Of a stretch of DNA of 64,000 nucleotides, positions 1 to 64,000 are shown one piece after another. Every line of letters begins with the position of its first letter. Positions within the stretch are counted from its first letter, which is position 1. Under the pieces are notes generated by a model. The model was not told the DNA's origin. It worked only from the letters and a program-made list of their open reading frames with translations, and did not search any database. Location: the NCBI RefSeq assembly GCF_947507565.1, contig NC_089176.1, positions 4,019,882-4,083,881 of the forward strand. Reading direction: 5' to 3'. The translations under genes and the position numbers were made by a program. This stretch comes from Oscarella lobularis. Lineage: Eukaryota.

Positions 1-375
1 CTGGCTCATACGATCAAATCGAAACACTTTCATTACTTTTTATGCGACTCCAATAAAGCGGAGAAAGAAGAATTGACAAAGACTCTTGAGCTGATGTACG
101 AAAAAGGAATAGACAATGTCAGGGGCGGACCTTATTGCGAAATGAATTTGTCAGACGCCACGAAAAACGCAATACAACCACTAATCGATCACCTTAACAG
201 GCTCTGTTTCAATTGCCACAAGCCTGGTCACCTGCGGAAGAACTGCAGCAGTCAAAACTCTCAATCAGTTCCAAATCCCCCTGCAGATGATTGTGTAGTG
301 GAAATGCCTAAAATTGAAGACGAAATTCCGCGGAGCCGTGATCGAGGGAGTGGGGGGTGGTGTAACATTTTATAG
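1..375 (+). CDS. GIY-YIG (Slx1/YhbQ-type) nuclease domain plus CCHC zinc-knuckle protein, array copy 1. The 5' end is cut off by the window edge.
   Basis: Frame of ORF 73-375 stays open back to position 1. It carries the conserved tail of the array paralogs ('KTLELMYEKGIDNVRGGPYCEM...') followed by the knuckle 'CFNCHKPGHLRKNC'. Parallels copy 5 (3389-3889). Confidence 0.55.
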   Translation: MAHTIKSKHFHYFLCDSNKAEKEELTKTLELMYEKGIDNVRGGPYCEMNLSDATKNAIQPLIDHLNRLCFNCHKPGHLRKNCSSQNSQSVPNPPADDCVVEMPKIEDEIPRSRDRGSGGWCNIL

Positions 376-565
376 CTTTTACTTTTTTTTACTTTCTGCA
401 TTCATTATTTTTTAGAAGCCACATAGTTTAATAATTAATATGACCTTTTTTTTGGAAAATCGTTGCGACTATTATGCGCTGTGCGCAAACGTGCGCGTGG
501 GCGCATTTTCCTGGTTAACGCCCCTAATTAAATTGGGGACTCCTGGCTCTCCCGGCTCACCTGAA

Positions 566-886
566 ATGTCAGCAAGTCACTTTGTCTACGTTCTCCAACT
601 CGAAGGAAATCGATTCTATGTTGGCACAACGACCGATGTAGATCGTCGCGTGAGACAGCACTCTTCTGGTGAAGGAGCCGCTGCATTCACGAGAAAATAC
701 CGACTTGTTCGCGAAGTGAGAGAAGAGCGACAAGAATTCGGTTCCAAAGAGGAAGCGAATCAAGCGGAAACGACCAAAACGTTGAAGTTGATGATCGAGA
801 AAGGCATCGACAACGTCAGAGGTGGCGAATATGCCCAAACAAGCCAGACCACGCCCACACGCGCAACCTTATACTTATCACCGTGA
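566..886 (+). CDS. GIY-YIG/CCHC array copy 2, a truncated variant. It has an internal deletion and a stop before the knuckle region, so it may be a pseudogene.
   Basis: ATG at 566 ('MSASHFVYVLQLEGNRFYVGTTTDVDRRVRQHSSGEGAAAFTRKY...KGIDNVRGGEYAQ'). It then departs from copy 6 and hits a stop at 886. A knuckle remnant 'GGGGCFRCGRTSHWQDECYASWSVDG' survives out of frame at about 900-1000. Confidence 0.5.
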   Translation: MSASHFVYVLQLEGNRFYVGTTTDVDRRVRQHSSGEGAAAFTRKYRLVREVREERQEFGSKEEANQAETTKTLKLMIEKGIDNVRGGEYAQTSQTTPTRATLYLSP

Positions 887-1416
887 TGACGTCAGTGTCC
901 GTGGTGGAGGAGGTGGATGCTTCCGGTGCGGAAGAACAAGTCATTGGCAGGATGAGTGCTATGCCTCTTGGTCTGTTGATGGGAGGCATCTCTACTAACT
1001 AAAAGAGAGGAGAGAGTTCTCTTCTTTTTGGGACATTAGATTTGTTCTCCTAATAATATATCAATGATTATTAATCTAAGTTGAACGCTGATAGCGATTT
1101 GTGGTTCTTCAGAAATTATTTCATTTTCGGTGTCTTTAGAATTTAACTCAAAATAAAAGTAAAAAACTAAATGATGAATTCATTAGCCGCGTGATGGGAT
1201 CAATCTCGGAACATGTTTGGTACGAGTCTGCCGAAAAAGCGAGGATTGAGGAATTGGCGAAGACTCTCGAGCTGATGGACGAACACACGACTTTTTTGGA
1301 ACGGTAATCGCGTGACTTGCCACTTTTGTATTTGCGCATGCGCCTGCATATGCGCATTAGTCACATTGCGCATTTCCTGTTAACGCCTCCAGTTGGGGAC
1401 TCCGCGGCCAGTTCGA

Positions 1417-1887
1417 ATGATGTCAGCGAGTCACGTCGTCTACGTTCTTGAACTTGAAGCAAATCAATTCTATGTTGGCATAACGGCCGATATAGATCGT
1501 CGTATGAGAGAACACTTTTCTGGTCGAGGAGCTGAATTTACGAAACGTTACCAACCCATTGGCATTCGAGAAGTGATCGAGGGATTCGATTCTGAAGAGG
1601 AGGCACGTGAAGAGGAAAGGATAAAAACGCTAGAGTTGATGAGTGAGAAAGGCATTTGCAACGTCAGAGGTGGTCCTTACACTCAAAGTACTGCGTTGCC
1701 CGTTGAAATAATATTGGATATAAGAAGGCAGATAGATGAACTGGAGGAAAACTGCTACAAGTGTCACCAGCCGGGCCATATGGCCAACAGATGCCCTGGA
1801 TATAGACCGTATGGCAAACCCGGTGTGTGCTATCAGTGTGGGATACAGGGCCATTGGAAACCAGAATGTCGCGGTGCGGGAGACTAG
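1417..1887 (+). CDS. GIY-YIG/CCHC array copy 3, with two knuckles.
   Basis: 'MMSASHVVYVLELEANQFYVGITADIDRRMREHFSGRGAEFTKRY...KTLELMSEKGICNVRGGPY'; knuckles 'CYKCHQPGHMANRC' and 'CYQCGIQGHWKPEC'. Intronless. Confidence 0.65.
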   Translation: MMSASHVVYVLELEANQFYVGITADIDRRMREHFSGRGAEFTKRYQPIGIREVIEGFDSEEEAREEERIKTLELMSEKGICNVRGGPYTQSTALPVEIILDIRRQIDELEENCYKCHQPGHMANRCPGYRPYGKPGVCYQCGIQGHWKPECRGAGD

Positions 1888-2053
1888 GCCACTGGGAAAC
1901 TGAATGCAGAGTTTTTGTCAGGTGACTGAAAAACGATTGCTAACTGACAGCTGCTCCTTTGTTCTTGTGCTTCTTTGTTCTTTGTGTTGCTCGCTGCTTT
2001 GCGCCTGCGCGAAAAAATAAAACCCGGACTCTGCGCGGTAAAGACTAAAGAAG

Positions 2054-2602
2054 ATGGCAGAGAAGCTGTACACGGTGTTCACGCTCGAGCTTGAAGGCGG
2101 AAAATACTACGTGGGAAGGTCGGAGAGCGTCGATCGTCGTCTGCGCGAACACTACGCGGGCGAGGGAACCGAATTCACGAAACTCCACCGCCCCCTTGCC
2201 GAACAGCAGGTCGAAAAGGTTTCGTGCAAGTCGAAAGACGAAGCGACTGCAGTCGTAGCGAAGCGAACGCTCGAATTGATGTCGGAAAAGGGCATCGAAA
2301 ACGTGCGAGGCAGCCAGCATTCCCGGATAAACTTAGGTGAAAAAACGAAAAAGGCACTTCAACACGAAATCGACGTATTGAAGAACAACTGCTACGAATG
2401 TCACGAACCAGGTCACATGGCTCAATCGTGCAAAAAGAAGAAACGATCTAAAAGTAGATCCTCTAAACCTTATTCTTCTTCATCATCGCGTCATGGATCA
2501 CGTGGTGTGAGTGGAGGTGCGTGCTTTAGATGCGGAAGAGCAAGCCATTGGCAGGGTCAGTGCTATGCCTCTTGGTCTATTGATGGAAAGCCTCTTCGCT
2601 GA
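2054..2602 (+). CDS. GIY-YIG/CCHC array copy 4, with two knuckles and a K/S-rich linker.
   Basis: ATG at 2054. 'LYTVFTLELEGGKYYVGRSESVDRRLREHYAGEGTEFTK', 'KRTLELMSEKGIENVRGS', 'CYECHEPGHMAQSC', 'CFRCGRASHWQGQCYASWSIDGKPLR'. Confidence 0.7.
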   Translation: MAEKLYTVFTLELEGGKYYVGRSESVDRRLREHYAGEGTEFTKLHRPLAEQQVEKVSCKSKDEATAVVAKRTLELMSEKGIENVRGSQHSRINLGEKTKKALQHEIDVLKNNCYECHEPGHMAQSCKKKKRSKSRSSKPYSSSSSRHGSRGVSGGACFRCGRASHWQGQCYASWSIDGKPLR

Positions 2603-2640
2603 CATTTTTGATTCGTTCTTCTAATAATAATGATTATTTT

Positions 2641-2790
2641 TGTGGTGATTCAGATTTCAGAAATTATTTCATCTTCCGTGTTTTTAATTAATCTAAGTGA
2701 GAAATTATTTCGTCTTCCGTGTCTTTAATTAACTCAAAATAAAACTAAATGATCATCAGTTCATTAATTAACTGCTGTGACGTCAGTGAG
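2641..2790. repeat. Conserved 3' flank shared by the GIY-YIG array units. It contains an internal direct repeat 'gaaattatttc[ag]tcttccgtgt[ct]ttt' (two copies) and an A-rich 'aactcaaaataaaactaaatgat' element.
   Basis: Nearly the same block recurs at 4868-5010. A more diverged version sits at 1100-1200. Confidence 0.6.
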
Positions 2791-3388
2791 TGACCTTTTC
2801 TTCTCTTAATTAACTCGAGTCGTAGCTGTTTTCGCTATAAGTGCTATCATTATCATTATCGTATTCTTCAATTTCAATTTTATTGGTTGCTCCTGCGTAT
2901 CCGTTTTGCATGTATCAGTTCCACGGAAAAACTCTGAGTGATACTGATACTTCTAGTAGCGAATCAGATGATACGCTTCTTTTTTGATGGTTGATTGTTT
3001 TGGCAGAATTTACAATAATGATAATTAGGCACTTGGATTATGAGTTTACTTACTTTCTAAACCAACGAATGGGTGAATGTTTTTCTAACGCGTCACCGAA
3101 GCCGACCTCTTTCTGGGTCAGAACTCCTGGAAAAAATGAGATTGCATTTTCTTAAGTCTAATTAATGGTGAGAGACGAGGGATGCGCGTGCCCGCGTTGC
3201 CGTTACGAGAATGCGCGCGTCCCAAGACTGAGTTTGGGAATTACTTTGCGGACGCTTTTCGGGTCGTCACGGTGCCAGGAGCCGCGATCGTACACGAGGC
3301 ATAATTAACCGGGAGTGACAACGATATCTACGAGTGAAAATAAACTGTCCCGGCTATATAGAGGGGTGGCTTTGTTCCGGGTTCGGAA

Positions 3389-3889
3389 ATGGTGCACTTC
3401 TTTGTCTATATTCTCGACTTAGACCACGGAAAGTTTTACGTTGGATCTACGAAGAATTTGGAGAGTCGTTTGAGAGCGCACATTGAGGGGAAGGGGGCCG
3501 AATTTACGAAGGTTCACAAACCTTTGGCTCGTGAAATCGTCTCGGAATACTTTCAATGTTTTTCGTACGAGTCTGATGAAGAAGCACTGAGCGGTGAATT
3601 GATGGCAACTCTTCAGCTGATGGACGAACAAGGAATAGAAAATGTGAGGGGCGGACCTTACTGCGAAATGACTTTATCAGACGCCACGAAAAAAGAAATA
3701 CAGAGATTAATTGATCATCTTAAAGGTCAATGCTACAAGTGTCACAAGCGTGCTCACGTACTGAGAGACTGCCAATCAATTCAGCATTCTGCTTCCCAAT
3801 ACCGTGGCAGAAACGACTACATGGTGCCTGGAGCTCTTGAAAACAGATTTCAAGACAGTGATCAGGGTGGCTATTGTAGAATTTTGTAG
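3389..3889 (+). CDS. GIY-YIG/CCHC array copy 5, with one degenerate knuckle.
   Basis: ATG at 3389, preceded by a TATA-like 'gctatatagagg'. 'HFFVYILDLDHGKFYVGSTKNLESRLRAHIEGKGAEFTKVH...LQLMDEQGIENVRGGPYCEM...CYKCHKRAHVLRDC'. Confidence 0.65.
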   Translation: MVHFFVYILDLDHGKFYVGSTKNLESRLRAHIEGKGAEFTKVHKPLAREIVSEYFQCFSYESDEEALSGELMATLQLMDEQGIENVRGGPYCEMTLSDATKKEIQRLIDHLKGQCYKCHKRAHVLRDCQSIQHSASQYRGRNDYMVPGALENRFQDSDQGGYCRIL

Positions 3890-4021
3890 CTTTCTCTCCG
3901 TAATTGGATTCAGTTTTAGCTTGATGATTTTTCGTTATATTATATCGATTGTCACGCGTTGCTTATGCGCATTTCCGGGGGTCAACGCCCTCGATTGGGG
4001 ACTCTCTTGGCTTACCAGTGC

Positions 4022-4819
4022 ATGATGTCGGCTAGTTACTTTGTCTACGTTCTCCAACTCGAAGGAAATCGATTCTATGTTGGAACAACGACCGATGTAA
4101 ATCGTCGCGTGAGACAGCACTTTTCTGGTGAAGGAGCCGCTGCATTCACAAGACGATACGAAGTTATTCGTGAATTGAGGGACGAGAGACAGGAATTCGG
4201 TTCTAAAGAGGAGGCGAGTCAAGCGGAAACGACCAAAACGTTGAAGTTGATGAGCGAGAAAGGCATCGACTACGTCAGAGGTGGCCAATATTCCCAAATT
4301 GACTTTTCCGACGAAACTAAAGAAGCAATACAAAGAAACATCGATCAAATGCAGAGCAACTGTTTCAAATGTCACCAGCCAGGCCACATGACCACCCAGT
4401 GCCCTACTAATACACGTGCTGCAACTAATACACGTGCTGCAACACGTGGACCAAATCGTTCTGCAACGCGTGGACCGAATCGTGTTCAACCGTACACCCG
4501 TCAACGCCCAGCCGCCGTAAGTTTTGTCTGCAGGCGCTGTAGGCGCCCTGGGCATAGCGAAGACAACTGTTTTTCAAAATCGACTGCTGATGGAAAGCCC
4601 CTGGGTAATACTTTTAGTATTGAATTAGACTCAGATGATGGTATCTGCTTTCGGTGTGGGAGACGGGGCCATCGGCAAAGCGAATGCTTTGCTTCGACAA
4701 CTGTTGATGGTGTCCGTGGTGGTGGAGGTAGAGGAGGTGGATGCTTCCGGTGTGGAAGAACAAGTCATTGGCAGGATGAGTGCTATGCCTCTTGGTCTGT
4801 TGATGGGAGGCCTCTCTAG
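4022..4819 (+). CDS. GIY-YIG/CCHC array copy 6, the longest copy, with four knuckles and an internal tandem peptide repeat.
   Basis: ATG at 4022. 'MMSASYFVYVLQLEGNRFYVGTTTDVNRRVRQHFSGEGAAAFTRRY'. Knuckles 'CFKCHQPGHMTTQC', 'CRRCRRPGHSEDNC', 'CFRCGRRGHRQSEC', 'CFRCGRTSHWQDEC'. Repeat 'TNTRAATNTRAATRGPNRSATRGPNR' at about 4405-4485. Confidence 0.7.
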   Translation: MMSASYFVYVLQLEGNRFYVGTTTDVNRRVRQHFSGEGAAAFTRRYEVIRELRDERQEFGSKEEASQAETTKTLKLMSEKGIDYVRGGQYSQIDFSDETKEAIQRNIDQMQSNCFKCHQPGHMTTQCPTNTRAATNTRAATRGPNRSATRGPNRVQPYTRQRPAAVSFVCRRCRRPGHSEDNCFSKSTADGKPLGNTFSIELDSDDGICFRCGRRGHRQSECFASTTVDGVRGGGGRGGGCFRCGRTSHWQDECYASWSVDGRPL

Positions 4820-4867
4820 AGAGAAAGAGTTCTGTTCTTTTTGAGACATTAGAAATAGATGGTTAGT

Positions 4868-5010
4868 GATTGGATTGTTTCTATGGTGATTTAGAAATTA
4901 TTTCATCTTCCGTGTTTTTAATTAATCTACGTGAGAAATTATTTCGTCTTCCGTGTCTTTAACTCAAAATAAAACTAAATGATGATCAGTTCATTAGTTC
5001 AATGCTGTGA
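4868..5010. repeat. Second copy of the conserved 3' flank element of the GIY-YIG array.
   Basis: Aligns by eye with 2641-2790 ('gatttagaaattatttcatcttccgtgtttttaattaatctacgtgagaaattatttcgtcttccgtgtcttt...aactcaaaataaaactaaatgat...gctgtgacgtcag'). Confidence 0.6.
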
Positions 5011-5062
5011 CGTCAGTTATGGAACTCATATATAAGATAGAGTAGTAACCTTTTCCTTCTCT

Positions 5063-6232
5063 TCAACTCAAGTCGTAGCTATTTCCGCTATAAGTGCTAT
5101 CATTATCGTATTCCTCAATGTCGATGTCATTGGTGGCGTATCCATTTTGTATCACTTCCCTCTGCCTGTACTCCCTATTCGACATTTGTGATAATTCGAC
5201 GGGTACAATTCGATTGCTCCACGATGCGCGCGCAGCCATCGTCGATCGACGTCTCCCTTTCCTTAGAGACACTGTATCTCTATGATTATTGACCCAGGCA
5301 ACTGTCATGCAACCGTAGATGACGCCCGTCAATTGAAAAGCGAAGAGTAGACTTCCGCCAACGATGAGATTGGCTGCATTGTCACGCAGCCAATTATCTA
5401 TGGGAGTATGACAGTCGTCCATTCGATGATGTGTCGAGTTGAAACAGGATGGGTCTTCATAGGATTTAAATGATATTTCGAGCGAGGAAGGGGGCTGTGA
5501 AAATGCACAGCACTCCAACTAGGAAATAACCTATTTATTTATTTATATATAGTCAGAATGTGTTATTACTGTTTTCTGGGCGTGTATTCGTATCTTGTCG
5601 CCTATTGCCATCCACGACTTCTCCTCATACTCGTCAATCTAAAAATAGTCCCAATAACACGGAAGTAGACGGGAGACGTCGACTTACGTAGGATCGAAGA
5701 AAGACAACGAGCAAGATGAGCGCAAACTCGCCAATAATAACCAAAGCATTCAACGTAGTAAACTAAGAAAGGAGATTATATATAGAGAGGATATAGAGGT
5801 GATGTGGCACCGTTTTGAGAAGACATCCGGTTTCGTTGAGAGCGCCACAGCATCCCAAGAAACCTGTCCCCCGCGGCCATAAGAGAATGAGAAAGACAAG
5901 CGAATTAGACATACCAACAACAAAGACCGCAGAACCCAAACAAACGATGACAATGAAGACGATCTGTGGAAGGAAAGGGAAGAGGGATTATCTCTCTATC
6001 TCTTTCTTGTCTTACTTGGTCCAAAGGGGTTATGTCGTAGCCCTTTTTGCCTGAGACGAGGATCCACGAGCATAATCCGATGGCCGCTGCGCCGACCAAC
6101 TGGCGAGAGGGAGGAGAGGAAAGTGTTAGATCCATTCTCGCTTCTTACGCGAGGTGGGATCGCGCCTACGCTTACCATGAATAGGACGCTTAGAACGCAG
6201 AGGATCCATCTAGCGCATTTCATGACGCAAGA
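5063..6232 (-). CDS. Tetraspanin-like four-pass membrane protein, about four exons.
   Basis: N-terminus 'MSCVMKCARWILCVLSVLFM' has the tetraspanin-type start with a donor straight after it. Later exons give 'ALVIIGEFALILLVVFL' (a transmembrane helix), then 'LECCAFSQP...C...C' (a CC-containing extracellular loop), then 'LIVGGSLLFAFQLTGVIYGCMTVAWV'. Exon joins are approximate. Confidence 0.5.
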
Positions 6233-6376
6233 CATGGCGACAAGTGGCTCCGAGCAACGGGCGAGCTTTTGTTGTTGTACTGTGCGCTCGCGGCGTCACA
6301 CCTAACGTACGTTGTTCCATCGATGACGTAATCAAGTCTACGCCACCTAACGTACGTTGCTCTGACGTCTTCGGTG

Positions 6377-7456
6377 ATGGCGACTACCTTGGATCAGTAC
6401 GTATCTCGCGTGCGAGCTCATTCCGACGCGAAAAAGTTTGCTGAACTCGCCGAAATGGTTCGAAATTCGAGAGAAATGCTATCGAAGAATATGGCGCACG
6501 TCGCAAACGCTTTGGAATCGTTCGACGCCGAATTGCACACGCTTGGAGTTCTCGGAATCCTGTACGATCGATCACAAGTAACGTTTATCGAAGAGGACGA
6601 TTGTTTTAGGTACGCCAAATCGACTCTGCCGTCGATTCCGGACGTGGACGGATTTTTGACGCAAATCCAGACATTCGTTCGAGTTTGCGCCACGCCCCAA
6701 ATTTCGCATGCTACTGATCTGTGTATGTGAGCCGAAAAAGCGCGCCAAATATATTAATATCTATTGTTTTCTAGATTGTTCTCTATGTCATTGTTATACA
6801 AAATTGATTCTGGGATTGAAACACGTGGGAGGAAGATGTGGAATGTTAATTTAATTTGTTATTGATTCTTTAGCCTATTAAGGGTATCGAGACTCTAAAA
6901 TTGGCGGTTGAAAAACTTCGACCGACGCCAAATCATCTCACTTCGATTCACGCCGACTTGGCTCAGGTTTTATATGGATATGATCACGTGACATTGGTTT
7001 ATAATGTGGCTACAAGGTGTGTCTACTTTCCAAGTGCTTTAAACCCGTATTGCCTTTTCTCGAATGCGACATTGGGGATTTTGTACAAGAGGTAAAATGA
7101 ATAAATAATAATTCAAAATTAATTCTATTGTATAAGGGAAACGGTTTTGACGTCAAAATGCTTTTACTCTATTACTACTACGGTGGCATGATATACACGG
7201 GAATCAAACAATTCGACAAAGCCCTTTTCTTTTTCGAAGCAGTAAGATCAATAATAAATAATTAATTAGAAGAGAGGGAGGGGTTTCTTTAGGCAGTCAC
7301 AACGCCGGCTCAAGCCGTGAGCGCAATCATGCTCGAAGCATATAAGAAATATATTCTCGTTTCGTTGCTACTTCACGGGAAAGTGCACGCTTTGCCTCGC
7401 TATACTTCCGGTGTAGTCGGACGATATCTCAAGGTAATGATAGCATTTAATTATTT

Positions 7457-7493
<37 letters not shown>

Positions 7494-8296
7494 TAGCCAC
7501 TTTGTGCTCCTTATAATGAGCTTACGACTGCCTACAGTACGAATAGCGCAGCTGAAGTCCAGAAAGTTGTGACGAAGCACAAAGACGCATTTATAAAAGT
7601 CACTTCACAAAAAAGCGTGACGTCAGATTGGATTTTATTTATTTATTGATTTTTTTCAGGATACGAATATGGGTTTAGTGAAGCAAGTCGTCGCTTCGCG
7701 CAATAGGAAAAATATTCAGATGCTAACCAAGGTGATGACGTATTTTAATTAATTAATTAATTACATTTTTTCTTATATTTTCTTCAGACTTTTCTGACTC
7801 TTTCTCTGGCTGATATGGCCAGTCGCGTTCAGCTATCGAGTCCCAAGGAAGCGGAAAAATGCATTCTTCACATGGTACATGATACAAAATCTTGAATCTC
7901 CTCTATTATTTAATTAAATTTAGATTGAAGATGGGGAAATTTTCGCTACAATTGATCATCAAAACGGCATGGTTTCATTTCGAGATAAACCGGAAACGTT
8001 TGCTGACGAGAAAATGGTTGCCATGGTAGACAGCGAGGTAAAATAAATAATATATATATACATATTTAATTACATTGGAGATTAGATTCACCGTTGCATG
8101 GAATTGACGAAACGAATTCAGAAAATGGATCGAGACATGGCCGTGAATCCACAATACGTCAAAAAAGTACAGGAAAAAATTCACCTAAATTTTTTTCTCA
8201 CGTGATTTTTTTTCTTTAGACTCTCGGTGTGCAATCGGATGATGATCTGGCGCTGTCTGTTACAGGTAGCCATTCGATGGAGAGCTACGCTATGTG
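6377..8296 (+). CDS. COPS3: COP9 signalosome complex subunit 3, with a PCI domain, about 10 exons.
   Basis: Exon translations match CSN3 along the whole length from memory: '[19 protein letters not shown]', '[12 protein letters not shown]', '[25 protein letters not shown]', '[47 protein letters not shown]', 'DTNMGLVKQ', '[29 protein letters not shown]', '[24 protein letters not shown]', 'AVNPQYVKK'. Introns are short GT-AG. Confidence 0.85.
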
Positions 8297-8531
8297 AAAA
8301 AAAAACAATGATGACGAATTTTTTTTTTGAGTTCTTTGCTTTGATTATGTATGGGTTGAATTCAAAATTAGGGGTCTCACCTCTTGTATTGTTGTAATCT
8401 CCTGTTTCTAATTAAAAAATCAAGTATTTACAGTTTCGTTTTATGATTGATGACGTCATTCAGTATTTTTTGCCGTATCTGTGACAATGGGAAAAAGTGA
8501 AAACGATTTTTTTGGGGGAATTTTTTGAATT

Positions 8532-10537
<2,006 letters not shown>

Positions 10538-10788
10538 CTTCGTCGCGGCACTGCGTTGCTTGATTTGGGGGGAATACGCTTCGTTCGAGTCTTCGTTTAG
10601 CTTCTGGGGTCGTGCGCTGTCATGAGGCGATGCTTCTGTTCGATTTCCTTTGTTTTGCGACGGTTGGGTGTTAGGGAAGCTAGCGCACGCGCTATGACGT
10701 GTTCACAAGACGTCAGACGCTCTAATTCGTTAGCAACGAAGACGATCGCGTGCGAGTGGCGCGAAATCAATGACGTCAATCGATTTTT

Positions 10789-20289: not shown

Positions 20290-23200
20290 AAATGGCGAGC
20301 AAGCGAGAATCCATCTACGCTAAAATTTGTCTTGCAAATGCCTCGTAATTTGATCCGAGCTCAAGACGACGACAGAGCGAAGGAATCGCTCTATCCGTCT
20401 CGTGAAACCAATCAACGGCTTTTTGGACTCGATGACGCCACTTGACGTCGACTTTGCTGACGTCAAAATGGATATTCGATTGCATGGGAAACTGTGATTG
20501 GAAATGGAGGTTAAGGTAGACGAGTACTAGAGCAGTGGCGAATAATCTAAGGCTATCTTCGTAGAGAGTGGATCCGAGGCTCTTGATTCCCGCTGAGTGG
20601 ATTTGTTCGAGAAGGGAATGACAATTGATACCAAGAAGAGAACAGACTGAATCATTGAGCTCCCAGTAGCCAAGCTATAAGAGAGGGATTTATTTATTTA
20701 TTTATTGAGTTTGTGATTCTTGTACCTGGTTTTGGAATGAGAAGATTTTTGGTATTGAGTCGGCGGTCACGAGCACTTTAGGTTTTTCTTCATCTTCAAA
20801 TTCTCCAGCTTCGTTTTCTTGTTCGTTTTCAGCGTCACTTCCAGACCAACCTGACCAATCTGACGACTCTTCCTCTTCTTTTTCTCCATCATCTAATGAA
20901 ACAAACCCTAACCAGCCTTGATTCGTGCTCTTTTCTACGAGAGAAGAGCAGTAACGTACAGGATAGATTATATAGGTGTTCGTACCGGTTTCTACTGCCG
21001 AACGACGTGCGGAAAGTGAAGCTTTTAGATGTTCGACTGCCGACTGACGTTCTGAAGGCACCAATAATGAAATCATCAATCAATCAAATTCAATGATTTC
21101 TTACTAGGTGATGCCTCTTGTGCTTTTTCCTCAACTGACTTCTTCAGTTTTGCGCCCTGTTTGATTTGAGATAGGAGACCGCCTCTACTTCCGCCTCCAC
21201 CGCCTCCAAATAGCGTTGGCTCTAAAATGAAGTTGCCTAAGAAACGCATTAGTCTCACGCCTCTGTTTTACGTCTGTCTTCATCGCGTTTGTCTGCAAGC
21301 TTTGACACAAACCGATAACGTCGTTTAATTTCTTCTTCTGGTGCCGTTTGCGCTCTTTTAGCGGATGAACCCTTCTTGATTTGAGACAGGAGATCACCTC
21401 TACCTCCACCTTCAAAAAATAGAGTTGTCTAAGGAACGCAATAGTCTCATTTTTTTCTGTTTTTACCTCTGGAATCAAAATCCCGGTCACTTTCACGTCG
21501 TTCACTTTCTTTTGCAACTACTCCTCTTCTTGCAGATGTCATTTTTCTTGCTGGTATCCACCCATCGTCTAGCAGTGTAAATAATTAAACTATTTATTAA
21601 ACTGGCTTTGGTACCAATTTCCTTCGCTTTCTCCTTTGAAGGCTCTAATGCCGGCGGTAGACCATCCAAAGATCTGTCCACTGCTGTAGTAAATGCAATA
21701 ATATACACTCAACTCCAAAACCTATTTCAATTACGTACTGGATCGTCGAAGCATTGATGGAGGTGGCGGAGGCCCACCTGCTACGCGTAGTAAATGCCAC
21801 ATATACGCTCAGATTGAAGAGCTATTTCAATGACGTACCGAGTCGTCTTTGAGGCATTGAAAGCATTGGTGGCGGCGGCGGAGGTGGACCTGCCCCTGCT
21901 GTGTAGTAAATGCCATCATATACGCTCAGATCGAACACGAACAGCTATTTCTATTACGTACTGGATCGTCCAGACGTTGGAGGCCGCGGTGCTGCTGCTG
22001 CTCGCATCGCTACTGAAGCAATAGAAGGAGCAGGTGGAGGCGGAGGAGCTCCTGGTGCTGGGAAGACGCTTGAGTCTGAACAATTCAATTCTTCTTCTTC
22101 TTTTCTTTTTGTTGCATGATATGTATATAAAACCTGCAGAAAGCCGTGACATCATTTTCATTTTTCGTGGTAAAGCGGCTTGTTTCGGGCGCGGCTTAGC
22201 TGAAAAATAAATTTGTTTTAAGTCAATTAACGGTTTTCTTTGTCATCTATACTGGGAGAACCTTTTAGCAACGATTTACCAGCGAAGAGTTGAGGGGTTA
22301 CGGCAGCATAAACTGGACTTGTTGGAGAGTAGGATGGACTCGCTGCTGGCACTGACACTTGACTATGACAACAAATCCAAAATAGGAATTCTTACCGGAA
22401 TAAAGATTGTCGTCATCGTCATCGCTGCTTTGAAAACCTTTTTACAGTGAGTAAGAAATACAAAAAAGAATCAATTCAGTCGTACTTGCTCTTCTAGACA
22501 ATTCTTCCTTCTGATTTGAAAAACGAACATTTGATGTCATAGCTATTGACTGTTGCAGAATTCCTTCTAAGCGAAACTTCAAGACAAAGAGGGAAATATT
22601 GACGACGTACCAGTTGCAGCTATTTGTTCTTGAAACATTTGAATTTTCGGCTGTTGATCCACACGTCCTTCATATGCCATTCTTGCACCCTTTGATGACC
22701 TCACAGGAAGATCAGCTAAACGACGAGGCTCCAGTTCATCTTTTACGCTCGCTGCAGCGTTACCTTTGTTTTCCAACGCCAAGAAATCGTCCAGCGATTC
22801 ATCCAAAGAGAATTCTTCGCACACGAAATTAAGACCGGCTAAGATAATCGCTTCGTATCCTTACCTGCGACTGCTCTTGCTATTTCTTCTGTTTCTTCCA
22901 TTAGAAGCTCTAAAAACAAAGATTCGTACGAACAAACGCCCCCAAACTGCATTGTTTGATGCAGCGCACTTTTTAAACGTATTTCTCGAGCTTTTTTGAG
23001 TTTTTTAGCAAAATTAGTACTACGCTCCAACGCTCCCTTCTGACCTTGAAGAGGCTGCTGCTGCTGATATTGAACCGTAGTTTCATTTGCCACCGCTTTT
23101 GGTTCCAAATTAATTAACCTTTCATGATGCTACGCAGGTTCCTTAATTATAAAGTCTTACCCTCCTTTTTCAATGCATAAGAAGCGAAATTATCGTCGCT

Positions 23201-26200
23201 AGCGCCCACATCATCATAAATCTCGTCTTTAGATTAGAAGCGACGGGAAAAAAAATGATATACGACGTTTTGTATAGGCCCTACCTGTCGCTGATTCTTT
23301 AGAGACGGTTTCCTCCATTAAATCAGAAACAGGAAGCACTAAAAACAAAAGCCATGAGACGAGCAAGCCAAACTACATTTCGTACTGTGCGAACGTCTTT
23401 CGGAAACGTTCTTCTTCTTTTTAGCTTTAGGTTTTTCCGCCACCGCCGCGGTGTCCTTCTGGACTCGACGTGGCAACTCAAACGGACTCCTCATCGTCAG
23501 TATTCCCCGTTTCGAAACAGCCTCTTCCCCGACGTAGCTGTCCTTCTGTCCCATTCCAACCATAACGCCCTCAATTGAGATCATCGTAACGCTCTCCTCT
23601 CCTCTATAACGCACTCTATGAGTCTACCTGATGTCGTGGTCGACCAACGAGGGCCGGGAACTCGGCTCTTGGCGCGTCATCGCCGGCAAAACCAGCCTAG
23701 AGAAGAAAAAAATCACACAACTTCAACAAAAATGAATTATGATTACTTTCACTGAAGATATTCCCGTATCGATGACAAGACTTTGATAGTCCATGTCAAA
23801 AAGATCGTCTATTAGATCCTCAGAGGGAGGTAGAGAGGAAGGGGGAGGGAGAGGGGGAGGAGGAGGAGGAGGGGGTTGAGCAGATCGAGCCACGAGTTGT
23901 CCAGCAGATAGACGACGCTTTTTAATATCAAAAGAAGCGACTGCCGACACGTCAGGCCTGTCACCTCTAACAACTAAACATCCAAGAACTAAAAACGAGA
24001 AAAGTTTGCTAATAACCCAATTATATTATTGTAACTCCTATTCCTATTAAACCAAAAGTTATTATTATTATTATTATGTCAGGGAATAACCCAATAAAAA
24101 TAAAGAGACATAGTACAAATGGGAACTTTGCCTAAGTTATCTATTGTTGCGAAGGAATAGGTGATACTTGCCTTCAGATGGGGATAGCTTCCACAAGAAA
24201 TCCTTGAGTTGTTCCATCAATAGCGTACTGTCCTTGTAGCTTGCATCGCTTAGGGAATCCAGCTGGGATATTGCGTCTGTAGGATACGCAGTTACGGACG
24301 GAAAATCGCGTCGTCTAAGTTTCGAATTATACCGTCAAAGGCTTGCTTGGATAGAGACAATGCCGCCTTTTTATCTAATTTGATTCCGTTGAGAAAATTC
24401 GCCAAGGCAAGACAGGCCTGTGAAGACACAACTCTTAGTATAATTACATTTATTTTCTATTGTTACTTGAAGGCGAAGAGGGTGGTGAGGGTCGAGCGAT
24501 TCTTTCGCTACGTCTACGGCTTTTTCGTAGGATCGTTCCGCTTGGAGAACGAAGAAGTCTTCCGATTTCTTTCCCTCTTCGAGTTCAGAGCGAACCAAAT
24601 CCTCAGGAGACTACAAACATAGATAGATGGATAAATAAATAAATGGTTATTATACGTACAAGTTGAGAAGCGTCCGTTTTTTCGTCCTCATCCCATCCCA
24701 TATATGGCAATATATCGATGTCTTCTCGCGAGACGAGTTCTTCTATGGAAGGACCGCTTGGTTTCTGAAAGCGTTCATTCTAAAAAAGGGAGGGGGATAT
24801 TGATAAGTGTTTTTTTCTGGTGGATTTTTTTCGCACTTCGTCTCGATGTTCCACGGCTACGAAACTCGTAAATTGCGTCACTATCGAATATTCTTTGCTC
24901 AAGTTGATGATGTACGACTTCCGGGTGCTTTTGACAATCTAACAAAACGAATTATTATTATAATATTTATTTATTTATTTTTACTTCGTGTTCCATTCTG
25001 TCTGCCGAAAGGCTTCCCTCTTCCCAATCACGAATCAGAGCGCGAGCAGTCAGCTGATGAAGAATCTACAAAGAAAAAAGATGCAGTTTTTAAAAAAACC
25101 CGATTTTTTCCCTACTTTTCCTGTAGTCATGCTGAGTTCTGATGTCGAAACCATCGTGGAGACTTCTTTTCCTCCTATTTCGGCTTTCAAAGTTGCCTAG
25201 GAACAAAGTTAGTCTCGGAAATCGTCCCTCTTGACTCACCATAGTGCAATTTTCCACAAACCCATAGACGACTTGTCGAGAGCCGCTAAAGAGCGACACA
25301 ATTTCCGCCGGAGCCTTATGAATAAAGTAAAATTGAATCGAATATTCATTCAAGGCTGACGTCACGATCACCTGAATGGGTTTGGGAGCGTCGGCGTTGA
25401 ATTGTTGCCACGCGACACTGACTGACGTCAAGACGGGTTGCCCGGCTTTGGAGAGTTGACGTTTTACCTGAAAAAATCACAGATAAAGCCGATATTCACT
25501 CTGGCGACGTAACGCGTGTAAAGTTACGTAACTTCCAAATATGGTCAGTGATGTCACAGAGGGCAAGTGACCAATCAGGAGTTTACCTTTCTTTCCCACT
25601 TGCTTTTCGCTTTGCCGTCGAAGAACTCGGCGTGACCGCCTCCCACTTGAGCCATAGAACGAAGATAATGTCGATTCGGCGAACTCCTTTGGGAAAATCA
25701 ATAATTAGAACTCAAAATCAATAATTAGGACTCAAAATCAATATTTATACCCAACTCCGAAGGCGAAGAGTCGACAGCGCTGCGCTCCTTTTTTCAAGGC
25801 AATCAACGTGGATTCCTCTTCGTTCACGTGACCGTCAGAAAAGAGGAAAACGTTTCTTGGCGTTGATTGGCTGTCGCGGGGGGGCGCCGTGACGTAGAGA
25901 GAACGATAAGGACGCCAAAAATCCGTATTTCCAAGCGAAGGTTGACAAGTCTAGAAAGAGAAAAAATCAAATTTTTAGCAATTATAATCGATTTATCCTA
26001 CTTTTATGAAGTCGAGAGCCGAAGCGAGAGTTTCTTTATTTTTCGGTTGACACGACGGAAATAGTTCATCAAAAGCTAATAAAAAATAACTAATAATATT
26101 TAAATAAGTATAAACTTACTTGAGCCAAATGAAATGATATTAAAATAGCATTTATCCGGGAGATGATGAAGAGCGAGAAGTACGAGTTTGCGAGCGTCAT

Positions 26201-29200
26201 TTATAGCTGAACCCTGAATACGAAAAAACGTCTCAGATGACGTCACAAATATTCAACTATACCTTCATCGAGTTCGAAGCGTCTAGGACGAAAATGACGT
26301 CATAAAACGGATCTAAATCGGCTTCGAAGTCCGGATAGAAAGTGAGCATGCAAGCCTATGTAATAAATTAAATTAAATTATTTATTATTTGATTTTTTCG
26401 AACTCTGTGCTCCGTTTCCGGTTGCTCTTCTATCCACATACGGGGTACGTGAATTTCAGCTAGGGAAATAAAGACTTGAAATCCGCCGTCCAATGTTTGA
26501 CCTGGACACAACTCTATCATGGATTTTGTAGCCGTTTGCTATATCAAATAAGAATCCCTCTATAGTTTATCTATTTACTTATTTATTTATACTTTGACTT
26601 TGATTTTGTGAGTTGGAGATTGAACGTTTCGAATATCAAAAGGCATTTCGACGGCAACTTGAACAGACAAATCTCTAGAATAGAAATCACGTGTTCATAC
26701 AAATCAATACTTCCTTATTATTAATACCCAGTATGTTCCTTCTCAACTTTCACCGTTTTGACGTCACTCTAATTAATTAAATTAATTAAATTAAGAAATT
26801 CTTGATTGAATTTTTATACTTGCGTGATTTCGCTAAGAGCGTCTTTCTTTTTCCATGGAGCAACGCTCCCTGGCAACGAAAACGCGACACTTTCCCCTTC
26901 CACAGCCAATTCAGCCACATACGTAATCTTAATCAGGACGCTCGCATCCGGGGGAAGATTCCCAACACTCACAGTAAAAACATCCTATAATATAAATAGA
27001 TAATTAATCATGTATCTATTTTTTATTACGGGAGTTTCTTCGTCCATCAAATAGGCGCCGTGTCCTTTACTTATCGCTTCCTTATACTCCTTGTGCGCTT
27101 GTTCCTTCTCCTTCACTTCCCCAACGATGTGTTTTCCGTTGATAAAGGCTTCGAAGCCGCAAACGGCCGCCATGTCGTCGAGCGGAAAGACGAATTTCGC
27201 TTCGATGGGTTCCGCGTTTTTGTTGCGATACGACTGAAGAACGATGACGCGTGCGGCGAGATCGAGAAGCGTGGCACGCACGTGGACCGATTCCAGTGGA
27301 ATTGACGCCTTTCCTGAACCAATGAGACCCGCTTCCACTTTGCTCAAAGGATCAATAATATTTTTGACGTCGGATAAATCGATTTCGATTGGAGTGGATG
27401 AGATGGGATTTGTTTCTGATTCGGAATCGTTTTCGGATTCGTGGGAGGAGTCTTCTGTGTGAGTGACGTCACCGGGAAGAGTGAATTCCACGAGATATCT
27501 ATATTAAAAATTATGAATAGTATTTATTTATTTATTTATTTGCTACCTTAGTCTTTGTTGATTTGTGCTGTAAATTGCGTATTCGTCGTTTTGAAATTGC
27601 GACGGGGTTTCGTCTGTGTTTTGAATGGCGTGAACGCTGTTAAATCGATCCGGAGGTGACGTCATATCGAGACACTTGGAGTCCGTATCCTAAAACGAAA
27701 ATAAATATTTATTGATTCAATAGCGAATTCGTTTACGTACGTAAACTTTTCCCAATGCTACTTCTCCAATGAGCATTAGTCGAGTGCCACGACGTCCATT
27801 TCCGGGATTCGAATAAGTGGCGCTTGTACTGAGAAGAAATAGAAAGAATGCCACTTTGTTTTCTTTTTTTACCTTGAAGCATCTGCGAAATAAATTCCAG
27901 AGCCCAGCATTCCCGGATCCGTTCTTTTTCCTCCGTAATCATCAACAACTATTTTCGGCATAAGCAATCCTCTAAAACAACGTTCGTTTTGAAAACGAAA
28001 TTCTCTTATTGAATCTCTTACCTAGATAATATTCCGACGTAGTTTTCGACTTGGGACGCGTGAAAGAGAAGACGTTCGTTGCCAATTTCTCTTGAAAACG
28101 AACAGTCTTCAGCGGGTCGATGCAAAGAAAAGACATTACAAACATCAATACCAACACCCCTAGAAAAAAAGAAATAAAAATAATCAATAAATTAATAAAT
28201 CAATAACCTTTTATCCATGTCAATGACGAGTTTTTTGACTTGTTCATATTCATCGTCATCATCATTCAAGTGTTGTATGTCGCAACGAAGTGCTCTCAAT
28301 TTTGCAGCTGCGCTCGTTCTCACGGCCCAATCCGTGGATTCTCCAACGGAAACGACGTCATCGATCAGCTGACACAAATCGCGTTTCCTAGCTAATTTCA
28401 ATTTGGTATCAATAACGTCCGATGTGTCTGCGTGAGGTATGACGTCATAGAAATCTCGCGTGAGTTTGCGTAGATCGTTTGGGCACGTGTTTGTATCGTC
28501 TAGCGCGCGTCGTACGGCTAAGAGAATGGATTGGGCTTTGCGAACGTTTTCCGGTTGAATGGATTCGACTGGGACACGGAGGAGAGAAGAGAGTTGCCCA
28601 TTGGCTGATTCCCAAATATAATTGACGAGATCGCAGATAGTTGGATTCAATGTGGAGTCGTCTTTCAGTGCGCCGACTCTCAATTCGGCATTCAACTAGA
28701 AACAGAATAAATTATATTTATTTATTTATTTTATTTTGACTTTTTTCAGTTGTTTTGATCCGATGTTTCTTGATAAGAATTCAGTTTTTTTCATGTTATG
28801 TGGCGGTTTTAGGTGTTGTTGATAGAGGAGAGTGTACACGTGTTCCGCTTCCGTTGCATTGGAAAAGTAGCGACATTCTGCAACACTTTCAAATTCGTTT
28901 GCAACATTTCCCGATTGAGTGAAAATTCTATAGGGACTCTCTGAATCCTCCGAGGTCACGTGGAATTCAATGGAGAAGAAATGAGTCACTTTAGCTCTAG
29001 AATCAATAAACTAAAAGGCGTGTGCACGTGATTAGATATATATATTTTCTTTTCCCCTTACACTTAGTAAGGAATGTTTGACTACTTCCGCCTTTTCTTC
29101 ATCGTAATGATGAGGTCCTTCTTCTCCAGGAGACCAAGTTCTAGAGAAGAAAAAATGTTTCTCTTCAGTGTAGCAAAAATTACGAGAGTGACGTCACTTG

Positions 29201-29663
29201 ATTTTGTTCAAATTCACGCCAACAAAAGTCGGTCGATTTTTCGAAATTCGAACTTTTTGACGATTATGATGATGATCTCCAACTTTTCAAATTTTTTAAT
29301 TAATTAAAAATTTCAGAATTTCATTTTTTTACCGACGATTTTTCCCGTTCCGAATTGCTGCGATTTTGTCGTTCCAACGACGACGAATTGATCCGAATCG
29401 ACGATTTTCTTCGCTCCAATGCATTCGTCGATGAAATCGAGCGATACGACGGGTATTCCGTACTTTGTAGCTGTTCGCGCTTTGTACGAAACGTCGCTTC
29501 GCGTTCCCGGATCGCCAAGAACGAGAAAATCCGTCTGTTTCGTCACGACGTACGATATCGTGCCGCCGTTCGACGTGATCTTCTTGCGTATTTCCTGCTT
29601 TTTCTTCCACGGGAGAAAGCTGCTGAGTTCGAGCGCGATTTGGCGCTTGGCAAAGACGCTCAT
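20290..29663 (-). CDS. PARP4: Vault poly(ADP-ribose) polymerase (PARP4) ortholog, a very large multi-exon gene. Domain order along the minus strand is BRCT, PARP regulatory, PARP catalytic, VIT, VWA, a long divergent region, then an MVP-binding C-terminus.
   Basis: BRCT exon 29313-29663 ('[22 protein letters not shown]...'). Regulatory domain 28192-28695 ('[14 protein letters not shown]...[14 protein letters not shown]'). Catalytic exons at about 27740-28190 ('[25 protein letters not shown]', '[10 protein letters not shown]', '[24 protein letters not shown]'). VIT 26985-27491 ('[49 protein letters not shown]'). VWA at about 25750-26420 ('[12 protein letters not shown]', 'FNIISFGS', 'RLFAFGVG'). 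'[11 protein letters not shown]', '[15 protein letters not shown]', '[13 protein letters not shown]' at 24640-25090. C-terminal exon 20290-20700 ('[25 protein letters not shown]...[33 protein letters not shown]'). All of these match human PARP4 in my memory. Confidence 0.8.
20830..21450 (-). other. WASP-like V-C-A module encoded on the PARP4 strand. It holds two WH2 motifs, a connector helix and an acidic Trp-containing stretch.
   Basis: WH2-1 '[15 protein letters not shown]' at about 21350-21410. WH2-2 '[22 protein letters not shown]' at about 21120-21190. C-like '[18 protein letters not shown]'. Acidic '[20 protein letters not shown]'. Splice phases (donor 'cctaGTAAGA', acceptor 'ttcag') keep all pieces in one frame, and the frame runs on into the PARP4 C-terminal exon. 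Confidence 0.5.
21700..22130 (-). repeat. Three tandem exon-plus-intron units of about 110-120 bp. Each encodes a poly-proline motif ('[17 protein letters not shown]', '[13 protein letters not shown]', '[12 protein letters not shown]...'). Each is followed by a near-identical intron that starts 'gtacgt[ac]attgaaatag'.
   Basis: The repeated unit is visible directly. Exon sequences vary while intron sequences are conserved. Confidence 0.55.
23440..23776 (-). other. Three actin-derived exons, embedded in or nested within the PARP4 locus on the same strand.
   Basis: '[16 protein letters not shown]' | '[23 protein letters not shown]' | '[25 protein letters not shown]'. GT-AG introns fall at classical actin intron positions (after the CK-equivalent Lys and after HQ). 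The sequence departs from actin after 'GILT'. Confidence 0.6.
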
Positions 29664-29919
29664 TTTCCTCGCATGCACGAATATACGGGAGACTAGCTAT
29701 TACGTCAGACCGTGGACTACAGACACTTGGCACTGCGGTTTTACAGTAACTCAATAATTGACTTTGAAAATGCCACTGTTGTCGTTTTCTTGCTGGATTT
29801 TTGCTTTGGCACGAAAATAACATCACGTGATACGCGATGGTCTTCTGCATCCTAACGACCAATCAGCGCGCACGGTTTCTCCGTGCACCCCCTCACTGCA
29901 GCCCCACCCCGTTTGAGAA

Positions 29920-32900
29920 ATGAAGCAACGGCAACGATTAGGTTTCGTTCTTCTTCTAAGTTTGCTTGCATTGGTTCGAACGGCAACCCTGCCCCTCTTC
30001 ACAACTGAGCCACAAGATATAGTTGCTCAATCTGGCGACACCTTTGTCTCTTTGCAGTGCCTGGCAACAGGCAATCCAAATCCGAGCTACAAGTGGGAAT
30101 TCAATGGAAAGGAGCTAGACATTGCATCAGACAGCAATCTTACGCCCAGCTCATCAGGAGGAGACCTTATTATCAACACGTATAGCGACTCGTATGCTGG
30201 AAATTATGTCTGTGTAGCAAGCAATAGCGAGGGATCAATCAATAGCCGCACAGCAAAAGTGACAACAGCATGTAAGGAGAGCCACTACATTTCTGTTGTT
30301 GTTTTTGAGGAGTCTTTTTAGATATTGATGCTGCTTTTACTCAAGATCTCGTTGGACAGACGGTTTTGACGAAAACTAAATTGACTCTCACGTGCACAAT
30401 TGGCAGCCTACCAGAGGCTAATATCAACTTTCTGTTCAATGGGTCTCCACTGAATGCCAACACAAATGCTCGTCTCACCAAGACCGTCATTTTAATGGGA
30501 TCCCAATTGACAATTGACCCCGTTCAATTTCCAGATGATGGGACGTATCAATGTGAGGGAACGAACCCAAAAACGAGCGATGTTCGATTGGGAAACCCCG
30601 TCACTATCAGCGTCGAGGGTGTGTTAATTAATTAATTAATTAAAAAGAAAGATCATTTTTCATCTTTCTTTTCTAAGGTCCACCTGAATTTTCTCCTCCT
30701 CCCGCGTCACAATCTGTCCCCGAAAGAGAAACACTTTATATGGATTGCGTTGTTTTCTCGAATCCTTCTGCGACAGTTACGTGGGAAAATGGAAGCAATT
30801 TCGTTTTTCCTTCCGCTTCTCTCCCTCGATTTCGAGTAGAGAATAACAACACGCTCATTGTGACGAATGTGGAGAAGAGAGACGCAGGCGTTTACACGTG
30901 CAAAGCGTCGAATAAATTTGGCGTTAAATCAGCGCAAGCAAAATTGACCGTCACAAGTAAATTCGATTTTTTATGGATGATTTTTTGTGACGTGGGTTTT
31001 AGATCCTCTCTCCGCGCCTGCGCTCATCAAATCTTTTTCTGATCAAACTGTGCTGGTCAATAGTTTGGTTTTACTTGACTGTGAAGCCAGTGGGAATCCA
31101 AGCCCAGTGATTACGTGGTTGAAAGATGGACAACCATTGGTGTTTGCTCCACCAAGAGTTGAGTATCTTTCGAACCAGGGAAAACTGCGAATATCGTCTG
31201 TAACGGTGAACGATGAGGGCAGATACACTTGCTCTGCAACAAATGTGAAAGGATCGGTAACAGTTTTTGCTAATTTGACCGTTCAAGGTGAGTTTCTTTT
31301 GAATATCTTTGGCTTATTTAATTTTTCCGCCCTTAGTTCTTCCCGTTATTACGTCTAATTTCAATGATCAGACGGTGGATGAAAACAAAGGAATTACTGA
31401 AATGTGCACAGCAACTGGACGTCCAAATCCTTCGATTCATTGGACTGATCCGAATGGGAAAACGATCCTCGCTTCGTTTTCCCACATTTTATCACTGGGC
31501 TCTTTACAGCAAGGCGCCAGTGGCACGTACACGTGCGTAGCTCAAAATGCAGCCGGTCAAACTCAGAAATCATTTAAACTCACAGTTCAGGGTAATTTGA
31601 GCTACAATGTCTACGTTTTTGCTACTGAATAGGGGGGGTTTCTTTTCTTTTCTAGGTAAACCGTCTGTTACTGTTTCGCCTTCTGCTATTACTGTTTCTG
31701 TGGGTGCTGACGTCAAATTTTCTTGTCAGGCTACGGGAGATCCGACTCCAACGCTTCGTTGGACTCTCAGTGGTGGAAAGCCTTTGCCTAACAATAATCG
31801 CTTTACTGTTCTAAGCAACGGGGATTTGGAAATTAAAACCGTTTTGCAAACCGACTCGGGAACGTACGACTGCAGAGGAACAAACAGTTTCGGAGAAATA
31901 ATCGATCCGGCAATTTTAACCGTCAACGGTCAGTAAAATAAATAAATAAATAAATAAATGAGATTATTTTATTTTGTTTTTCAGTGGCGCCCACGTTTGT
32001 ACTAAGACCCTCAGATACGGAAGTGATTCAAGGGCGAACGGCTACGTTGCAGTGTGTGGCAAATGGCGTGCCGTCATACGAGTGGCTACTCCCCAATGGA
32101 ACAACCATTCGAAACGGAGGACGATATAGCATTGTTTCAGGAATATTATCAATACAAAGTATGAGTGCCGCAGATCAAGGGAGCTACACGTGCATTGCAA
32201 GTAATGCAGCTGGGAAAGTTCTCTCAGTGGCAACACTAACAATGATAAGTAAGTACGATTATATAGAAGAAAAAGAACGTCATTTATTTTTATTCTAGCA
32301 ATGCCTACGTTTGTGACACAGCCTTCGAACTCAATCGTTATTGAAGGTCAAAGTCTAACGCTTACTTGCTCCGCTAAGGGTATTAATACCCCTACGATAA
32401 CGTGGTACAAAGTGCCAACGAAAGGACAACCCCAGCAACTCACGGGGCCTCGATACACCTTCAAAAGTGGGGGTGACGTCGAAATAAAAGAAGCGAAAAA
32501 AGCCGACGACGACGGGGTCTATAGATGCGAGGCGAAAAATCGCGCCGGAACGGCGACAGCGCAAGCAAACGTTACAGTACACAGTACGTGAAAAATCGAG
32601 AGAAAAGGGGGCTCTACGTAATTTTTTTTAGTTAAACCGACTGTCGTTATTAAGCCAACGAATTTAGTTATTGACGAAGGGCAGGGAAAAGAATGGAAAT
32701 GCGTCTCGACGTCCGGATATCCGGCTCCGACGTTTCGTTGGACGAAATCGGATTCGTCTCCTCTTCCGCCGGCCCGTTTCACCGATCACAACGACGGTCG
32801 TTTAACGGTGCAAAACGCGCACGTGGAAGACAACGGACGCTACACGTGCACGGGAGAAAATTACGTCGGAACGGGATCGAGCGAGGGAACAATCGAAATC

Positions 32901-35062
32901 CACGTTCCGCCCGTTATTAACTCCGTTTCGGCTAATGTAGCGATTGTTGGCGGAGTGGGCGTGTTGGATTGCAATGCAACGGGGAAACCCTCGCCTCAAA
33001 TTCGATGGCTCTTCTCTAGTTTTCCTCTACCCATTGTGGGACGACTCAAAATGGCTGCGAATCAGTCTTTGATTATAAATCCCGTGCGAGGAGCCGACGC
33101 CGGAACGTTTAGATGCGAGGCGACAAACAGTGTCGGAAAAACGACAAAAGACGTCGAATTTTTCATCAAATGTAAATAAATAAATAAATAAATAATAAAG
33201 TTCGCCAATAATAAATAATCATTATTATTATTATTTTTTCTAGCGGTACCCGGACGTCCCACCGCTCCCCAAGCGATCGATATCGGTTCAAATGACGTGA
33301 CTTTACAATGGACTGTTCCGTCGAACGGACATAGTCCGATTACGGGTCACGTGATTTATTATTCTACGAGGGATATGAATTGGGTAACTATTGATTTCAA
33401 TGCGAACACGACTCAAACGATAAGGGGACTGCAAGGAAATACGGAATATTTCTTCCGCGTTGCAGCGAAGAATGCGGTGGGTACGAGTGAGAGAAGTTTG
33501 GACTCTTTGCCAATAATAACCAAAATTGGACGTAAGTTCAAAAAAAAACGAATGGGATATCTAAATCGTTTCTTTTTTAGCTCCTTCTGCTCCTGACTCG
33601 GTTTCTGTGACTGCTAGGGAAGCGACTATGATTCAAGTGTCGTGGACGTCGCCCGTACAACCGAATGGCGACGTTCACTTGTATGAAATCGTCTACGAAC
33701 CGACTGTGAATCAGAGCGTTTCCTTGACGACGAGTCCCGTGACAATTCAACGAAATGCGACGTCACAGATGCGCGTTAATCTTACGGGACTCGTTCCCTA
33801 CGTGACGTATGTCGTTAGCGTGAGAGCGTCTAATAGTCGATGGGGACCCTACGCGCAAGTGACGGCAACTACACTCGAATCAAGTACGCCAAACAAAAAT
33901 TGATTCATTTGACGTCATTATTCGTTTTCTAGAGCCAACCGGATATCCTCAGAATATCCAATTGAACACTAGTTTATTGGATAATGGAGTTGCAATTATT
34001 CAGGTCACGTGGAAGGTACTAAACCGATTTAGAAATGGTTTTGGGGGGTTATTTTTGTTTATGTAGCCCCCACCGAAAAGCGAGCAGAACGGTGTTCTTA
34101 CTCAATATCGTATTGTTTATACGCCTCTTGTGCCCACGATCCAGCCTAATAGTAGTATCGTTCTGAGCGATTTTACGCACGTTCCCGCAGACGAAACGTC
34201 TATAATACTCGACGTCATTGCTAATACAGTATATGACGTCATAATTTCAGCAGTCAATTCGGCGGGACCGGGACCGTTTAGCCCACCAAAAAGAATTATA
34301 ACCCCACAAGGTAAGTAATATAATGACTAAGTATTGAAAAAAAGGTAAATCAAGAGTCTTTGTTTTTTAGTTAAGGAGGAGAAGAATGTAGGTGGGTTAG
34401 GGACTGGATCAATATCGGCTATTATTGTCGGATCTATTTGCTTTATTCTACTCATTCTTCTAATCGCGTTTCTCGTTTATTATCGAAATACTCGTCGCCG
34501 AGCGACGATGAATATAACGATTGGTGGGGAGTTAGGCAATGATGAATCGGTTGGCGGAGGAGGGAAAAAGGGCGGACGTTCGTCGAAATATATAGCCGAT
34601 TCGCCGGACATTCAAGTGAAAAATGTCAAGGGAAAGTTCGCGAGGAAAAAGAGTCAGCGAAAGAGTCCGCTAAAGGACGAAGCGCAGACGGAGAAGTTAG
34701 TGCAAGGGGAGGAAATGGAAATGGATGGTGGAGGGGAAAAGGGAGAGGAGAATCCGTACGCGGATGTCGAGGAAACGGAAGTCGAAACGCCGCGATATGT
34801 TGTGGGAGACGTTAGCGCCGCCGCGAGTAGAGATACGAATGCGAAAAAGGAAAGGGAGAGGGCGGAAAAGGAGCGAAAGAAGGAGGAGCGAAAGCGAAGA
34901 CAGGAGGAGGAGAAGAGAATAAAGAGGGCTGAGAGGGAGAAGAAAACGAAGGCCAAAGCGGCGGCGGCGCCACCGAAACGATTCAAGGACATTGACTTGT
35001 CGTCGCAAAAGGGAAAACAACAGGCACGAAAATTCGACGCCCAATCAGCGTCTTTGTTTTAA
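29920..35062 (+). CDS. Immunoglobulin-superfamily adhesion receptor with a signal peptide, about 10 Ig (I-set) domains, 3-4 fibronectin-III domains, a transmembrane segment and a K/E-rich cytoplasmic tail. About 14 exons.
   Basis: Signal peptide 'MKQRQRLGFVLLLSLLALV'. Each Ig exon has C...W...Y.C spacing (for example 'LQCLATGNPNPSYKWEF...AGNYVCVASN'). FN3 exons include 'PGRPTAPQAIDIGSNDVTLQWTVPSNG...YFFRVAAKNAVG'. Transmembrane segment 'IIVGSICFILLILLIAFLVYY'. The promoter is shared divergently with PARP4 (CCAAT at about 29858). Confidence 0.8.
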
Positions 35063-35210
35063 AAGAGCACAGCGCTTTTCGTTTTTTTCTCTGTGTACGT
35101 TTTTGCTACTATGTTATGGGTGAAATAAATTTTTGAAAAGGGAAAGGGAGCCGAGTTTGATTAGAATAGCGATTAAAACCCACAATGACGTACGTTGTGA
35201 CTACTAAAAA

Positions 35211-37372
35211 CTACGTAGGTGTCGTTAAAGATTCAGTTTCTGTTTTTGGCTGCTCGGGTTTCTTTGCCTTTGCCTTTGCTCGCCCCTTGGGTCCCCCCGT
35301 CGCCCCCGTCGCCCCCGCCGTCTTACCTGCGCCACCGCCGCCTGATGACGTCATCAATGGTTGAAAGGGGACGATTTCCGTGACGGTTCCGACGGCTTTT
35401 GTTCGTCCTTCGCGGAATATGAGCTTCGTTTCTTTTCGCACGTATTCGGGATTTTTCATGAATTTGAAATGGCAGAGCGCCTTGTCGCCCGTTCGCAGGT
35501 GGGGAAGGCTCATTCGTTGGATGGACGCCGTTTGACGAATACTGCCACAATGAACTAAAAAATAAATAAGATTAATTATTAATTGATTATTGGGGTTTTT
35601 ACCAACGGCTTGATATTTCGGACTTATCGTCGTGGGATGATGAAGAACGAGTATTTCGGCTTCGAATTCCCAACAGGCTTTGGGATTGAGACTTTTCGCG
35701 ACCATCACCATTCCCTTTCTCACCGCGTGTCGCTTCGTTTTCTTCAAGGCGAACGACGCCGTTTGACCGCCGCGCACTTCGCCCACAGGCAAGCGTTTTC
35801 GTTGAACGCTGCGTACGGAAACGGGGACGAATGCGCCGAGGTTATCTGGGCCGAGGAGAAGAGTATCATTGAGGCGAATTACGCCGGAAAGACACGTGCC
35901 ACAGACCACTGTTCCGACGCCCTTTGCGTAGAAAAGACATTCGGATTTTATTATTTATTTATTTATTTTTTCGGTGTACTGACTGGGACTTGATAGACGT
36001 CGTCGATTTGAAATTCGGCCGGTTCTTCGTCGCGAATGTCCATGCGTCCGGAGAGAAGATTCAAAAACGTTTTGAGAAGATTTAAATTCGCGCCCGTCAC
36101 ATTGGACACTTGAAAAATCGGACAAATCCTAAAAAATGAAATAGTTTAATTTAAAAAGTAATTAATTTAATTAACCTTTCTGATGTGAAATTTTTCGCGC
36201 TCATTATGACGTCATGTTCCGTGTTGACGACGAGGGGGATTTTTCTACATCCGGGCGATTTTAGTATGCGTGATAAGAGAGACATGTTCTCTTGTAGAAT
36301 GTGAGGTGGACACATGTCGATTTTCGTCACAACGACAAATACGGGAACGTTGAGAGCCAAAGCAAGACCAAGATGTTCTAAGAAAAAAATCATTAATCTG
36401 TTTTATTTTATTTTATTTATTTATTTACCTTTTGTCATGCCGACAACTCCCGCGTTGGAGCCAATCATCAGCATGCAAAAATCGGGGGCGTGTCCCGTCA
36501 TACCAAATACGGTCGTTTTGAGATATTTTTCGTGGCCGGCTAAATCGATGAATGTAATCACTTTGGATGAATTTCTGCAGATTTTTGCCCAATCAATATT
36601 ACCTTAATCAAAATTAAATAACTATTTAATTATTGATTTTTGATATTTACCGTGTCCCTCGCATTTATTGACGACGTCACCGCTCTGATTAAATCCCAGG
36701 ATGTCGTTTCCAACGCTACTCGTACGCCCGGATTCCATTTCGTGTTTGTGACGGAAAAGTTTCTGTCGAGCCAAGCCACGCCCATTGTCCAATTCTCCGT
36801 GAGTGAGAACGCCGAGAAGAGTGCTCTTACCCGCGTCCACGTTACCCACAACAGCAACTCTATATATAGATTCAATAATTTTAATTAATAAAATTTTAAT
36901 TTCTTACCTGACTTCGATGAAATCTTCTTCTATTTGATTTTTTCTTATTAGATACTCGGCCACGTGTCCGTCATCTTCCGGGGATTTTCTCAATAGGACG
37001 AGTTCACTGTTGCAAATTAGACAGAGCTTCTTCAGATTCTCTTCCGATTTGAGCATCTGCTCCGGCGACAACCCTCTCGCCATTCCACCTTAATTGAATT
37101 AAGTAAGTAATTGAATTAATTAATTGATTGATTTAATTACCTCCTGTTCCTAATTCGTAAATTGTTTCGCCGTGTCCGTCTCGAAGTCGCGCTTTCATTT
37201 GTTCCGCGAGAATTTCCATCATTTCGTCGCTCGGTTCGACCATTTGAAATCTCAACTCGTCGACGTCCTCCTCTTTTGCGATTCCGTTGACGAGATACGT
37301 GACGTCAGCGCCGGCTTCGAGCGAAATTGGCTCGAAAAGCTCGCAGCGAATTTCCTCTTCTTTTGTCGTCAT
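35211..37372 (-). CDS. GTPBP1: GTP-binding protein 1 (GTPBP1/GP-1, an EF-Tu-like translational GTPase), multi-exon.
   Basis: ATG at 37372. G1 motif '[53 protein letters not shown]'. G4 motif 'VVVTKIDM'. The C-terminal beta-barrel domains lie in ORF 35211-35909. Confidence 0.85.
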
Positions 37373-37664
37373 TTTTTACGTTTTCCACGTTCGTAACCGA
37401 AGTATCATTGCGATCGTCTGCAAGAGGAAAGAATAGTGAGAAGGAATCGTGCGCTGCGGGGCGCGAACCGCTAATCTCGCGAGCGAGCGAAAAAGAGGAA
37501 GAAGGAGGAGGAAAAACGCGCGTTTTCGTCGTTCTATCGCATCTTGGCGGTTACTGAAGAGTCGCGCCGGGTTCGCGCTTATATATACTTACTCGGAGAT
37601 GATGAAATTTCGTCGGGAAACGGAGCAATCGATTGCACCAACACGAACAATCCTACGCCAAAAC

Positions 37665-38621
37665 CCCGTATGCATTCTAACGCGCGTCGCAAGCTCTGTC
37701 GAAAAATGGAAGTCGAAGCGTCTACTTGCGCCTATGGGCGCTTACCGGGAATCTACGATTCTTTGCTTTATGCTGGCAGTCGATTCGAAGGTGAGCAGCG
37801 TAGCAAAGGAAATAAACACGACGTGGAAGTCGTTCTTCACGTGAGTTCAATATTTCGCGCGTTTTAAAATGTCTCAATGAGACGGTAGCATGTCGATCTC
37901 GAACACGACTTTCTCTGCGGATATCTCAAAATTAAAAATTTGGTCGAGGTTTGTACAGGAATGAGCAGGGAGCGCACTTCCGGGTTTAATTAATTATTAT
38001 TAGGATTTTCCTGTTATGACTACGTTTTTTGAGGGGGAAATTATTGGAGATAAGCATCCCTTTTTAACGCGAAAATGGGTATAGAATAAAATCAATTATA
38101 TATATATATAATTAATTAATTTCATTAATTAAGGAGGCTGATGAGGAAGTTGATAAGAAACATTGGGTGAGAAATATATTAATTATATGTGAAAATTTTA
38201 GGATCTGATTCTAGAGTAAATTTTCTTCTTTTCACGCGTACGCAAAATCTTTTAATTCGGACGATTTCGATTATCAAAGAGTCGTTCTTGATAACGTCGT
38301 ATTTATGAGATGGAAAGTAAAAAATTAAATCGTAATTAATTATTAGAATTAATAGCGATTATTAGGAACAATTTCTCGTACCAGATCATACAGTGACTGA
38401 TATCGCTGGGGCATCGTTTGCCGGTTTTTATTACATTTGCTGTCAAAAAACGGATTCTTCCATCGACGGCTTTTATTACCATAGAAACTCGGAGATGTGG
38501 GTTCGGGAGGCGGGGCCCAATTTTCGATATAATTAATTTATTGATTGATTATCATAGGTTCCAGACTTTGAAACTTCGACACGTTCCTCAAAAATCATTT
38601 TCAGTTTACGCATTTCACTGA
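37665..38621 (+). CDS. GID4: GID4 (VID24) substrate-recognition subunit of the GID/CTLH E3 ligase, about six exons.
   Basis: '[26 protein letters not shown]', '[20 protein letters not shown]', '[25 protein letters not shown]', '[26 protein letters not shown]', '[43 protein letters not shown]'. These match GID4 co-linearly. Divergent from GTPBP1. Confidence 0.8.
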
Positions 38622-38725
38622 GACATTGTGCGGAGAAATCTAGAGCATACACCCCCCTTGTCATAAAACCACAAAAAACATCAACTAAGACTAAGACACA
38701 GAAAGAGAAAAAAAAATTCGTAGGG

Positions 38726-41534
38726 TTACCATATTTTATCGGTTAATATAACGCATTCCGTTTCGCCGTGTTTTTTTCCTTTGACAAATCGCTTTGGCGG
38801 ACATTCGACGTACGCCTCTTCGCCGCACACGTGCTCTATCGTTTCAAGAATCTCACGTGCTTCCGGTCGACGTCCGGGTTCGTCAAAGGTCAATCGAATG
38901 CACGCGTCTTTGAGAATTGGATGACGAATGCGCTGCAATTGGCTACTGCGCATGTTTTTCACAGCGGTGCATCCGCTGAATAATTCGCCGAGTGTTACGC
39001 CGAGACTATAGACATCCGCCGCGATGCTATTGTGTCTAGCGAAGAGCGGAGGAGGCGTGCCGCTTCCCCGACCGCTCTCCGTCGAAGATTGACAATTGGG
39101 CGATCGTTCTGGAGCGAGATATTCGCTGCTTAGGGGGCCGATTGAAAAGGAGGCGTTTAGAACGTGCGAAGCGCCGAGATCGCCGATTTTTGCTTCCATT
39201 AGAGTCGATAGAAGCACGTTGGTCGGTCGTATGTCGCCGTGGAGAATTGTGGGTCGGAGTTGATGGAGATAGGAAATTCCCGAGAGGCATGCGCGCGCTA
39301 TGTCGACCATTTCGCGCGTCGTCAAATAGGACGTGAGATGCGCCGCTTGCATGACGTCAGTCAGGGAACCTTCGAGAAGTTCGAGAATGAGACACGGATG
39401 TTTGCGATTGACGGTGACGACGCCACAGATGGAAACGATGTGCGGATGTCGGGCCCGGCTGCACATGCGGATTTCCTGTTCGAATAACGGCATATTATGC
39501 TCGGAGACGAGAATTTCGTAGATGATTTTGACGGCGACGTGAGTTCCACGCCAACGCGCCACTTTAACCTCTAAAAACATAATTAATTTTATTGATTTTT
39601 GCCTTTCTGTCTCTTCTCACCAGCAAAGCTTCCTTTTCCGAGATTTATATCCGTTATTTCGAGATCGTCTTCCGGTACATTCATCACGTCTAATATCTCG
39701 CTCATTTGTCGTTCCCATTCGAGTCGCGCTTGATCCGCACTCAATCCCGATCTCTTTAGACGTTCGCATTCCTCTTCAACGGTTCTTAATCGTTCGATTA
39801 GGGCCGTTTTTTCCGCTTCAATGCGTCGTTTTGCGTTGCAATCCAACGTCAAAGTGCCCACGCGTTCTTCGAGTTTCGCAATGGAAGTCGACTTCTGAAG
39901 AATTATGAGTTTCAATTGTTCGATTTGTTTGCGTTTTTCCGAGACTTCGTCGCGTAAATTGCGATCGCATTCCTTGGCGCGTTCGCGTTCGAGTTCCTGT
40001 ATGGCAACTTCGCATTTCACTTGACTCTTACTCAATTCAACATCGCGTAATTTGAGTTGTTCATCCAATTGCGCTTTCGTTTCGTTGAGCGTTTGAATGT
40101 CGCGTAATCGACGCGATAGAAGAACTTGTTGGCTCTCCATCTGTCGTTTTAATTCGCGCAAACGCCCGTCACTGTCCGCTAAAGACATTTGAAATCGCGC
40201 TTCGAGTTTTCCGATTGTTGCAAGCGCTTCTTCGTATTCGAGACGCGTTTGTGTGAGATCGTTTTCGAGTTTTTCGTTCTCCAAAGAAAGTCGTCGTCTG
40301 TCGTCGCGTAGACGCGTCGAATCGTCGCTCTGATCGCGTCGCGCCGTCGCGAGACGATCGACTTCGCCTTTGAGGAGAAGACGATTCGTCGTACTCATTT
40401 CGAGTTCGCGTCGAAGCGCGTTAATCGTTTCGTCGTGCGCGTGAGCGAGTTCTTGGAGTTCGTCTTCCTTTAGGCGTTTTTCCGCTTCGATTTTTTTCAC
40501 GCTCGTTACGAGTTCGTCGATTTGAACGTGACATTGATCGATTTTGTGTTTGAGATATTCGACTTCGCCTTTCATTCGCGAAATTTCGAGGATTTGATCG
40601 TTTTTGCTGCGAACGAGTCGTTTCGATTCTTCCGTTAATTTTTCAATAATTAAACGATAATCTTGTTCGGTCGATTCCGTGCTTGCGACAATCATAGCCG
40701 CTTGGGTTGATAAAATCATTGTTTTTCGATCGGCTTCACAAAGCCTGTCTAAGGAAATGAAATAAATAAAATAAATAAAACGTGAGATGTGTATGGATTA
40801 TTTTTAGCATCCCCCCTTCCCCCTCCCTCCCTTCCCTTTTAATTAATTAACATAATGACCTTTCTCATCATCTCTCATATTACCTCGCATAATGTTTCTC
40901 AGATATTGAACTGTTTCCGATTTACTTCCGTTACTCGAATTACGAAACTCGGTTTGCTCGAGAACGTTACGACCGTAGGTGTTTTTCGCTTCCAAATCGG
41001 CGCCTTCTTCGACGAGAAGACGTAGCGTATCGACGTGATTCTTCGTCGCGGCGAGATGAGCGGGCGTACTCCCTTCCTTGTTCGGTGCGTCAATTCGCGC
41101 ACGAACGCGCAGCAAGAAACGCACGACTTCGAAGCTTCCCTTCGCCGCCGCCCAATGAAGCGCCGTCCAGCCGTTATCGTCGACGTTTTCGATATCGGCG
41201 CCGCGTTCGACGAGCGCTCGACAGACGTCGAATCGATCGTTGACGGCCGCTTCGCGTAGAGGCGTGTATCCGAGTGCATTGCGCACATTTACGTCGACTC
41301 CTTGATCGAGCGATAAACGAACGCGACTCACGTCGCCGTCGCGAGCCGCTTCGAGAAGTTCTCGATTGTGATCGAATGCTGGCGCCGCTACGGGATGCGG
41401 TGGAGGGAGAAAAAGAGAGGGAGGGCGTTCTTCGCGTTTACGGAAACGGTTTTTGTGTGTAGCTACTTACGTTGGCTCATGTGACGACGAAACGTCGGCT
41501 TATTCGACGTGAATTTCTTTGTGATGAAGCTCAT
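38726..41534 (-). CDS. Protein kinase with N-terminal ankyrin repeats and a coiled-coil of about 370 residues upstream of a C-terminal TKL-like kinase domain. At least four exons.
   Basis: Exon 1 is 41534-41469 ('MSFITKKFTSNKPTFRRHMSQR'). ANK exon at about 40843-41400 ('GYTPLREAAVNDRFDVCRALVERGADIENVDDNGWTALHWAAAKGSFEVVRFLL'). Coiled-coil exon 39589-40719 is heptad-rich and E/R/L/K-rich, and ends in the glycine loop 'LGKGSFAG'. Kinase exon 38726-39580 ('VAVKII', 'HGDIRPTNVLLS', 'KIGDLGAS', 'EYLAPE'). Confidence 0.7.
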
Positions 41535-41852
41535 TGCGATTGTGTACACGCGACGTCGGCGATGGAATGAGATCGTGTCGCGTGGACGGGGCTAATATAC
41601 ATGCGGAGATAGGGTATTCACCAGGGGAAGTGATCACATGACACGTGACTTATGTATGGGGGTGGGTCACTAACCTTTGCTTTGCTTTTGCGTCCGTTCT
41701 TTGAAACAGATCGAATTGGAACTTTGTGGGATTACAATTTCCGCTCGATTTTTTTCTTTTTCGCGTTCGTGTCTCGTCTCCTTCGAGTTCTCCCCGTACA
41801 GCACCCCACACACTAACACTAAGATAGTTTCACTTTCGCGCCGCATGACATT

Positions 41853-44325
41853 AGTCCGATTTATCGTCGTCCCCCGAACCGGCATCGTCGTCGTCGTCTT
41901 CGTCCTCTTCCTCACTTTCGAATTCGGCTTGAGGCACGTTGTAAATTCGAATGACTGCCTTCATTAGGGAAATAAAATTAGTTTTTGCCGTGGGGTGTAC
42001 AGTAAAACTGGGGGGAAAGTACCTTATTGGGATCTTTCAATATGAGATACTTGCCCGGAGCGAGTTTCAAGAGAAGATCGACAACAACGCGTAGGATTCC
42101 CCACGAATTGTGCACATCTAAATTGATTTGAGTTGCAAAATCTTTGGGACGATACTGTTGCGTTCCAAGAATGACGTGCTTTGTCGAATTGTAAGGATGA
42201 AGTCGAGATACGTATCTAAAGTAAAGAGATAAGATCAATTGAAAGGAGGAAGAAGGTACACCGCCCATCCGCCCTCTAAAGTAGCAACTACGCGCGCCCG
42301 GACGCGAGGCGCCACGCGAGGCGGGCGGGCGGCCGGCTGTGAATCTGCGGTCGCGCGGCTGTGCGTACGTACGTCTTATATATAGAACTTACCCAAATTT
42401 TAAGAGATGGGATCCAGCAAGGATGGCTGACATGGTCCATTTAGCCAGTTTAAAGCTATTGTTCTTCAGTTCGGTTGCCAAGACGGCGCCGCGTTGAGTA
42501 TCCAATTTGTGTCGCCAATCGGAAGCGCCAAACTATATACGGTAAAGTAGTTTTTTTATAGAGACATGCACGCGATACTGAGTATCTCTTTACTATGATC
42601 TGAGGATCCCATTCGTTGAGCGCTTTGATGTTGATACATTGTATGTCCGTTGATCCGGGTGCGGGCGGGAGAGCAGCGTCGAGTTCACATCGCGCAATCA
42701 GCTGCACGTTTTCACTCAGCTGAAACTTCCGATAGCGATATCCGACGGATGCTACTTCGCCCTCTTCCTCTTCATCAACGAATGGATTGGGATCGCCGAA
42801 TTGATGAACGGCTCCCTCCTCCTCAATTTTCAAACATAATAATGAATGGAGAAAAGTGAGTTTCTTGCTTACTTTTCTCAGGACTTGCTGCGAAAAATTT
42901 TGATTTATGAATGTCGCTTCGAGAGCTAAATTCGCGGGCGCGTTCATGCTGCTTCCGTCGTCTTGAGGCGGTTCTACGGCCGTCTCATTCACAGTCATCA
43001 AATCTGAAAAATTTATTAAATTGACGTCGTCATCACGCGGCGGAGGGGACAATGTATACCGAATTGAGACTTGTCTCGCTTGTCTAGAAAAAGAAAATTT
43101 TTTCCCACTCTCTAAAAGAAGAAAAGACTTAATTAAGTAATTAATTAGAGTATACATACTTGTGCAACAATGTCCCAAGAGTAGACAGATCGCGTGCACG
43201 TCATCAGAGTAGATAATATGGCATCTGTTGCAAAGACAATCAACTCCTCCGAATCTTTATACTTTTGGCTAAGCTGTTAAATAATAATAATTATTATTAT
43301 TATTTATCACGTGAAATCCTGGTACCTCTGGTATGACGGGATCATCGGATGTTGTCACTTTGTGAAATATTCTGTTTATTCCACGAAGCGGTTTTTCATT
43401 TTTCGTATTGACGCGATCATAACTTTTATCATAGAAGCCCATGGTACCATATTGTTTCCTAAAGAAATTAATTAATTAACAAGAGTTAGTAGAAGAGAAA
43501 CATCTTTGTTACAAATCTTCAGGTTCAGGTGGATCAATTCTCAATTTCGCCAAATTCTGAAAATCAACTTCCTGCACTATTTCCCATTCTCCTTTGACTT
43601 CGACAGAAGGTTCACGCAATTTCTGAGGACCCTACGAGAAATCAATAATAATATAATTAAATCCTAATTAATTTAATGATCAATACTCTGGAATGAGAAT
43701 AATAGATTCGACCGCGTTGATTCTTTCTCCAACGTCTCTCCTGTCTCATTCGATCTCGATCTCGACTCTTCTGAGCCTTAGTCAACGGTTGAACGAGACC
43801 CTTTTCCCTTTTCTCCTTCGGCGCTCTTTGCATACGTTGCTTTTAAAAAGTTAATTAAATTAACTAATTAAATTATGTAATTATTTAATTTTACCTGCGT
43901 GATTCTTTGTCTCTGTTTCTGATAAACGGATCGTTGAACTTTGCTCGTGTCGACGAGACGATATCCGACGTCATCTTCATCGTGGATGTACGAATACATT
44001 GAACCGGCCCCGCCCCCTCCGATTTGGGGCTGGTAACGATCTGCCCCATGACAAATCGACCTTTTTTCCGCTATTTTCCTCCTTCCATGTTTACTTACTC
44101 AAGTATTTTTTGTCTGAGTAGACGCTTCCTGTCCAATCGGACGCCTAAAGTGCCGTAATTCGACGATTTTTCGTCGTATCTTCTCGTTCGAACCTTTCCC
44201 AAGCGATCGGACTTGGAAAATGGTTGATAGGGAACGTCCTTGAATTGAGACGGCACGGCGCACGGTCCCCAGCCACTCGGATTGTCCTGAATCTCGGGCA
44301 GAAGAAAGAGAGGCTTCGACGCCAT
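41853..44325 (-). CDS. EIF3D: Eukaryotic translation initiation factor 3 subunit D, multi-exon.
   Basis: N-terminus '[45 protein letters not shown]'. '[38 protein letters not shown]'. '[52 protein letters not shown]'. Acidic C-terminal tail. Confidence 0.9.
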
Positions 44326-44450
44326 CTTGCGCGTTCTCTGAAAGCACGTGGAGACGCTGTCCCGGATAACCTTCTAAACGACCAACATCAAAAACTAATA
44401 TATAGTACGCATGCATGCAAGAAAAGAAAAGTGATTTTCGCCGCTGTTTA

Positions 44451-46881
<2,431 letters not shown>

Positions 46882-47085
46882 TGCTCCGCCGTCGAGTTCT
46901 GCAGCGAAGAAGTCGAATAGCGAATGGGTTCCTATTGGGGGGCCTCACCCGGGGGTGGTGGAGGGTATTGGTTCGTTTCTGCTGGCCCGTAAGCGCCTTC
47001 GTCCATCGTTTCAGGGCGAGAAATCGATTGCTGAGCTCAAAAAAAGATCGATTCGCACACAATCACGTGTAATTTAGCGTACGCT

Positions 47086-47960
47086 ACGATTCGATGGAAG
47101 AAGATTTACGAGAAGCTTCGTGCATCGGAGACGTCAACAAGGTCGTTCAACTACTTGAAAAAGGAGTCGATATAAACAGCCAGAACAAAGTGAACGGATG
47201 GTACACCTAAAAATTGGATTTGCTGTAGAAATTGATTTGAAACAATGTGTCTAATCATCTAGGACGGCTCTTCATTGGGCTTCTAAACGAGGTCACGCGT
47301 CCATAGTATCGACTCTATTGAAACAGGGAGCAAATGCTAATATAAAATCGAGCAAAGGACAAACGCCTCGACACGTAGCAATCGATTCTCACGTACTTTC
47401 ACTCTTACCACCGCCATCATCAGAAGAACTCGATGGTCAGTCAATAATTAGGCAAGAAAAATTATATCTTATCATCTTCTTAGATGATCTTATAGTAGCA
47501 AGTGAAACTCCACTTCCATTTCTTCCTAATTATCTTGCTCATCCAGAATTTTTCTATGCAACACGTCAACGTGGAAAGGATCTAGAGGAAGTTCCCCGTA
47601 GTCCTTGTTATGAATCAACAACTAATAAGCCTTCAATAGAAGGTGGTATTGTGGTCTAATGACATGTATTGTGATTGAGAGGTGGCATTGTGAATGCGGT
47701 TTCTTTTCATAGACCACAGTCGGATTGTGAAAGTGCGTCGATTTCATCCGCTTATCAATAGCGACTTTGTAGAAATTGAAATTATTGGAGAAAAGGGCGG
47801 CGGAATTTACGCAACGCTTCTTCATAAGATTTGTTGCGAATTGAACGTTTCGCGCGACGCTGTCGCGAAACTTCGTAAATTACCTAACACCTTAGTGCGA
47901 AATGACGACGACGTTCTTAGACTGAAACCTATGCAAGAACTCGAAGTCGTTTTGAAATGA
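47086..47960 (+). CDS. ANKRD40-like protein, with an N-terminal ankyrin pair and a conserved C-terminal domain. At least three exons.
   Basis: 'MEEDLREASCIGDVNKVVQLLEKGVDINSQNKVNGW' | 'TALHWASKRGHASIVSTLLKQGANANIKSSKGQTP'. 'LPFLPNYLAHPEFFY'. C-terminus 'IYATLLHKICCELNVSRDAVAKLRKLPNTLVRNDDDVLRLKPMQELEVVL'. Confidence 0.65.
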
Positions 47961-48501
47961 TTGGGGGCCCCGCACGTGCTTGAATAATTACCCTTTAATG
48001 GAAGTCATACGCCCATCCCTAGGGACTGTGCCAGTCCCGTTCAAACCGGTTGGCTTCCTCGATGATAATCAGTGTTTTCCTTGATCGAAACCCTTGAGAG
48101 TGCGCTTCTATAGGGAATTAGGTTATAGGCACTTTTAGGGCGCGTACATCATGATGTAGACACTACGGCGGCGGTTACGTTGTTTTGAGAATTCGACGTA
48201 GATGCAAATTAGTTTTTTGACAGCATGAGCCAGTGTAAGGGCCGAAGAAATGTCTAAGAACTGTACGATACCCTACAGCGAAACTGTAATGGCTTGGCAA
48301 TGCAAAGGGATTGGGGATTCTACCTAAGGAGACCCCTCGTAAAGCGACGGTCCCTTGGCACGTGATGGGGTAGTAGGGAGGAGGCGAATTGCATCATCAT
48401 AAATTGAAGACCCGAACTGCAGAGAGCAGCACTCTTGCACCAGCCGCCGTCGCGTGCACCGGACCTTCGATATATCCGACCTCTTTTACTCACCTTCAAT
48501 G

Positions 48502-49215
48502 ATGGAACGACCACGATACAAGCGTGAGCCGTCACCAGTGAAAAAAGCCAAGCCCCTAGGCGGCGGCTCCTTCCCGTCGCGATTCAACGTTACTCTCGTC
48601 CCCTTCGCATCGTCGAGCGGCTTCTTGAGCTCGTGCAGCAGCGAATCGGACTCCAATCACTCAAGTTATACAGACTTGCAGCTTTGGCCGTCGTCCAACG
48701 ACTACGACGTCCCCGAAAACACTCGCATGCCTTTTTTACGGCCCCCGCCGCTTCAGCGACAGCGGCGACGCAAACAGCACAAAGCCGCCGCTAATTCAAA
48801 GGCTCTCCTATCGAATTCTGCTCCGGCAATCCCCGCCAAGTCGTCTGGAGTCGGCAACGATCGATGGCGACGGCACAGCGCTCCCTCGCCATCGCGACTC
48901 GATTCTCCGCTAGCCCGTCAATTATCGACGGCTCAAACGGACTTTTCTTCGCACGTGGCGGCGGCATCGCGATCGTCGCCGCCGTCGCCGCCGTCTCCAC
49001 CCACGCCGTCGTCTCGTGATCAGATAGGGAGGAGAATGGTACGGGCGGAACCGCCATCGCCGCCGCAACCGCCAGTCAAAAAGGAACTACCAGAATTTCG
49101 ACTCCCTAGTATTCAATCAAAAGGAGCGAGACTCTTGTCGAAATCTGTGACGAATTTTGCTCCGCTTTTTGCAGCGGCGGCTCAACTTCGTACGGCGACA
49201 ACGAGCGTACACTGA
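48502..49215 (+). CDS. Intronless ORF encoding a Ser/Pro-rich, low-complexity basic protein. Unknown function, weak call.
   Basis: A 237-codon open frame from the ATG at 48502. It has no recognisable domain and is GC-rich. It could equally be non-coding. Confidence 0.25.
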   Translation: MERPRYKREPSPVKKAKPLGGGSFPSRFNVTLVPFASSSGFLSSCSSESDSNHSSYTDLQLWPSSNDYDVPENTRMPFLRPPPLQRQRRRKQHKAAANSKALLSNSAPAIPAKSSGVGNDRWRRHSAPSPSRLDSPLARQLSTAQTDFSSHVAAASRSSPPSPPSPPTPSSRDQIGRRMVRAEPPSPPQPPVKKELPEFRLPSIQSKGARLLSKSVTNFAPLFAAAAQLRTATTSVH

Positions 49216-49335
49216 CGTACGTTCTAACTCTTTCCTTGATAGTCAAGACTCTTGTAGTCATTGCTAACGTTTATCGAGTGTCTGTGTATGATGACGCGCA
49301 TGCAGATTATATCTTGCATGTCATTTGCCTCTATT

Positions 49336-51497
49336 TTCCAATACAAAATTGATCGAATATGATGTCGAGAATGTCTTCGGTTCCCACTTTGCCCGTTATT
49401 CGACCCAATTCAGTTAATGCGAGTCGGACTTCCTCTGCGGCGAGAACCGTTTCCATTTCCGCTAGAGTCATATGACGGAGGTGAGTAGGACTCACTCACC
49501 CAAAATAGCACAAGGTCGCGATCAAGGTCGGCGTGTGTGAGGTCGTTGCACGTGTTGGGTGGCGTGTGAGTGCGTACACAGGTAGTGCTTACCGCATTGA
49601 GATCGATCAAGACATTCCACGCATTCTCTGAGGTGTTTTCGATGTCGACTTCGAGTGAGAGACGGAGAATCAATCAAAGGATCACCGCATCTGAAATAAA
49701 GTAATTATATAGGAATAGGGGTTTTGATTTTACAGTTTCTTTAGTTCAGATTCGAGGAGTTGAAGTAGATGATCTATTCCAGCTGACGTTGTACAGGAAA
49801 TGGAGCAGGATACATACGCCTCATTCTTGATAGACAGGAAAATAGTCCCTTCTTTTTTCCTGCTGACCCTTACTTACTTTCAACATGCTACTAATGTAAC
49901 TTTCTTCTTCCGGACTCCTCAGATCGATTTTGTTAGCGACGACGATCAAACGTGCCGCCGTTCCCACGAAATGCGACAAAGATCCAAGACAAGACGAATC
50001 AATGACAACGAGTATTAAATCAGCGTTCTCAGCTCTGAGAACGAAGAGTCAATATATATAGATATTGGCTATTATTTTTGTACTTTTCTATTGCGCGTTT
50101 GACGCCCTCTCTTTCCACGGGATCGTTTGTTTTACGCAATCCCGCCGTATCACTTACGATGACTGGATAACCGGCGATATTCAATGCTGTCTCGATTACG
50201 TCTCGCGTTGTTCCGGCGACGGGGGAAACGATAGCGGCGGGGCGTTCGCCTGAAACTGAATGTTGGCTAAATTCAATGAAGGAGGAGGGAGTTACTTAGA
50301 ATATTGAGCAAGCTGCTTTTGCCCACGTTTGGTTCTCCGACTATAGCTAATCGAACGCCGCTTCGAAGACGTTCTCCACGTCTTGCGTCGCGTAAATGAG
50401 TGCGGATTTCGTCTATGATGCTTTTGATTTCTACTCTAGCTGTGAAGGAAGAAATTTGAGGGGGAGACTAGGAGAAGGAGTTTGAGTGTTTTGCCTTTAT
50501 CTAAGATATTGTCTTCTATGTCTTCACTCTCGCCAAAATCAATTGTTGCTTCGTAATAAGCTAAGCACTGTGAAGAATTCGCGATTAAATGGTTTCGTTG
50601 TTTCTACAGTACCTTGGCTAGAGAATTAGTCCATTTTGAATAGACTTTACTTAGGTGTCCCTAGGGTAGGTATGAGGATAATGTACATGTAATCTTGTGC
50701 TATTAACCTCCATCTGTCTCAATGCTTGTCGTCGTTGAACTTCCGTTTCGGCGTTAATTAAATCGGCCAAGCCTTCTACTTCCGTGAGATCAAATTTCCC
50801 GTTTAGAAATGCTCTAATTATTTAGTTAATAAATAAATAAATAAATAAATAAATAAATAGTGGGAGTGGAATGAGTGCGTGCCTCTTTGTGAATTCCCCG
50901 GGTTCTGCGTATCTTATGCCTTTTATAGACTGTAGTAGATCGGTCAAGGCAGATAGAACGGCTATGCTGCCATGCACGTGATATTCTACCACGTCTTCTC
51001 CTGTAAAACTGTTAGGGCCTACACAGTGTTACAAAGGTCATTCACATATAATGTACAGGGTCTTACGTGGAAACCAGAGAGCAATGGCTTTGTCAATGAG
51101 TTCATGCGTGACCGGATTGACGAGTTTTGTCAGTGTAGCTACTCTTGCTTGTGGAAGATGGTCCATTTTGCAAATATCTCGTAGAGTCTGGAGGCAGGAA
51201 AAACTGGAGGGATTGTCGGACTATCTGAGGTCGTACTTTAGAGGCCAAAGGCCCTGATACTCGAACAACAGCTACGCCTGTAAGGAGAGTGAGCTAGAAA
51301 TGTAGTAGAAGTAGAGAAGATTGCAATTCCCACCGCATTTTCCATGACCAGATGATAAAGCGAATATCGTAGGCGACCAATTTCTGTCACAAAACCGTCG
51401 CAAAAATACCAATTGCGCTCTGCAGTGTCGTTTGGCAGATTCGAAGCAAATAAATTGCTGCGAAGAAAGGAAAAGTTTTCTGAATAATACGGGCATT
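49336..51497 (-). CDS. GTPBP3: Mitochondrial tRNA-modification GTPase GTPBP3 (MnmE/TrmE homolog), multi-exon.
   Basis: N-terminal '[13 protein letters not shown](V)AVVRVSG'. '[14 protein letters not shown]', '[27 protein letters not shown]', '[12 protein letters not shown]', '[24 protein letters not shown]'. G domain '[39 protein letters not shown]', '[11 protein letters not shown]'. C-terminus '...[13 protein letters not shown]'. Confidence 0.8.
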
Positions 51498-51784
51498 TTT
51501 CCTGATGGCACGCAGCATAGATACACGCCGTAAGTCGTTTTCTTATAGTCTGTCCGCGTCTTACAGATTAGGCTTTCACCCGATGGGACCTCTACGATTA
51601 ATTTCCAATGCGTCTACGCGTCGTCCTACGAGGGTGCCGAGTCCTCGTGATTCTAAACTTCATCCCGAACTAAAGAAATCCTCAGATGAATGCATGGTGG
51701 ATTGATGGAACGTGCCAAGCGCCAAAACATTGTTTCGTGCTCCAGTGACGTCCCATCGGGGCCCCCTAGCTCCGTTGTTGATCT

Positions 51785-54120
51785 TTGTCTGGCAGTTGCG
51801 CTTTGACGTCGTTTCTTTGTTTAGACTATGAGGTCTTCCTTTTGTGCACGGAAACGTTTAAAGAATTGATGACAAACGTGCAGGAGAATCTTGCTGCTGA
51901 GGAGCATGGTATCAAGGCATTTTACGCCCCAACTAGCATTGATTGGGGCGGTTATCAAAGCGCTGCTATTGAAGAAGCGATTACGCAGTCCTCTCACGCT
52001 GTTATCATTTATTCCGATATACAAGATAGCTGTTGGACTTCTATTAGAGAGTCTATAGTTTGGAGGCAAATGTGCACCAAGCTAATCAAAGAATTGCCCT
52101 TAAGACCGCCTAATGTTTCTGAAGGCGACATCATAAGAACTATGCCGCTTTCTGCATCTAGGAAATTTAAAGAAGTTACTACTGAAACGTCTCCTACGAC
52201 GCTGGCGAAAAATATTGCTAAGGCGGTCAGAAACGAAAAGCAAGCTCCTTCTTCTAAATTGAGAGGCCAAGCTGATAAGAGGGTTGTTGTTCTTGACGAT
52301 GAGCCGTTCTGCCAAGATATATATAAGTAAGTATGCCCAAATAGGCCCAGTAGTTTTAGTTTGCAAATTCTTTAAATGGCTAGAGGTGTTTTCGTACGTA
52401 ATCAAAAGAAACGTTTGGTGGCTGTCAGAAAAGCTCTTTTGAATGACAAACGGATGAGAAATGAAATTGATATCTTGCAAGAATCAAGCAAATGCGACAA
52501 TTTGATTGGATTTATTGATGCCGTGGTAAGTCTACCATGTAGCGAGGACGTGTATTAGATGTCTACTGCAGACGATTGACACCGTTTGGCACTGCTGTCT
52601 TCAATATTGTGCATATTCAGTAGAACAAGTAGGTGCCCAGTCATCATAAATGCCATACGCGATGTGTATTCCTTTCATTTATTTGCAGTATGTACTTGAG
52701 AAGGCCCTACAGGACGTTATTGACGAAATTGACATTGTTCGTGGTGTTGCTAATGGCTTAGACTATCTTCACAGCAGGAAAAAACCGATAAGTAAGATGC
52801 CGTGTCCTTAATTAAGGTCATATTCGCTTTAACAATTAACTAATTAGCTCATATAAATCTCGCCCCTGCTGGCGTACGTATAATGGTGGAGGAAGACAGA
52901 AAGGCAGAAGCAAAAATTTGTGATATAAGTACTTCGCCCAGATTGTACGAACATGCAATGGAAGGATTCATTGTCAGAACAGTAGATGTGGGTAGGTGGG
53001 GCTGTGTGTTAGTATCTTACTTTTTGCAGAATCCGAGTCCTTATGTGGATGTCTTTTCGTTTGGATGCTTTGCGTACTACGTCATCACAAAAGGAGAGCA
53101 TCCGTTCAGTAAACCGGGGAGCGGGAGCAGTAAGCGAAGCGAAATTCAGTCAAGAATAGACTCTGGCGAGCATAAACCTACTTTCAAAGCGTTGGAAGGT
53201 GAGTTAATTAATTAATTAATTAAACGCGTATTTAGTGCGGCTTTAATTAATATTTTAGATTTGGTGAACGAAAGCATGCAACCGAAGGTGGATGAAAGCA
53301 GAGAAGCGGGGTTGAAAGAAAAAATTAGACGTATAGGGAATCCAGCAGCAGCTTTGGAGCTTGTGAAATCTACGTTAGGCAAAGGAAAAAAGTGAGTTTG
53401 CCTGTCAGTGCGTGCCTTCTCAGCAGATGCAGCTCGTTGCTGTGAACGCCTAGGCCTTCATCTTGCTGTATTAAAAGTCACTGTTACTTTTTCGAGCCGG
53501 CTCGCCAAGTTGATTTTCATACTGTACGTGGTGGTAATCATTATTCAACTTCATTGCTGTTACGGTTTCTACACAGAAATTTGGCTCTTGTACACCATTT
53601 TATGAAGAGATGGATCCTAAGATGGATCCTAAGAGTGCGAACGTGCGGCACTGGCTTTTGGACGAATTGGCTAACCATGATGAAGAAGTCCTTGGTTCTA
53701 CCACGTTGTGGGGAGCTAAATTTAAATATTTGGAAGCAAAAGGAGGTAGTGTTCTCGTAGTTACTTCTCATTAACTCTTTGTTAAAAGCGTTTCTAGATT
53801 TTCTAAAGAAGTGTGAAAATAGGTGCGATACATACGGAAATTCCGTGCAATCCCTTTCAAAATTCCTGCGTAATCAAGTACGAAACTTTGTGTTTTCAAA
53901 AAATAAACTAACTATAGGACGATACGTATAGTTCTGCCACGAACTTAACGATGACAAAATAGAAGAATTTTTTCAATTGACGAATGAAAAGAAAGCAGTG
54001 TTTCTCAACCGTGGGTTTCCCCGACTTCTTCCTGTATGCTGGGAGATAAGCAAGAAAGTACCCAATTTGTCTGTGTATGGGTATCACTGCAAGAAGCATT
54101 CGGCAATCACCTTTTCATGA
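51785..54120 (+). CDS. Kinase-like gene, probably a pseudokinase, with an unknown N-terminal domain. Multi-exon, and the structure is uncertain.
   Basis: Exon 1 is ORF 51785-52330 and has no known domain. Then 'RLVAVRKALLND...EIDILQ', 'GLDYLHSRKKPI', and 'HINLAPAGVRIMVEEDRKAEAKICDISTSP' (HRD becomes HIN, DFG becomes DIS), then 'DVFSFGCFAYYVITKGEHPF'. Further exons run to '...VFLNRGFPRLLPVCWEISKK...*' at about 54120. Confidence 0.4.
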
Positions 54121-54232
54121 CATCTCGGACTCTAGCCTTTTTTTTTTTAGTTTTTACGCTGTTGCACTCACTGGCTGTTTTTCTTTCGCTTTGTATGTTG
54201 TTATTGATTTATACGGGCATTTTCACGTGGAG

Positions 54233-54913
54233 ATGTTGCTGGTTGGCCTTTCAGGCGGAATAGCAAGCGGTAAAAGCACCGTTTCGCGACTATTGTTGGA
54301 TTGCGGATGTCCTATCATCGACGCCGATCAAATAGCTCGCCAAATCGTGCAGCCGGGCTTGCCTAGCTGGCACGCGATCGTTCGCAAATTTGGCCGAGAA
54401 ATTTTGAACGAGGACGAAACGATAAATCGCGAAAAACTCGGAAAAATCATATTTGATGATCCAGCTAAGCGAAGAGTGCTGAACGGTTGCACGCATCCGG
54501 CCATATTACGCAGAATGTTGTGGCAAATTTTGACGAATTTTATTCGAGGAGAAAAAGTCGTAATCTTAGATTCTCCGCTTTTGTTTGAGAGTGGAACGTT
54601 TGTTCGATACGTTCATCGTACAATTGTTGTATGGTGTTGCGAGGAAAGGCAAATTGAGAGACTTTACCTTCGAAATGGATTTGATAGAGACAGCGCTCTC
54701 AAGAGAATTTGTGCTCAAATGCCATTGGACGAAAAGCGTCGAAGGGCTACGTACGTTATTGATAATGACGGTCAACTAGAAAATACAAGACAGCAAGTTC
54801 AAGAAATTTACAAAGAACTCATCAAGTCGAAGTGGTGTTTGATGGGAAGGATTTTTAGACTGTCTTGTTCTTTTCTTATAGGACTTTTTGTAGCTCTATG
54901 GTTTCTGTCGTAA
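54233..54913 (+). CDS. Dephospho-CoA kinase (CoaE)-like P-loop protein with a hydrophobic C-terminal tail. Copy A, intact, single exon.
   Basis: 'MLLVGLSGGIASGKSTVSRLLLDCGCPIIDADQIARQIVQPG...AIVRKFGREILNEDETINREKLGKIIFDDPAKRRVLNGCTHPAI...VVILDSPLLFESG...TIVVWCCEERQIERL' follows the dephospho-CoA-kinase fold pattern. The tail is 'CLMGRIFRLSCSFLIGLFVALWFLS*'. Confidence 0.7.
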   Translation: MLLVGLSGGIASGKSTVSRLLLDCGCPIIDADQIARQIVQPGLPSWHAIVRKFGREILNEDETINREKLGKIIFDDPAKRRVLNGCTHPAILRRMLWQILTNFIRGEKVVILDSPLLFESGTFVRYVHRTIVVWCCEERQIERLYLRNGFDRDSALKRICAQMPLDEKRRRATYVIDNDGQLENTRQQVQEIYKELIKSKWCLMGRIFRLSCSFLIGLFVALWFLS

Positions 54914-55041
54914 TGATAGCACGGAATCTGAATTTCTGGAAGGTAGACCGTACTGTAAGACGGACTGGGCGTAGCCGGCGTGGGCGTAGCCGGCGTGGGC
55001 GTAGCGAAGGGTACAGTACAGTATGTACGGGAATTGCAAAG

Positions 55042-58000
55042 ATGGCGAATGCGGTCGAAAACGCGGCGACGGCGGAGCAACTAAACTACACGAACCCTTT
55101 GTCGTCGAAAAGTGATCAAGCACACGATCGTTTAGGAGCCGATATGGTTACCCGTGACCTGCTTATAAAAGCGTCGAAGAGAATCGCCTCGGTTTGGGAG
55201 AGCATTGCGAGACACCTTGACGTTCCTGAAGAAAGAATTAAAGCGATTCTTTGTGACTCTAATTTCAGAAATTTAGAAAAAAAGGCCTACGAAATGTTGG
55301 ATAAGTGGTGGGAAAAGAATTACAAAGAAGCCACGGAGGCGAAACTGTGTCTTGCTCTGTTGAGTGAAGAAATGACAGCAACGGCATCGGATCTCTTTGG
55401 AGACGAACTTGTTGAAGCTTTGAAGAGTTCAAAAAAAGGTAAGACTGATGTGATGGCTTATTTCGTCTTCTACACACTAATGATTATCGAACAGGTAGTA
55501 CCTTTTCCCAGCCCCAGAAGCAGCAAATCCAGCGCAACGGAAGTGATCTCGACACGACATCATTTGGGTCTAGAAAGGAAGAAATGAGAGCATCCTTTTC
55601 TAGCACAGAGTCGACTAAGCTCACAAGCAGCCAGGTAGGGGAAACAGATGGGAGAGAAACACAAAGTGAGCTGTTTTTGCTAACAATCTTTATTCATAAA
55701 TTGTGCTCTGCAGAACCAGTCATGTCTACTGAAGGGGCGTACGCACTTGGAGACGAAAATAAAGCATTCTGTACAGGTGATGGTGAGTGAATTAAAATTT
55801 TAGGGAATCGACGGATACGACTAGATTGTTTTGGTAGAGTTTTTGCGGCAAGGCTATCTGCAAAACAGATGCCTTTTGAGCTCACCGAAACCATTTTTTG
55901 GAAGGAAAAAAATTAGCGAAGATGTTGTCAACGCAGTAGAACAAAGGACGCCCGTTTGCTGGATTTGGGGTCCTCCCGGATGTGGAAAAAGTGCCGTCGC
56001 AATTAATGTTGTTCACAATCTAAATAAATCAGGCAACTATTCAATACCAATGTTCTTGGAAGAACCAAGCAACGTGAAACAAGTGGAGGAATTTATAATG
56101 TTGCATCTAAAGCGCGCTGAAACGTTTCAATCATACAAAGTGTTTTTTATTGACAAATGTTACACCATGTTAAAAAAGGAAGACGAGGAGGAGAAGTTTG
56201 TTGAAGCGATGGAGCGACTTTCTAAGTCTCATCCTCATGCGTTCACAGTTATAATTACAGCGTACGAAAAGCCTTCACTTCACTACAAACTCAACATCAG
56301 CTCACTAAAAGTCTCATGGCCTGACAGAACAGAAGCGGTCGAACTATTGGCCTTGAGCTGCAGAGGCGTCGACGTTAACGCAGTTAAAAATCACTACTAT
56401 CTAACCCAACTGCTTGCGTCTTGCTGCTGTAGAATGCCTTTTGCTATTATTGCTGTTGGATCAGTCTGGGTCGAGCGGCTTGAGTCCACCACAGATGTAC
56501 CTGCGTCTCTGCGAGAGCAACTTGAGTGCTTCCGTAATAGACACTCACTGTTTCAAGACTTTTGTGAAAATTTTGATAGCAAAAGGAGAGTTCTTCAAAA
56601 GTGCTTTGAAAAGTTTTATTTGTATTTATCTGCCGACTTGCAGAAAGCTCTTCGCTGTCTTTCGGTTGTTAACGGATCTTTTAGCAAAAACTGTGGAGAA
56701 CGATTTCTTGGTAAAGACGTTACTCAAGGAAAAATAACTAGTTTGTTGATGCTCGGTATTCTTGAGTCAGAAGAATGTCATCATTACTCTATACCGGATC
56801 TTTTTCGTCAGTATGTACTGACTCTAAGTGATCATCAGGACGCGCACGAACGTGCGAGAGCGGCGTATTGCAAGTATATAAAAAAAGTAATGGTTCAAAT
56901 GTGGAAAAATCGTAAAAGCGCGAAAGCATTAGAGATTTTTCAAGCCAACAGAAGAAGAATTGAAGGATTTTTAGAGGATTCTACTTCAATTGAAAGCGAC
57001 GCTGGTAAGAGTCTTGCCCTTGTCATTTGTATGACGGAGTACTCAATAGACGGCAAAGTGCTGCTAGAATGCACTTCGCCTTCTATTATCTGCCAATTTT
57101 GCAAATCGTGCCTAAAAAGCTCGCGTTTTCATGAAGAAGACCGTTTACATGTCTCTTTATTCTACGCTCAAGTCCTCCTACATCGGTGTCCGAGGCGTCG
57201 TATTGATGCGATTGATCGACAGCTTTCATTTTGTAAAACTCATTTGGAAGCGTTGTCAGCAGACAAGCAAGAGAGTTTCAGAACAAGATACTTGGTAACA
57301 TTGGTTGAATTGTGTTTGGTGAAGGGAACGAGCTTACTAGACGAAGATTTGGATGAAATAGAGAAGCAGAAGAGACTGCAGAATAAGGCTGCGCGACTAG
57401 CTGCAGCAAAAGCGCGCTTTCAACTGGGCGCGATGAGTTATGGAAAAGATGTCGATAGAGCACACGGTCATTTGAACGAGGCTGTTAGACACTTCAGAGA
57501 GTGCCGGGATGAACTACGCGAGACAGACTGTTCTAGATGTTTACATCAAATGTGGATTGGTGATTGTCTCTTTCGAAAGGGAAACTACAAAGACGCTCTC
57601 GGCGTTTTCAATGATCTATTGAAGGAGATAGAAGAAGTGTCTTGGCCTGGCGAAGGCGTTGAAACCAAAGACAGAAAAAACATGCGTATCTCTGCTATCT
57701 GTTATGCTCAAGGTTTGTCTCAAACTCTGCACTGTTTTGCTGAGAATTCTGGATGGAATGCCGATCAGCTGAAAGAGTGCCTTAAGTTGTTCGAGTCTTC
57801 GCTTGAATATATCCGAAATTGCTCCAACTCACCTTTTCTGCATTTTATTTACCTGGCAAAAGGAAAGCTGCATTTGTTGCTTTTTCTATGTGGAGAAGAA
57901 CATGATTCTAAACAATTGGAGTTGGCAACTCAATGCTTTGAAAAAGCGGCCGAAAATGACCGTATTCAATGTGAAGCCTCTTCTTTTGAGAAGATCTGCA

Positions 58001-58653
58001 ATGCTCCAGGCAAACTTTCAACGAAGAACATTTTTGATTCGGCCAAGATATTTCTTCCTTCAAGCGGCGGCTTTGTCAACATGCAAGAACTTTTCAAAAG
58101 CTGTAAGCGGCGGAACGAAGCGTTAGATCCTTACAAATCTCTCGGAATAAGTCTTTTTGCAAATTCTGCTTTGTATCTGGACAGCTTAAAAAGGGAACGG
58201 AGCAAAGAAGTAGTGTCGCTAGAAAAGGAAGACGTCGACTTCGAGTTTTCTGATGAGGACGACGACGAGGAAGAGGAAGAGGAAGAGGAAGAGGAAGGGG
58301 TTTGGTGGGAAAATGATGTAAAAGCTCAAACCGAGTTTCCAGACGAGAATTCTTCACGTAGGTTATTAATACCATCTAATTGCTTTCGGTCTCTGTCTCT
58401 TTTTGAGCAACACCAACTCTGTCGTCGAAGTAGTGAATCGCGTGGGAATACCAATACTCTAACCAATTTCGATAGTAGCCTCAGTCAGTGGCAAGTCTCA
58501 AGTTATGCTGCTGGTGATGGTGGCGGTGGTCTAGAAAAAAGGGAACGAATTGATCAGAAGTCTATTGGTATTCGCAGTCAAGATGACGAGAGCTCGTTGG
58601 AACTGATATCTTTAGTGGCTGAGCCTCCAACTATGTCAAAATCGCCGCCTTAA
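55042..58653 (+). CDS. NLR-like receptor: death domain, then a STAND P-loop NTPase (NB-ARC/NACHT-like), then TPR-like helical repeats, then an acidic tail. Three exons: 55042-55438, 55495-55782 and 55838-58653.
   Basis: Death-domain exon 'LLIKASKRIASVWESIARHLDVPEERIKAILCDSNFRNLEKKAYEMLDKWWEKNYKEATEAKLCLALLSEEM'. Walker A 'VCWIWGPPGCGKSAVAI'. Walker B 'KVFFIDKC'. A long alpha-helical repeat region follows. Poly-E tract 'DEDDDEEEEEEEEEEEG'. Splice phases were checked (1, 1, 0). Confidence 0.7.
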
Positions 58654-58711
58654 GATTTATTTTAAGTGGACTGAACAATGTTGCTAAGGCATCGCTACTT
58701 TTTCAGCCGTT

Positions 58712-59420
58712 TAGAAATGCTCTAATTATAATTATTTAGTTAATAAATAAATAAATAAATAGTGGGAGTGGAATGAGTGCGTGCCTCTTTGTGAATTCCC
58801 CGGGTTCTGCGTATCTTATGCCTTTTATAGACTGTAGTAGATCAGTCAAGGCAGATAGAACGGATATGCTGCCATGCACGTGATATTCTACCACGTCTTC
58901 TCCTGTAAAACTGTTGGGGCCTACACAGTGTCACAAAGGTCGTTCGCCTATAATGTACAGGGTCTTACGTGGAAACCAGAGAGCCATGGCTTTGTCAATG
59001 AGTTCATACGTGACCGGATTGACGAGTTTTGTCAGTGTAGCTACTCTTGCTTGTGGAAAATGGTCCATTTTGCAAATATCTCGTAGAGTCTGGAGGCAGG
59101 AAAAACTGGAGGGATTGTCGGACTATCTGAGGTCGTACTTTAGAGGCCAAAGGCCCTGATACTCGAACAACAGCTACGCCTATAAGGGGAATGAGCTAGA
59201 AATGCCGTACTATAGAAGATTGTATTTCCCACCGCATTTTCCATGACCAGATGATAAAGCAAAGATCGTAGGCGACCAATTTCTGTCGCAAAAACATCGC
59301 AACTGTTGCAGAATTGCTCGATGACGTCGTTTGACCGATTTGAAGCAGAGAAATTGTGGCCAAGAAGGAAAACGTCGATTGAATAATACGGGCATGTCTT
59401 TTCTAACGTGCGTCTTGCGA
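58712..59420 (-). pseudogene. Duplicated fragment of the GTPBP3 5' region (promoter, exon 1, exons 2-3). It is a paralogous copy of 50806-51530.
   Basis: Near-identical sequence. Compare ORFs 58874-59086 and 58914-59159 with 50972-51184 and 51051-51257. 59210-59458 (-) encodes '[18 protein letters not shown]' as in GTPBP3 exon 1. No downstream GTPBP3 exons follow. Confidence 0.6.
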
Positions 59421-59424
59421 CGAG

Positions 59425-60003
59425 ATGTTGCTGGTTGGCCTTTCGGGCGGGATAGCAAGCGGTAAAAGCACCGTTTCGCGAATACTGTTGGACTGCGGAT
59501 GTCCTATCATCGACGCTGATCAAATAGCTCGCCAAATCGTGCAGCCGGGCTTGCCTAGCTGGCACGCGATCGTTCGCAAATTTGGCCGAGAAATTTTGAA
59601 CGAGGACGAAACGATAAATCGCGAAAAACTCGGAAAAATCATATTTGATGATCCAGCTAAGCGAAGAGTGCTGAACGGTTGCACGCATCCGGCCATTTTA
59701 CGCAGAATGTTGTGGCAAATTTTGACGAATTTTATTCGAGGAGAAAAAGTCGTAATTTTGGATTCTCCGCTTTTGTTTGAAAGTGGGACGTTTGTTCGAT
59801 ATGTTCATCGTACAATTGTTGTATGGTGTTGCGAGGAAAGGCAAATTGAGAGACTTTATCTTCGAAATGGATTTGATAGAGACAGCGCTCTCAAGAGAAT
59901 TCGTGCTCAAATGTCATTGGACGAAAAGCGTCGAAGGGCTACGTACGTTATTGATAATGACGGTCAGCTGGAAAATACAAGACAGCAAATTCAGGAAATT
60001 TGA
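59425..60003 (+). CDS. Dephospho-CoA-kinase-like copy B. It is truncated: a stop follows 'QQIQEI' and it lacks the hydrophobic tail.
   Basis: About 95% identical to copy A over 'MLLVGLSGGIASGKSTVSRILLDCG...TRQQIQEI*'. It sits directly after the duplicated GTPBP3 5' fragment. Confidence 0.55.
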   Translation: MLLVGLSGGIASGKSTVSRILLDCGCPIIDADQIARQIVQPGLPSWHAIVRKFGREILNEDETINREKLGKIIFDDPAKRRVLNGCTHPAILRRMLWQILTNFIRGEKVVILDSPLLFESGTFVRYVHRTIVVWCCEERQIERLYLRNGFDRDSALKRIRAQMSLDEKRRRATYVIDNDGQLENTRQQIQEI

Positions 60004-60049
60004 TGAGTACTGTATTCCTTTCATTTATTTGCAGTACGTACTCAAGAAG

Positions 60050-61480
60050 GATTGAGCGTATGACACCCTAAAGGGCGTTGTCAATGAAATTGGGATTGTT
60101 CGTGGTGTTGCTAGTGGCTTAGACTATCTTCACAGGAGGGAAAAACCGATAAGTAAGGTGCTTAGCTTAGGTTTCTCAAGTAAGCCACTTTAATAACAAT
60201 TAATTAGCTCGTATAAATCTCACCCCCTGCTGGCGTACGTATAATGGAGAAAAACGGAAAGGCAGTAGCGAAGATTTGTGTTACAAGTACTTCGTCCGAA
60301 TTGAATGAACAGGCAATTAATTGCAATGGAAGGATTCATGTCTCCTGAATTCACCGTCAGAACAGTAGATGTGGGTAGGCGGGGCTGTGTGTCAGTGTCT
60401 TATTTCTGTAGAATCCTGATGCGGATGTCTTTTCGTTTGGATGTTTTGCGTACTACGTCATCACGAAAGGACAGCATCCATTCTGTGAACCGGGGAGCGG
60501 GAGCAGTGAGCGAAGCAAAATTCAGTCAAGAATAAACTCTGGCGAGCATAAACCTACTTTCGAAGCGTTGGAACGTAAGTTAATTAATCAATTGATTAAT
60601 TAAACACGTATTTAGTGCCGCTTTAATTAATATTTTTAAAATTTACTCTACGTAGATTTGGTGAGCAAAACCATGAAACTGGAGGTGGAAGAAGACGAAC
60701 TTAGACGTATAGGGAATCCAGCAGCAGCTTTGGCGCTTGTGAAATCTACGTTGGACGAAGGAAAAAAGTGAGTTTGCCTGTCAGTGCGTGCCTTCTCAGC
60801 AGATGCAGCTCGTTACTGTGAATAGGCCTTCATCTTGCTGTATTACAAGTCACTGTTACTTTTTCAACCCGGAACGCCAATGCCATTTTCATCATGTACG
60901 TGGTAATCATTACTCAACTTCGTTGTTGTTACGATTTCTACGCAGGATTTTGGCAATTGTACACCATTTTATGAAGGGAAGAGAACTGGTAATATGGACA
61001 TGGACCCGCTTTTGGACGAACTGTCTGAACACGAAAAAGAAGTCTTTGGTTCTACCAAGTGGGGAGTTCGACTTCTAAGTTTTGGAGCAAAAATAGAAAT
61101 TGAAAATGGTATTGTTTTCTCATAGTTAGTTCTTATCAACTCTTTGTTAAAAGCGTTCTAGATTTTCAGTTCAAGGTTGCATTTAAGGGTAAGGGCGGGA
61201 GAGATGCAGCCAAAAAGTACGACAATTCCATTCAAGGTTTTTCATATTTCCTGCGTGATCAAGTATGAAACTTCGTGTTTTCAAAAATAAACGAACTACA
61301 GAATGATACATGTAGTTTTCTCACGAACTTAACGATGAGAAAAAAAGAGAATTTTGGGAATCGGATGATAAGAAAGCATTGATGCTCAACCGTGGGTTTC
61401 CCAGGCTTCTTCCTGTGTGCTGGGACATAAGCAAGAAAATGCCCAATTTGTCCAAGTATCACTGCGACGAGAAGCATTAG
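60050..61480 (+). pseudogene. Degenerate second copy of the kinase-like gene, paralogous to about 52690-54120.
   Basis: Recognisable remnants 'GIVRGVASGLDYLHRREKPI', 'KICVTSTSSELNEQAINCNGRIHVS', 'VLRTTSSRKDSIHSVNRGAG', 'MLNRGFPRLLPVCWDISKKMPNLSKYHC', with frame disruptions. Confidence 0.4.
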
Positions 61481-61757
61481 ACAATGACCTCTTCATGATA
61501 TCTCTGCCTCTAACCCTTTTTCTAGTTCTACATTTTTACACTGTCAGTTGCACTCACTGACTGTTTTTTTTCTTCGTTTTATACTGTATGTCGTTAGTCT
61601 ATATGGATGCTGCTGGCCGGTCACTACTAATTAACCGTTCTCGGTATTTAATTAACGAAAGCTGTCCGAGGCTACCTGATGATGTACAGTACAGTGGAGA
61701 GGGCGTGCACTAGCCACCCCCGCGTACGGGAGTACGGGAGTGAGATTTCGATCCAAG

Positions 61758-62021
61758 ATGGCGACTGCGAGCGAAAGAGACAGGGTTCCCAAAAGGCATC
61801 GCCTTCGGGCGGTGGCCAGCTACATCGGCCCATACTGGGAGCATATCGCTGACCACCTTCTACTCGAGTCCTCTTGTGAAAGGACCATTGAGAGGATTCG
61901 CCGTGATTACAAGTTCTCTCAAGATCAAGCTTTCCAAATGTTGTGCACGTGGTCGGAAATGTTTCATACGGAAGCTACAGAGGAGAAACTGTGCCTTGCT
62001 CTATTAAGCGAAGAGTGCTGA
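61758..62021 (+). CDS. Small death-domain-only ORF (DD-2).
   Basis: 'MATASERDRVPKRHRLRAVASYIGPYWEHIADHLLLESSCERTIERIRRDYKFSQDQAFQMLCTWSEMFHTEATEEKLCLALLSEEC*' has a death-domain-like pattern (W..IA..L, qAf.ML..W, ATxxxLxxAL). Confidence 0.45.
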   Translation: MATASERDRVPKRHRLRAVASYIGPYWEHIADHLLLESSCERTIERIRRDYKFSQDQAFQMLCTWSEMFHTEATEEKLCLALLSEEC

Positions 62022-62449
62022 ACGGTTGCACGCATCCGGCCATTTTACGCAACATGTTGTGGCAAATTTTGACGAATTTCATTCGAGGAGAAAAAGTCGT
62101 AATTTTGGATTCTCCGCTTTTGTTTGAAAGTGGAACGTTTGTTCGATACATTCATCGTACAATTGTTGTATGGTGTTGCGAGGAGAGGCAAATTGAGAGA
62201 CTTTATCTTCGAAATGGATTTGATAGAGACAGCGCTCTCAAGAGAATTCGTGCTCAAATGTCATTGGATGAAAAGCGCCAAAGAGCTACGTACGTTATTG
62301 ATAATAACGATCAGCTGGAAAATACAAGACAGCAAACTCAACAAATTTACAAAGAACTCCTCAAGTCAAAGTGGTGTTTGATGGGCAGGATTTTTAGACT
62401 GTCTTGTTCTTTTCTTATAGGTCTTTTTGTAGCACTATGGTTTCTGTGA
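62010..62449 (+). pseudogene. C-terminal half of a dephospho-CoA-kinase-like copy (copy C), fused out of frame onto the end of the DD-2 exon.
   Basis: 'RRVLNGCTHPAILRNMLWQILTNFIRGEKVVILDSPLLFESGTFVRYIHRTIVVWCCEERQIERL...CLMGRIFRLSCSFLIGLFVALWFL*' has no P-loop half. The junction sequence 'ttaagcgaagagtgctgaacgg' is shared with copy A ('ctaagcgaagagtgctgaacgg'). Confidence 0.5.
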
Positions 62450-62523
62450 TAATACATTTAATTGGATTTATGAATTAGTGAGCCAGTGACGCGCGAGTCG
62501 TTTATACGGGAATTGCAACGAAC

Positions 62524-62926
62524 ATGTCGTCGAAACTGCCGCACGATCTAGCCGCCGGCGCTGGACAGAAATTGCCAAGTGCGATTCGTCGTCTCAAGGA
62601 TAGAGGGAATGGTTGTAGTAGCGTAGAACGATTTTACAGACGAGATACTTCTCGACCTCGCGAAGAAAATCGGCGGAAAGTGGGATTTTGTAGCAGTCCG
62701 GCTTGGGTTGGCAGATCACGAAACTGAGAATATCCGTGACAATTTCACGAAAGTGCAAGACCGAGCTTTTGAAATGTTGAAGACGTGGCGACAGAATGCC
62801 TTCAAAGACGCAACTCGTACCAATCTCTGTATCGCCTTGCTTAAAGAAAAATTGAAGAGTATCGCGTCGGAAACTTTTGGGGATGACTTTGTTGAAGGGG
62901 TCGACAAATCATTATCGCAGAAGTGA
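62524..62926 (+). CDS. Death-domain protein DD-3. Probably two exons, with a very short intron at about 62608-62636.
   Basis: 'MSSKLPHDLAAGAGQKLPSAIRRLKDRGN' | 'EILLDLAKKIGGKWDFVAVRLGLADHETENIRDNFTKVQDRAFEMLKTWRQNAFKDATRTNLCIALLKEKLKSIASETFGDDFVEGVDKSLSQK*'. Confidence 0.45.
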
Positions 62927-63089
62927 AGGTGATTTTCAAGAAACACGATGATTTGTCCAAGTATCACTGCGAGAAGCATCCGACAGTGTGATATCTCTGC
63001 TCTAGCTCTTTTTCTAGTTTTTACGCTGTTACTTTCTTTCTTTTGCTTTTTGTTATTATCATACGGGCATGTTCAATGTGGATACAGTA

Positions 63090-63300
63090 GCAAGCGGCGA
63101 AAGCACCGTTTCGCGAGTACAGTTGGATTGCGGATCGACGCCGATCAAATAGCTCGCCAAATCGTGCAGCCGGGCTTGCCTAGCTGGCACGCGATCATTC
63201 GCAAATTTGGCCGAGAAATTTTGAACGAGGACGAAACGATAAATCGCGAAAAAGTCGATCCAGCCAGCTAAGCGAAGAGTGCTGAATGGTTCCAGCTATT
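63090..63300 (+). pseudogene. Decayed dephospho-CoA-kinase-like fragment (copy D) with internal deletions.
   Basis: '...ASGESTVSRVQLDCGSTPIK', then 'IARQIVQPGLPSWHAIIRKFGREILNEDETINREKVDPAS*', then 'AKRRVLNGS' in shifting frames. Confidence 0.45.
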
Positions 63301-63410
63301 TTACGCAGCACTTCACGAGTAGTCTGGAGGCCACACCTATGCCACGGTCACGTGCAAGGGTCAGGTGACCTGACTACTTCACGAGCGAGTCGATTATACG
63401 GGAATTGCAA

Positions 63411-63805
63411 CAAACATGGCGGCGCACGTCGGGGCTGGAGAAGAATTGTCAGGTACAATCCGTCGTCCCAAGGATAGAGAATGATTGTAGCAGCGTAGAA
63501 ACGATTTTACAGATAAGACACTTCTCGACGTCGCGAAGAAAATCGGCGGAAAGTGGGATTTTGTAGCAGTCTGGCTTACGCCCAAGTTGGAAGAGCATGA
63601 AATTGACAATATCAAAGCCAATTTTACGAGAGTACAAGACCAAGCTTTTGAAATGTTGAAGATGTGGCGAAAGAATGGCCACAAAGCTGCAACTCCTACC
63701 AATCTCTGTGTCGCCTTGCTTGAAGAAAAGTTGAAGAAAATCGCGTCGGAAACTTTTGGGGATGACTTTGTTGAAGGGGTCGACAAATCATTATCGCAGA
63801 AGTGA
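63411..63805 (+). CDS. Death-domain protein DD-4, a paralog of DD-3 with the same two-exon layout.
   Basis: 'MAAHVGAGEELSGTIRRPKDRE...' | '...LLDVAKKIGGKWDFVAVWLTPKLEEHEIDNIKANFTRVQDQAFEMLKMWRKNGHKAATPTNLCVALLEEKLKKIASETFGDDFVEGVDKSLSQK*'. The last 72 residues are about 80% identical to DD-3. Confidence 0.45.
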
Positions 63806-64000
63806 AGGTGATTTTCAAGAAACACGATGATTTGTCCAAGTATCACTGCGAGAAGCATCCGACAGTGTGATATCTCTGCTCTAGCTCTTTTTCTAGTTTT
63901 TACGCTGTTACTTTCGTTCTTTCTTTTGCTTTTTGTTATTATCATACGGGCATGTTCAATGTGGATACAGTAGCAAGCGGCGAAAGCACCGTTTCGCGAG

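What the first reader, a model, noticed from the sequence alone, without database searches (positions are those of the whole stretch)
51500..64000. Tandemly duplicated, partly decayed cluster of death-domain, STAND NTPase/TPR, dephospho-CoA-kinase-like and pseudokinase genes, a candidate innate-immunity or cell-death locus
About 12.5 kb contains one three-exon gene with the NLR-like order death domain, P-loop (Walker A 'GPPGCGKS'), TPR-like repeats, poly-E tail (55042-58653), at least four death-domain ORFs (inside the large gene, and at 61758, 62524 and 63411), five intact or decayed copies of a dephospho-CoA-kinase-like P-loop protein (54233, 59425, 62010, 63090, about 63960), and two copies of a kinase-like gene whose catalytic motifs are degenerate (HRD becomes HIN, DFG becomes DIS). 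This co-localisation of adaptor (death domain), NTPase switch (STAND) and pseudokinase modules, with rapid duplication and decay, is the signature of lineage-specific immune and death-signalling gene expansions. The recurrent placement of a CoaE-like P-loop domain next to death domains, including a hydrophobic tail-anchor on the intact copy 130 bp upstream of the NLR-like gene, is something I cannot place as described anywhere.
Basis: partly seen in the sequence, partly recalled or inferred. Interest (0 to 1): 0.8.

Follow-up and report, generated by a model that had tools for sequence, protein, structure and literature searches.

The report
Sponge death-domain, STAND and RNase cluster

Summary
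All listed elements are at or near the stated coordinates, and the cluster runs at least 4.6 kb past the window end. The window is Oscarella lobularis (homoscleromorph sponge): three RefSeq proteins match it at 100%.

Three corrections:
- The "pseudokinase" is a gene of 10 or more exons of the IRE1/RNase L type. It is a pseudokinase (VAVR, HIN, DIS) plus a KEN ribonuclease domain (Pfam PF06479 above threshold). It has no luminal or membrane part. It is headed by a sub-threshold TIR-like domain in copy c1 and by a death domain in copy c3. RefSeq already calls these genes "IRE1-like".
- The CoaE-like gene is the normal tail-anchored DCAKD orthologue. It keeps its place next to an ANKRD40-like gene, as in another species that has no death-domain genes nearby. 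It is under strong purifying selection (dN/dS 0.07). Its fragments mark duplication junctions and are not fusions.
- The NLR-like gene is a death domain + divergent NB-ARC-like STAND + TPR gene, an architecture known from other early-branching animals.

The repeated unit is [head–pseudokinase–KEN] → DCAKD → [DD–STAND–TPR].

The proposed coupling, in which STAND oligomers recruit and activate the RNases through death domains, is inference only. Expression was not tested, and the RNase paralogues evolve almost neutrally. I rate this a new variant of known kinds, of moderate interest.

The parts
50799..51496 (+). Repeat R1. A copy of the region that lies directly upstream of DCAKD in the alternate haplotype and upstream of DCAKD-B. 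Here it lies directly upstream of exon 0 of c1.
   Evidence: 90% identical to 58707-59395. The alignment shows homology ending about 25 bp before the DCAKD ATG.
51505..54120 (+). Gene c1: TIR-like head + pseudokinase + KEN ribonuclease (IRE1/RNase L type).
- Exon 0 starts at ATG 51505; its donor site was not mapped (RefSeq model: MARSIDTR).
- Further exons: 51825-52326, 52384-52525, 52572-52628, 52689-52791, 52848-52972, 53030-53198, 53259-53391, 53454-53523, 53577-53745, 53798-53877, 53932-54120.
   Evidence: - Pfam on my own splice model of c1 (which lacks the 52572-52628 exon and keeps the 52973-53029 intron): Pkinase 32.6 bits (GA 31.7), PK_Tyr_Ser-Thr 30.3 (GA 23.1), Ribonuc_2-5A 26.3 (GA 23.3).
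- TIR-like head: 19.5 bits on the ORF and 16.1 in the model, both below GA 21.3.
- Best solved relatives are IRE1 (2e-11) and RNase L (2e-4).
- hhalign against IRE1/RNase L KEN gives E = 3.2e-4 with the RN...H motif aligned.
- The frame is open across conserved GT-AG introns of 46-62 nt.
- The N-terminal exons equal RefSeq XP_065846551.1.
54233..54913 (+). DCAKD-A: an intact, single-exon, tail-anchored dephospho-CoA-kinase-domain gene (226 aa). The only full-length copy on this haplotype.
   Evidence: CoaE 196 bits. 100% identical to XP_065826875.1. 59% identical to Corticium DCAKD and 45-55% to other animal DCAKD proteins. dN/dS 0.07.
55042..58653 (+). STAND-1: death domain + divergent NB-ARC-like STAND NTPase + TPR-like solenoid + poly-E/disordered tail. 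Exons 55042-55438, 55495-55665, 55714-55782, 55838-58653 (1150 aa).
   Evidence: - Pfam: Death 33 bits, AAA 32, NPHP3_N 27.7, NB-ARC only 12.8.
- AF2 model: pLDDT 75.
- Foldseek: 6mfv STAND-TPR 6.6e-11, then Apaf-1, CED-4, Avs3 and plant NLRs.
- 32 of 38 homologues match NB-ARC and 23 of 38 match TPR_12.
58707..59395 (+). Repeat R2: the DCAKD upstream region, contiguous with DCAKD-B as in the alternate haplotype.
59425..60003 (+). DCAKD-B: a truncated copy (192 aa) that has lost the C-terminal membrane tail. It is joined at 60005-60011 to the c2 fragment.
   Evidence: 97-98% identical to copy A. Closer to the alternate-haplotype DCAKD (dS 0.07) than copy A is (dS 0.21).
60011..61596 (+). c2: a decayed partial copy of the pseudokinase-KEN gene.
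- It has no head and no N-lobe exons.
- There are frameshifts in the C-lobe exon.
- The KEN exons are still open (…YFLRDQFSHE…).
   Evidence: 75% nucleotide identity to 52665-54203. The frame switches at 60217/60305/60412. Its 3' exons are used in the chimeric RefSeq model XP_065846551.1.
61758..62018 (+). Death-domain fragment, truncated at the junction with DCAKD-C.
   Evidence: Death 21.2-21.9 bits, just under GA 22.6. It is in a different frame from DCAKD-C.
62006..62449 (+). DCAKD-C: the C-terminal half only, with the membrane tail.
   Evidence: 93% identical to copy A residues 131-277.
62524..63294 (+). Internally deleted unit 1: a death-domain exon (62627-62923), joined to a 3'-end remnant of a KEN gene and a decayed DCAKD 5' remnant (62961-63294).
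   Evidence: Death 35.4 bits. 87% identical to the next unit. DCAKD remnant 48% aa identity.
63381..64000 (+). Internally deleted unit 2: a death-domain exon (63491-63802, 96% identical to the death domain of c3) plus a DCAKD remnant from 63971 that runs off the window.

Beyond the window, in continued window numbering:
- c3, DD-pseudokinase-KEN: about 64815-67042.
- A remnant of the DCAKD tail: about 67201-67251.
- STAND-2: from 67541 to beyond 68653.
   Evidence: Death 32.9 bits. Death-domain identity matrix. Extension read from locus L001.

Best explanation
**Shown**
- This is a structurally variable, birth-and-death gene cluster in the sponge Oscarella lobularis.
- It is built by repeated duplication and deletion of a three-gene unit:
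  1. A cytosolic IRE1/RNase L-type gene: a catalytically dead kinase domain followed by a KEN (HEPN-superfamily) endoribonuclease domain. It is headed by a death domain (c3) or a TIR-like domain (c1) in place of IRE1's luminal sensor or RNase L's ankyrin repeats.
  2. The ordinary tail-anchored DCAKD gene.
  3. A death domain + NB-ARC-like STAND NTPase + TPR gene.
- DCAKD is a bystander. It sat next to an ANKRD40-like gene before the cluster grew, and pieces of it were copied along with its neighbours.

**Inferred mechanism**
- The STAND-TPR proteins are ligand-gated switches that oligomerise like apoptosomes or NLRs and cluster their death domains.
- The death-domain-headed pseudokinase-KEN proteins are recruited by homotypic death-domain contacts.
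- Enforced proximity drives the back-to-back kinase-domain dimerisation that switches on KEN RNases in IRE1 and RNase L.
- The result would be RNA cleavage, translational arrest or cell death.

**Probabilities**
- Anatomy and DCAKD as bystander: about 0.9.
- An immune or cell-death role for the cluster: about 0.5.
- Direct STAND-to-RNase coupling through death domains: about 0.25-0.3.
For: **Species and annotation**
- RefSeq O. lobularis proteins XP_065826875.1 (DCAKD), XP_065846551.1 and XP_065846645.1 ('IRE1-like') match the locus at 100% over their exons.

**KEN gene**
- Pfam Ribonuc_2-5A 26.3 bits, above GA 23.3, together with Pkinase and PK_Tyr_Ser-Thr above GA.
- IRE1 and then RNase L are the best solved relatives, ahead of all ordinary kinases.
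- The profile comparison aligns HPFFW, Y..RN...H and RFPxLL. R, the following polar residue and H are the catalytic residues named in PMC3710099.
- c1 and c3 keep open frames and shared splice sites across 10 exons.

**STAND gene**
- Confident AF2 model.
- Fold matches to a STAND-TPR protein, Apaf-1, CED-4, Avs3 and plant NLRs.
- Transitive NB-ARC and TPR homology.
- Oscarella paralogues carry DD or CARD heads.

**DCAKD as bystander**
-.
- PADLOC gives no defence-family match.

**Coupling**
- Sensor-type and RNase-type genes alternate on one strand.
- Their death domains form one local subfamily, 35-46% identical and sharing the LC.ALL.E motif.
- The closest DD-STAND-TPR paralogue elsewhere in the genome is flanked on both sides by Sacsin-like genes with HEPN RNase domains.
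- The haplotypes differ in gene content.
Against: - I have no expression data.
- No RefSeq protein clusters with the STAND-1 or STAND-2 ORFs.
- c1 and c3 diverge almost neutrally: dN/dS 0.80 overall, 0.84 in the KEN part. c3 lacks the conserved Tyr and gets no Pfam KEN hit. Some or all copies may therefore be drifting towards loss.
- STAND-1 itself does not reach the NB-ARC threshold, and its Walker B (FFIDK) lacks a second acidic residue.
- The TIR assignment is unproven.
- The STAND/HEPN-type neighbourhood recurs in only 2 of the 4 loci examined.
- Death-domain relatedness may reflect local exon copying rather than interaction.
Confidence: 0.6

Rival explanations
1. Duplication graveyard. 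The genes are neighbours only because non-allelic recombination keeps copying this segment. The STAND genes and the pseudokinase-KEN genes have unrelated functions or none, and most copies are on their way to being pseudogenes.
For: - Many truncated or frameshifted pieces: c2, DCAKD-B to E, and the two DD-only units.
- dN/dS of about 0.8 between c1 and c3.
- The alternate haplotype stretch that I read has no PK-KEN sequence.
- No RefSeq protein was found for the STAND ORFs.
Against: - c1, c3, STAND-1 and STAND-2 keep long open frames (2.8 kb in one exon for STAND-1) and intact splice sites.
- c1 retains all KEN catalytic residues.
- A paralogous STAND gene again sits among HEPN RNase genes.
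Confidence: 0.3
2. The CoaE-like protein is a co-opted paralogue that works with the death-domain proteins, for example as a membrane-anchored nucleotide kinase acting as a signalling component.
For: It is physically interleaved with DD genes. The intact copy ends 128 bp upstream of STAND-1, and the stop codon of c1 lies only about 110 bp upstream of its start.
Against: - It is the RefSeq DCAKD-like gene itself.
- The tail anchor is present in all three DCAKD orthologues I inspected.
- ANKRD40-DCAKD synteny holds in a species with no death-domain genes called beside it.
- dN/dS is 0.07.
- The partial copies are out of frame with the death domains.
- Each haplotype keeps exactly one full-length copy.
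- There is no PADLOC match.
Confidence: 0.06
3. The kinase-KEN genes are simply the housekeeping unfolded-protein-response IRE1 of the sponge, as the RefSeq name suggests.
For: RefSeq names them 'serine/threonine-protein kinase/endoribonuclease IRE1-like', and IRE1 is the top solved relative.
Against: - There is no signal peptide, luminal domain or membrane span. The proteins start with a death domain or a TIR-like domain.
- All three kinase catalytic motifs are degenerate, whereas IRE1 needs autophosphorylation.
- The genes are multi-copy, fast-evolving and variable between haplotypes.
Confidence: 0.03
4. Assembly artefact: a collapsed or expanded repeat in a hifiasm metagenome assembly.
For: The contig comes from a metagenome-style assembly, and the primary and alternate contigs disagree in structure.
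Against: - The copies differ by 3-25% rather than being identical.
- RefSeq proteins from the species' reference annotation match c1, c2, c3 and DCAKD-A exactly.
Confidence: 0.03

Closest known systems
RNase L (vertebrate 2-5A-dependent ribonuclease)
   Same: A soluble protein with the order: regulatory head, then pseudokinase, then KEN RNase. The kinase domain lacks catalytic residues, and the KEN motif Y..RN...H is retained in c1.
   Different: The head is a death domain or a TIR-like domain, not ankyrin repeats, so 2-5A binding is not expected. Sequence is closer to IRE1 (2e-11) than to RNase L (2e-4). PMC10400998 places true RNase L only in jawed vertebrates.
IRE1 (ER stress kinase/endoribonuclease)
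   Same: The kinase-KEN unit is the closest sequence match, and RefSeq names the genes after it.
   Different: There is no luminal sensor and no transmembrane segment. The kinase motifs are VAVR, HIN and DIS. The genes are multi-copy and fast-evolving.
DD/CARD-NB-ARC-TPR/WD40 proteins of cnidarians, amphioxus and sea urchin (expanded Apaf-1/CED-4 family; Zmasek et al. 2007, PMC2246300)
   Same: The order death-fold head, then STAND NTPase, then helical repeat sensor. The fold matches Apaf-1 and CED-4.
   Different: The NTPase is very divergent: NB-ARC scores 12.8 bits for STAND-1, and only 45 relatives were found among 1.84 billion representatives. The family appears largely confined to Oscarella, with weak links to octocoral proteins.
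Death-domain-fused HEPN RNases of sponges and cnidarians (Sacsin-like, CXorf38, DZIP3 families; Anantharaman et al. 2013, PMC3710099)
   Same: The same logic: a death-fold adaptor attached to a HEPN-superfamily RNase, proposed there as an apoptotic or antiviral effector. A paralogous STAND gene here is flanked by Sacsin-like HEPN genes.
   Different: Here the HEPN member is the KEN domain with its obligatory kinase-like partner. The passages of that paper that I read do not mention a DD-kinase-KEN architecture.
DCAKD (animal dephospho-CoA kinase domain-containing protein)
   Same: A full-length CoaE domain, about 226 aa, with a C-terminal hydrophobic anchor. 45-59% identical to named animal DCAKD proteins.
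   Different: Nothing that matters. It is only unusual in lying inside a duplicating cluster and leaving four partial copies.
IRAK/Pelle (death domain + kinase)
   Same: c3 has a death domain followed by a kinase-like domain.
   Different: The kinase is of IRE1 type and carries a KEN extension, so it is not an IRAK.

Membership tests
Death domain (PF00531) | Pfam score above the gathering threshold of 22.6 bits | tested here: met
   Scores of 33-35, 35.4, 32.9, 30.0 and 37.0 bits for five copies. One truncated fragment scores 21.2.
STAND NTPase, NB-ARC/AP-ATPase clade | P-loop NTPase with Walker A and B, followed by a helical ARC/GxP module and a winged helix, with a fold like Apaf-1/CED-4 | tested here: met
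   - Sequence motifs: GPPGCGKS, FFID and RMPFAI (GxP-like).
- AF2 pLDDT is above 85 over most of residues 30-370.
- Foldseek hits include 6mfv, Apaf-1, CED-4, ZAR1, NRC and Avs3.
STAND NTPase, NB-ARC/AP-ATPase clade | Pfam NB-ARC (PF00931) at or above 23.5 bits | tested here: not met
   STAND-1 scores 12.8 and STAND-2 22.9. The alternate-haplotype paralogue scores 24.3, which meets the threshold. 32 of 38 homologues match. STAND-2 has a NACHT-like VDGYDE Walker B, so the assignment within STAND remains ambiguous.
Bona fide animal NLR (NACHT + LRR; Yuen et al. 2014) | NACHT domain with C-terminal leucine-rich repeats | tested here: not met
   There are no LRRs. The C-terminal region is a TPR-like helical solenoid. 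The definition is from PMC3879445.
TPR repeat region | Pfam TPR models above threshold | tested here: inconclusive
   STAND-1 scores 19.9 bits on TPR_2 (GA 27). The paralogue XP_065842597.1 scores 31.7 on TPR_8 and 30.7 on TPR_2, both above GA. The model is an all-helical solenoid, and the best fold match is a STAND-TPR protein.
KEN / Ribonuc_2-5A (PF06479), HEPN superfamily | Pfam score at or above 23.3 bits, located directly C-terminal to a kinase-like domain | tested here: met
   c1 scores 26.3 bits over residues 449-559, after the kinase. c2 and c3 do not reach the threshold on their own.
KEN / Ribonuc_2-5A (PF06479), HEPN superfamily | Catalytic Rx4-6H motif with a polar residue after the R, plus the upstream Tyr | tested here: met
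   - c1: TYGNSVQSLSKFLRNQFCH, which aligns with IRE1 GSVRDLLRAMRNKKHH and RNase L FYQNTVGDLLKFIRNLGEH.
- c3 has Y→C, and c2 has N→D.
IRE1 | N-terminal ER-luminal sensor domain and a transmembrane segment | tested here: not met
   The proteins begin with a death domain or a TIR-like domain. RefSeq models of 539 and 577 aa have no such region.
IRE1 | Active kinase (VAIK Lys, HRD, DFG) | tested here: not met
   The motifs are VAVR, HIN and DIS in both c1 and c3.
RNase L | N-terminal ankyrin repeats that bind 2-5A | tested here: not met
   No Ank hit in c1 or c3. 2-5A binding itself cannot be tested here.
TIR domain | Pfam TIR at or above 21.3 bits, or a TIR fold | tested here: inconclusive
   Pfam gives 19.5 bits, E = 9e-4, on the N-terminal half only. 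There is no PDB sequence hit. hhalign gives E = 0.039 in the expected register. The AF2 model is unusable at pLDDT 29.
DCAKD | Full CoaE domain, C-terminal hydrophobic anchor, and orthology to animal DCAKD | tested here: met
   CoaE 196 bits over positions 2-179 of 180. The best named hits are DCAKD. Hydrophobic tails are present in the Corticium, Oculina and Scyliorhinus orthologues. The UBL exon of the neighbouring ANKRD40-like gene is conserved in a second species.
Immune or cell-death locus | Induction on challenge, or a loss-of-function phenotype | not testable with these tools
   No expression or functional data could be reached.

The most novel reading that the evidence does not exclude
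A sponge has an RNase L-like effector arm wired to NLR/apoptosome-like sensors rather than to 2-5A. Death-domain STAND-TPR proteins would oligomerise on a trigger, recruit death-domain-headed (or TIR-like-headed) pseudokinase-KEN ribonucleases encoded next door, and activate them by induced proximity. The result would be an RNA-degrading abortive-infection or cell-death response. This would mean that regulated KEN-RNase immunity predates vertebrates and evolved by swapping heads on the IRE1 kinase-RNase unit.
Probability: 0.25. Interest if true: 0.8.

Novelty: new variant of a known kind. Interest (0 to 1): 0.5.

Why it matters
- Sponges make 2',5'-oligoadenylates, yet true RNase L is reported only from jawed vertebrates (PMC10400998). 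How early animals use KEN/HEPN RNases in defence is therefore an open question.
- Here a cytosolic pseudokinase-KEN RNase carries a death domain or a TIR-like head and sits beside death-domain STAND sensors. That gives a concrete hypothesis that can be tested at the bench: a sensor, an adaptor contact and an RNase effector, in an animal that can be cultured (O. lobularis buds).
- It also shows how a housekeeping gene, DCAKD, can be dragged through an immune-type birth-and-death region. The two haplotypes of the same sample each keep a different paralogue intact.
- If the coupling is wrong, the locus is still a clean example of head-swapping on the IRE1 kinase-RNase unit.

Tried and rejected
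1. **First homologue search, with the whole 940-aa ORF.** It returned only itself, probably because the poly-E tail filled the candidate list. I repeated it without the tail in the exhaustive representative search.
2. **Spliced c1 model in the representative search.** I used the word-indexed search instead, which found only the two RefSeq O. lobularis proteins. The wider distribution of DD/TIR-PK-KEN genes therefore remains unknown.
3. **Genomic context of the RefSeq proteins.** They are not on record.
4. **AF2 of XP_065846551.1 with a two-sequence alignment.** pLDDT was 29, so the model is unusable and no fold search was run on it.
5. **TIR assignment.** PDB sequence search found no TIR. I left this as inconclusive.
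6. **JGI metagenome scan for relatives of the PK-KEN gene.** Nothing was found.
7. **PADLOC scan of STAND-1, STAND-2, c3 and DCAKD.** Only generic P-loop and kinase noise.
8. **Ideas considered and rejected**
   - An IRAK/Pelle identity for c3: the kinase is of IRE1 type and has a KEN extension.
   - DD-CoaE fusion proteins: the reading frames differ.
   - An assembly duplication artefact: the copies have diverged.
   - DCAKD as a retrocopy: the orthologue in a second species is also a single-exon gene at the syntenic site.

Full report
**Where the window comes from**

The 940-aa ORF at 55831-58653 is found on a single public contig, ena:ERZ18545485:ptg000371l. This is a 108-kb hifiasm primary contig. 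Locus L001 from that contig equals window 45831 onwards and extends the sequence to the equivalent of window position 68653. Three RefSeq proteins of the homoscleromorph sponge Oscarella lobularis match the locus exactly:
- XP_065826875.1, 'dephospho-CoA kinase-like', is 100% identical to window 54233-54910.
- XP_065846551.1 and XP_065846645.1, both 'serine/threonine-protein kinase/endoribonuclease IRE1-like', match the kinase-like genes.

The window is therefore eukaryotic. Introns in this region are short, 46-62 nt in the two genes modelled.

**Check of the observation**

- *Death domains.* Pfam Death scores are above the gathering score of 22.6 for STAND-1 exon 1 (33-35 bits), for 62627-62923 (35.4) and for 63491-63802 (32.9). 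The fragment at 61683-62018 scores 21.2, just under threshold. It is truncated where it abuts a DCAKD half-copy.
- *CoaE-like copies.* They are at 54233 (intact, CoaE 196 bits), 59425 (97-98% identical, tail missing), 62006 (C-terminal half), 63088 and 63971 (both decayed).
The same three changes occur in a third copy beyond the window, so they predate the duplications.
- *The large gene.* I find four exons: 55042-55438, 55495-55665, 55714-55782 and 55838-58653.
- *Duplicates.* Copies are 75-97% identical, so they are diverged paralogues and not assembly duplicates.

**What the 'pseudokinase' really is**

I followed conserved open segments and shared GT-AG sites in copy c1 (window) and copy c3 (beyond the window). 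This gives a gene of ten or more exons whose last four or five exons lie downstream of the kinase.
- The spliced c1 product scores above Pfam thresholds for Pkinase (32.6, GA 31.7), PK_Tyr_Ser-Thr (30.3, GA 23.1) and Ribonuc_2-5A/KEN (26.3, GA 23.3).
- Against all PDB sequences the best matches are IRE1 (E = 2e-11) and then RNase L (2e-4), ahead of ordinary kinases.
It aligns SHCYFF with HPFFW, TYGNSVQSLSKFLRNQFCH with the catalytic Y..RN...H segment, and GFPRLLP with RFPHLL.
- The R, the following polar residue and the H are the catalytic residues of KEN and other HEPN RNases according to PMC3710099.
- c1 keeps all of them. c3 has lost the Tyr, and c2 has N→D.

None of the copies has a signal peptide, a luminal domain or a membrane span. 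c3 begins with a death domain (30 bits) in the same exon as the linker that leads into the kinase. c1 begins with a domain that resembles the first half of a TIR domain. The TIR assignment stays inconclusive:
- Pfam 19.5 bits, below GA 21.3.
- No PDB sequence hit.
- hhalign E = 0.039.
- An AF2 model that is unusable at pLDDT 29.

c2 (60011-61596) lacks the head and the N-lobe exons and has frameshifts in the C-lobe exon. The RefSeq model XP_065846551.1 joins the 5' exons of c1 to the 3' exons of c2 across about 7.4 kb. This is either a modelling artefact or a third haplotype, and I could not decide which.

**The NLR-like gene**

- *Direct Pfam hits.* STAND-1 gives only weak hits: AAA 32, NPHP3_N 27.7, nSTAND1 25.3, NB-ARC 12.8.
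- *Exhaustive search.* An HMMER search of 1.84 billion representative proteins with the ORF minus its poly-E tail found only 45 relatives at E ≤ 0.001 and five at E ≤ 1e-30. The latter are P0001 itself plus O. lobularis paralogues. Of 38 relatives scanned, 32 match NB-ARC and 23 match TPR_12.
- *Structure.* An AF2 model built on that alignment is confident over residues 20-730 (mean pLDDT 75). Foldseek places it next to a STAND-TPR protein (6mfv, 6.6e-11), then Apaf-1, CED-4, Avs3 and plant NLR resistosomes.
- *Paralogues.* Oscarella paralogues carry DD or CARD heads.
- *Literature.* The architecture death-fold head + NB-ARC-like STAND + TPR is already known from amphioxus, sea urchin and Nematostella (PMC2246300). 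It is not a bona fide NLR in the NACHT-LRR sense (PMC3879445).

**The CoaE-like gene is a bystander**

- Copy A is the RefSeq DCAKD-like protein itself. Its best named relatives are animal DCAKD proteins, with Corticium at 59%.
- The sponge, coral and shark orthologues that I inspected all end in a hydrophobic tail. The 'tail anchor' is therefore likely a family trait.
- In a second species (L003, DCAKD 56% identical) the same single-exon gene lies about 3.8 kb downstream of an ANKRD40-like gene. Its UBL exon is 44% identical to the one at window 47694-47960 (E = 1e-15). No death-domain genes are called in the 10 kb that follow.
- dN/dS between DCAKD copies is 0.07-0.19.
- The DD and DCAKD pieces that abut each other are in different frames.
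- PADLOC has no match for it.

The alternate haplotig of the same sample (L002) is 98.4% identical to window 41486-51496. It then runs from repeat R straight into an intact DCAKD, with no c1. That DCAKD is closer to the truncated copy B (dS 0.07) than to the intact copy A (dS 0.21). A remnant of an A-type tail lies further along L002. So each haplotype keeps one full-length DCAKD, but from a different paralogue lineage.

Repeat R is the region upstream of DCAKD. On the primary haplotype, a copy of R ends about 10 bp before the ATG of c1 exon 0.

**Map of the cluster (window numbering, continued through L001)**

| Interval | Element |
|---|---|
| 50799-51496 | R1 |
| 51505-54120 | c1 |
| 54233-54913 | DCAKD-A |
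| 55042-58653 | STAND-1 |
| 58707-59395 | R2 |
| 59425-60003 | DCAKD-B |
| 60011-61596 | c2 fragment |
| 61758-62018 | DD fragment |
| 62006-62449 | DCAKD-C |
| 62524-64191 | Two internally deleted units (DD exon + KEN 3' remnant + DCAKD 5' remnant) |
| about 64815-67042 | c3 |
| about 67201-67251 | DCAKD tail remnant |
| 67541 to beyond 68653 | STAND-2 (1007-aa ORF, 32% identical to STAND-1) |

The table rests. The repeated unit is therefore [head-pseudokinase-KEN] → DCAKD → [DD-STAND-TPR]. Two fairly complete units are present, with debris between them.

**How it most likely works**

The domain content and the arrangement are shown. The mechanism is inferred.
- STAND NTPases with repeat sensors oligomerise on activation, and death domains signal by homotypic assembly.
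- KEN RNases of IRE1 and RNase L are switched on when their kinase-like domains are brought together.

Both points are established knowledge of those families. A death-domain head on a pseudokinase-KEN protein, encoded beside death-domain STAND genes, suggests recruitment and proximity-driven RNase activation.

Points in favour:
- The death domains of the two gene classes form one local subfamily, 35-46% identical.
- The closest DD-STAND-TPR paralogue elsewhere in the genome (L004) is flanked on both sides by Sacsin-like genes with HEPN RNase domains of 45.7 and 55.6 bits. PMC3710099 had already noted DEATH-fused Sacsin-like HEPN proteins in another sponge.

Points against:
- Two more distant paralogue loci have no RNase neighbours.
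- c1 and c3 diverge with dN/dS 0.80 (kinase part 0.66, KEN part 0.84), while their introns are 90% identical. This fits either relaxed constraint or an arms race.
- c3 does not reach the Pfam KEN threshold.
- No RefSeq protein was found for the STAND ORFs.
- Expression is untested.

**Comparison with what is known, and novelty**

The STAND genes are new, divergent members of a known kind, and DCAKD is ordinary. The pseudokinase-KEN genes work like RNase L in layout, but they fail the membership tests for RNase L (no ankyrin repeats) and for IRE1 (no luminal or membrane part, dead kinase).

PMC10400998 reports kinase+RNase homologues across eukaryotes in ten clades and places true RNase L only in jawed vertebrates. 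The text I could read does not describe death-domain or TIR heads. I found no paper that describes a DD- or TIR-headed kinase-KEN protein. However, the protein searches were capped, so I cannot say how widespread the architecture is.

**Verdict**
- A different point, the head-swapped RNase L/IRE1-type genes beside DD-STAND genes, is a new variant of known kinds and of moderate interest.

Noticed in passing
window 440-4819 (+): Five tandem intronless ORFs, each with a GIY-YIG nuclease domain (up to 47.6 bits) followed by CCHC zinc knuckles. They are 71-90% identical at nucleotide level. This is a second tandem family in the same window, of unknown role.
   Followed up: partly
L004 1-16720 (contig ptg000025l): The closest paralogue of the DD-STAND-TPR gene (XP_065842597.1) lies between two Sacsin-like genes that end in HEPN RNase domains of 45.7 and 55.6 bits. 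This is a second case of a STAND gene beside HEPN-superfamily RNase genes. I did not see the N-termini of the Sacsin-like genes.
   Followed up: partly
window 54233-54913 and 59425-60003; L002 10001-10681 and 14360-14471: The two haplotypes each keep one full-length DCAKD, but from different paralogue lineages. The primary haplotype has A intact and B truncated. The alternate haplotype has a B-type copy intact (dS 0.07 to B, 0.21 to A) and only a remnant of an A-type tail.
   Followed up: partly
window 51505-53198 joined to 60640-61477: RefSeq XP_065846551.1 is a chimera. It joins the 5' exons of c1 to the 3' exons of the decayed copy c2, and skips c1's own intact KEN exons, DCAKD-A and STAND-1. 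This is either a gene-model artefact or a third structural haplotype.
   Followed up: partly
window 51380-51560 vs 59280-59460 vs L002 9860-10040: The ATG of c1 exon 0 (51505) lies about 10 bp after the end of a copy of the DCAKD upstream region (repeat R). The intact DCAKD-A has lost R and starts about 110 bp after the stop codon of c1. c1 may have captured a DCAKD promoter. This was not tested.
   Followed up: partly
window 52384-54117 vs continued coordinates 65327-67039: c1 and c3 are a mosaic. The kinase part has dS 0.12 and the KEN part has dS 0.41, while the introns are 90% identical overall. This suggests gene conversion, or different ages for the two halves.
   Followed up: no
window 38726-41331 (-): A gene with ankyrin repeats, a long coiled coil and a kinase domain that looks active (Pkinase 92.9 bits). 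It is unrelated to the pseudokinase-KEN genes apart from a weak kinase-level match.
   Followed up: no
window 12744-15282 (-) and 26985-28695 (-): A tandem pair of GT31 galactosyltransferase genes, 71% identical at nucleotide level, and exons of a vault-PARP-like gene (VIT 100.5 bits, PARP_reg 34.5 bits).
   Followed up: no

Follow-up and report, generated by a model that had tools for sequence, protein, structure and literature searches.

The question raised by this locus is what a kinase-like gene with degenerate catalytic motifs does in a cluster of death-domain genes. The window, a 64,000-nt stretch of the genome of the sponge Oscarella lobularis (GCF_947507565.1, NC_089176.1, positions 4,019,882-4,083,881, forward strand), contains such a gene, here gene 1, which a sequence-only reading had presented as a candidate pseudokinase scaffold recalling MLKL, IRAK2 and IRAK3. 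The gene model was established as follows.

51505..54120, + strand: gene 1, 12 exons, 587 residues; TIR-like region, pseudokinase and KEN domain
51505-51529, 51825-52326, 52384-52525, 52572-52628, 52689-52791, 52848-52972 and 53030-53198, + strand: exons 1-7, identical to the NCBI model P0001
53259-53391, 53454-53523, 53577-53745, 53798-53877 and 53932-54120, + strand: exons 8-12, modelled by homology to the paralogue P0002
52572-52628, + strand: exon 4, TIDTVWHCCLQYCAYSVEQ, forming β5 and the hinge, the counterpart of 'YIAIELCAATLQEYVEQ' in IRE1
52973..53029, + strand: intron 6, with GT...AG ends, spliced out in the NCBI models; the insert is absent from relatives

The reading frame is unbroken up to a TGA stop codon (54118-54120), and all 11 introns have GT-AG boundaries. 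The kinase exons of the sequence-only reading were partly right, but exon 4 had been missed; it is present in the NCBI models P0001 and P0002, has AG/GT boundaries and aligns to IRE1. Conversely, intron 6 had been wrongly read as coding sequence. As it is in frame and contains no stop, it was translated as VRTVDVGRWGCVLVSYFLQ, both in that reading and in the prokaryote-style ORF call P0004. The earlier model also ended too soon, four more exons being found at 53454-54120. The NCBI model P0001 is itself chimeric, taking its exons 8'-12' from a partial duplicate further downstream (copy 2) and not from gene 1's own KEN exons; its residues 490-577 are 100% identical to copy 2 (tblastn). Chimerism of the automated NCBI gene models, which are labelled 'IRE1-like', was a general observation in this segmentally duplicated locus. 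An exact-sequence look-up of P0001 and P0002 found no record. Sequence L001 was considered as a second allele and rejected, since it is 100% identical to the window and therefore not independent.

The spliced protein matches the Pfam Pkinase profile with 46.7 bits (E 3.6e-12, cutoff 31.7), so the kinase assignment is not due to chance. The motifs were assigned residue by residue, from alignments with human IRE1 and with 39 members of the family.

52292..53198, + strand: pseudokinase domain, residues about 165-375, from the end of exon 2 to exon 7
52418-52432, + strand: VAVRK, with Arg191 in the column of the VAIK lysine in both alignments
52460-52477, + strand: NEIDIL, in helix αC
52850..52873, + strand: degenerate catalytic loop, HINLAPAG where relatives have HRDLKPxN; the paralogue P0002 has the same sequence
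52922..52930, + strand: DIS in place of DFG, Asp302 being kept; a shortened activation segment follows
53048-53107, + strand: DVFSFGC...EHPF

All the peptides quoted by the sequence-only reading were located on this strand where it had placed them. The catalytic loop 'HINLAPAGV' and the 'DIS' triplet were as described, and the glutamate of helix αC in 'EIDIL' is kept. The segment 'VAVRKAL', however, had been taken to hold an intact β3 lysine; the relevant column is occupied by Arg191, with a lysine one residue later, and this motif is altered as well. In the catalytic loop, the change from HRDLKPxN to HINLAPAG replaces the catalytic aspartate by asparagine (Asn280), the lysine by alanine and the asparagine by glycine. 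The glycine loop is lost (DDEPFC for GxGxxG), and the activation segment has lost about 20 residues, AMEGF standing in place of GWxAPE. Alignment to the Pkinase profile and inspection of the VAIK, HRD and DFG motifs thus gave a kinase fold with degenerate motifs. A kinase domain is termed a pseudokinase by sequence when at least one of the VAIK lysine, the HRD aspartate and the DFG aspartate is absent (PMC13519141). With Asn280 at the HRD aspartate and Arg191 in the VAIK lysine column, the kinase domain of gene 1 is a pseudokinase by this sequence definition, as had been proposed. A canonical exon overlooked by the gene model could have accounted for the missing residues; no alternative exon carrying HRD or DFG was found by a six-frame motif scan of 51-54 kb, and the HIN/DIS motifs recur both in P0001, an independent model from NCBI, and in the paralogue P0002. 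The homologue from O. pearsei (P0003) keeps HRDLKPSN and DFG, and the loss in O. lobularis is therefore derived. The domain is expected no longer to phosphorylate, and would probably no longer bind ATP.

The dead kinase appears nearest to the kinases of IRE1 and RNase L, to judge from the ranking of PDB matches and the share of matches with a KEN domain. In sequence it is closer to IRE1, the best PDB match (E 7e-11), than to RNase L, the next (3e-4), and no IRAK, RIPK or MLKL chain was found among the 60 best PDB matches listed. An exhaustive search with P0001 and P0002 as queries yielded a KEN domain in about 95 of the 150 best matches, and 38 of 42 aligned family members match Ribonuc_2-5A. 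An AF2 model of residues 155-577, computed with the family alignment, reached a pLDDT of about 90. The top 50 structures retrieved with it by Foldseek were all IRE1 kinase-RNase structures, aligned through the KEN domain, making IRE1 the best match in structure as well as in sequence over kinase and KEN; this likeness was to some extent built in, since IRE1-like sequences made up the AF2 alignment. AlphaFold gave a pLDDT of 35 for P0002 from the single sequence. With IRE1 and then RNase L as best PDB relatives and a KEN domain attached, the suggested kinship with MLKL, IRAK2 and IRAK3 is unsupported. A word-indexed profile search mainly yielded plant RLKs, together with an insect IRAK4, at 37-55 bits (49 bits for IRAK4). 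This outcome was not taken as a sign of IRAK affinity, being put down to the way candidates are selected and to the Death domain included in the profile. Another candidate from the window, an ankyrin–coiled-coil–kinase gene at 38.7-41.5 kb (- strand), was considered as an RNase L of ANK–pseudokinase–KEN architecture and rejected, as it ends without KEN.

The exons added at the 3' end encode the KEN domain.

53454..54120, + strand: KEN (kinase-extension nuclease, a HEPN-type RNase), exons 9-12
53827-53844, + strand: DTYGNS, containing the upstream tyrosine of KEN
53869..53940, + strand: Rx4H motif RNQFCH (R523, N524, H528), split by intron 11

This region matches Pfam Ribonuc_2-5A (PF06479) with 26.3-29.1 bits (cutoff 23.3). 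An Oscarella-only KEN profile aligned by hhalign to 83 IRE1-type KEN domains with a probability of 97% (E 8.8e-11). A strong IRE1 match was also obtained with a profile that included genuine IRE1, and was discounted as circular. In the PDB, nothing relevant to KEN was retrieved by phmmer with the KEN region alone or with the Oscarella-only profile. The position of KEN directly C-terminal to the kinase domain argues that gene 1 belongs to the IRE1/RNase L superfamily. The catalytic role of the Rx4H motif and of its residues, and its definition as Rx4-6H with a polar residue after the arginine, have been described (PMC3710099). The arginine and histidine are invariant in alignments of 7 and of 42 KEN domains, and R523, N524, H528 and the tyrosine are all kept in gene 1. 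The catalytic tyrosine is replaced by cysteine in P0002, and the asparagine by aspartate in copy 2. A live RNase in the KEN domain of gene 1 is plausible on these residues.

These data bear on the proposal that the protein is a non-enzymatic scaffold or decoy in death-domain signalling, similar to IRAK3, IRAK2 or MLKL, that nucleates or inhibits a complex while its KEN domain is inert or structural. Such a role would suit the degeneration of all the kinase catalytic motifs and the fast evolution of KEN (dN/dS of 0.83), the tyrosine or asparagine of which is substituted in some copies; the Death and kinase domains of P0002 also give it a superficially IRAK-like architecture. However, the kinase is of the IRE1/RNase L type and not of the IRAK, RIPK or MLKL type, the Rx4H motif with its following asparagine is kept in gene 1, P0002 and the O. 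pearsei homologue, and no active-kinase paralogue to be regulated was found among the annotated O. lobularis proteins. This role is judged quite improbable. As the gene runs on into a KEN domain with an intact Rx4H motif, the dead kinase probably serves an RNase as its regulatory module and is more than a scaffold.

Upstream of the kinase domain lies the TIR-like region of exon 2.

51825..52326, + strand: exon 2, TIR-like domain (residues 9 to about 100, YEVFLLC...SCWTSIRES) followed by a linker

It was compared with several profile collections, and all the matches fall within residues 7-81. The Pfam TIR profile gave 20.5 bits (E 4.6e-4), below its cutoff of 21.3, and TIR_2 an E of 9.5e-3. The sole NCBIfam match was to the TIR part of Retron_TIR_antiphage (E 2.2e-4), and the uncharacterised PADLOC model PDC-S66 matched with an E of 2.6e-4. 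No match was found in the PDB with phmmer, and a word-indexed homologue search returned only the ORF of the same locus. An AF2 model of residues 1-150, which had no alignment depth, consisted of low-confidence helices with pLDDT below 50. The N-terminus may thus be called TIR-like, with weak HMM support. For a four-helix bundle, which had been suggested as one fold to look for in this exon, no evidence emerged, the HMMs pointing weakly to TIR and the low-confidence model being uninformative.

A further possibility is that the protein is a ligand-gated RNase in the strict sense of RNase L, the degenerate nucleotide pocket, the TIR-like domain or both binding a small-molecule second messenger that causes dimerisation. 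The messenger could be a sponge 2',5'-oligonucleotide or a NAD-derived signal made by a TIR domain, and protein-protein recruitment would not be involved. RNase L senses 2-5A at the cleft between its ankyrin repeats and its pseudokinase (PMC13519141). Sponges make 2',5'-oligoadenylates, although no RNase L is known in them (PMC2852836, PMC6307210). E84, in SCWTSIRES, seems from the sequence to lie near the position of the conserved TIR glutamate. Against this, no Pfam Ank match was found in gene 1, P0001 or P0002, and gene 1, being without ankyrin repeats, has no recognisable 2-5A site, unlike RNase L. The glycine loop, the β3 lysine and most pocket residues are gone, the paralogue swaps TIR for Death, a protein-protein module, and nothing ties the locus to OAS. 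Ligand gating of this kind appears very unlikely.

The paralogue, the partial copy and the neighbouring genes lie downstream of gene 1.

55120..58650, + strand: gene encoding Death, a STAND P-loop NTPase and TPR; candidate upstream partner
60005..61477, + strand: copy 2, partial duplicate of exons 5-12, with a frameshifted catalytic-loop exon and the KEN motif RDQFSH, without the TIR and N-lobe exons
63416..63802, + strand: Death-domain 5' exons of the paralogue P0002 (Death–pseudokinase–KEN), whose gene runs past the window end

Segmental duplications form a mosaic in this region, where gene 1, a dephospho-CoA kinase gene and Death exons all recur as broken copies. In a self-BLAST, 52665-54203 matches 60011-61596 at 75.5%. 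The P0002 protein has a Death domain (30 bits, Pfam) in place of TIR; sequence L002 holds the remaining exons of its gene, followed by a second Death–STAND gene. The product of the gene at 55120..58650 matches Pfam Death with 35.1 bits, AAA with 30.2 and NPHP3_N with 27.1, and nSTAND1/3 and TPR weakly. The Death-domain and STAND neighbourhood noted in the sequence-only reading was therefore recovered, with a Death–STAND gene downstream of gene 1. Both gene 1 and the P0002 gene lie upstream of such a gene, and a dephospho-CoA kinase gene stands between gene 1 and its Death–STAND neighbour. The Death domains of P0002 and of the STAND protein downstream of it share 45% identity (E 1e-20). The two neighbouring STAND proteins are old paralogues with 29% identity. 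Adjacency and Death-domain similarity make the STAND proteins candidate partners of the pseudokinase–KEN proteins.

Comparison of gene 1 with the P0002 gene, at a dS of 0.14-0.37, gave dN/dS ratios of 0.60 for the pseudokinase and 0.83 for KEN, which with these counts are not significantly below 1, leaving room for relaxed constraint. All 8 exon indels between the two genes are multiples of three, versus 3 of 13 in introns, and in both copies the ORFs, of 12 and 14 exons, have canonical splice sites throughout and run without a stop. The reading frames are maintained as coding sequence. A recently duplicated family drifting to pseudogenes, whose motif loss would reflect relaxed constraint with no present function, would suit the dN/dS values of 0.6-0.8, and the family is tiny, restricted to Oscarella, and embedded in a duplication mosaic with broken gene copies and chimeric NCBI models. 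Against such drift speak the stop-free ORFs of 12 and 14 exons at the observed dS, the in-frame state of all the exon indels, and the invariance of the degenerate motifs between paralogues; copy 2, which is truly unconstrained, shows what real decay looks like, with its frameshifted catalytic-loop exon. Pseudogene drift is considered unlikely.

On balance, we lean towards gene 1 encoding a cytosolic TIR-like–pseudokinase–KEN protein of the IRE1/RNase L superfamily, an effector similar to RNase L with the dead kinase as dimerisation module. In RNase L, a pseudokinase mediates dimerisation and controls the adjacent KEN nuclease (PMC10400998, PMC13519141), providing a precedent. The dead kinase of gene 1 would act as a rigid platform on which two KEN domains are positioned, similar to the arrangement in IRE1 and RNase L. 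Induced proximity would switch the protein on, its N-terminal TIR or Death domain being drawn into an oligomeric signalling complex. In the case of the Death paralogue P0002, the most plausible seed for such a complex would be the Death–STAND NTPase encoded next to it, acting through contacts between Death domains. RNA cleavage would follow, leading to translational arrest or cell death. Overall, the assembly would resemble an inflammasome or Myddosome, with an effector of the RNase L kind.

The resemblance to RNase L consists in a cytosolic protein with an N-terminal sensor or adaptor domain, then a dead kinase and a KEN domain with RNxxxH. RNase L has ankyrin repeats where gene 1 is TIR-like and its paralogue has Death. 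Structures from Huang and Han in 2014 reportedly show that RNase L still binds nucleotide, whereas gene 1 is without the nucleotide-binding elements of the G-loop and the VAIK lysine. The RNase L clade is defined by ankyrin repeats and restricted to jawed vertebrates (PMC10400998), so gene 1 would be an independent, convergent combination of pseudokinase and KEN. IRE1 and gene 1 have in common the motifs xELCxxxLxxYV, DxFSxGCxxYYVxTxGxHPF, RNxxxH and FPxLL. Unlike IRE1, gene 1 has no signal peptide, lumenal sensor or transmembrane segment, and no PQQ or lumenal Pfam match was found in its 160-residue N-terminal TIR-like and linker region. Its kinase is dead (HIN/DIS), the loop that is autophosphorylated in IRE1 is largely deleted, and its family is lineage-restricted and fast-evolving, whereas IRE1 is universal and single-copy.

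As in the IRAK4, IRAK1, IRAK2 and IRAK3 proteins of the Myddosome and in MLKL, an adaptor domain, here death-fold or TIR-like, precedes the kinase or pseudokinase; gene 1 adjoins Death-domain genes, and activation driven by oligomerisation would be expected. Those families lack a C-terminal KEN domain, however, and their kinases are of another type; the IRAK-style arrangement of Death before kinase is found in P0002, gene 1 having the TIR-like exon instead. Other kinase–KEN proteins of invertebrates and protists, termed 'PK–RNase homologs' when distinct from IRE1 (PMC10400998), likewise carry a range of sensor or adaptor domains N-terminal to the cassette. Among those retrieved were a CARD–IRE1-like kinase (P0008), tandem kinase–KEN proteins of the coral Xenia (P0009, P0013) and an LRR–TM–kinase–kinase–KEN protein (P0015), all of which keep HRD and DFG, unlike gene 1. 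None of the 150 best matches contains a Death or TIR domain. The KEN fusion partners in a HEPN survey are kinase, ANK, CCCH, UBI and BRCT only (PMC3710099), and published surveys are without Death or TIR fusions of KEN (PMC3710099, PMC10400998). In the literature, a search covering KEN+Death, KEN+TIR and Ribonuc_2-5A architectures turned up no earlier account.

A more specific version of the favoured reading, put forward tentatively and with more doubt than confidence, is that Oscarella independently evolved an innate-immune effector similar to RNase L, an 'RNase-some' in which a pseudokinase–KEN RNase blind to nucleotides is recruited and activated by death-fold/TIR signalosomes that the neighbouring Death–STAND NTPases nucleate. 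To our knowledge, vertebrate RNase L is so far the only case in which control of a KEN RNase by a pseudokinase is known at the functional level. If true, the 'RNase-some' would mean that pseudokinase-gated KEN RNases arose a second time, by convergence, and it would be an animal counterpart of the abortive-infection logic of prokaryotic STAND/TIR and HEPN-RNase systems. The protein would also exemplify how a kinase domain can be reduced in nature to dimerisation scaffolding alone, and would be a candidate effector for antiviral or allorecognition responses of sponges. Regulated RNA cleavage would then have joined death-fold/TIR signalling at an early stage of animal evolution, or several times in its course.

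The window comes from a eukaryote, and its introns are short and of GT-AG type. Gene 1 is 83–86% identical to the NCBI protein model P0001 of the homoscleromorph sponge Oscarella lobularis (100% through exon 7), and its product is 60–64% identical to the paralogous model P0002. Both models are named 'serine/threonine-protein kinase/endoribonuclease IRE1-like'. The sequence-only reading had placed a kinase-like gene at 52376–53400, and all the peptides that it quoted were found on the plus strand where it had placed them. Its exon model was partly right: a 57-nt exon (52572–52628), which supplies β5 and the hinge, was overlooked; intron 6 (52973–53029), in frame and stop-free, was translated; and the gene end at 53400 was too early, with four further exons downstream. 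The ENA contig obtained for the locus matches the window with 100% identity and thus offers no independent allele, but it extends the reading past the window end.

Features of the locus
51505–54120, plus strand: gene 1, 12 exons, every intron GT-AG, intact open reading frame of 587 residues
55120–58650, plus strand: first Death-STAND gene, parted from gene 1 by the dephospho-CoA kinase gene
59407–60000, 61907–62446 and 62933–63268: partial copies of the dephospho-CoA kinase gene
60005–61477, plus strand: partial copy of exons 5–12 of gene 1, catalytic-loop exon frameshifted
61683–62018, 62627–62923 and 63491–63802: duplicated Death-domain exons, interleaved with the dephospho-CoA kinase copies
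63416 to beyond the window end: P0002 gene, with a Death domain in place of the TIR-like exon of gene 1
Outside the window, about 0.5 kb beyond the P0002 gene: second Death-STAND gene

Segmental duplication has made a patchwork of the region. Gene 1 and the P0002 gene each lie upstream of a same-strand gene for a Death-domain STAND P-loop NTPase (with TPR), and the Death domains of P0002 and of the STAND protein encoded downstream of it share 45% identity (E = 1e-20). The dephospho-CoA kinase gene (CoaE/DCAKD, 54077–54913) has three partial copies that are 93–97% identical, and the stretch that they form with the Death exons is a hotspot of segmental duplication. Upstream of gene 1, the segment 50799–51496 matches 58707–59395; to it belongs the 5′ flank of minus-strand exon fragments (50000–51000, directly upstream of gene 1) that resemble a TrmE/GTPBP3-like GTPase by eye only. 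P0001 joins exons 1–7 of gene 1 to KEN exons that lie 7 kb farther downstream, in the partial duplicate. The intact KEN exons of gene 1 are bypassed by this join, as are the dephospho-CoA kinase gene and the Death-STAND gene. The P0002 model likewise links halves of two duplicated Death exons. These chimeric joins reflect annotation artefacts or else alternative 3′ cassettes.

The product of the corrected gene model matches Pfam Pkinase with 46.7 bits (E = 3.6e-12), so that the kinase assignment is not due to chance. Motifs were compared by aligning the product residue by residue with human IRE1, and in a 42-sequence family alignment. HINLAPAG stands in place of HRDLKPxN, a motif conserved at more than 90% among relatives, and the DFG position reads DIS, with the Asp retained. 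The glycine-rich loop GxGxxG is replaced by DDEPFC, and about 20 residues are missing from the activation segment, where AMEGF replaces GWxAPE. The VAVRK peptide had been counted as carrying an intact β3 lysine, but the alignment puts Arg191 in the VAIK-lysine column and the lysine one position later. The αC Glu is kept. HIN and DIS occur also in NCBI's independent model P0001 and, letter for letter, in P0002. A six-frame motif scan found no HRD/DFG-bearing exon in 51–54 kb; HRD-type loops were found in the window only at about 9.9 and 39.2 kb, both in unrelated kinases. The earlier claim that the catalytic residues are lost is therefore confirmed, and it does not depend on a faulty exon model. 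Judged from its sequence, the domain is a pseudokinase by the standard definition (PMC13519141).

Among the other genes of the window, an active CDK/MAK-like kinase lies at 9200–10300 (minus strand). The gene at 38729–41466 (minus strand) combines ankyrin repeats (40846–41466), a coiled coil of about 400 residues (39592–40797) and a kinase domain (38729–39616) with the atypical motifs HGDIRPTN and GDLG; considered as a true RNase L-like protein, it was rejected, as it has no KEN domain. At least five ORFs stand in tandem at positions 1–4816 (plus strand), all of them pairing a GIY-YIG nuclease domain with CCHC zinc knuckles (33.9 bits for GIY-YIG and 40.6 bits for zf-CCHC in ORF 3920–4816); they form an unusual expanded family. 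Ordinary neighbours on the minus strand are an NXPE-family gene (10792–12395), two tandem GT31 galactosyltransferase paralogues (12747–14027 and 14059–15285, 71% nucleotide identity) and a SMARCAL1-like HARP+SNF2 helicase (15698–17413).

The last four exons of gene 1 encode a KEN (kinase-extension nuclease) domain, which matches Pfam Ribonuc_2-5A with 26.3–29.1 bits (curated cutoff 23.3). When a profile restricted to the four Oscarella sequences was compared with one built from 83 IRE1-type KEN domains, the match had a probability of 97% (E = 8.8e-11). The HEPN-type catalytic motif Rx4H, whose residues have assigned catalytic roles (PMC3710099), is present as RNQFCH. No aligned KEN domain departs from its Arg and His; the Asn that follows the Arg is retained too, and a Tyr lies near where IRE1 has its catalytic Tyr. 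A rival to an active RNase is a purely non-enzymatic scaffold or decoy. Among solved structures, the kinase domain is nearest to IRE1 (E = 7e-11) and RNase L (3e-4), and no IRAK, RIPK or MLKL chain is among the best 60 PDB matches listed. The earlier interpretation is partly supported: the pseudokinase call and the death-domain/STAND neighbourhood are right, but the comparison with MLKL, IRAK2 and IRAK3 is not supported. When 1.84 billion representatives were searched exhaustively with HMMER, a KEN domain was present in roughly 95 of the 150 best matches. Given the 42-sequence alignment, AlphaFold produced a model of high confidence from residue 155 onwards (pLDDT about 90, pTM 0.74). The 50 PDB entries that match it best are without exception IRE1 kinase-RNase structures (about 450 columns aligned); since IRE1-like sequences made up the alignment, this agreement is partly built in.

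The N-terminal exon had been proposed for a four-helix-bundle check. Residues 7–81 gave instead weak but concordant TIR matches, starting at a typical YEVFLLC strand: Pfam TIR (20.5 bits, E = 4.6e-4, cutoff 21.3), TIR_2 (E = 9.5e-3), the TIR part of a TIR-retron model as the sole NCBIfam match (E = 2.2e-4), and one PADLOC model, PDC-S66 (E = 2.6e-4). A PDB sequence search with this region gave no match, and AlphaFold was uninformative there for lack of alignment depth. The domain is probably TIR-like.

Besides ORF fragments of the same locus, the exhaustive search returned one close relative, the transcript-derived P0003 of O. pearsei (249 bits), and the family is tiny. P0003 shares the family motifs RIGNPAAAL, SSCCxKSHCYF and RGFPxLLP, and keeps IIHRDLKPSN, SDFG and a full-length activation loop; the clade ancestor was therefore an active kinase-KEN protein. 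Loss of the catalytic residues in the O. lobularis genes is secondary. These genes could be decaying duplicates, as dN/dS between the paralogues is high (0.60 for the pseudokinase, 0.83 for KEN) and not significantly below 1 at these counts. Against decay, gene 1 and the P0002 gene still have long ORFs spread over many exons, with canonical splice sites, despite a synonymous divergence of 0.14–0.37; their degenerate kinase motifs are invariant, and all eight exon indels are multiples of three, compared with 3 of 13 in introns. A fast-evolving immune gene family accounts for this pattern no less well than decay does. Nucleotide identity between the two genes is 87–98% over kinase exons 3–9, 67–72% over KEN exons 10–12 (53577–54120 versus 10007–10523 of L002, the locus read past the window end) and 78–87% over the short introns between KEN exons, which points either to gene conversion across the kinase part, giving a mosaic history, or to fast KEN evolution.

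The IRE1 kinase domain forms a dimer that brings two KEN domains together, the N-terminal sensor setting the timing. The RNase L pseudokinase likewise dimerises to juxtapose KEN domains under sensor control (PMC10400998, PMC13519141). Since its catalytic and nucleotide-binding elements are lost, the gene 1 kinase domain would most likely be a constitutive, nucleotide-independent scaffold. In the most economical model that we infer, the TIR or Death N-terminus would serve as a homotypic oligomerisation module, with a Death-STAND NTPase next door; the KEN RNase would be switched on by induced proximity inside a STAND/Death or TIR signalosome, and the output would be RNA cleavage. A small-molecule-gated RNase, RNase L-like in the strict sense, is a rival to this induced-proximity model. 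The gene 1 protein would work like RNase L, with which it has in common a pseudokinase, a KEN domain and an N-terminal sensor. However, it lacks ankyrin repeats, its sequence is nearer to that of IRE1, and RNase L proteins have been reported as a clade of jawed vertebrates only (PMC10400998), which places gene 1 outside that clade. Nor is it IRE1 proper, as the lumenal/transmembrane part is absent and the kinase is dead.

Kinase-KEN proteins beyond IRE1 and RNase L occur in many eukaryotes (PMC10400998), and the active examples found were fused to CARD, to LRR-TM, or in tandem. None of the 150 best matches of the exhaustive search is fused to a Death or TIR domain, and none has a kinase that is degenerate to a comparable degree; such fusions are absent from the KEN architectures of the HEPN survey (PMC3710099), and a literature search found no description combining KEN with Death or TIR. 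P0008 (ENA contigs of about 2.1 kb, outside the window) carries a CARD (Pfam E = 7.3e-9), an active IRE1-like kinase and just the start of a KEN domain, and is another eukaryotic fusion of a death fold with an IRE1-type kinase. The interest of gene 1 would depend on experimental proof of the predicted RNase activity and of the proposed link to signalling.

Follow-up and report, generated by a model that had tools for sequence, protein, structure and literature searches.

Which arrangement of the genes GTPBP3 and DCAKD is the native one in the homoscleromorph sponge Oscarella lobularis? The question is raised by a stretch of 64,000 nucleotides of nuclear host DNA, referred to here as the window. 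In it the 5' part of GTPBP3 occurs a second time, directly ahead of a copy of the dephospho-CoA kinase-like gene DCAKD. The first-pass annotation of this DNA had taken the second occurrence for a new junction, in which duplication had brought the promoter and first exons of GTPBP3 up to a DCAKD copy by way of a recurrent recombination motif. We followed this up by comparing the copies with each other, with the second haplotype of the same assembly and with DCAKD loci of Corticium candelabrum and of two Logan contigs.

Extent and structure of the duplicated segment

The intact GTPBP3/MnmE gene (G1), which encodes a mitochondrial GTPase of tRNA modification, is located on the minus strand at 49331-51496. 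Its product, spliced by hand, matches the NCBIfam model MnmE NF003661 with 509 bits (cutoff 380) and carries the Pfam domains TrmE_N, MnmE_helical and MMR_HSR1. The protein ends with FCIGK at 49334, followed by the stop codon at 49331-49333. Exons 1 to 4 cover 51334-51496, 51237-51277, 51067-51187 and 50883-51018, and exon 5 begins at 50813. When the window was aligned against itself by BLAST, 50799-51496 matched 58707-59395 with 90.87% identity over 701 aligned columns. The duplicated part of G1, as delimited by self-BLAST and by a three-way alignment, comprises exons 1-4, introns 1-4 and 15 nt of exon 5. The repeat reported earlier between 50806-51530 and 58712-59420 is therefore present, with different ends: the left one was a few bases off and the right one about 30 nt too far, since the homology ends at the CAT of the start codon (51496 and 59395, respectively) and does not reach 51530. 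That the duplicate abuts the ATG of DCAKD copy B at 59425 was described correctly, the GTPBP3 copy being followed by a gap of 29 nt.

The second GTPBP3 copy (G2, 58707-59395, minus strand) consists of exons at 59233-59395, 59139-59179, 58969-59089 and 58785-58920 and the first 15 nt of exon 5 (58707-58721). Introns across the duplicated part measure 48-69 nt; all four are found in G2 (53, 49, 48 and 63 nt) with intact splice sites. Exon lengths equal those of G1, every GT/GC-AG site is kept and there are neither frameshifts nor stops. A retrocopy origin of G2 is ruled out by the retained introns. Identity between G1 and G2 is composite, with about 97% in exons 2-4 and about 79% in exon 1 and intron 1. 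The sole array touching the GTPBP3 repeat is an (AATA)n run in intron 4, and the region 48000-64000 contained no Rfam family, tRNA or relevant tandem array.

Together with the adjoining DCAKD part, the truncated copy is about 1.3 kb long and lies 7.9 kb from the intact genes. Its left breakpoint at 58707 is situated 15 nt into GTPBP3 exon 5 and is joined to DNA 53 nt past the stop codon of a plus-strand gene for a 940-aa STAND/AAA NTPase with TPR (55831-58653). The right breakpoint at 60001 corresponds to DCAKD nucleotide 577 and is joined to K2, a 5'-truncated copy of a kinase block (60002-61610, plus strand). Neither breakpoint shows extended homology, at most 2 nt being in common. Because both breakpoints fall inside genes, the two halves of 58707-60001 are gene fragments.

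The DCAKD copies and their surroundings

The full-length DCAKD copy A (54233-54913, plus strand) is a single exon encoding 226 aa with a hydrophobic C-terminal tail. It matches CoaE with an E-value of 3e-58 and TIGR00152 with 175 bits, and it is 100% identical to XP_065826875.1, "dephospho-CoA kinase-like [Oscarella lobularis]". The next named relative, from Corticium candelabrum, shows 59% identity. Copy B (59425-60003, plus strand) encodes 192 aa. Self-BLAST aligned 54230-54809 with 59422-60001 at 96.7% over 580 nt; the homology of B ends at 60001, with a TGA immediately behind it. B has a complete CoaE domain (E-value 4e-59), and A and B both cover profile positions 2-179 of 180. Copy C (62005-62449, plus strand) represents the 3' part from codon 79 to the stop (54466-54908 against 62005-62447, 93.7%), covers CoaE positions 78-179 only and is without the P-loop half; a Death-domain exon adjoins it out of frame, with up to 11 nt shared at the join. 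The hydrophobic tail is found in A, C, the allele described below and Corticium, as in animal DCAKD, and is missing from B.

Further downstream lie DCAKD 5' fragments on the plus strand, referred to as F units, which carry deletions. F1 (63061-63310) has internal deletions and aligns at 63088-63257 with 54261-54440 of copy A (90.6%). A second unit, F2, begins at 63944 and runs off the window; 62553-63117 and 63427-64000 are 89.9% identical. G1 and DCAKD-A fit the models of the GTPBP3/MnmE and DCAKD/CoaE families over their full length, whereas G2 retains presequence and TrmE_N only, B has lost its tail, and in C and the F units the P-loop is missing or deletions are present. The cluster around the copies contains Death-domain exons, the STAND/AAA NTPase with TPR, a TIR-like ORF and kinase-like exons.

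TrmE_N is whole in both GTPBP3 copies (Pfam E-values 1e-38 and 2e-36). Spliced, the G2 reading frame would encode 159 aa with a mitochondrial presequence and the full TrmE_N, terminated by a TGA right past the breakpoint. By its predicted domain content G2 is a fragment with TrmE_N only and not a functional member of the GTPBP3/MnmE family. A homologue search with the G2 product gave no match above 58% identity, so that the search yielded a predicted protein for none of the three, G1, G2 and the alternate allele.

The GTPBP3/DCAKD junction on the alternate haplotig

The locus (L001) is found on contig ena:ERZ18545485:ptg000371l (108 kb); it is 100% identical to the window from 49425 to 64000 and runs 6 kb past its end. 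The same HiFi assembly contains a second version on the alternate haplotig atg000654l (locus L002); we take the contig names ptg and atg, ending in l, to follow the hifiasm convention for primary and alternate contigs of a long-read assembly. Exact-protein look-ups with the 278-aa ORF and with the 192-aa product of 59425-60003 gave matches on ptg000371l alone, and look-ups with DCAKD-A (226 aa) and the RefSeq protein P0123 gave none. A full-length DCAKD of 226 aa (P0001, 97% identical) is encoded on the alternate haplotig. Positions 1-9973 of L002 are colinear with window 41486-51496 at 98.4% identity, which identifies L002 as the other allele of the region with the whole GTPBP3 gene.

From 9291 to 10581 the same allele aligns at 96.1%, unbroken through the GTPBP3/DCAKD junction, to window 58707-60006. 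Its junction sequence is the same as that of window 59382-59430, and in the three-way alignment the spacer between the two start codons measures 27 nt in L002 and 29 nt in the window (59396-59424). The alternate haplotig contains a complete GTPBP3 and a complete DCAKD gene, arranged head to head. We therefore regard the junction as native and 58707-60001 as a doubly truncated copy of it: in O. lobularis the predicted GTPBP3 gene on the minus strand and the predicted DCAKD gene on the plus strand are, judging from these alignments, a native and extremely tight head-to-head pair.

The claim that a duplication moved GTPBP3 sequence ahead of a DCAKD copy is contradicted by this allele, which has the same junction with both genes complete. 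Nor was a GTPBP3 promoter moved, since the copied segment ends at the start codon and brings no 5' UTR or promoter of its own beyond the native neighbor's. The suggestion of a shared core promoter used divergently by GTPBP3 and the P-loop gene came near the truth in that the two are native divergent neighbors.

Bidirectional gene pairs are usually defined by less than 1 kb between the transcription start sites. The pair described here resembles head-to-head pairs with a short common promoter in its divergent orientation and in the preservation of the junction in two haplotypes and in the duplicate. It differs in that its start codons are only 27-29 nt apart, far below the usual spacing, and in that the primary haplotype has intact GTPBP3 and DCAKD-A genes apart from each other. 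As the intact genes are apart there, the region common to the two gene starts is evidently dispensable or replaceable.

In Corticium candelabrum no GTPBP3 was found within 8 kb of DCAKD, and none was found on the Logan contigs L006 and L008, which carry the DCAKD homologue P0002. A tblastx comparison of the GTPBP3 region with the Corticium locus (L004) and the two Logan contigs returned zero matches. Given the absence of GTPBP3 near DCAKD in Corticium candelabrum, the tight pairing is documented so far in O. lobularis only. An ANKRD40-like exon located upstream in the window is syntenic with the Corticium candelabrum DCAKD locus (52% amino-acid identity).

Identity of the recurring motif

The motif AATAATACGGGCAT had been placed in the GTPBP3 5' UTR as well as upstream of DCAKD copies and was read as a recurrent recombination site or a shared core promoter. 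Reverse-complemented, it reads ATGCCCGTATTATT, i.e. the GTPBP3 start codon and the next codons (M-P-V-L), and no in-frame ATG exists upstream of this start. The observed recurrence is confirmed, yet 51483-51496 represents the first codons and not 5' UTR. The full 14-mer is exact at 51483 and 59382 only and has 2 mismatches at three other sites, while the shorter form ATACGGGCAT has five plus-strand copies in the window (51487, 54211, 59386, 63061 and 63944) compared with 0.04 expected. It is located 12 nt upstream of the ATG of DCAKD-A and directly upstream of the DCAKD 5' fragments at 63061 and 63944. Instead of a recombination site, the motif is a piece of the GTPBP3 coding start that has been carried along upstream of every DCAKD-derived piece; it recurs there because of common ancestry. 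ATACGGGCAT also occurs exactly in the DCAKD locus of Corticium (L004, 5335); this copy was considered as a sign of conservation and rejected as a chance match, being non-coding and located upstream of an unrelated cysteine-rich protein.

A TIR/kinase block between the intact genes

In the primary haplotype a block of 2.7 kb (K1, 51497-54210, plus strand) parts the G1 start codon from DCAKD-A. It contains TIR-like and kinase-like exons with matches to Pfam TIR (E-value 9e-4) and Pkinase (6e-7), both below the gathering cut-offs. The block is flanked by a direct repeat of 10-13 nt, which reads ATACGGGCATTTTTC at the left edge and ATACGGGCATTTTC at the right; the core ATACGGGCATTTT is exact at 51487 and 54211. 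The left repeat, ATACGGGCATTTT(T)C at 51487-51500 on the plus strand, holds the GTPBP3 start codon in antisense, and the right one, at 54211-54224 on the same strand, includes the motif copy ahead of the DCAKD-A ATG. A block-free, empty site is seen in the three-way alignment both at the G2/B junction and in L002. The same block end recurs at 54142, 61528, 63009 and 63888. K2 aligns with K1 over 52705-54187 and 60066-61572 (78%); taken as a whole it is about 78% identical to 52662-54187, and at its end there is a remnant of the DCAKD start, ATGCTGCTGGCCGG.

On account of the repeat that flanks K1, the block looks like an insertion into the old spacer, and the simplest reading would be a single insertion between GTPBP3 and DCAKD with a target duplication of 10-13 nt. 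We infer the direction of this event from the sequence arrangement. A 3-nt gap after the CAT in the flanks of G1 and DCAKD-A was considered as additional support for a target duplication and discarded, since CATGT is retained in the F units just as in the native spacer. The block shares with insertions that generate target-site duplications its direct repeat of 10-13 nt around 2.7 kb of sequence and the existence of an empty site elsewhere. It differs from them in being composed of TIR-like and kinase-like exons with introns and in having no termini of known elements. There were no inverted repeats of at least 40 nt in 48000-64000 and no poly(A) at the block end; consequently, the block could be assigned to no known class of transposon or retrocopy.

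Divergence between the copies and the alternate allele

Synonymous divergence (dS) and dN/dS were estimated according to Nei-Gojobori. G1, G2 and the alternate GTPBP3 allele do not show one uniform relationship. To the left of about 51285 they are approximately equidistant, with a few percent substitutions. To the right, in intron 1 and exon 1 (51286-51496), 40 variable sites unite the alternate allele with G2, compared with 4 that unite it with G1. Over 51271-51496 G1 and G2 differ at 48 of 226 positions (21%). In exon 1 the dS is about 0.5 between G1 and either G2 or the alternate allele, and 0.086 between the latter two. For exons 2-5 it amounts to 0.03-0.05 in all three pairs, equal to the level of allelic difference in this individual. 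In these exons G1 and the alternate allele are separated by 4 synonymous and 0 non-synonymous changes, in contrast to 4 non-synonymous and 2 synonymous changes in each of the comparisons of G2 with G1 and with the alternate allele. These small counts point to a probable relaxation of constraint on G2. Expressed as G1 coordinates, the sites private to G2 are 50962, 51040, 51044, 51083, 51106 and 51157.

For DCAKD A and B we obtained a dS of 0.126 and a dN/dS of 0.07. The alternate DCAKD is B-like up to about nucleotide 490 and C-like from there on and downstream. Private changes of B, located at DCAKD nt 93 and 570 and at the junction with K2, are very few, for which reason the constraint on B cannot be judged. 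Each copy is followed by a STAND gene, and these two genes are 29-32% identical. So low an identity (about 29%) excludes that the entire 7.9-kb unit was recently duplicated in tandem in one simple event, and the history must have been more complex than any one-step model.

The copy resembles segmental duplications that leave truncated, non-processed pseudogenes in fast-rearranging gene clusters: it was made at the DNA level with its introns kept, its breakpoints lie in genes and have little or no homology, and it shows private non-synonymous changes and mosaic identity, a pattern to be expected when copies recombine or undergo gene conversion. Different from these is the duplicated unit, a divergent housekeeping pair inside a Death/STAND/TIR-kinase cluster, as well as the fact that two haplotypes of one individual differ in having the extra copy.

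Origin of the copy

Direct observation covers the repeats and where they break off, the native junction as seen on the alternate haplotig, what the motif is and the intact state of the exons. We estimate the probability at about three in four that 58707-60001 is a DNA-level, doubly truncated copy of the native pair with the following history. The GTPBP3/DCAKD pair was copied as one unit at the DNA level, introns included. In an old event the TIR/kinase block would have been inserted, with target duplication, into the former spacer between the start codons, so that interrupted and uninterrupted lineages of the pair probably coexisted. We infer that these two old lineages were then set in tandem in this haplotype by a non-homologous unequal exchange or duplication, and later recombination or gene conversion may have homogenised GTPBP3 exons 2-4. 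The junction of block end and DCAKD would have been copied onward; every later DCAKD piece derived from the interrupted version bears the ATACGGGCAT vestige, which accounts for the recurrence of the motif.

Four other explanations were weighed against this one. The model of the first-pass annotation, a junction newly made by duplication, accounts for a GTPBP3 5' segment that is duplicated and adjoins DCAKD-B and for a 10-mer that recurs at the 5' edge of DCAKD pieces. We nevertheless give it almost no credence, given that the same junction occurs with both genes complete on the alternate haplotig, that the motif represents the region of the GTPBP3 start codon and that the duplicated segment stops at the ATG and so contains no separate promoter or 5' UTR. 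It is also very improbable that the assembler produced the second copy, by falsely duplicating the sequence or by a chimeric join. The many repeats in the region and the strong differences between the haplotypes might favor such an error, but the copies are 9% apart, each has substitutions and indels of its own, and the alternate allele is unlike both. Falsely duplicated copies would be identical or differ at the allelic level throughout, and the divergence in 51271-51496 is far from that. In addition, both ends of 58707-60001 join unrelated sequences, which is not expected from an overlap-based long-read assembler, and from the hifiasm-type contig names reads long enough to span 7.9 kb are to be expected.

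A reversed order of events seems unlikely. The interrupted arrangement GTPBP3/TIR-kinase/DCAKD could be ancestral, the tight junction having arisen by a deletion between two ATACGGGCAT repeats; microhomology-mediated deletion between repeat copies would also yield the uninterrupted form. The alternate haplotype would then be a deletion derivative of a primary-like one, formed by unequal homologous recombination between G1 and G2 and between B and C. Its GTPBP3 resembles G1, or is equidistant, in the left part and resembles G2 from intron 1 onward, and its DCAKD is B-like at the 5' and C-like at the 3' end, as two homologous deletions would give. This recombinant pattern is, however, equally consistent with copying of a native pair. 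An ancestral interruption would moreover require a chance identity of 10-13 nt between the GTPBP3 start and a position that lies 12 nt ahead of the ATG of DCAKD, where the chance expectation for the 10-mer is 0.04 per window, and it leaves unexplained why the spacer in G2/B and in L002 (27-29 nt) exceeds the remnant at DCAKD-A (12 nt). We consider it improbable, finally, that the fragments are new functional genes, with G2 providing a protein of presequence and TrmE_N and B a soluble, tail-less DCAKD, both expressed from the native flanks that were retained. In favor of this are the splice sites of G2, all of which are kept, its open frame of 159 aa ending at once past the breakpoint, the complete CoaE domain of B and the dN/dS of B, 0.07-0.15 against A and the alternate allele. 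On the other hand, G2 has 4 non-synonymous and 2 synonymous private changes where the full-length alleles have 0 non-synonymous ones, the low dN/dS of B mostly represents divergence between functional lineages with few private changes, and outside this assembly the searches gave neither a matching predicted protein nor such a contig derived from transcripts. TrmE_N mediates dimerisation of MnmE; if the fragments were functional, the G2 protein could modulate GTPBP3 via this domain, and haplotype-specific new genes would have been born by partial duplication of a divergent pair spaced by 27 nt. The intact genes, relocated apart, would then show that their promoters lie outside the spacer.

Implications

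Read as a copy of the native pair, 58707-60001 corrects the record for this locus: instead of a fusion, it records the copying and breakage of a native gene pair, a familiar phenomenon in a rearrangement-prone, haplotype-polymorphic cluster of immune-type genes. For annotation it is a warning, as DCAKD-B, DCAKD-C, the F units and GTPBP3-G2 are fragments which pipelines may call as genes. In one sponge, two haplotypes differ by gain or loss at the kilobase scale and by mosaic recombination inside a Death/STAND/TIR-kinase cluster, whose rearrangements drag fragments of housekeeping genes along. The finding also reveals, in a compact sponge genome, an unusually tight divergent housekeeping pair, one member of which, GTPBP3, is mitochondrial, with 27-29 nt between the start codons.

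GTPBP3 alleles and the DCAKD neighborhood

The haplotype of the window carries a single intact GTPBP3 gene, whose exon 1 (within window 51286-51496) encodes the mitochondrial presequence. Between this gene and the allele on the alternate haplotig, exon 1 shows a DNA divergence of approximately 21%; outside exon 1, identity is about 98%. Intron 4 has an apparent GC donor (window 50869-50882 and 58771-58784), which is kept in all three copies, i.e. the intact gene, the fragment and the alternate allele. The donor sequence is GCACGC, or GCGCGC in the alternate allele. The same intron contains an (AATA)n run that varies in length.

Upstream of GTPBP3 and DCAKD we noticed an exon encoding an ANKRD40-like UBL domain (window 47808-47951), with a counterpart at the DCAKD locus of Corticium candelabrum (L004, 340-483; 52% amino-acid identity, E 2e-11), indicating synteny between the two loci. 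Further dispersed or tandem repeats with 76-90% identity are located at window 82-5017 and 12978-14983 and bear no relation to the GTPBP3/DCAKD duplication.

The TIR/kinase block and the reading frame into DCAKD

The 2.7-kb block at window 51497-54210 is flanked on both sides by the direct repeat ATACGGGCATTTT and contains a TIR-like ORF and kinase-like exons. The GTPBP3 ATG and the start of the block's first ORF (51505) are 8 nt apart. The kinase-like exons include the motif DVFSFGCFAYYVITKGEHPF, which resembles IRE1/RNase L. In Pfam neither TIR nor Pkinase reached its cut-off for this block. A 278-aa ORF (54077-54913) opens in the last part of the kinase block, where it encodes a hydrophobic stretch, and continues in frame into the full-length DCAKD copy A. 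This ORF may represent a putative read-through or fusion product with DCAKD; at this position the RefSeq annotation comprises a 226-aa protein only.

Downstream junctions and tandem units

DCAKD copy C, which comprises the 3' portion of the gene, is fused out of frame to a Death-domain exon at window 61992-62021. Up to 11 nt at this junction (TAAGCGAAGAG) are common to both parent sequences, which suggests a microhomology-mediated join. Roughly three tandem units of ~880 bp each extend from window 62553 to 64000 and on to ~15720 of the primary-contig locus L001. In each unit a Death-domain exon is accompanied by the terminal part of the kinase block, the ATACGGGCAT vestige and a DCAKD 5' fragment that carries deletions.

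Genes of the STAND/AAA NTPase-TPR type, with Death domains ahead of them, lie at window 55831-58653, L001 18482-20579 and, on the alternate haplotig (L002), 11563-18766. They are strongly diverged, with 29-32% protein identity among adjacent copies and across both haplotigs; downstream of DCAKD the DNA of the two haplotigs is scarcely alignable.

Spacing of the divergent start codons

The start codons of the divergently oriented GTPBP3 and DCAKD are separated by 27-29 nt (window 59396-59424; L002 9974-10000). Their 5' UTRs must therefore either be extremely short or overlap in antisense with the respective partner gene.

Follow-up and report, generated by a model that had tools for sequence, protein, structure and literature searches.

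A chimeric junction at 62005-62015 of the window (the whole stretch of 64,000 nucleotides of Oscarella lobularis DNA that was analysed) joins the first exon of a death-domain (DD) gene to the middle of a DCAKD-like dephospho-CoA kinase gene, out of frame; the join was probably microhomology-mediated, it forms one edge of a patchwork block of gene fragments, and what it left on either side is most likely dead. The two parents meet in a string of 11 nucleotides, and the junction appears to be present in just one of the two assembled haplotypes.

Gene content of the cluster

The junction lies in a tandem cluster of O. lobularis whose repeating unit, as mapped by blastn and tblastn, consists of a TIR/kinase gene, a DCAKD-like dephospho-CoA kinase gene, and a DD + STAND-NTPase + TPR gene. 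Unit 1 of this cluster is intact, with the TIR gene, the kinase gene K, DCAKD_A and DD_A/NLR_A in that order, and it provides the reference copies used throughout (coordinates are those of the window):

51785-52330: TIR ORF of unit 1 (blastn/tblastn map)
52665-54203: K, the kinase gene of unit 1 (blastn/tblastn map)
54227-54913, plus strand: DCAKD_A (DPCK_A, copy A), the intact reference gene of 226 aa, P-loop present
55042-55437, plus strand: DD_A, opening exon of the neighbouring DD + STAND-NTPase + TPR gene, in which the DD sequence that DD_C lacks after LSEE is preserved, its 3' end being a GTAAGA splice donor
55042-58653: the whole DD_A/NLR_A gene of unit 1 (blastn/tblastn map)
58707-59395: the X' repeat, after unit 1 and before DCAKD_B

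Read from its second in-frame Met, DCAKD_A is identical to RefSeq XP_065826875.1, annotated as 'dephospho-CoA kinase-like [Oscarella lobularis]'; its relatives among the best 120 CoaE hits are animal DCAKD proteins, the best named match being that of the sponge Corticium candelabrum (59%). Another DCAKD, the 56%-identical P0004, comes from a different sample and was discarded as uninformative on the paralogs of O. lobularis.

As for the DD genes of the cluster, their P-loop sits in a separate ORF of 940 aa (55831-58653) that is of the STAND/AAA type and unrelated to CoaE; therefore, the scar described below does not show the origin of the cluster's domain combinations, contrary to the mechanistic role that the earlier note had assigned to it. 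On the 3' side of the junction, beyond the kinase fragment DCAKD_C, at least three tandem units follow, each made of a DD exon and a degenerate DCAKD 5' fragment (62489-65161). A literature search on the Oscarella genome, on NLR work and on DCAKD function returned nothing relevant to this locus.

The junction between the death-domain exon and the kinase gene

The features that meet at the junction, named J2, are the following:

61725-61741, plus strand: two tandem TACGGGAGT motifs, 17-25 nt 5' of the DD_C ATG
61758-62021, plus strand: DD_C, truncated DD ORF of 87 aa plus stop (ATG at 61758, TGA at 62019-62021)
62005-62015, plus strand: J2 microhomology TAAGCGAAGAG, readable as either parent (three-way alignment; DD family comparison at the site)
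62005-62453, plus strand: DCAKD_C (DPCK_C), 3' half of a DCAKD-like gene (blastn; CoaE profile)

Homology to DCAKD begins exactly at 62005, which corresponds to 54466 in copy A and to 59658 in copy B, the second DCAKD copy of the region. In a self-blastn comparison, 62005-62453 is 93.3% identical to 54466-54914 of copy A over 449 bp, and 62005-62348 is 95.3% identical to 59658-60001 of copy B over 344 bp, so that the chimeric DD/DCAKD junction recognized in the earlier note is real in the assembled sequence. The three-way alignment gave the same picture: the chimera tracks the DD family through the GAG at 62015, it matches the kinase copies from the T at 62005, and the sequence 3' of 62015 is DCAKD only. 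The string assignable to both parents is accordingly the 11 nt at 62005-62015, and not the 20 bp first proposed; the microhomology-mediated footprint stands as a non-homologous join with its crossover inside a short string probably common to both sequences, at about half that length.

Regarding the kinase side of the overlap, TAAGCGAAGAG is invariant in copy A, in copy B and in the DCAKD of the alternate haplotig, and it is found also in the degenerate copies. Read in the DD frame, the same letters give (L)SEE, as in the closest DD paralogs. The two closest ones are of the LLSEE type; one of them lies on the contig, the other on the alternate haplotig, and both read TGAGTGAAGAA at the corresponding codons, a string identical to TAAGCGAAGAG at 8 of the 11 positions, and all three differences are at synonymous third positions of the DD frame. 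More distant DD paralogs match the 11-mer at 4-6 of the 11 positions. No extended similarity between DD and DCAKD was detected by blastn, and the copies could be aligned with each other only across the 11-mer. By our own estimate, the chance that a random sequence would give a kinase-encoded LSEE exactly where the DD homology ends is ~1e-5; therefore, a join guided by microhomology was accepted.

The DD gene that gave rise to DD_C was searched for in three ways. A word-indexed protein search returned only the DD_C ORF itself, an exhaustive phmmer search of 1.84 billion cluster representatives yielded no relative above 46% identity, and DD_A was still the closest match to DD_C when blastn and tblastn were run on 72 kb of contig and 20 kb of alternate-haplotig sequence. 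Because this parent was not found, the presence of the identical 11-mer in it is deduced from paralogs that are 43% identical; if the 11-nt microhomology is true, the parent would carry TTAAGCGAAGAG at the homologous codons.

As for the reading frames, the DCAKD frame, with AAG at 62006, is offset by +2 from the DD frame; for this reason the fusion is out of frame, and a stop falls at 62019-62021. The nucleotides equivalent to the end of DD_C encode AKRRVLNGCTHP in copies A and B, in another frame; on both points the initial description was correct. DD_C thus ends in LSEEC*, its last 5 codons and its stop lying within the microhomology or within DCAKD-derived sequence. A 33-mer spanning J2 was absent from the JGI metagenome contigs.

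The death-domain fragment

The homologues of DD_C within the cluster are the first exons of its DD + STAND-NTPase + TPR genes, and amino acid identity to the DD_A exon at 55042-55437 is 43% (tblastn, E 4e-10). DD_C aligns with positions 3-70 of the 86 of Pfam Death (PF00531) with E 1.9e-4 and 21.9 bits, just missing the gathering score of 22.6; its database relatives by phmmer are multi-DD, ZU5-DD, DD-FIIND-CARD and DD-NACHT-LRR proteins. The family had been thought to end in LCLALLSEE; instead, the other DD copies, 8 out of 8, run about 20 DD residues further after LSEE, with the pattern [ML]..IAS[DE].F, before the intron, and it follows that DD_C has lost the last DD helix. It is consequently not a complete six-helix death domain, profile positions 71-86 being absent, and the whole NTPase/TPR body is missing as well.

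Upstream of the DD fragment, some 100-140 bp that belong to it are retained, both TACGGGAGT motifs included; these may represent a core-promoter motif brought in with the fragment. The related motif TACGGGMRT has 12 occurrences versus 1.06 expected, and from 51488 to 63953 all of its sites (10/10) have the plus orientation, most of them about 10-45 nt upstream of a DCAKD or DD start codon; one site is at the end of the X repeat, ahead of the TIR ORF. With an intact ORF and a putative promoter motif of its own, expression of DD_C is possible.

These features raise the question of whether DD_C is a small stand-alone protein of 87 aa, truncated at the C-terminus and driven by its own promoter motif; the DCAKD 3' half would then supply its 3' UTR and terminator, and the product might, for instance, serve as a decoy or regulator in DD signalling. 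Such a reading leaves the junction mechanism untouched and contests the pseudogene status. Between its ATG and its stop the ORF is unbroken, its tandem motifs are placed as at other genes of the cluster, and the DCAKD 3' end has been kept together with the region downstream of it. This reading is nonetheless unlikely: the last helix, gone from DD_C, is kept by every paralog, no identical or similar protein occurs in transcript-derived or annotated sources, and the DD_C ORF is present just once in the protein collection, on a single contig (ENA ptg000371l, hifiasm, 108 kb, analysis ERZ18545485).

The kinase fragment

The preferred reading, that of a microhomology-mediated join between two broken genes, is also consistent with the state of DCAKD_C. 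This fragment spans codons ~80-226 in the frame 62006-62449, with 147 codons open to the natural stop, and it keeps the C-terminal hydrophobic tail; it covers positions 78-179 of the 180 of the CoaE profile, against positions 2-179 for A and B. Both of these copies have the Walker A P-loop, GxxxxGK[ST], which was not found in any of the six frames of 61596-62449. The junction had been described as a P-loop fusion; the retained part of the kinase has no P-loop, and even an in-frame fusion would therefore not be a DD/P-loop protein. Since the product is out of frame and both the P-loop and a start are missing from its DCAKD part, the two halves are most likely non-functional gene fragments, in agreement with the probable pseudogene status suggested at the outset.

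Substitutions were counted on a three-way tree of copies A, B and C over their shared 342 nt. On the branch leading to DCAKD_C, 8 changes are nonsynonymous and 5 synonymous (omega ~0.45, compatible with neutrality at p 0.13); copies A and B together have 3 and 10, respectively (omega ~0.08, neutrality rejected at p 4e-5). The difference between the two is suggestive of relaxed constraint on C, at a Fisher p of 0.11, which is not significant. That DCAKD_C is still open over 147 codons may reflect a recent event, gene conversion from the other copies, or residual function, and these are indistinguishable.

The 2.0-kb block and junction J1

A DCAKD gene is interrupted here by a 2.0-kb block, and J2 bounds this block on the right, a context absent from the earlier description, as was the fact that this block is missing on the other haplotype. 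Its components, together with the DCAKD sequence on its left, are listed here:

59425-60003, plus strand: DCAKD_B (DPCK_B, copy B), complete CoaE domain with P-loop, 3'-truncated
60001-60011, plus strand: J1, left edge of the block, DCAKD_B (= position 54809 of A) joined to a kinase intron (= 52665)
60002-62004, plus strand: the 2.0-kb block between DCAKD_B and DCAKD_C, made of K', a decayed DCAKD 5' remnant and the 5' part of DD_C
60011-61596, plus strand: K', kinase-gene 3' fragment, a pseudogene with broken reading frame
61446-61648, plus strand: decayed DCAKD 5' remnant with the N-terminal extension, the start codon and gapped traces of the P-loop region (right limit uncertain, 61596-61648)
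59658-60001 and 62005-62348, plus strand: the DCAKD segment of 344 bp that flanks the block on both sides, 95.3% identical

DCAKD_B matches CoaE at positions 2-179 of 180 (E 3.6e-59) and is 96.7% identical to copy A; it ends 34 codons early at J1, with the consequent loss of the hydrophobic tail, and it may still yield a soluble kinase. The 5' end of K' corresponds to an intron acceptor, and K' is 75-77% identical to K (52665-54203) and to K'' (window-equivalent 65628-67077). An anchored comparison with the DCAKD and K copies found at J1 no more than about 4 nt of microhomology (ATGA/GATG), along with about 5 nt of uncertain origin. J1 is a second non-homologous join; J2 is one of several such joins in a patchwork, and not an isolated scar.

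The alternate haplotig

The alternate hifiasm contig atg000654l (haplotig L002) of the same assembly carries a DCAKD protein, P0002, that is 97% identical. The first 9973 bases of the locus fetched from it match window positions 41486-51496 at 98.4%; thereafter, it has one uninterrupted DCAKD gene of 226 aa followed by a DD gene, with neither K' nor DD_C. The 5' part of this DCAKD gene is B-like and its 3' part is C-like, the switch taking place between the equivalents of positions 54646 and 54730, inside the 344-bp segment common to B and C. The X repeat of the alternate haplotig has a matching left/right mosaic, X-like and then X'-like. Given the mosaics in both places, the two arrangements are related by exchanges within paralogous repeats.

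In terms of direction, the alternate haplotig may have kept the ancestral state or have arisen by recombination between the repeats; the mosaic patterns are likewise compatible with a gain in the primary contig and with a loss by NAHR in the alternate one. The identity of this haplotig to C and its 3' flank is ~92%, and this value, together with the 4.7% divergence of the B/C overlap, argues against a single very recent step.

A functional reading of the same structure treats the block as a reversible switch: in its presence the locus would give a truncated, tail-less kinase of 192 aa and a separately transcribed mini death-domain protein, and an exchange within the 344 bp would rebuild the membrane-anchored gene. 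If true, the locus would hold a functional polymorphism tying a CoA-pathway-like kinase to an innate-immunity cluster, and no dead remnant; such a switch is considered quite improbable.

Little credit is due to an assembly artefact, in which reads of a DD gene would have been wrongly joined to those of a DCAKD copy, as might happen in a dense paralog cluster on a hifiasm contig as short as 108 kb. The 11-nt common string is far under any assembler overlap, and K', DD_C, B and C are all unique, each being 3-25% diverged from every other copy seen; moreover, the whole patchwork measures 2.5 kb, and a typical HiFi read is longer than that.

Splicing, frameshifting and capture

It is also very unlikely that the two halves belong to a normal two-domain DD/DCAKD gene restored by a short intron or by a programmed frameshift, or that splicing removes the 2-kb block and lets B and C together give an intact DCAKD. 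The first version would profit from the DCAKD_C frame, which is open to its natural stop, and the second from the fact that B, completed by the tail of C, would correspond to the protein of the alternate haplotig. An enumeration of GT...AG introns gave 111 frame-joining combinations, and yet all 12 donors within the DD ORF are poor (GTGGCC, GTCCTC, GTGAAA and similar), the best of them being GTGAAA and GTGATT as against the GTAAGA of DD_A; every intron that restores the frame would also delete part of the DD or of the CoaE fold. No slippery heptamer of the XXXYYYZ type precedes the stop, and the DD/DCAKD product would have no P-loop in any case. As for excision of the block, the 344-bp overlap, read by eye, has no AGGT that would permit it exactly, and the one intron inferred at the locus is ~56 nt long, to be compared with 2 kb.

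Nor did a protein of this kind appear among the database matches listed. The in-frame DD fusion paralogs that the earlier note had suggested looking for did not emerge: no protein combining PF00531 and PF01121 occurs in the 120 best CoaE hits, in the five-member 90% cluster or in the listed relatives of DD_C, and among the matches listed no annotated or assembled protein has DD_C, a DD/CoaE combination, or DCAKD_C joined elsewhere.

Capture by a mobile element, or insertion as cDNA, is just as implausible despite a block that holds fragments of three genes in 2 kb like Pack-type captures, given that the block (60002-62004) has no terminal inverted repeats, that its 5' end lies inside a kinase-gene intron and it is therefore genomic DNA and not cDNA, that its pieces (K', DCAKD remnant, DD) follow each other as K, DCAKD_A and DD_A do in a normal unit of the cluster, and that the flanking duplication of 344 bp does not correspond to a transposon target-site duplication.

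Proposed origin and relation to known systems

The most probable sequence of events, then, would be a microhomology-mediated one. A DD gene broken in its first exon, after codon ~86 and before the last DD helix, would have been joined to a DCAKD-like gene broken near its middle, at codon ~80, by means of the 11-nt string carried by both sequences; microhomology-mediated end joining and replicative template switching are the candidate pathways, rather than homologous recombination. The product is out of frame, with the DD ORF gaining one extra codon before it meets the TGA in DCAKD sequence. Two routes may have led to the present arrangement. One is a single duplication-insertion, in which template switching would have left DCAKD at nt ~580 and re-entered it at nt ~237; the other is a pair of deletions that occurred separately in an array of greater length. 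The divergence between the flanking DCAKD copies is 4.7%, which implies that the event is old or that two separate deletions took place.

The locus has a bearing on how tandem clusters of the innate-immunity type may be reshuffled in an early-branching animal: joins at short microhomologies would produce gene fragments, and exchanges between paralogous repeats would add or remove whole units between haplotypes, so that the locus also flags strong haplotype structural variation in O. lobularis. With regard to annotation, the ORFs at 61758-62021, 59425-60003 and 62006-62449 are not to be called as independent or fused genes without transcripts.

Compared with known products of alt-EJ/MMEJ and FoSTeS/MMBIR, the site shares the joining of unrelated sequences, probably with a short identity exactly at the breakpoint (11 nt at J2 and ~4 nt at J1), and, like the scars of these pathways in tandem clusters, it contains truncated, out-of-frame gene pieces. 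The duplicated segment that flanks the inserted block, here of 344 bp, is in turn what template-switching duplication-insertions generate. Unlike those cases, the DD parent is missing at this locus, and the pathway is not assignable from sequence alone.

Among gene families, copy A conforms to animal DCAKD (Pfam CoaE, PF01121), being full-length and having both the P-loop and the C-terminal hydrophobic tail. The fragment at 62005-62449, in contrast, lacks residues 1-79, including Walker A, and has no start codon in a sensible context; judged by its sequence, it is a piece of a DCAKD member and not itself a member. DD_C resembles the DD + NTPase genes (NLR-like, STAND) that have undergone expansion in sponges and in other early-branching animals through its homology to the first exons of the cluster, and it differs from them in that it continues into unrelated DCAKD sequence in another frame and has lost the last helix and the NTPase/TPR part.

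Finally, the mosaic of the alternate haplotig, with its switches inside repeated segments where crossovers between paralogous repeats would put them, is like the haplotype polymorphisms of the NAHR type, which account for the relation between the haplotypes but not for the formation of the DD/DCAKD junction. In conclusion, the site looks like a typical scar of a microhomology-mediated rearrangement, most likely a pseudogene, in a rapidly evolving, NLR-like tandem cluster, and it provides a new example of such scars rather than a new architecture or mechanism.

Structural variation between haplotypes

As for the alternate haplotig of the same assembly (atg000654l, locus L002), it lacked an entire unit of about 7.9 kb that comprises the TIR/kinase gene, DCAKD_A (the intact dephospho-CoA-kinase-like gene, 54227-54913) and DD_A/NLR_A, the gene with death domain (DD), STAND-NTPase and TPR; farther downstream of the missing unit, identity between the haplotypes was only 68-91%. 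Taken together, the missing unit and this low identity indicate that the locus is structurally hypervariable.

Features of the region (window positions)
51497-58706, between the paralogous repeats X and X': unit carried by the primary contig and absent from the alternate haplotig (corresponding position in L002, about 9973)
54966-55005: 2.7 copies of TGGGCGTAGCCGGCG, a perfect tandem repeat of 15 bp, located in the spacer of 129 bp that separates DCAKD_A from DD_A
58255-58297: GAGGAA hexamer repeat in the 940-aa NTPase/TPR ORF, where it encodes a stretch of poly-Glu close to the C-terminus
60580-60603: perfect 24-nt palindrome TTAATTAATCAATTGATTAATTAA, within the kinase-gene fragment K'
62489-64000, and on to the window equivalent of about 65161 (10750-13422 of L001, the window-side locus that runs past the window end): at least three tandem units of a DD exon and a DCAKD fragment

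Further local duplications occur outside the studied region, at 82-5159 and 12743-15003; identity was, for instance, 90% between 566-839 and 4025-4298, and 71% between 12743-13700 and 14055-15003.

Truncated and decayed copies of the kinase gene

DCAKD_B, the 3'-truncated copy, retains the whole CoaE domain (59425-60011 region), and its private changes are three synonymous and no nonsynonymous ones. Its join to K' cuts the gene just ahead of the C-terminal hydrophobic tail, so that the predicted product is a soluble kinase of 192 aa.

The tandem units that start at 62489 are 87% identical to each other, and in each of them a DD first exon closes with a premature TGA, followed after 20 bp by a degenerate 5' fragment of DCAKD in which the P-loop region is destroyed. 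These fragments stop at the equivalent of about 54505-54512 in DCAKD_A, and the DD_C/DCAKD_C junction (62005-62015) has its breakpoint only about 40 bp away.

Upstream extension and linkage to the cluster

DCAKD_A has an in-frame upstream extension (54077-54226) that starts with MGITARSIRQ and contains a hydrophobic stretch; it is left out of the RefSeq protein, which starts at a downstream Met, and it is still recognisable before decayed copies, at 61446-61527, 62948-63019 and 63830-63898. One possibility is that this extension provides an alternative N-terminal membrane segment; another is that it is a conserved 5' leader.

Among the DCAKD matches listed, O. lobularis is represented by one protein only, the cluster-embedded copy at 54227-54913, and DCAKD was co-duplicated several times with the TIR, DD and NTPase genes of the cluster. 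To our knowledge, no reason for this linkage has been described.

A recurrent 9-mer

The motif TACGGG[AC][AG]T occurs 12 times in the window, against 1.06 expected.

Sites of the 9-mer
51488, 54212, 55026, 59387, 61725, 61733, 62505, 63062, 63397 and 63945, all on the plus strand
23760 (minus strand) and 27027 (plus strand)

The majority of the copies in the cluster have a DCAKD or DD start codon about 10-45 nt downstream, one copy sits where X ends and precedes the TIR ORF, and the motif is the end point of several homology blocks. The 9-mer is a candidate core-promoter or TSS motif of O. lobularis.
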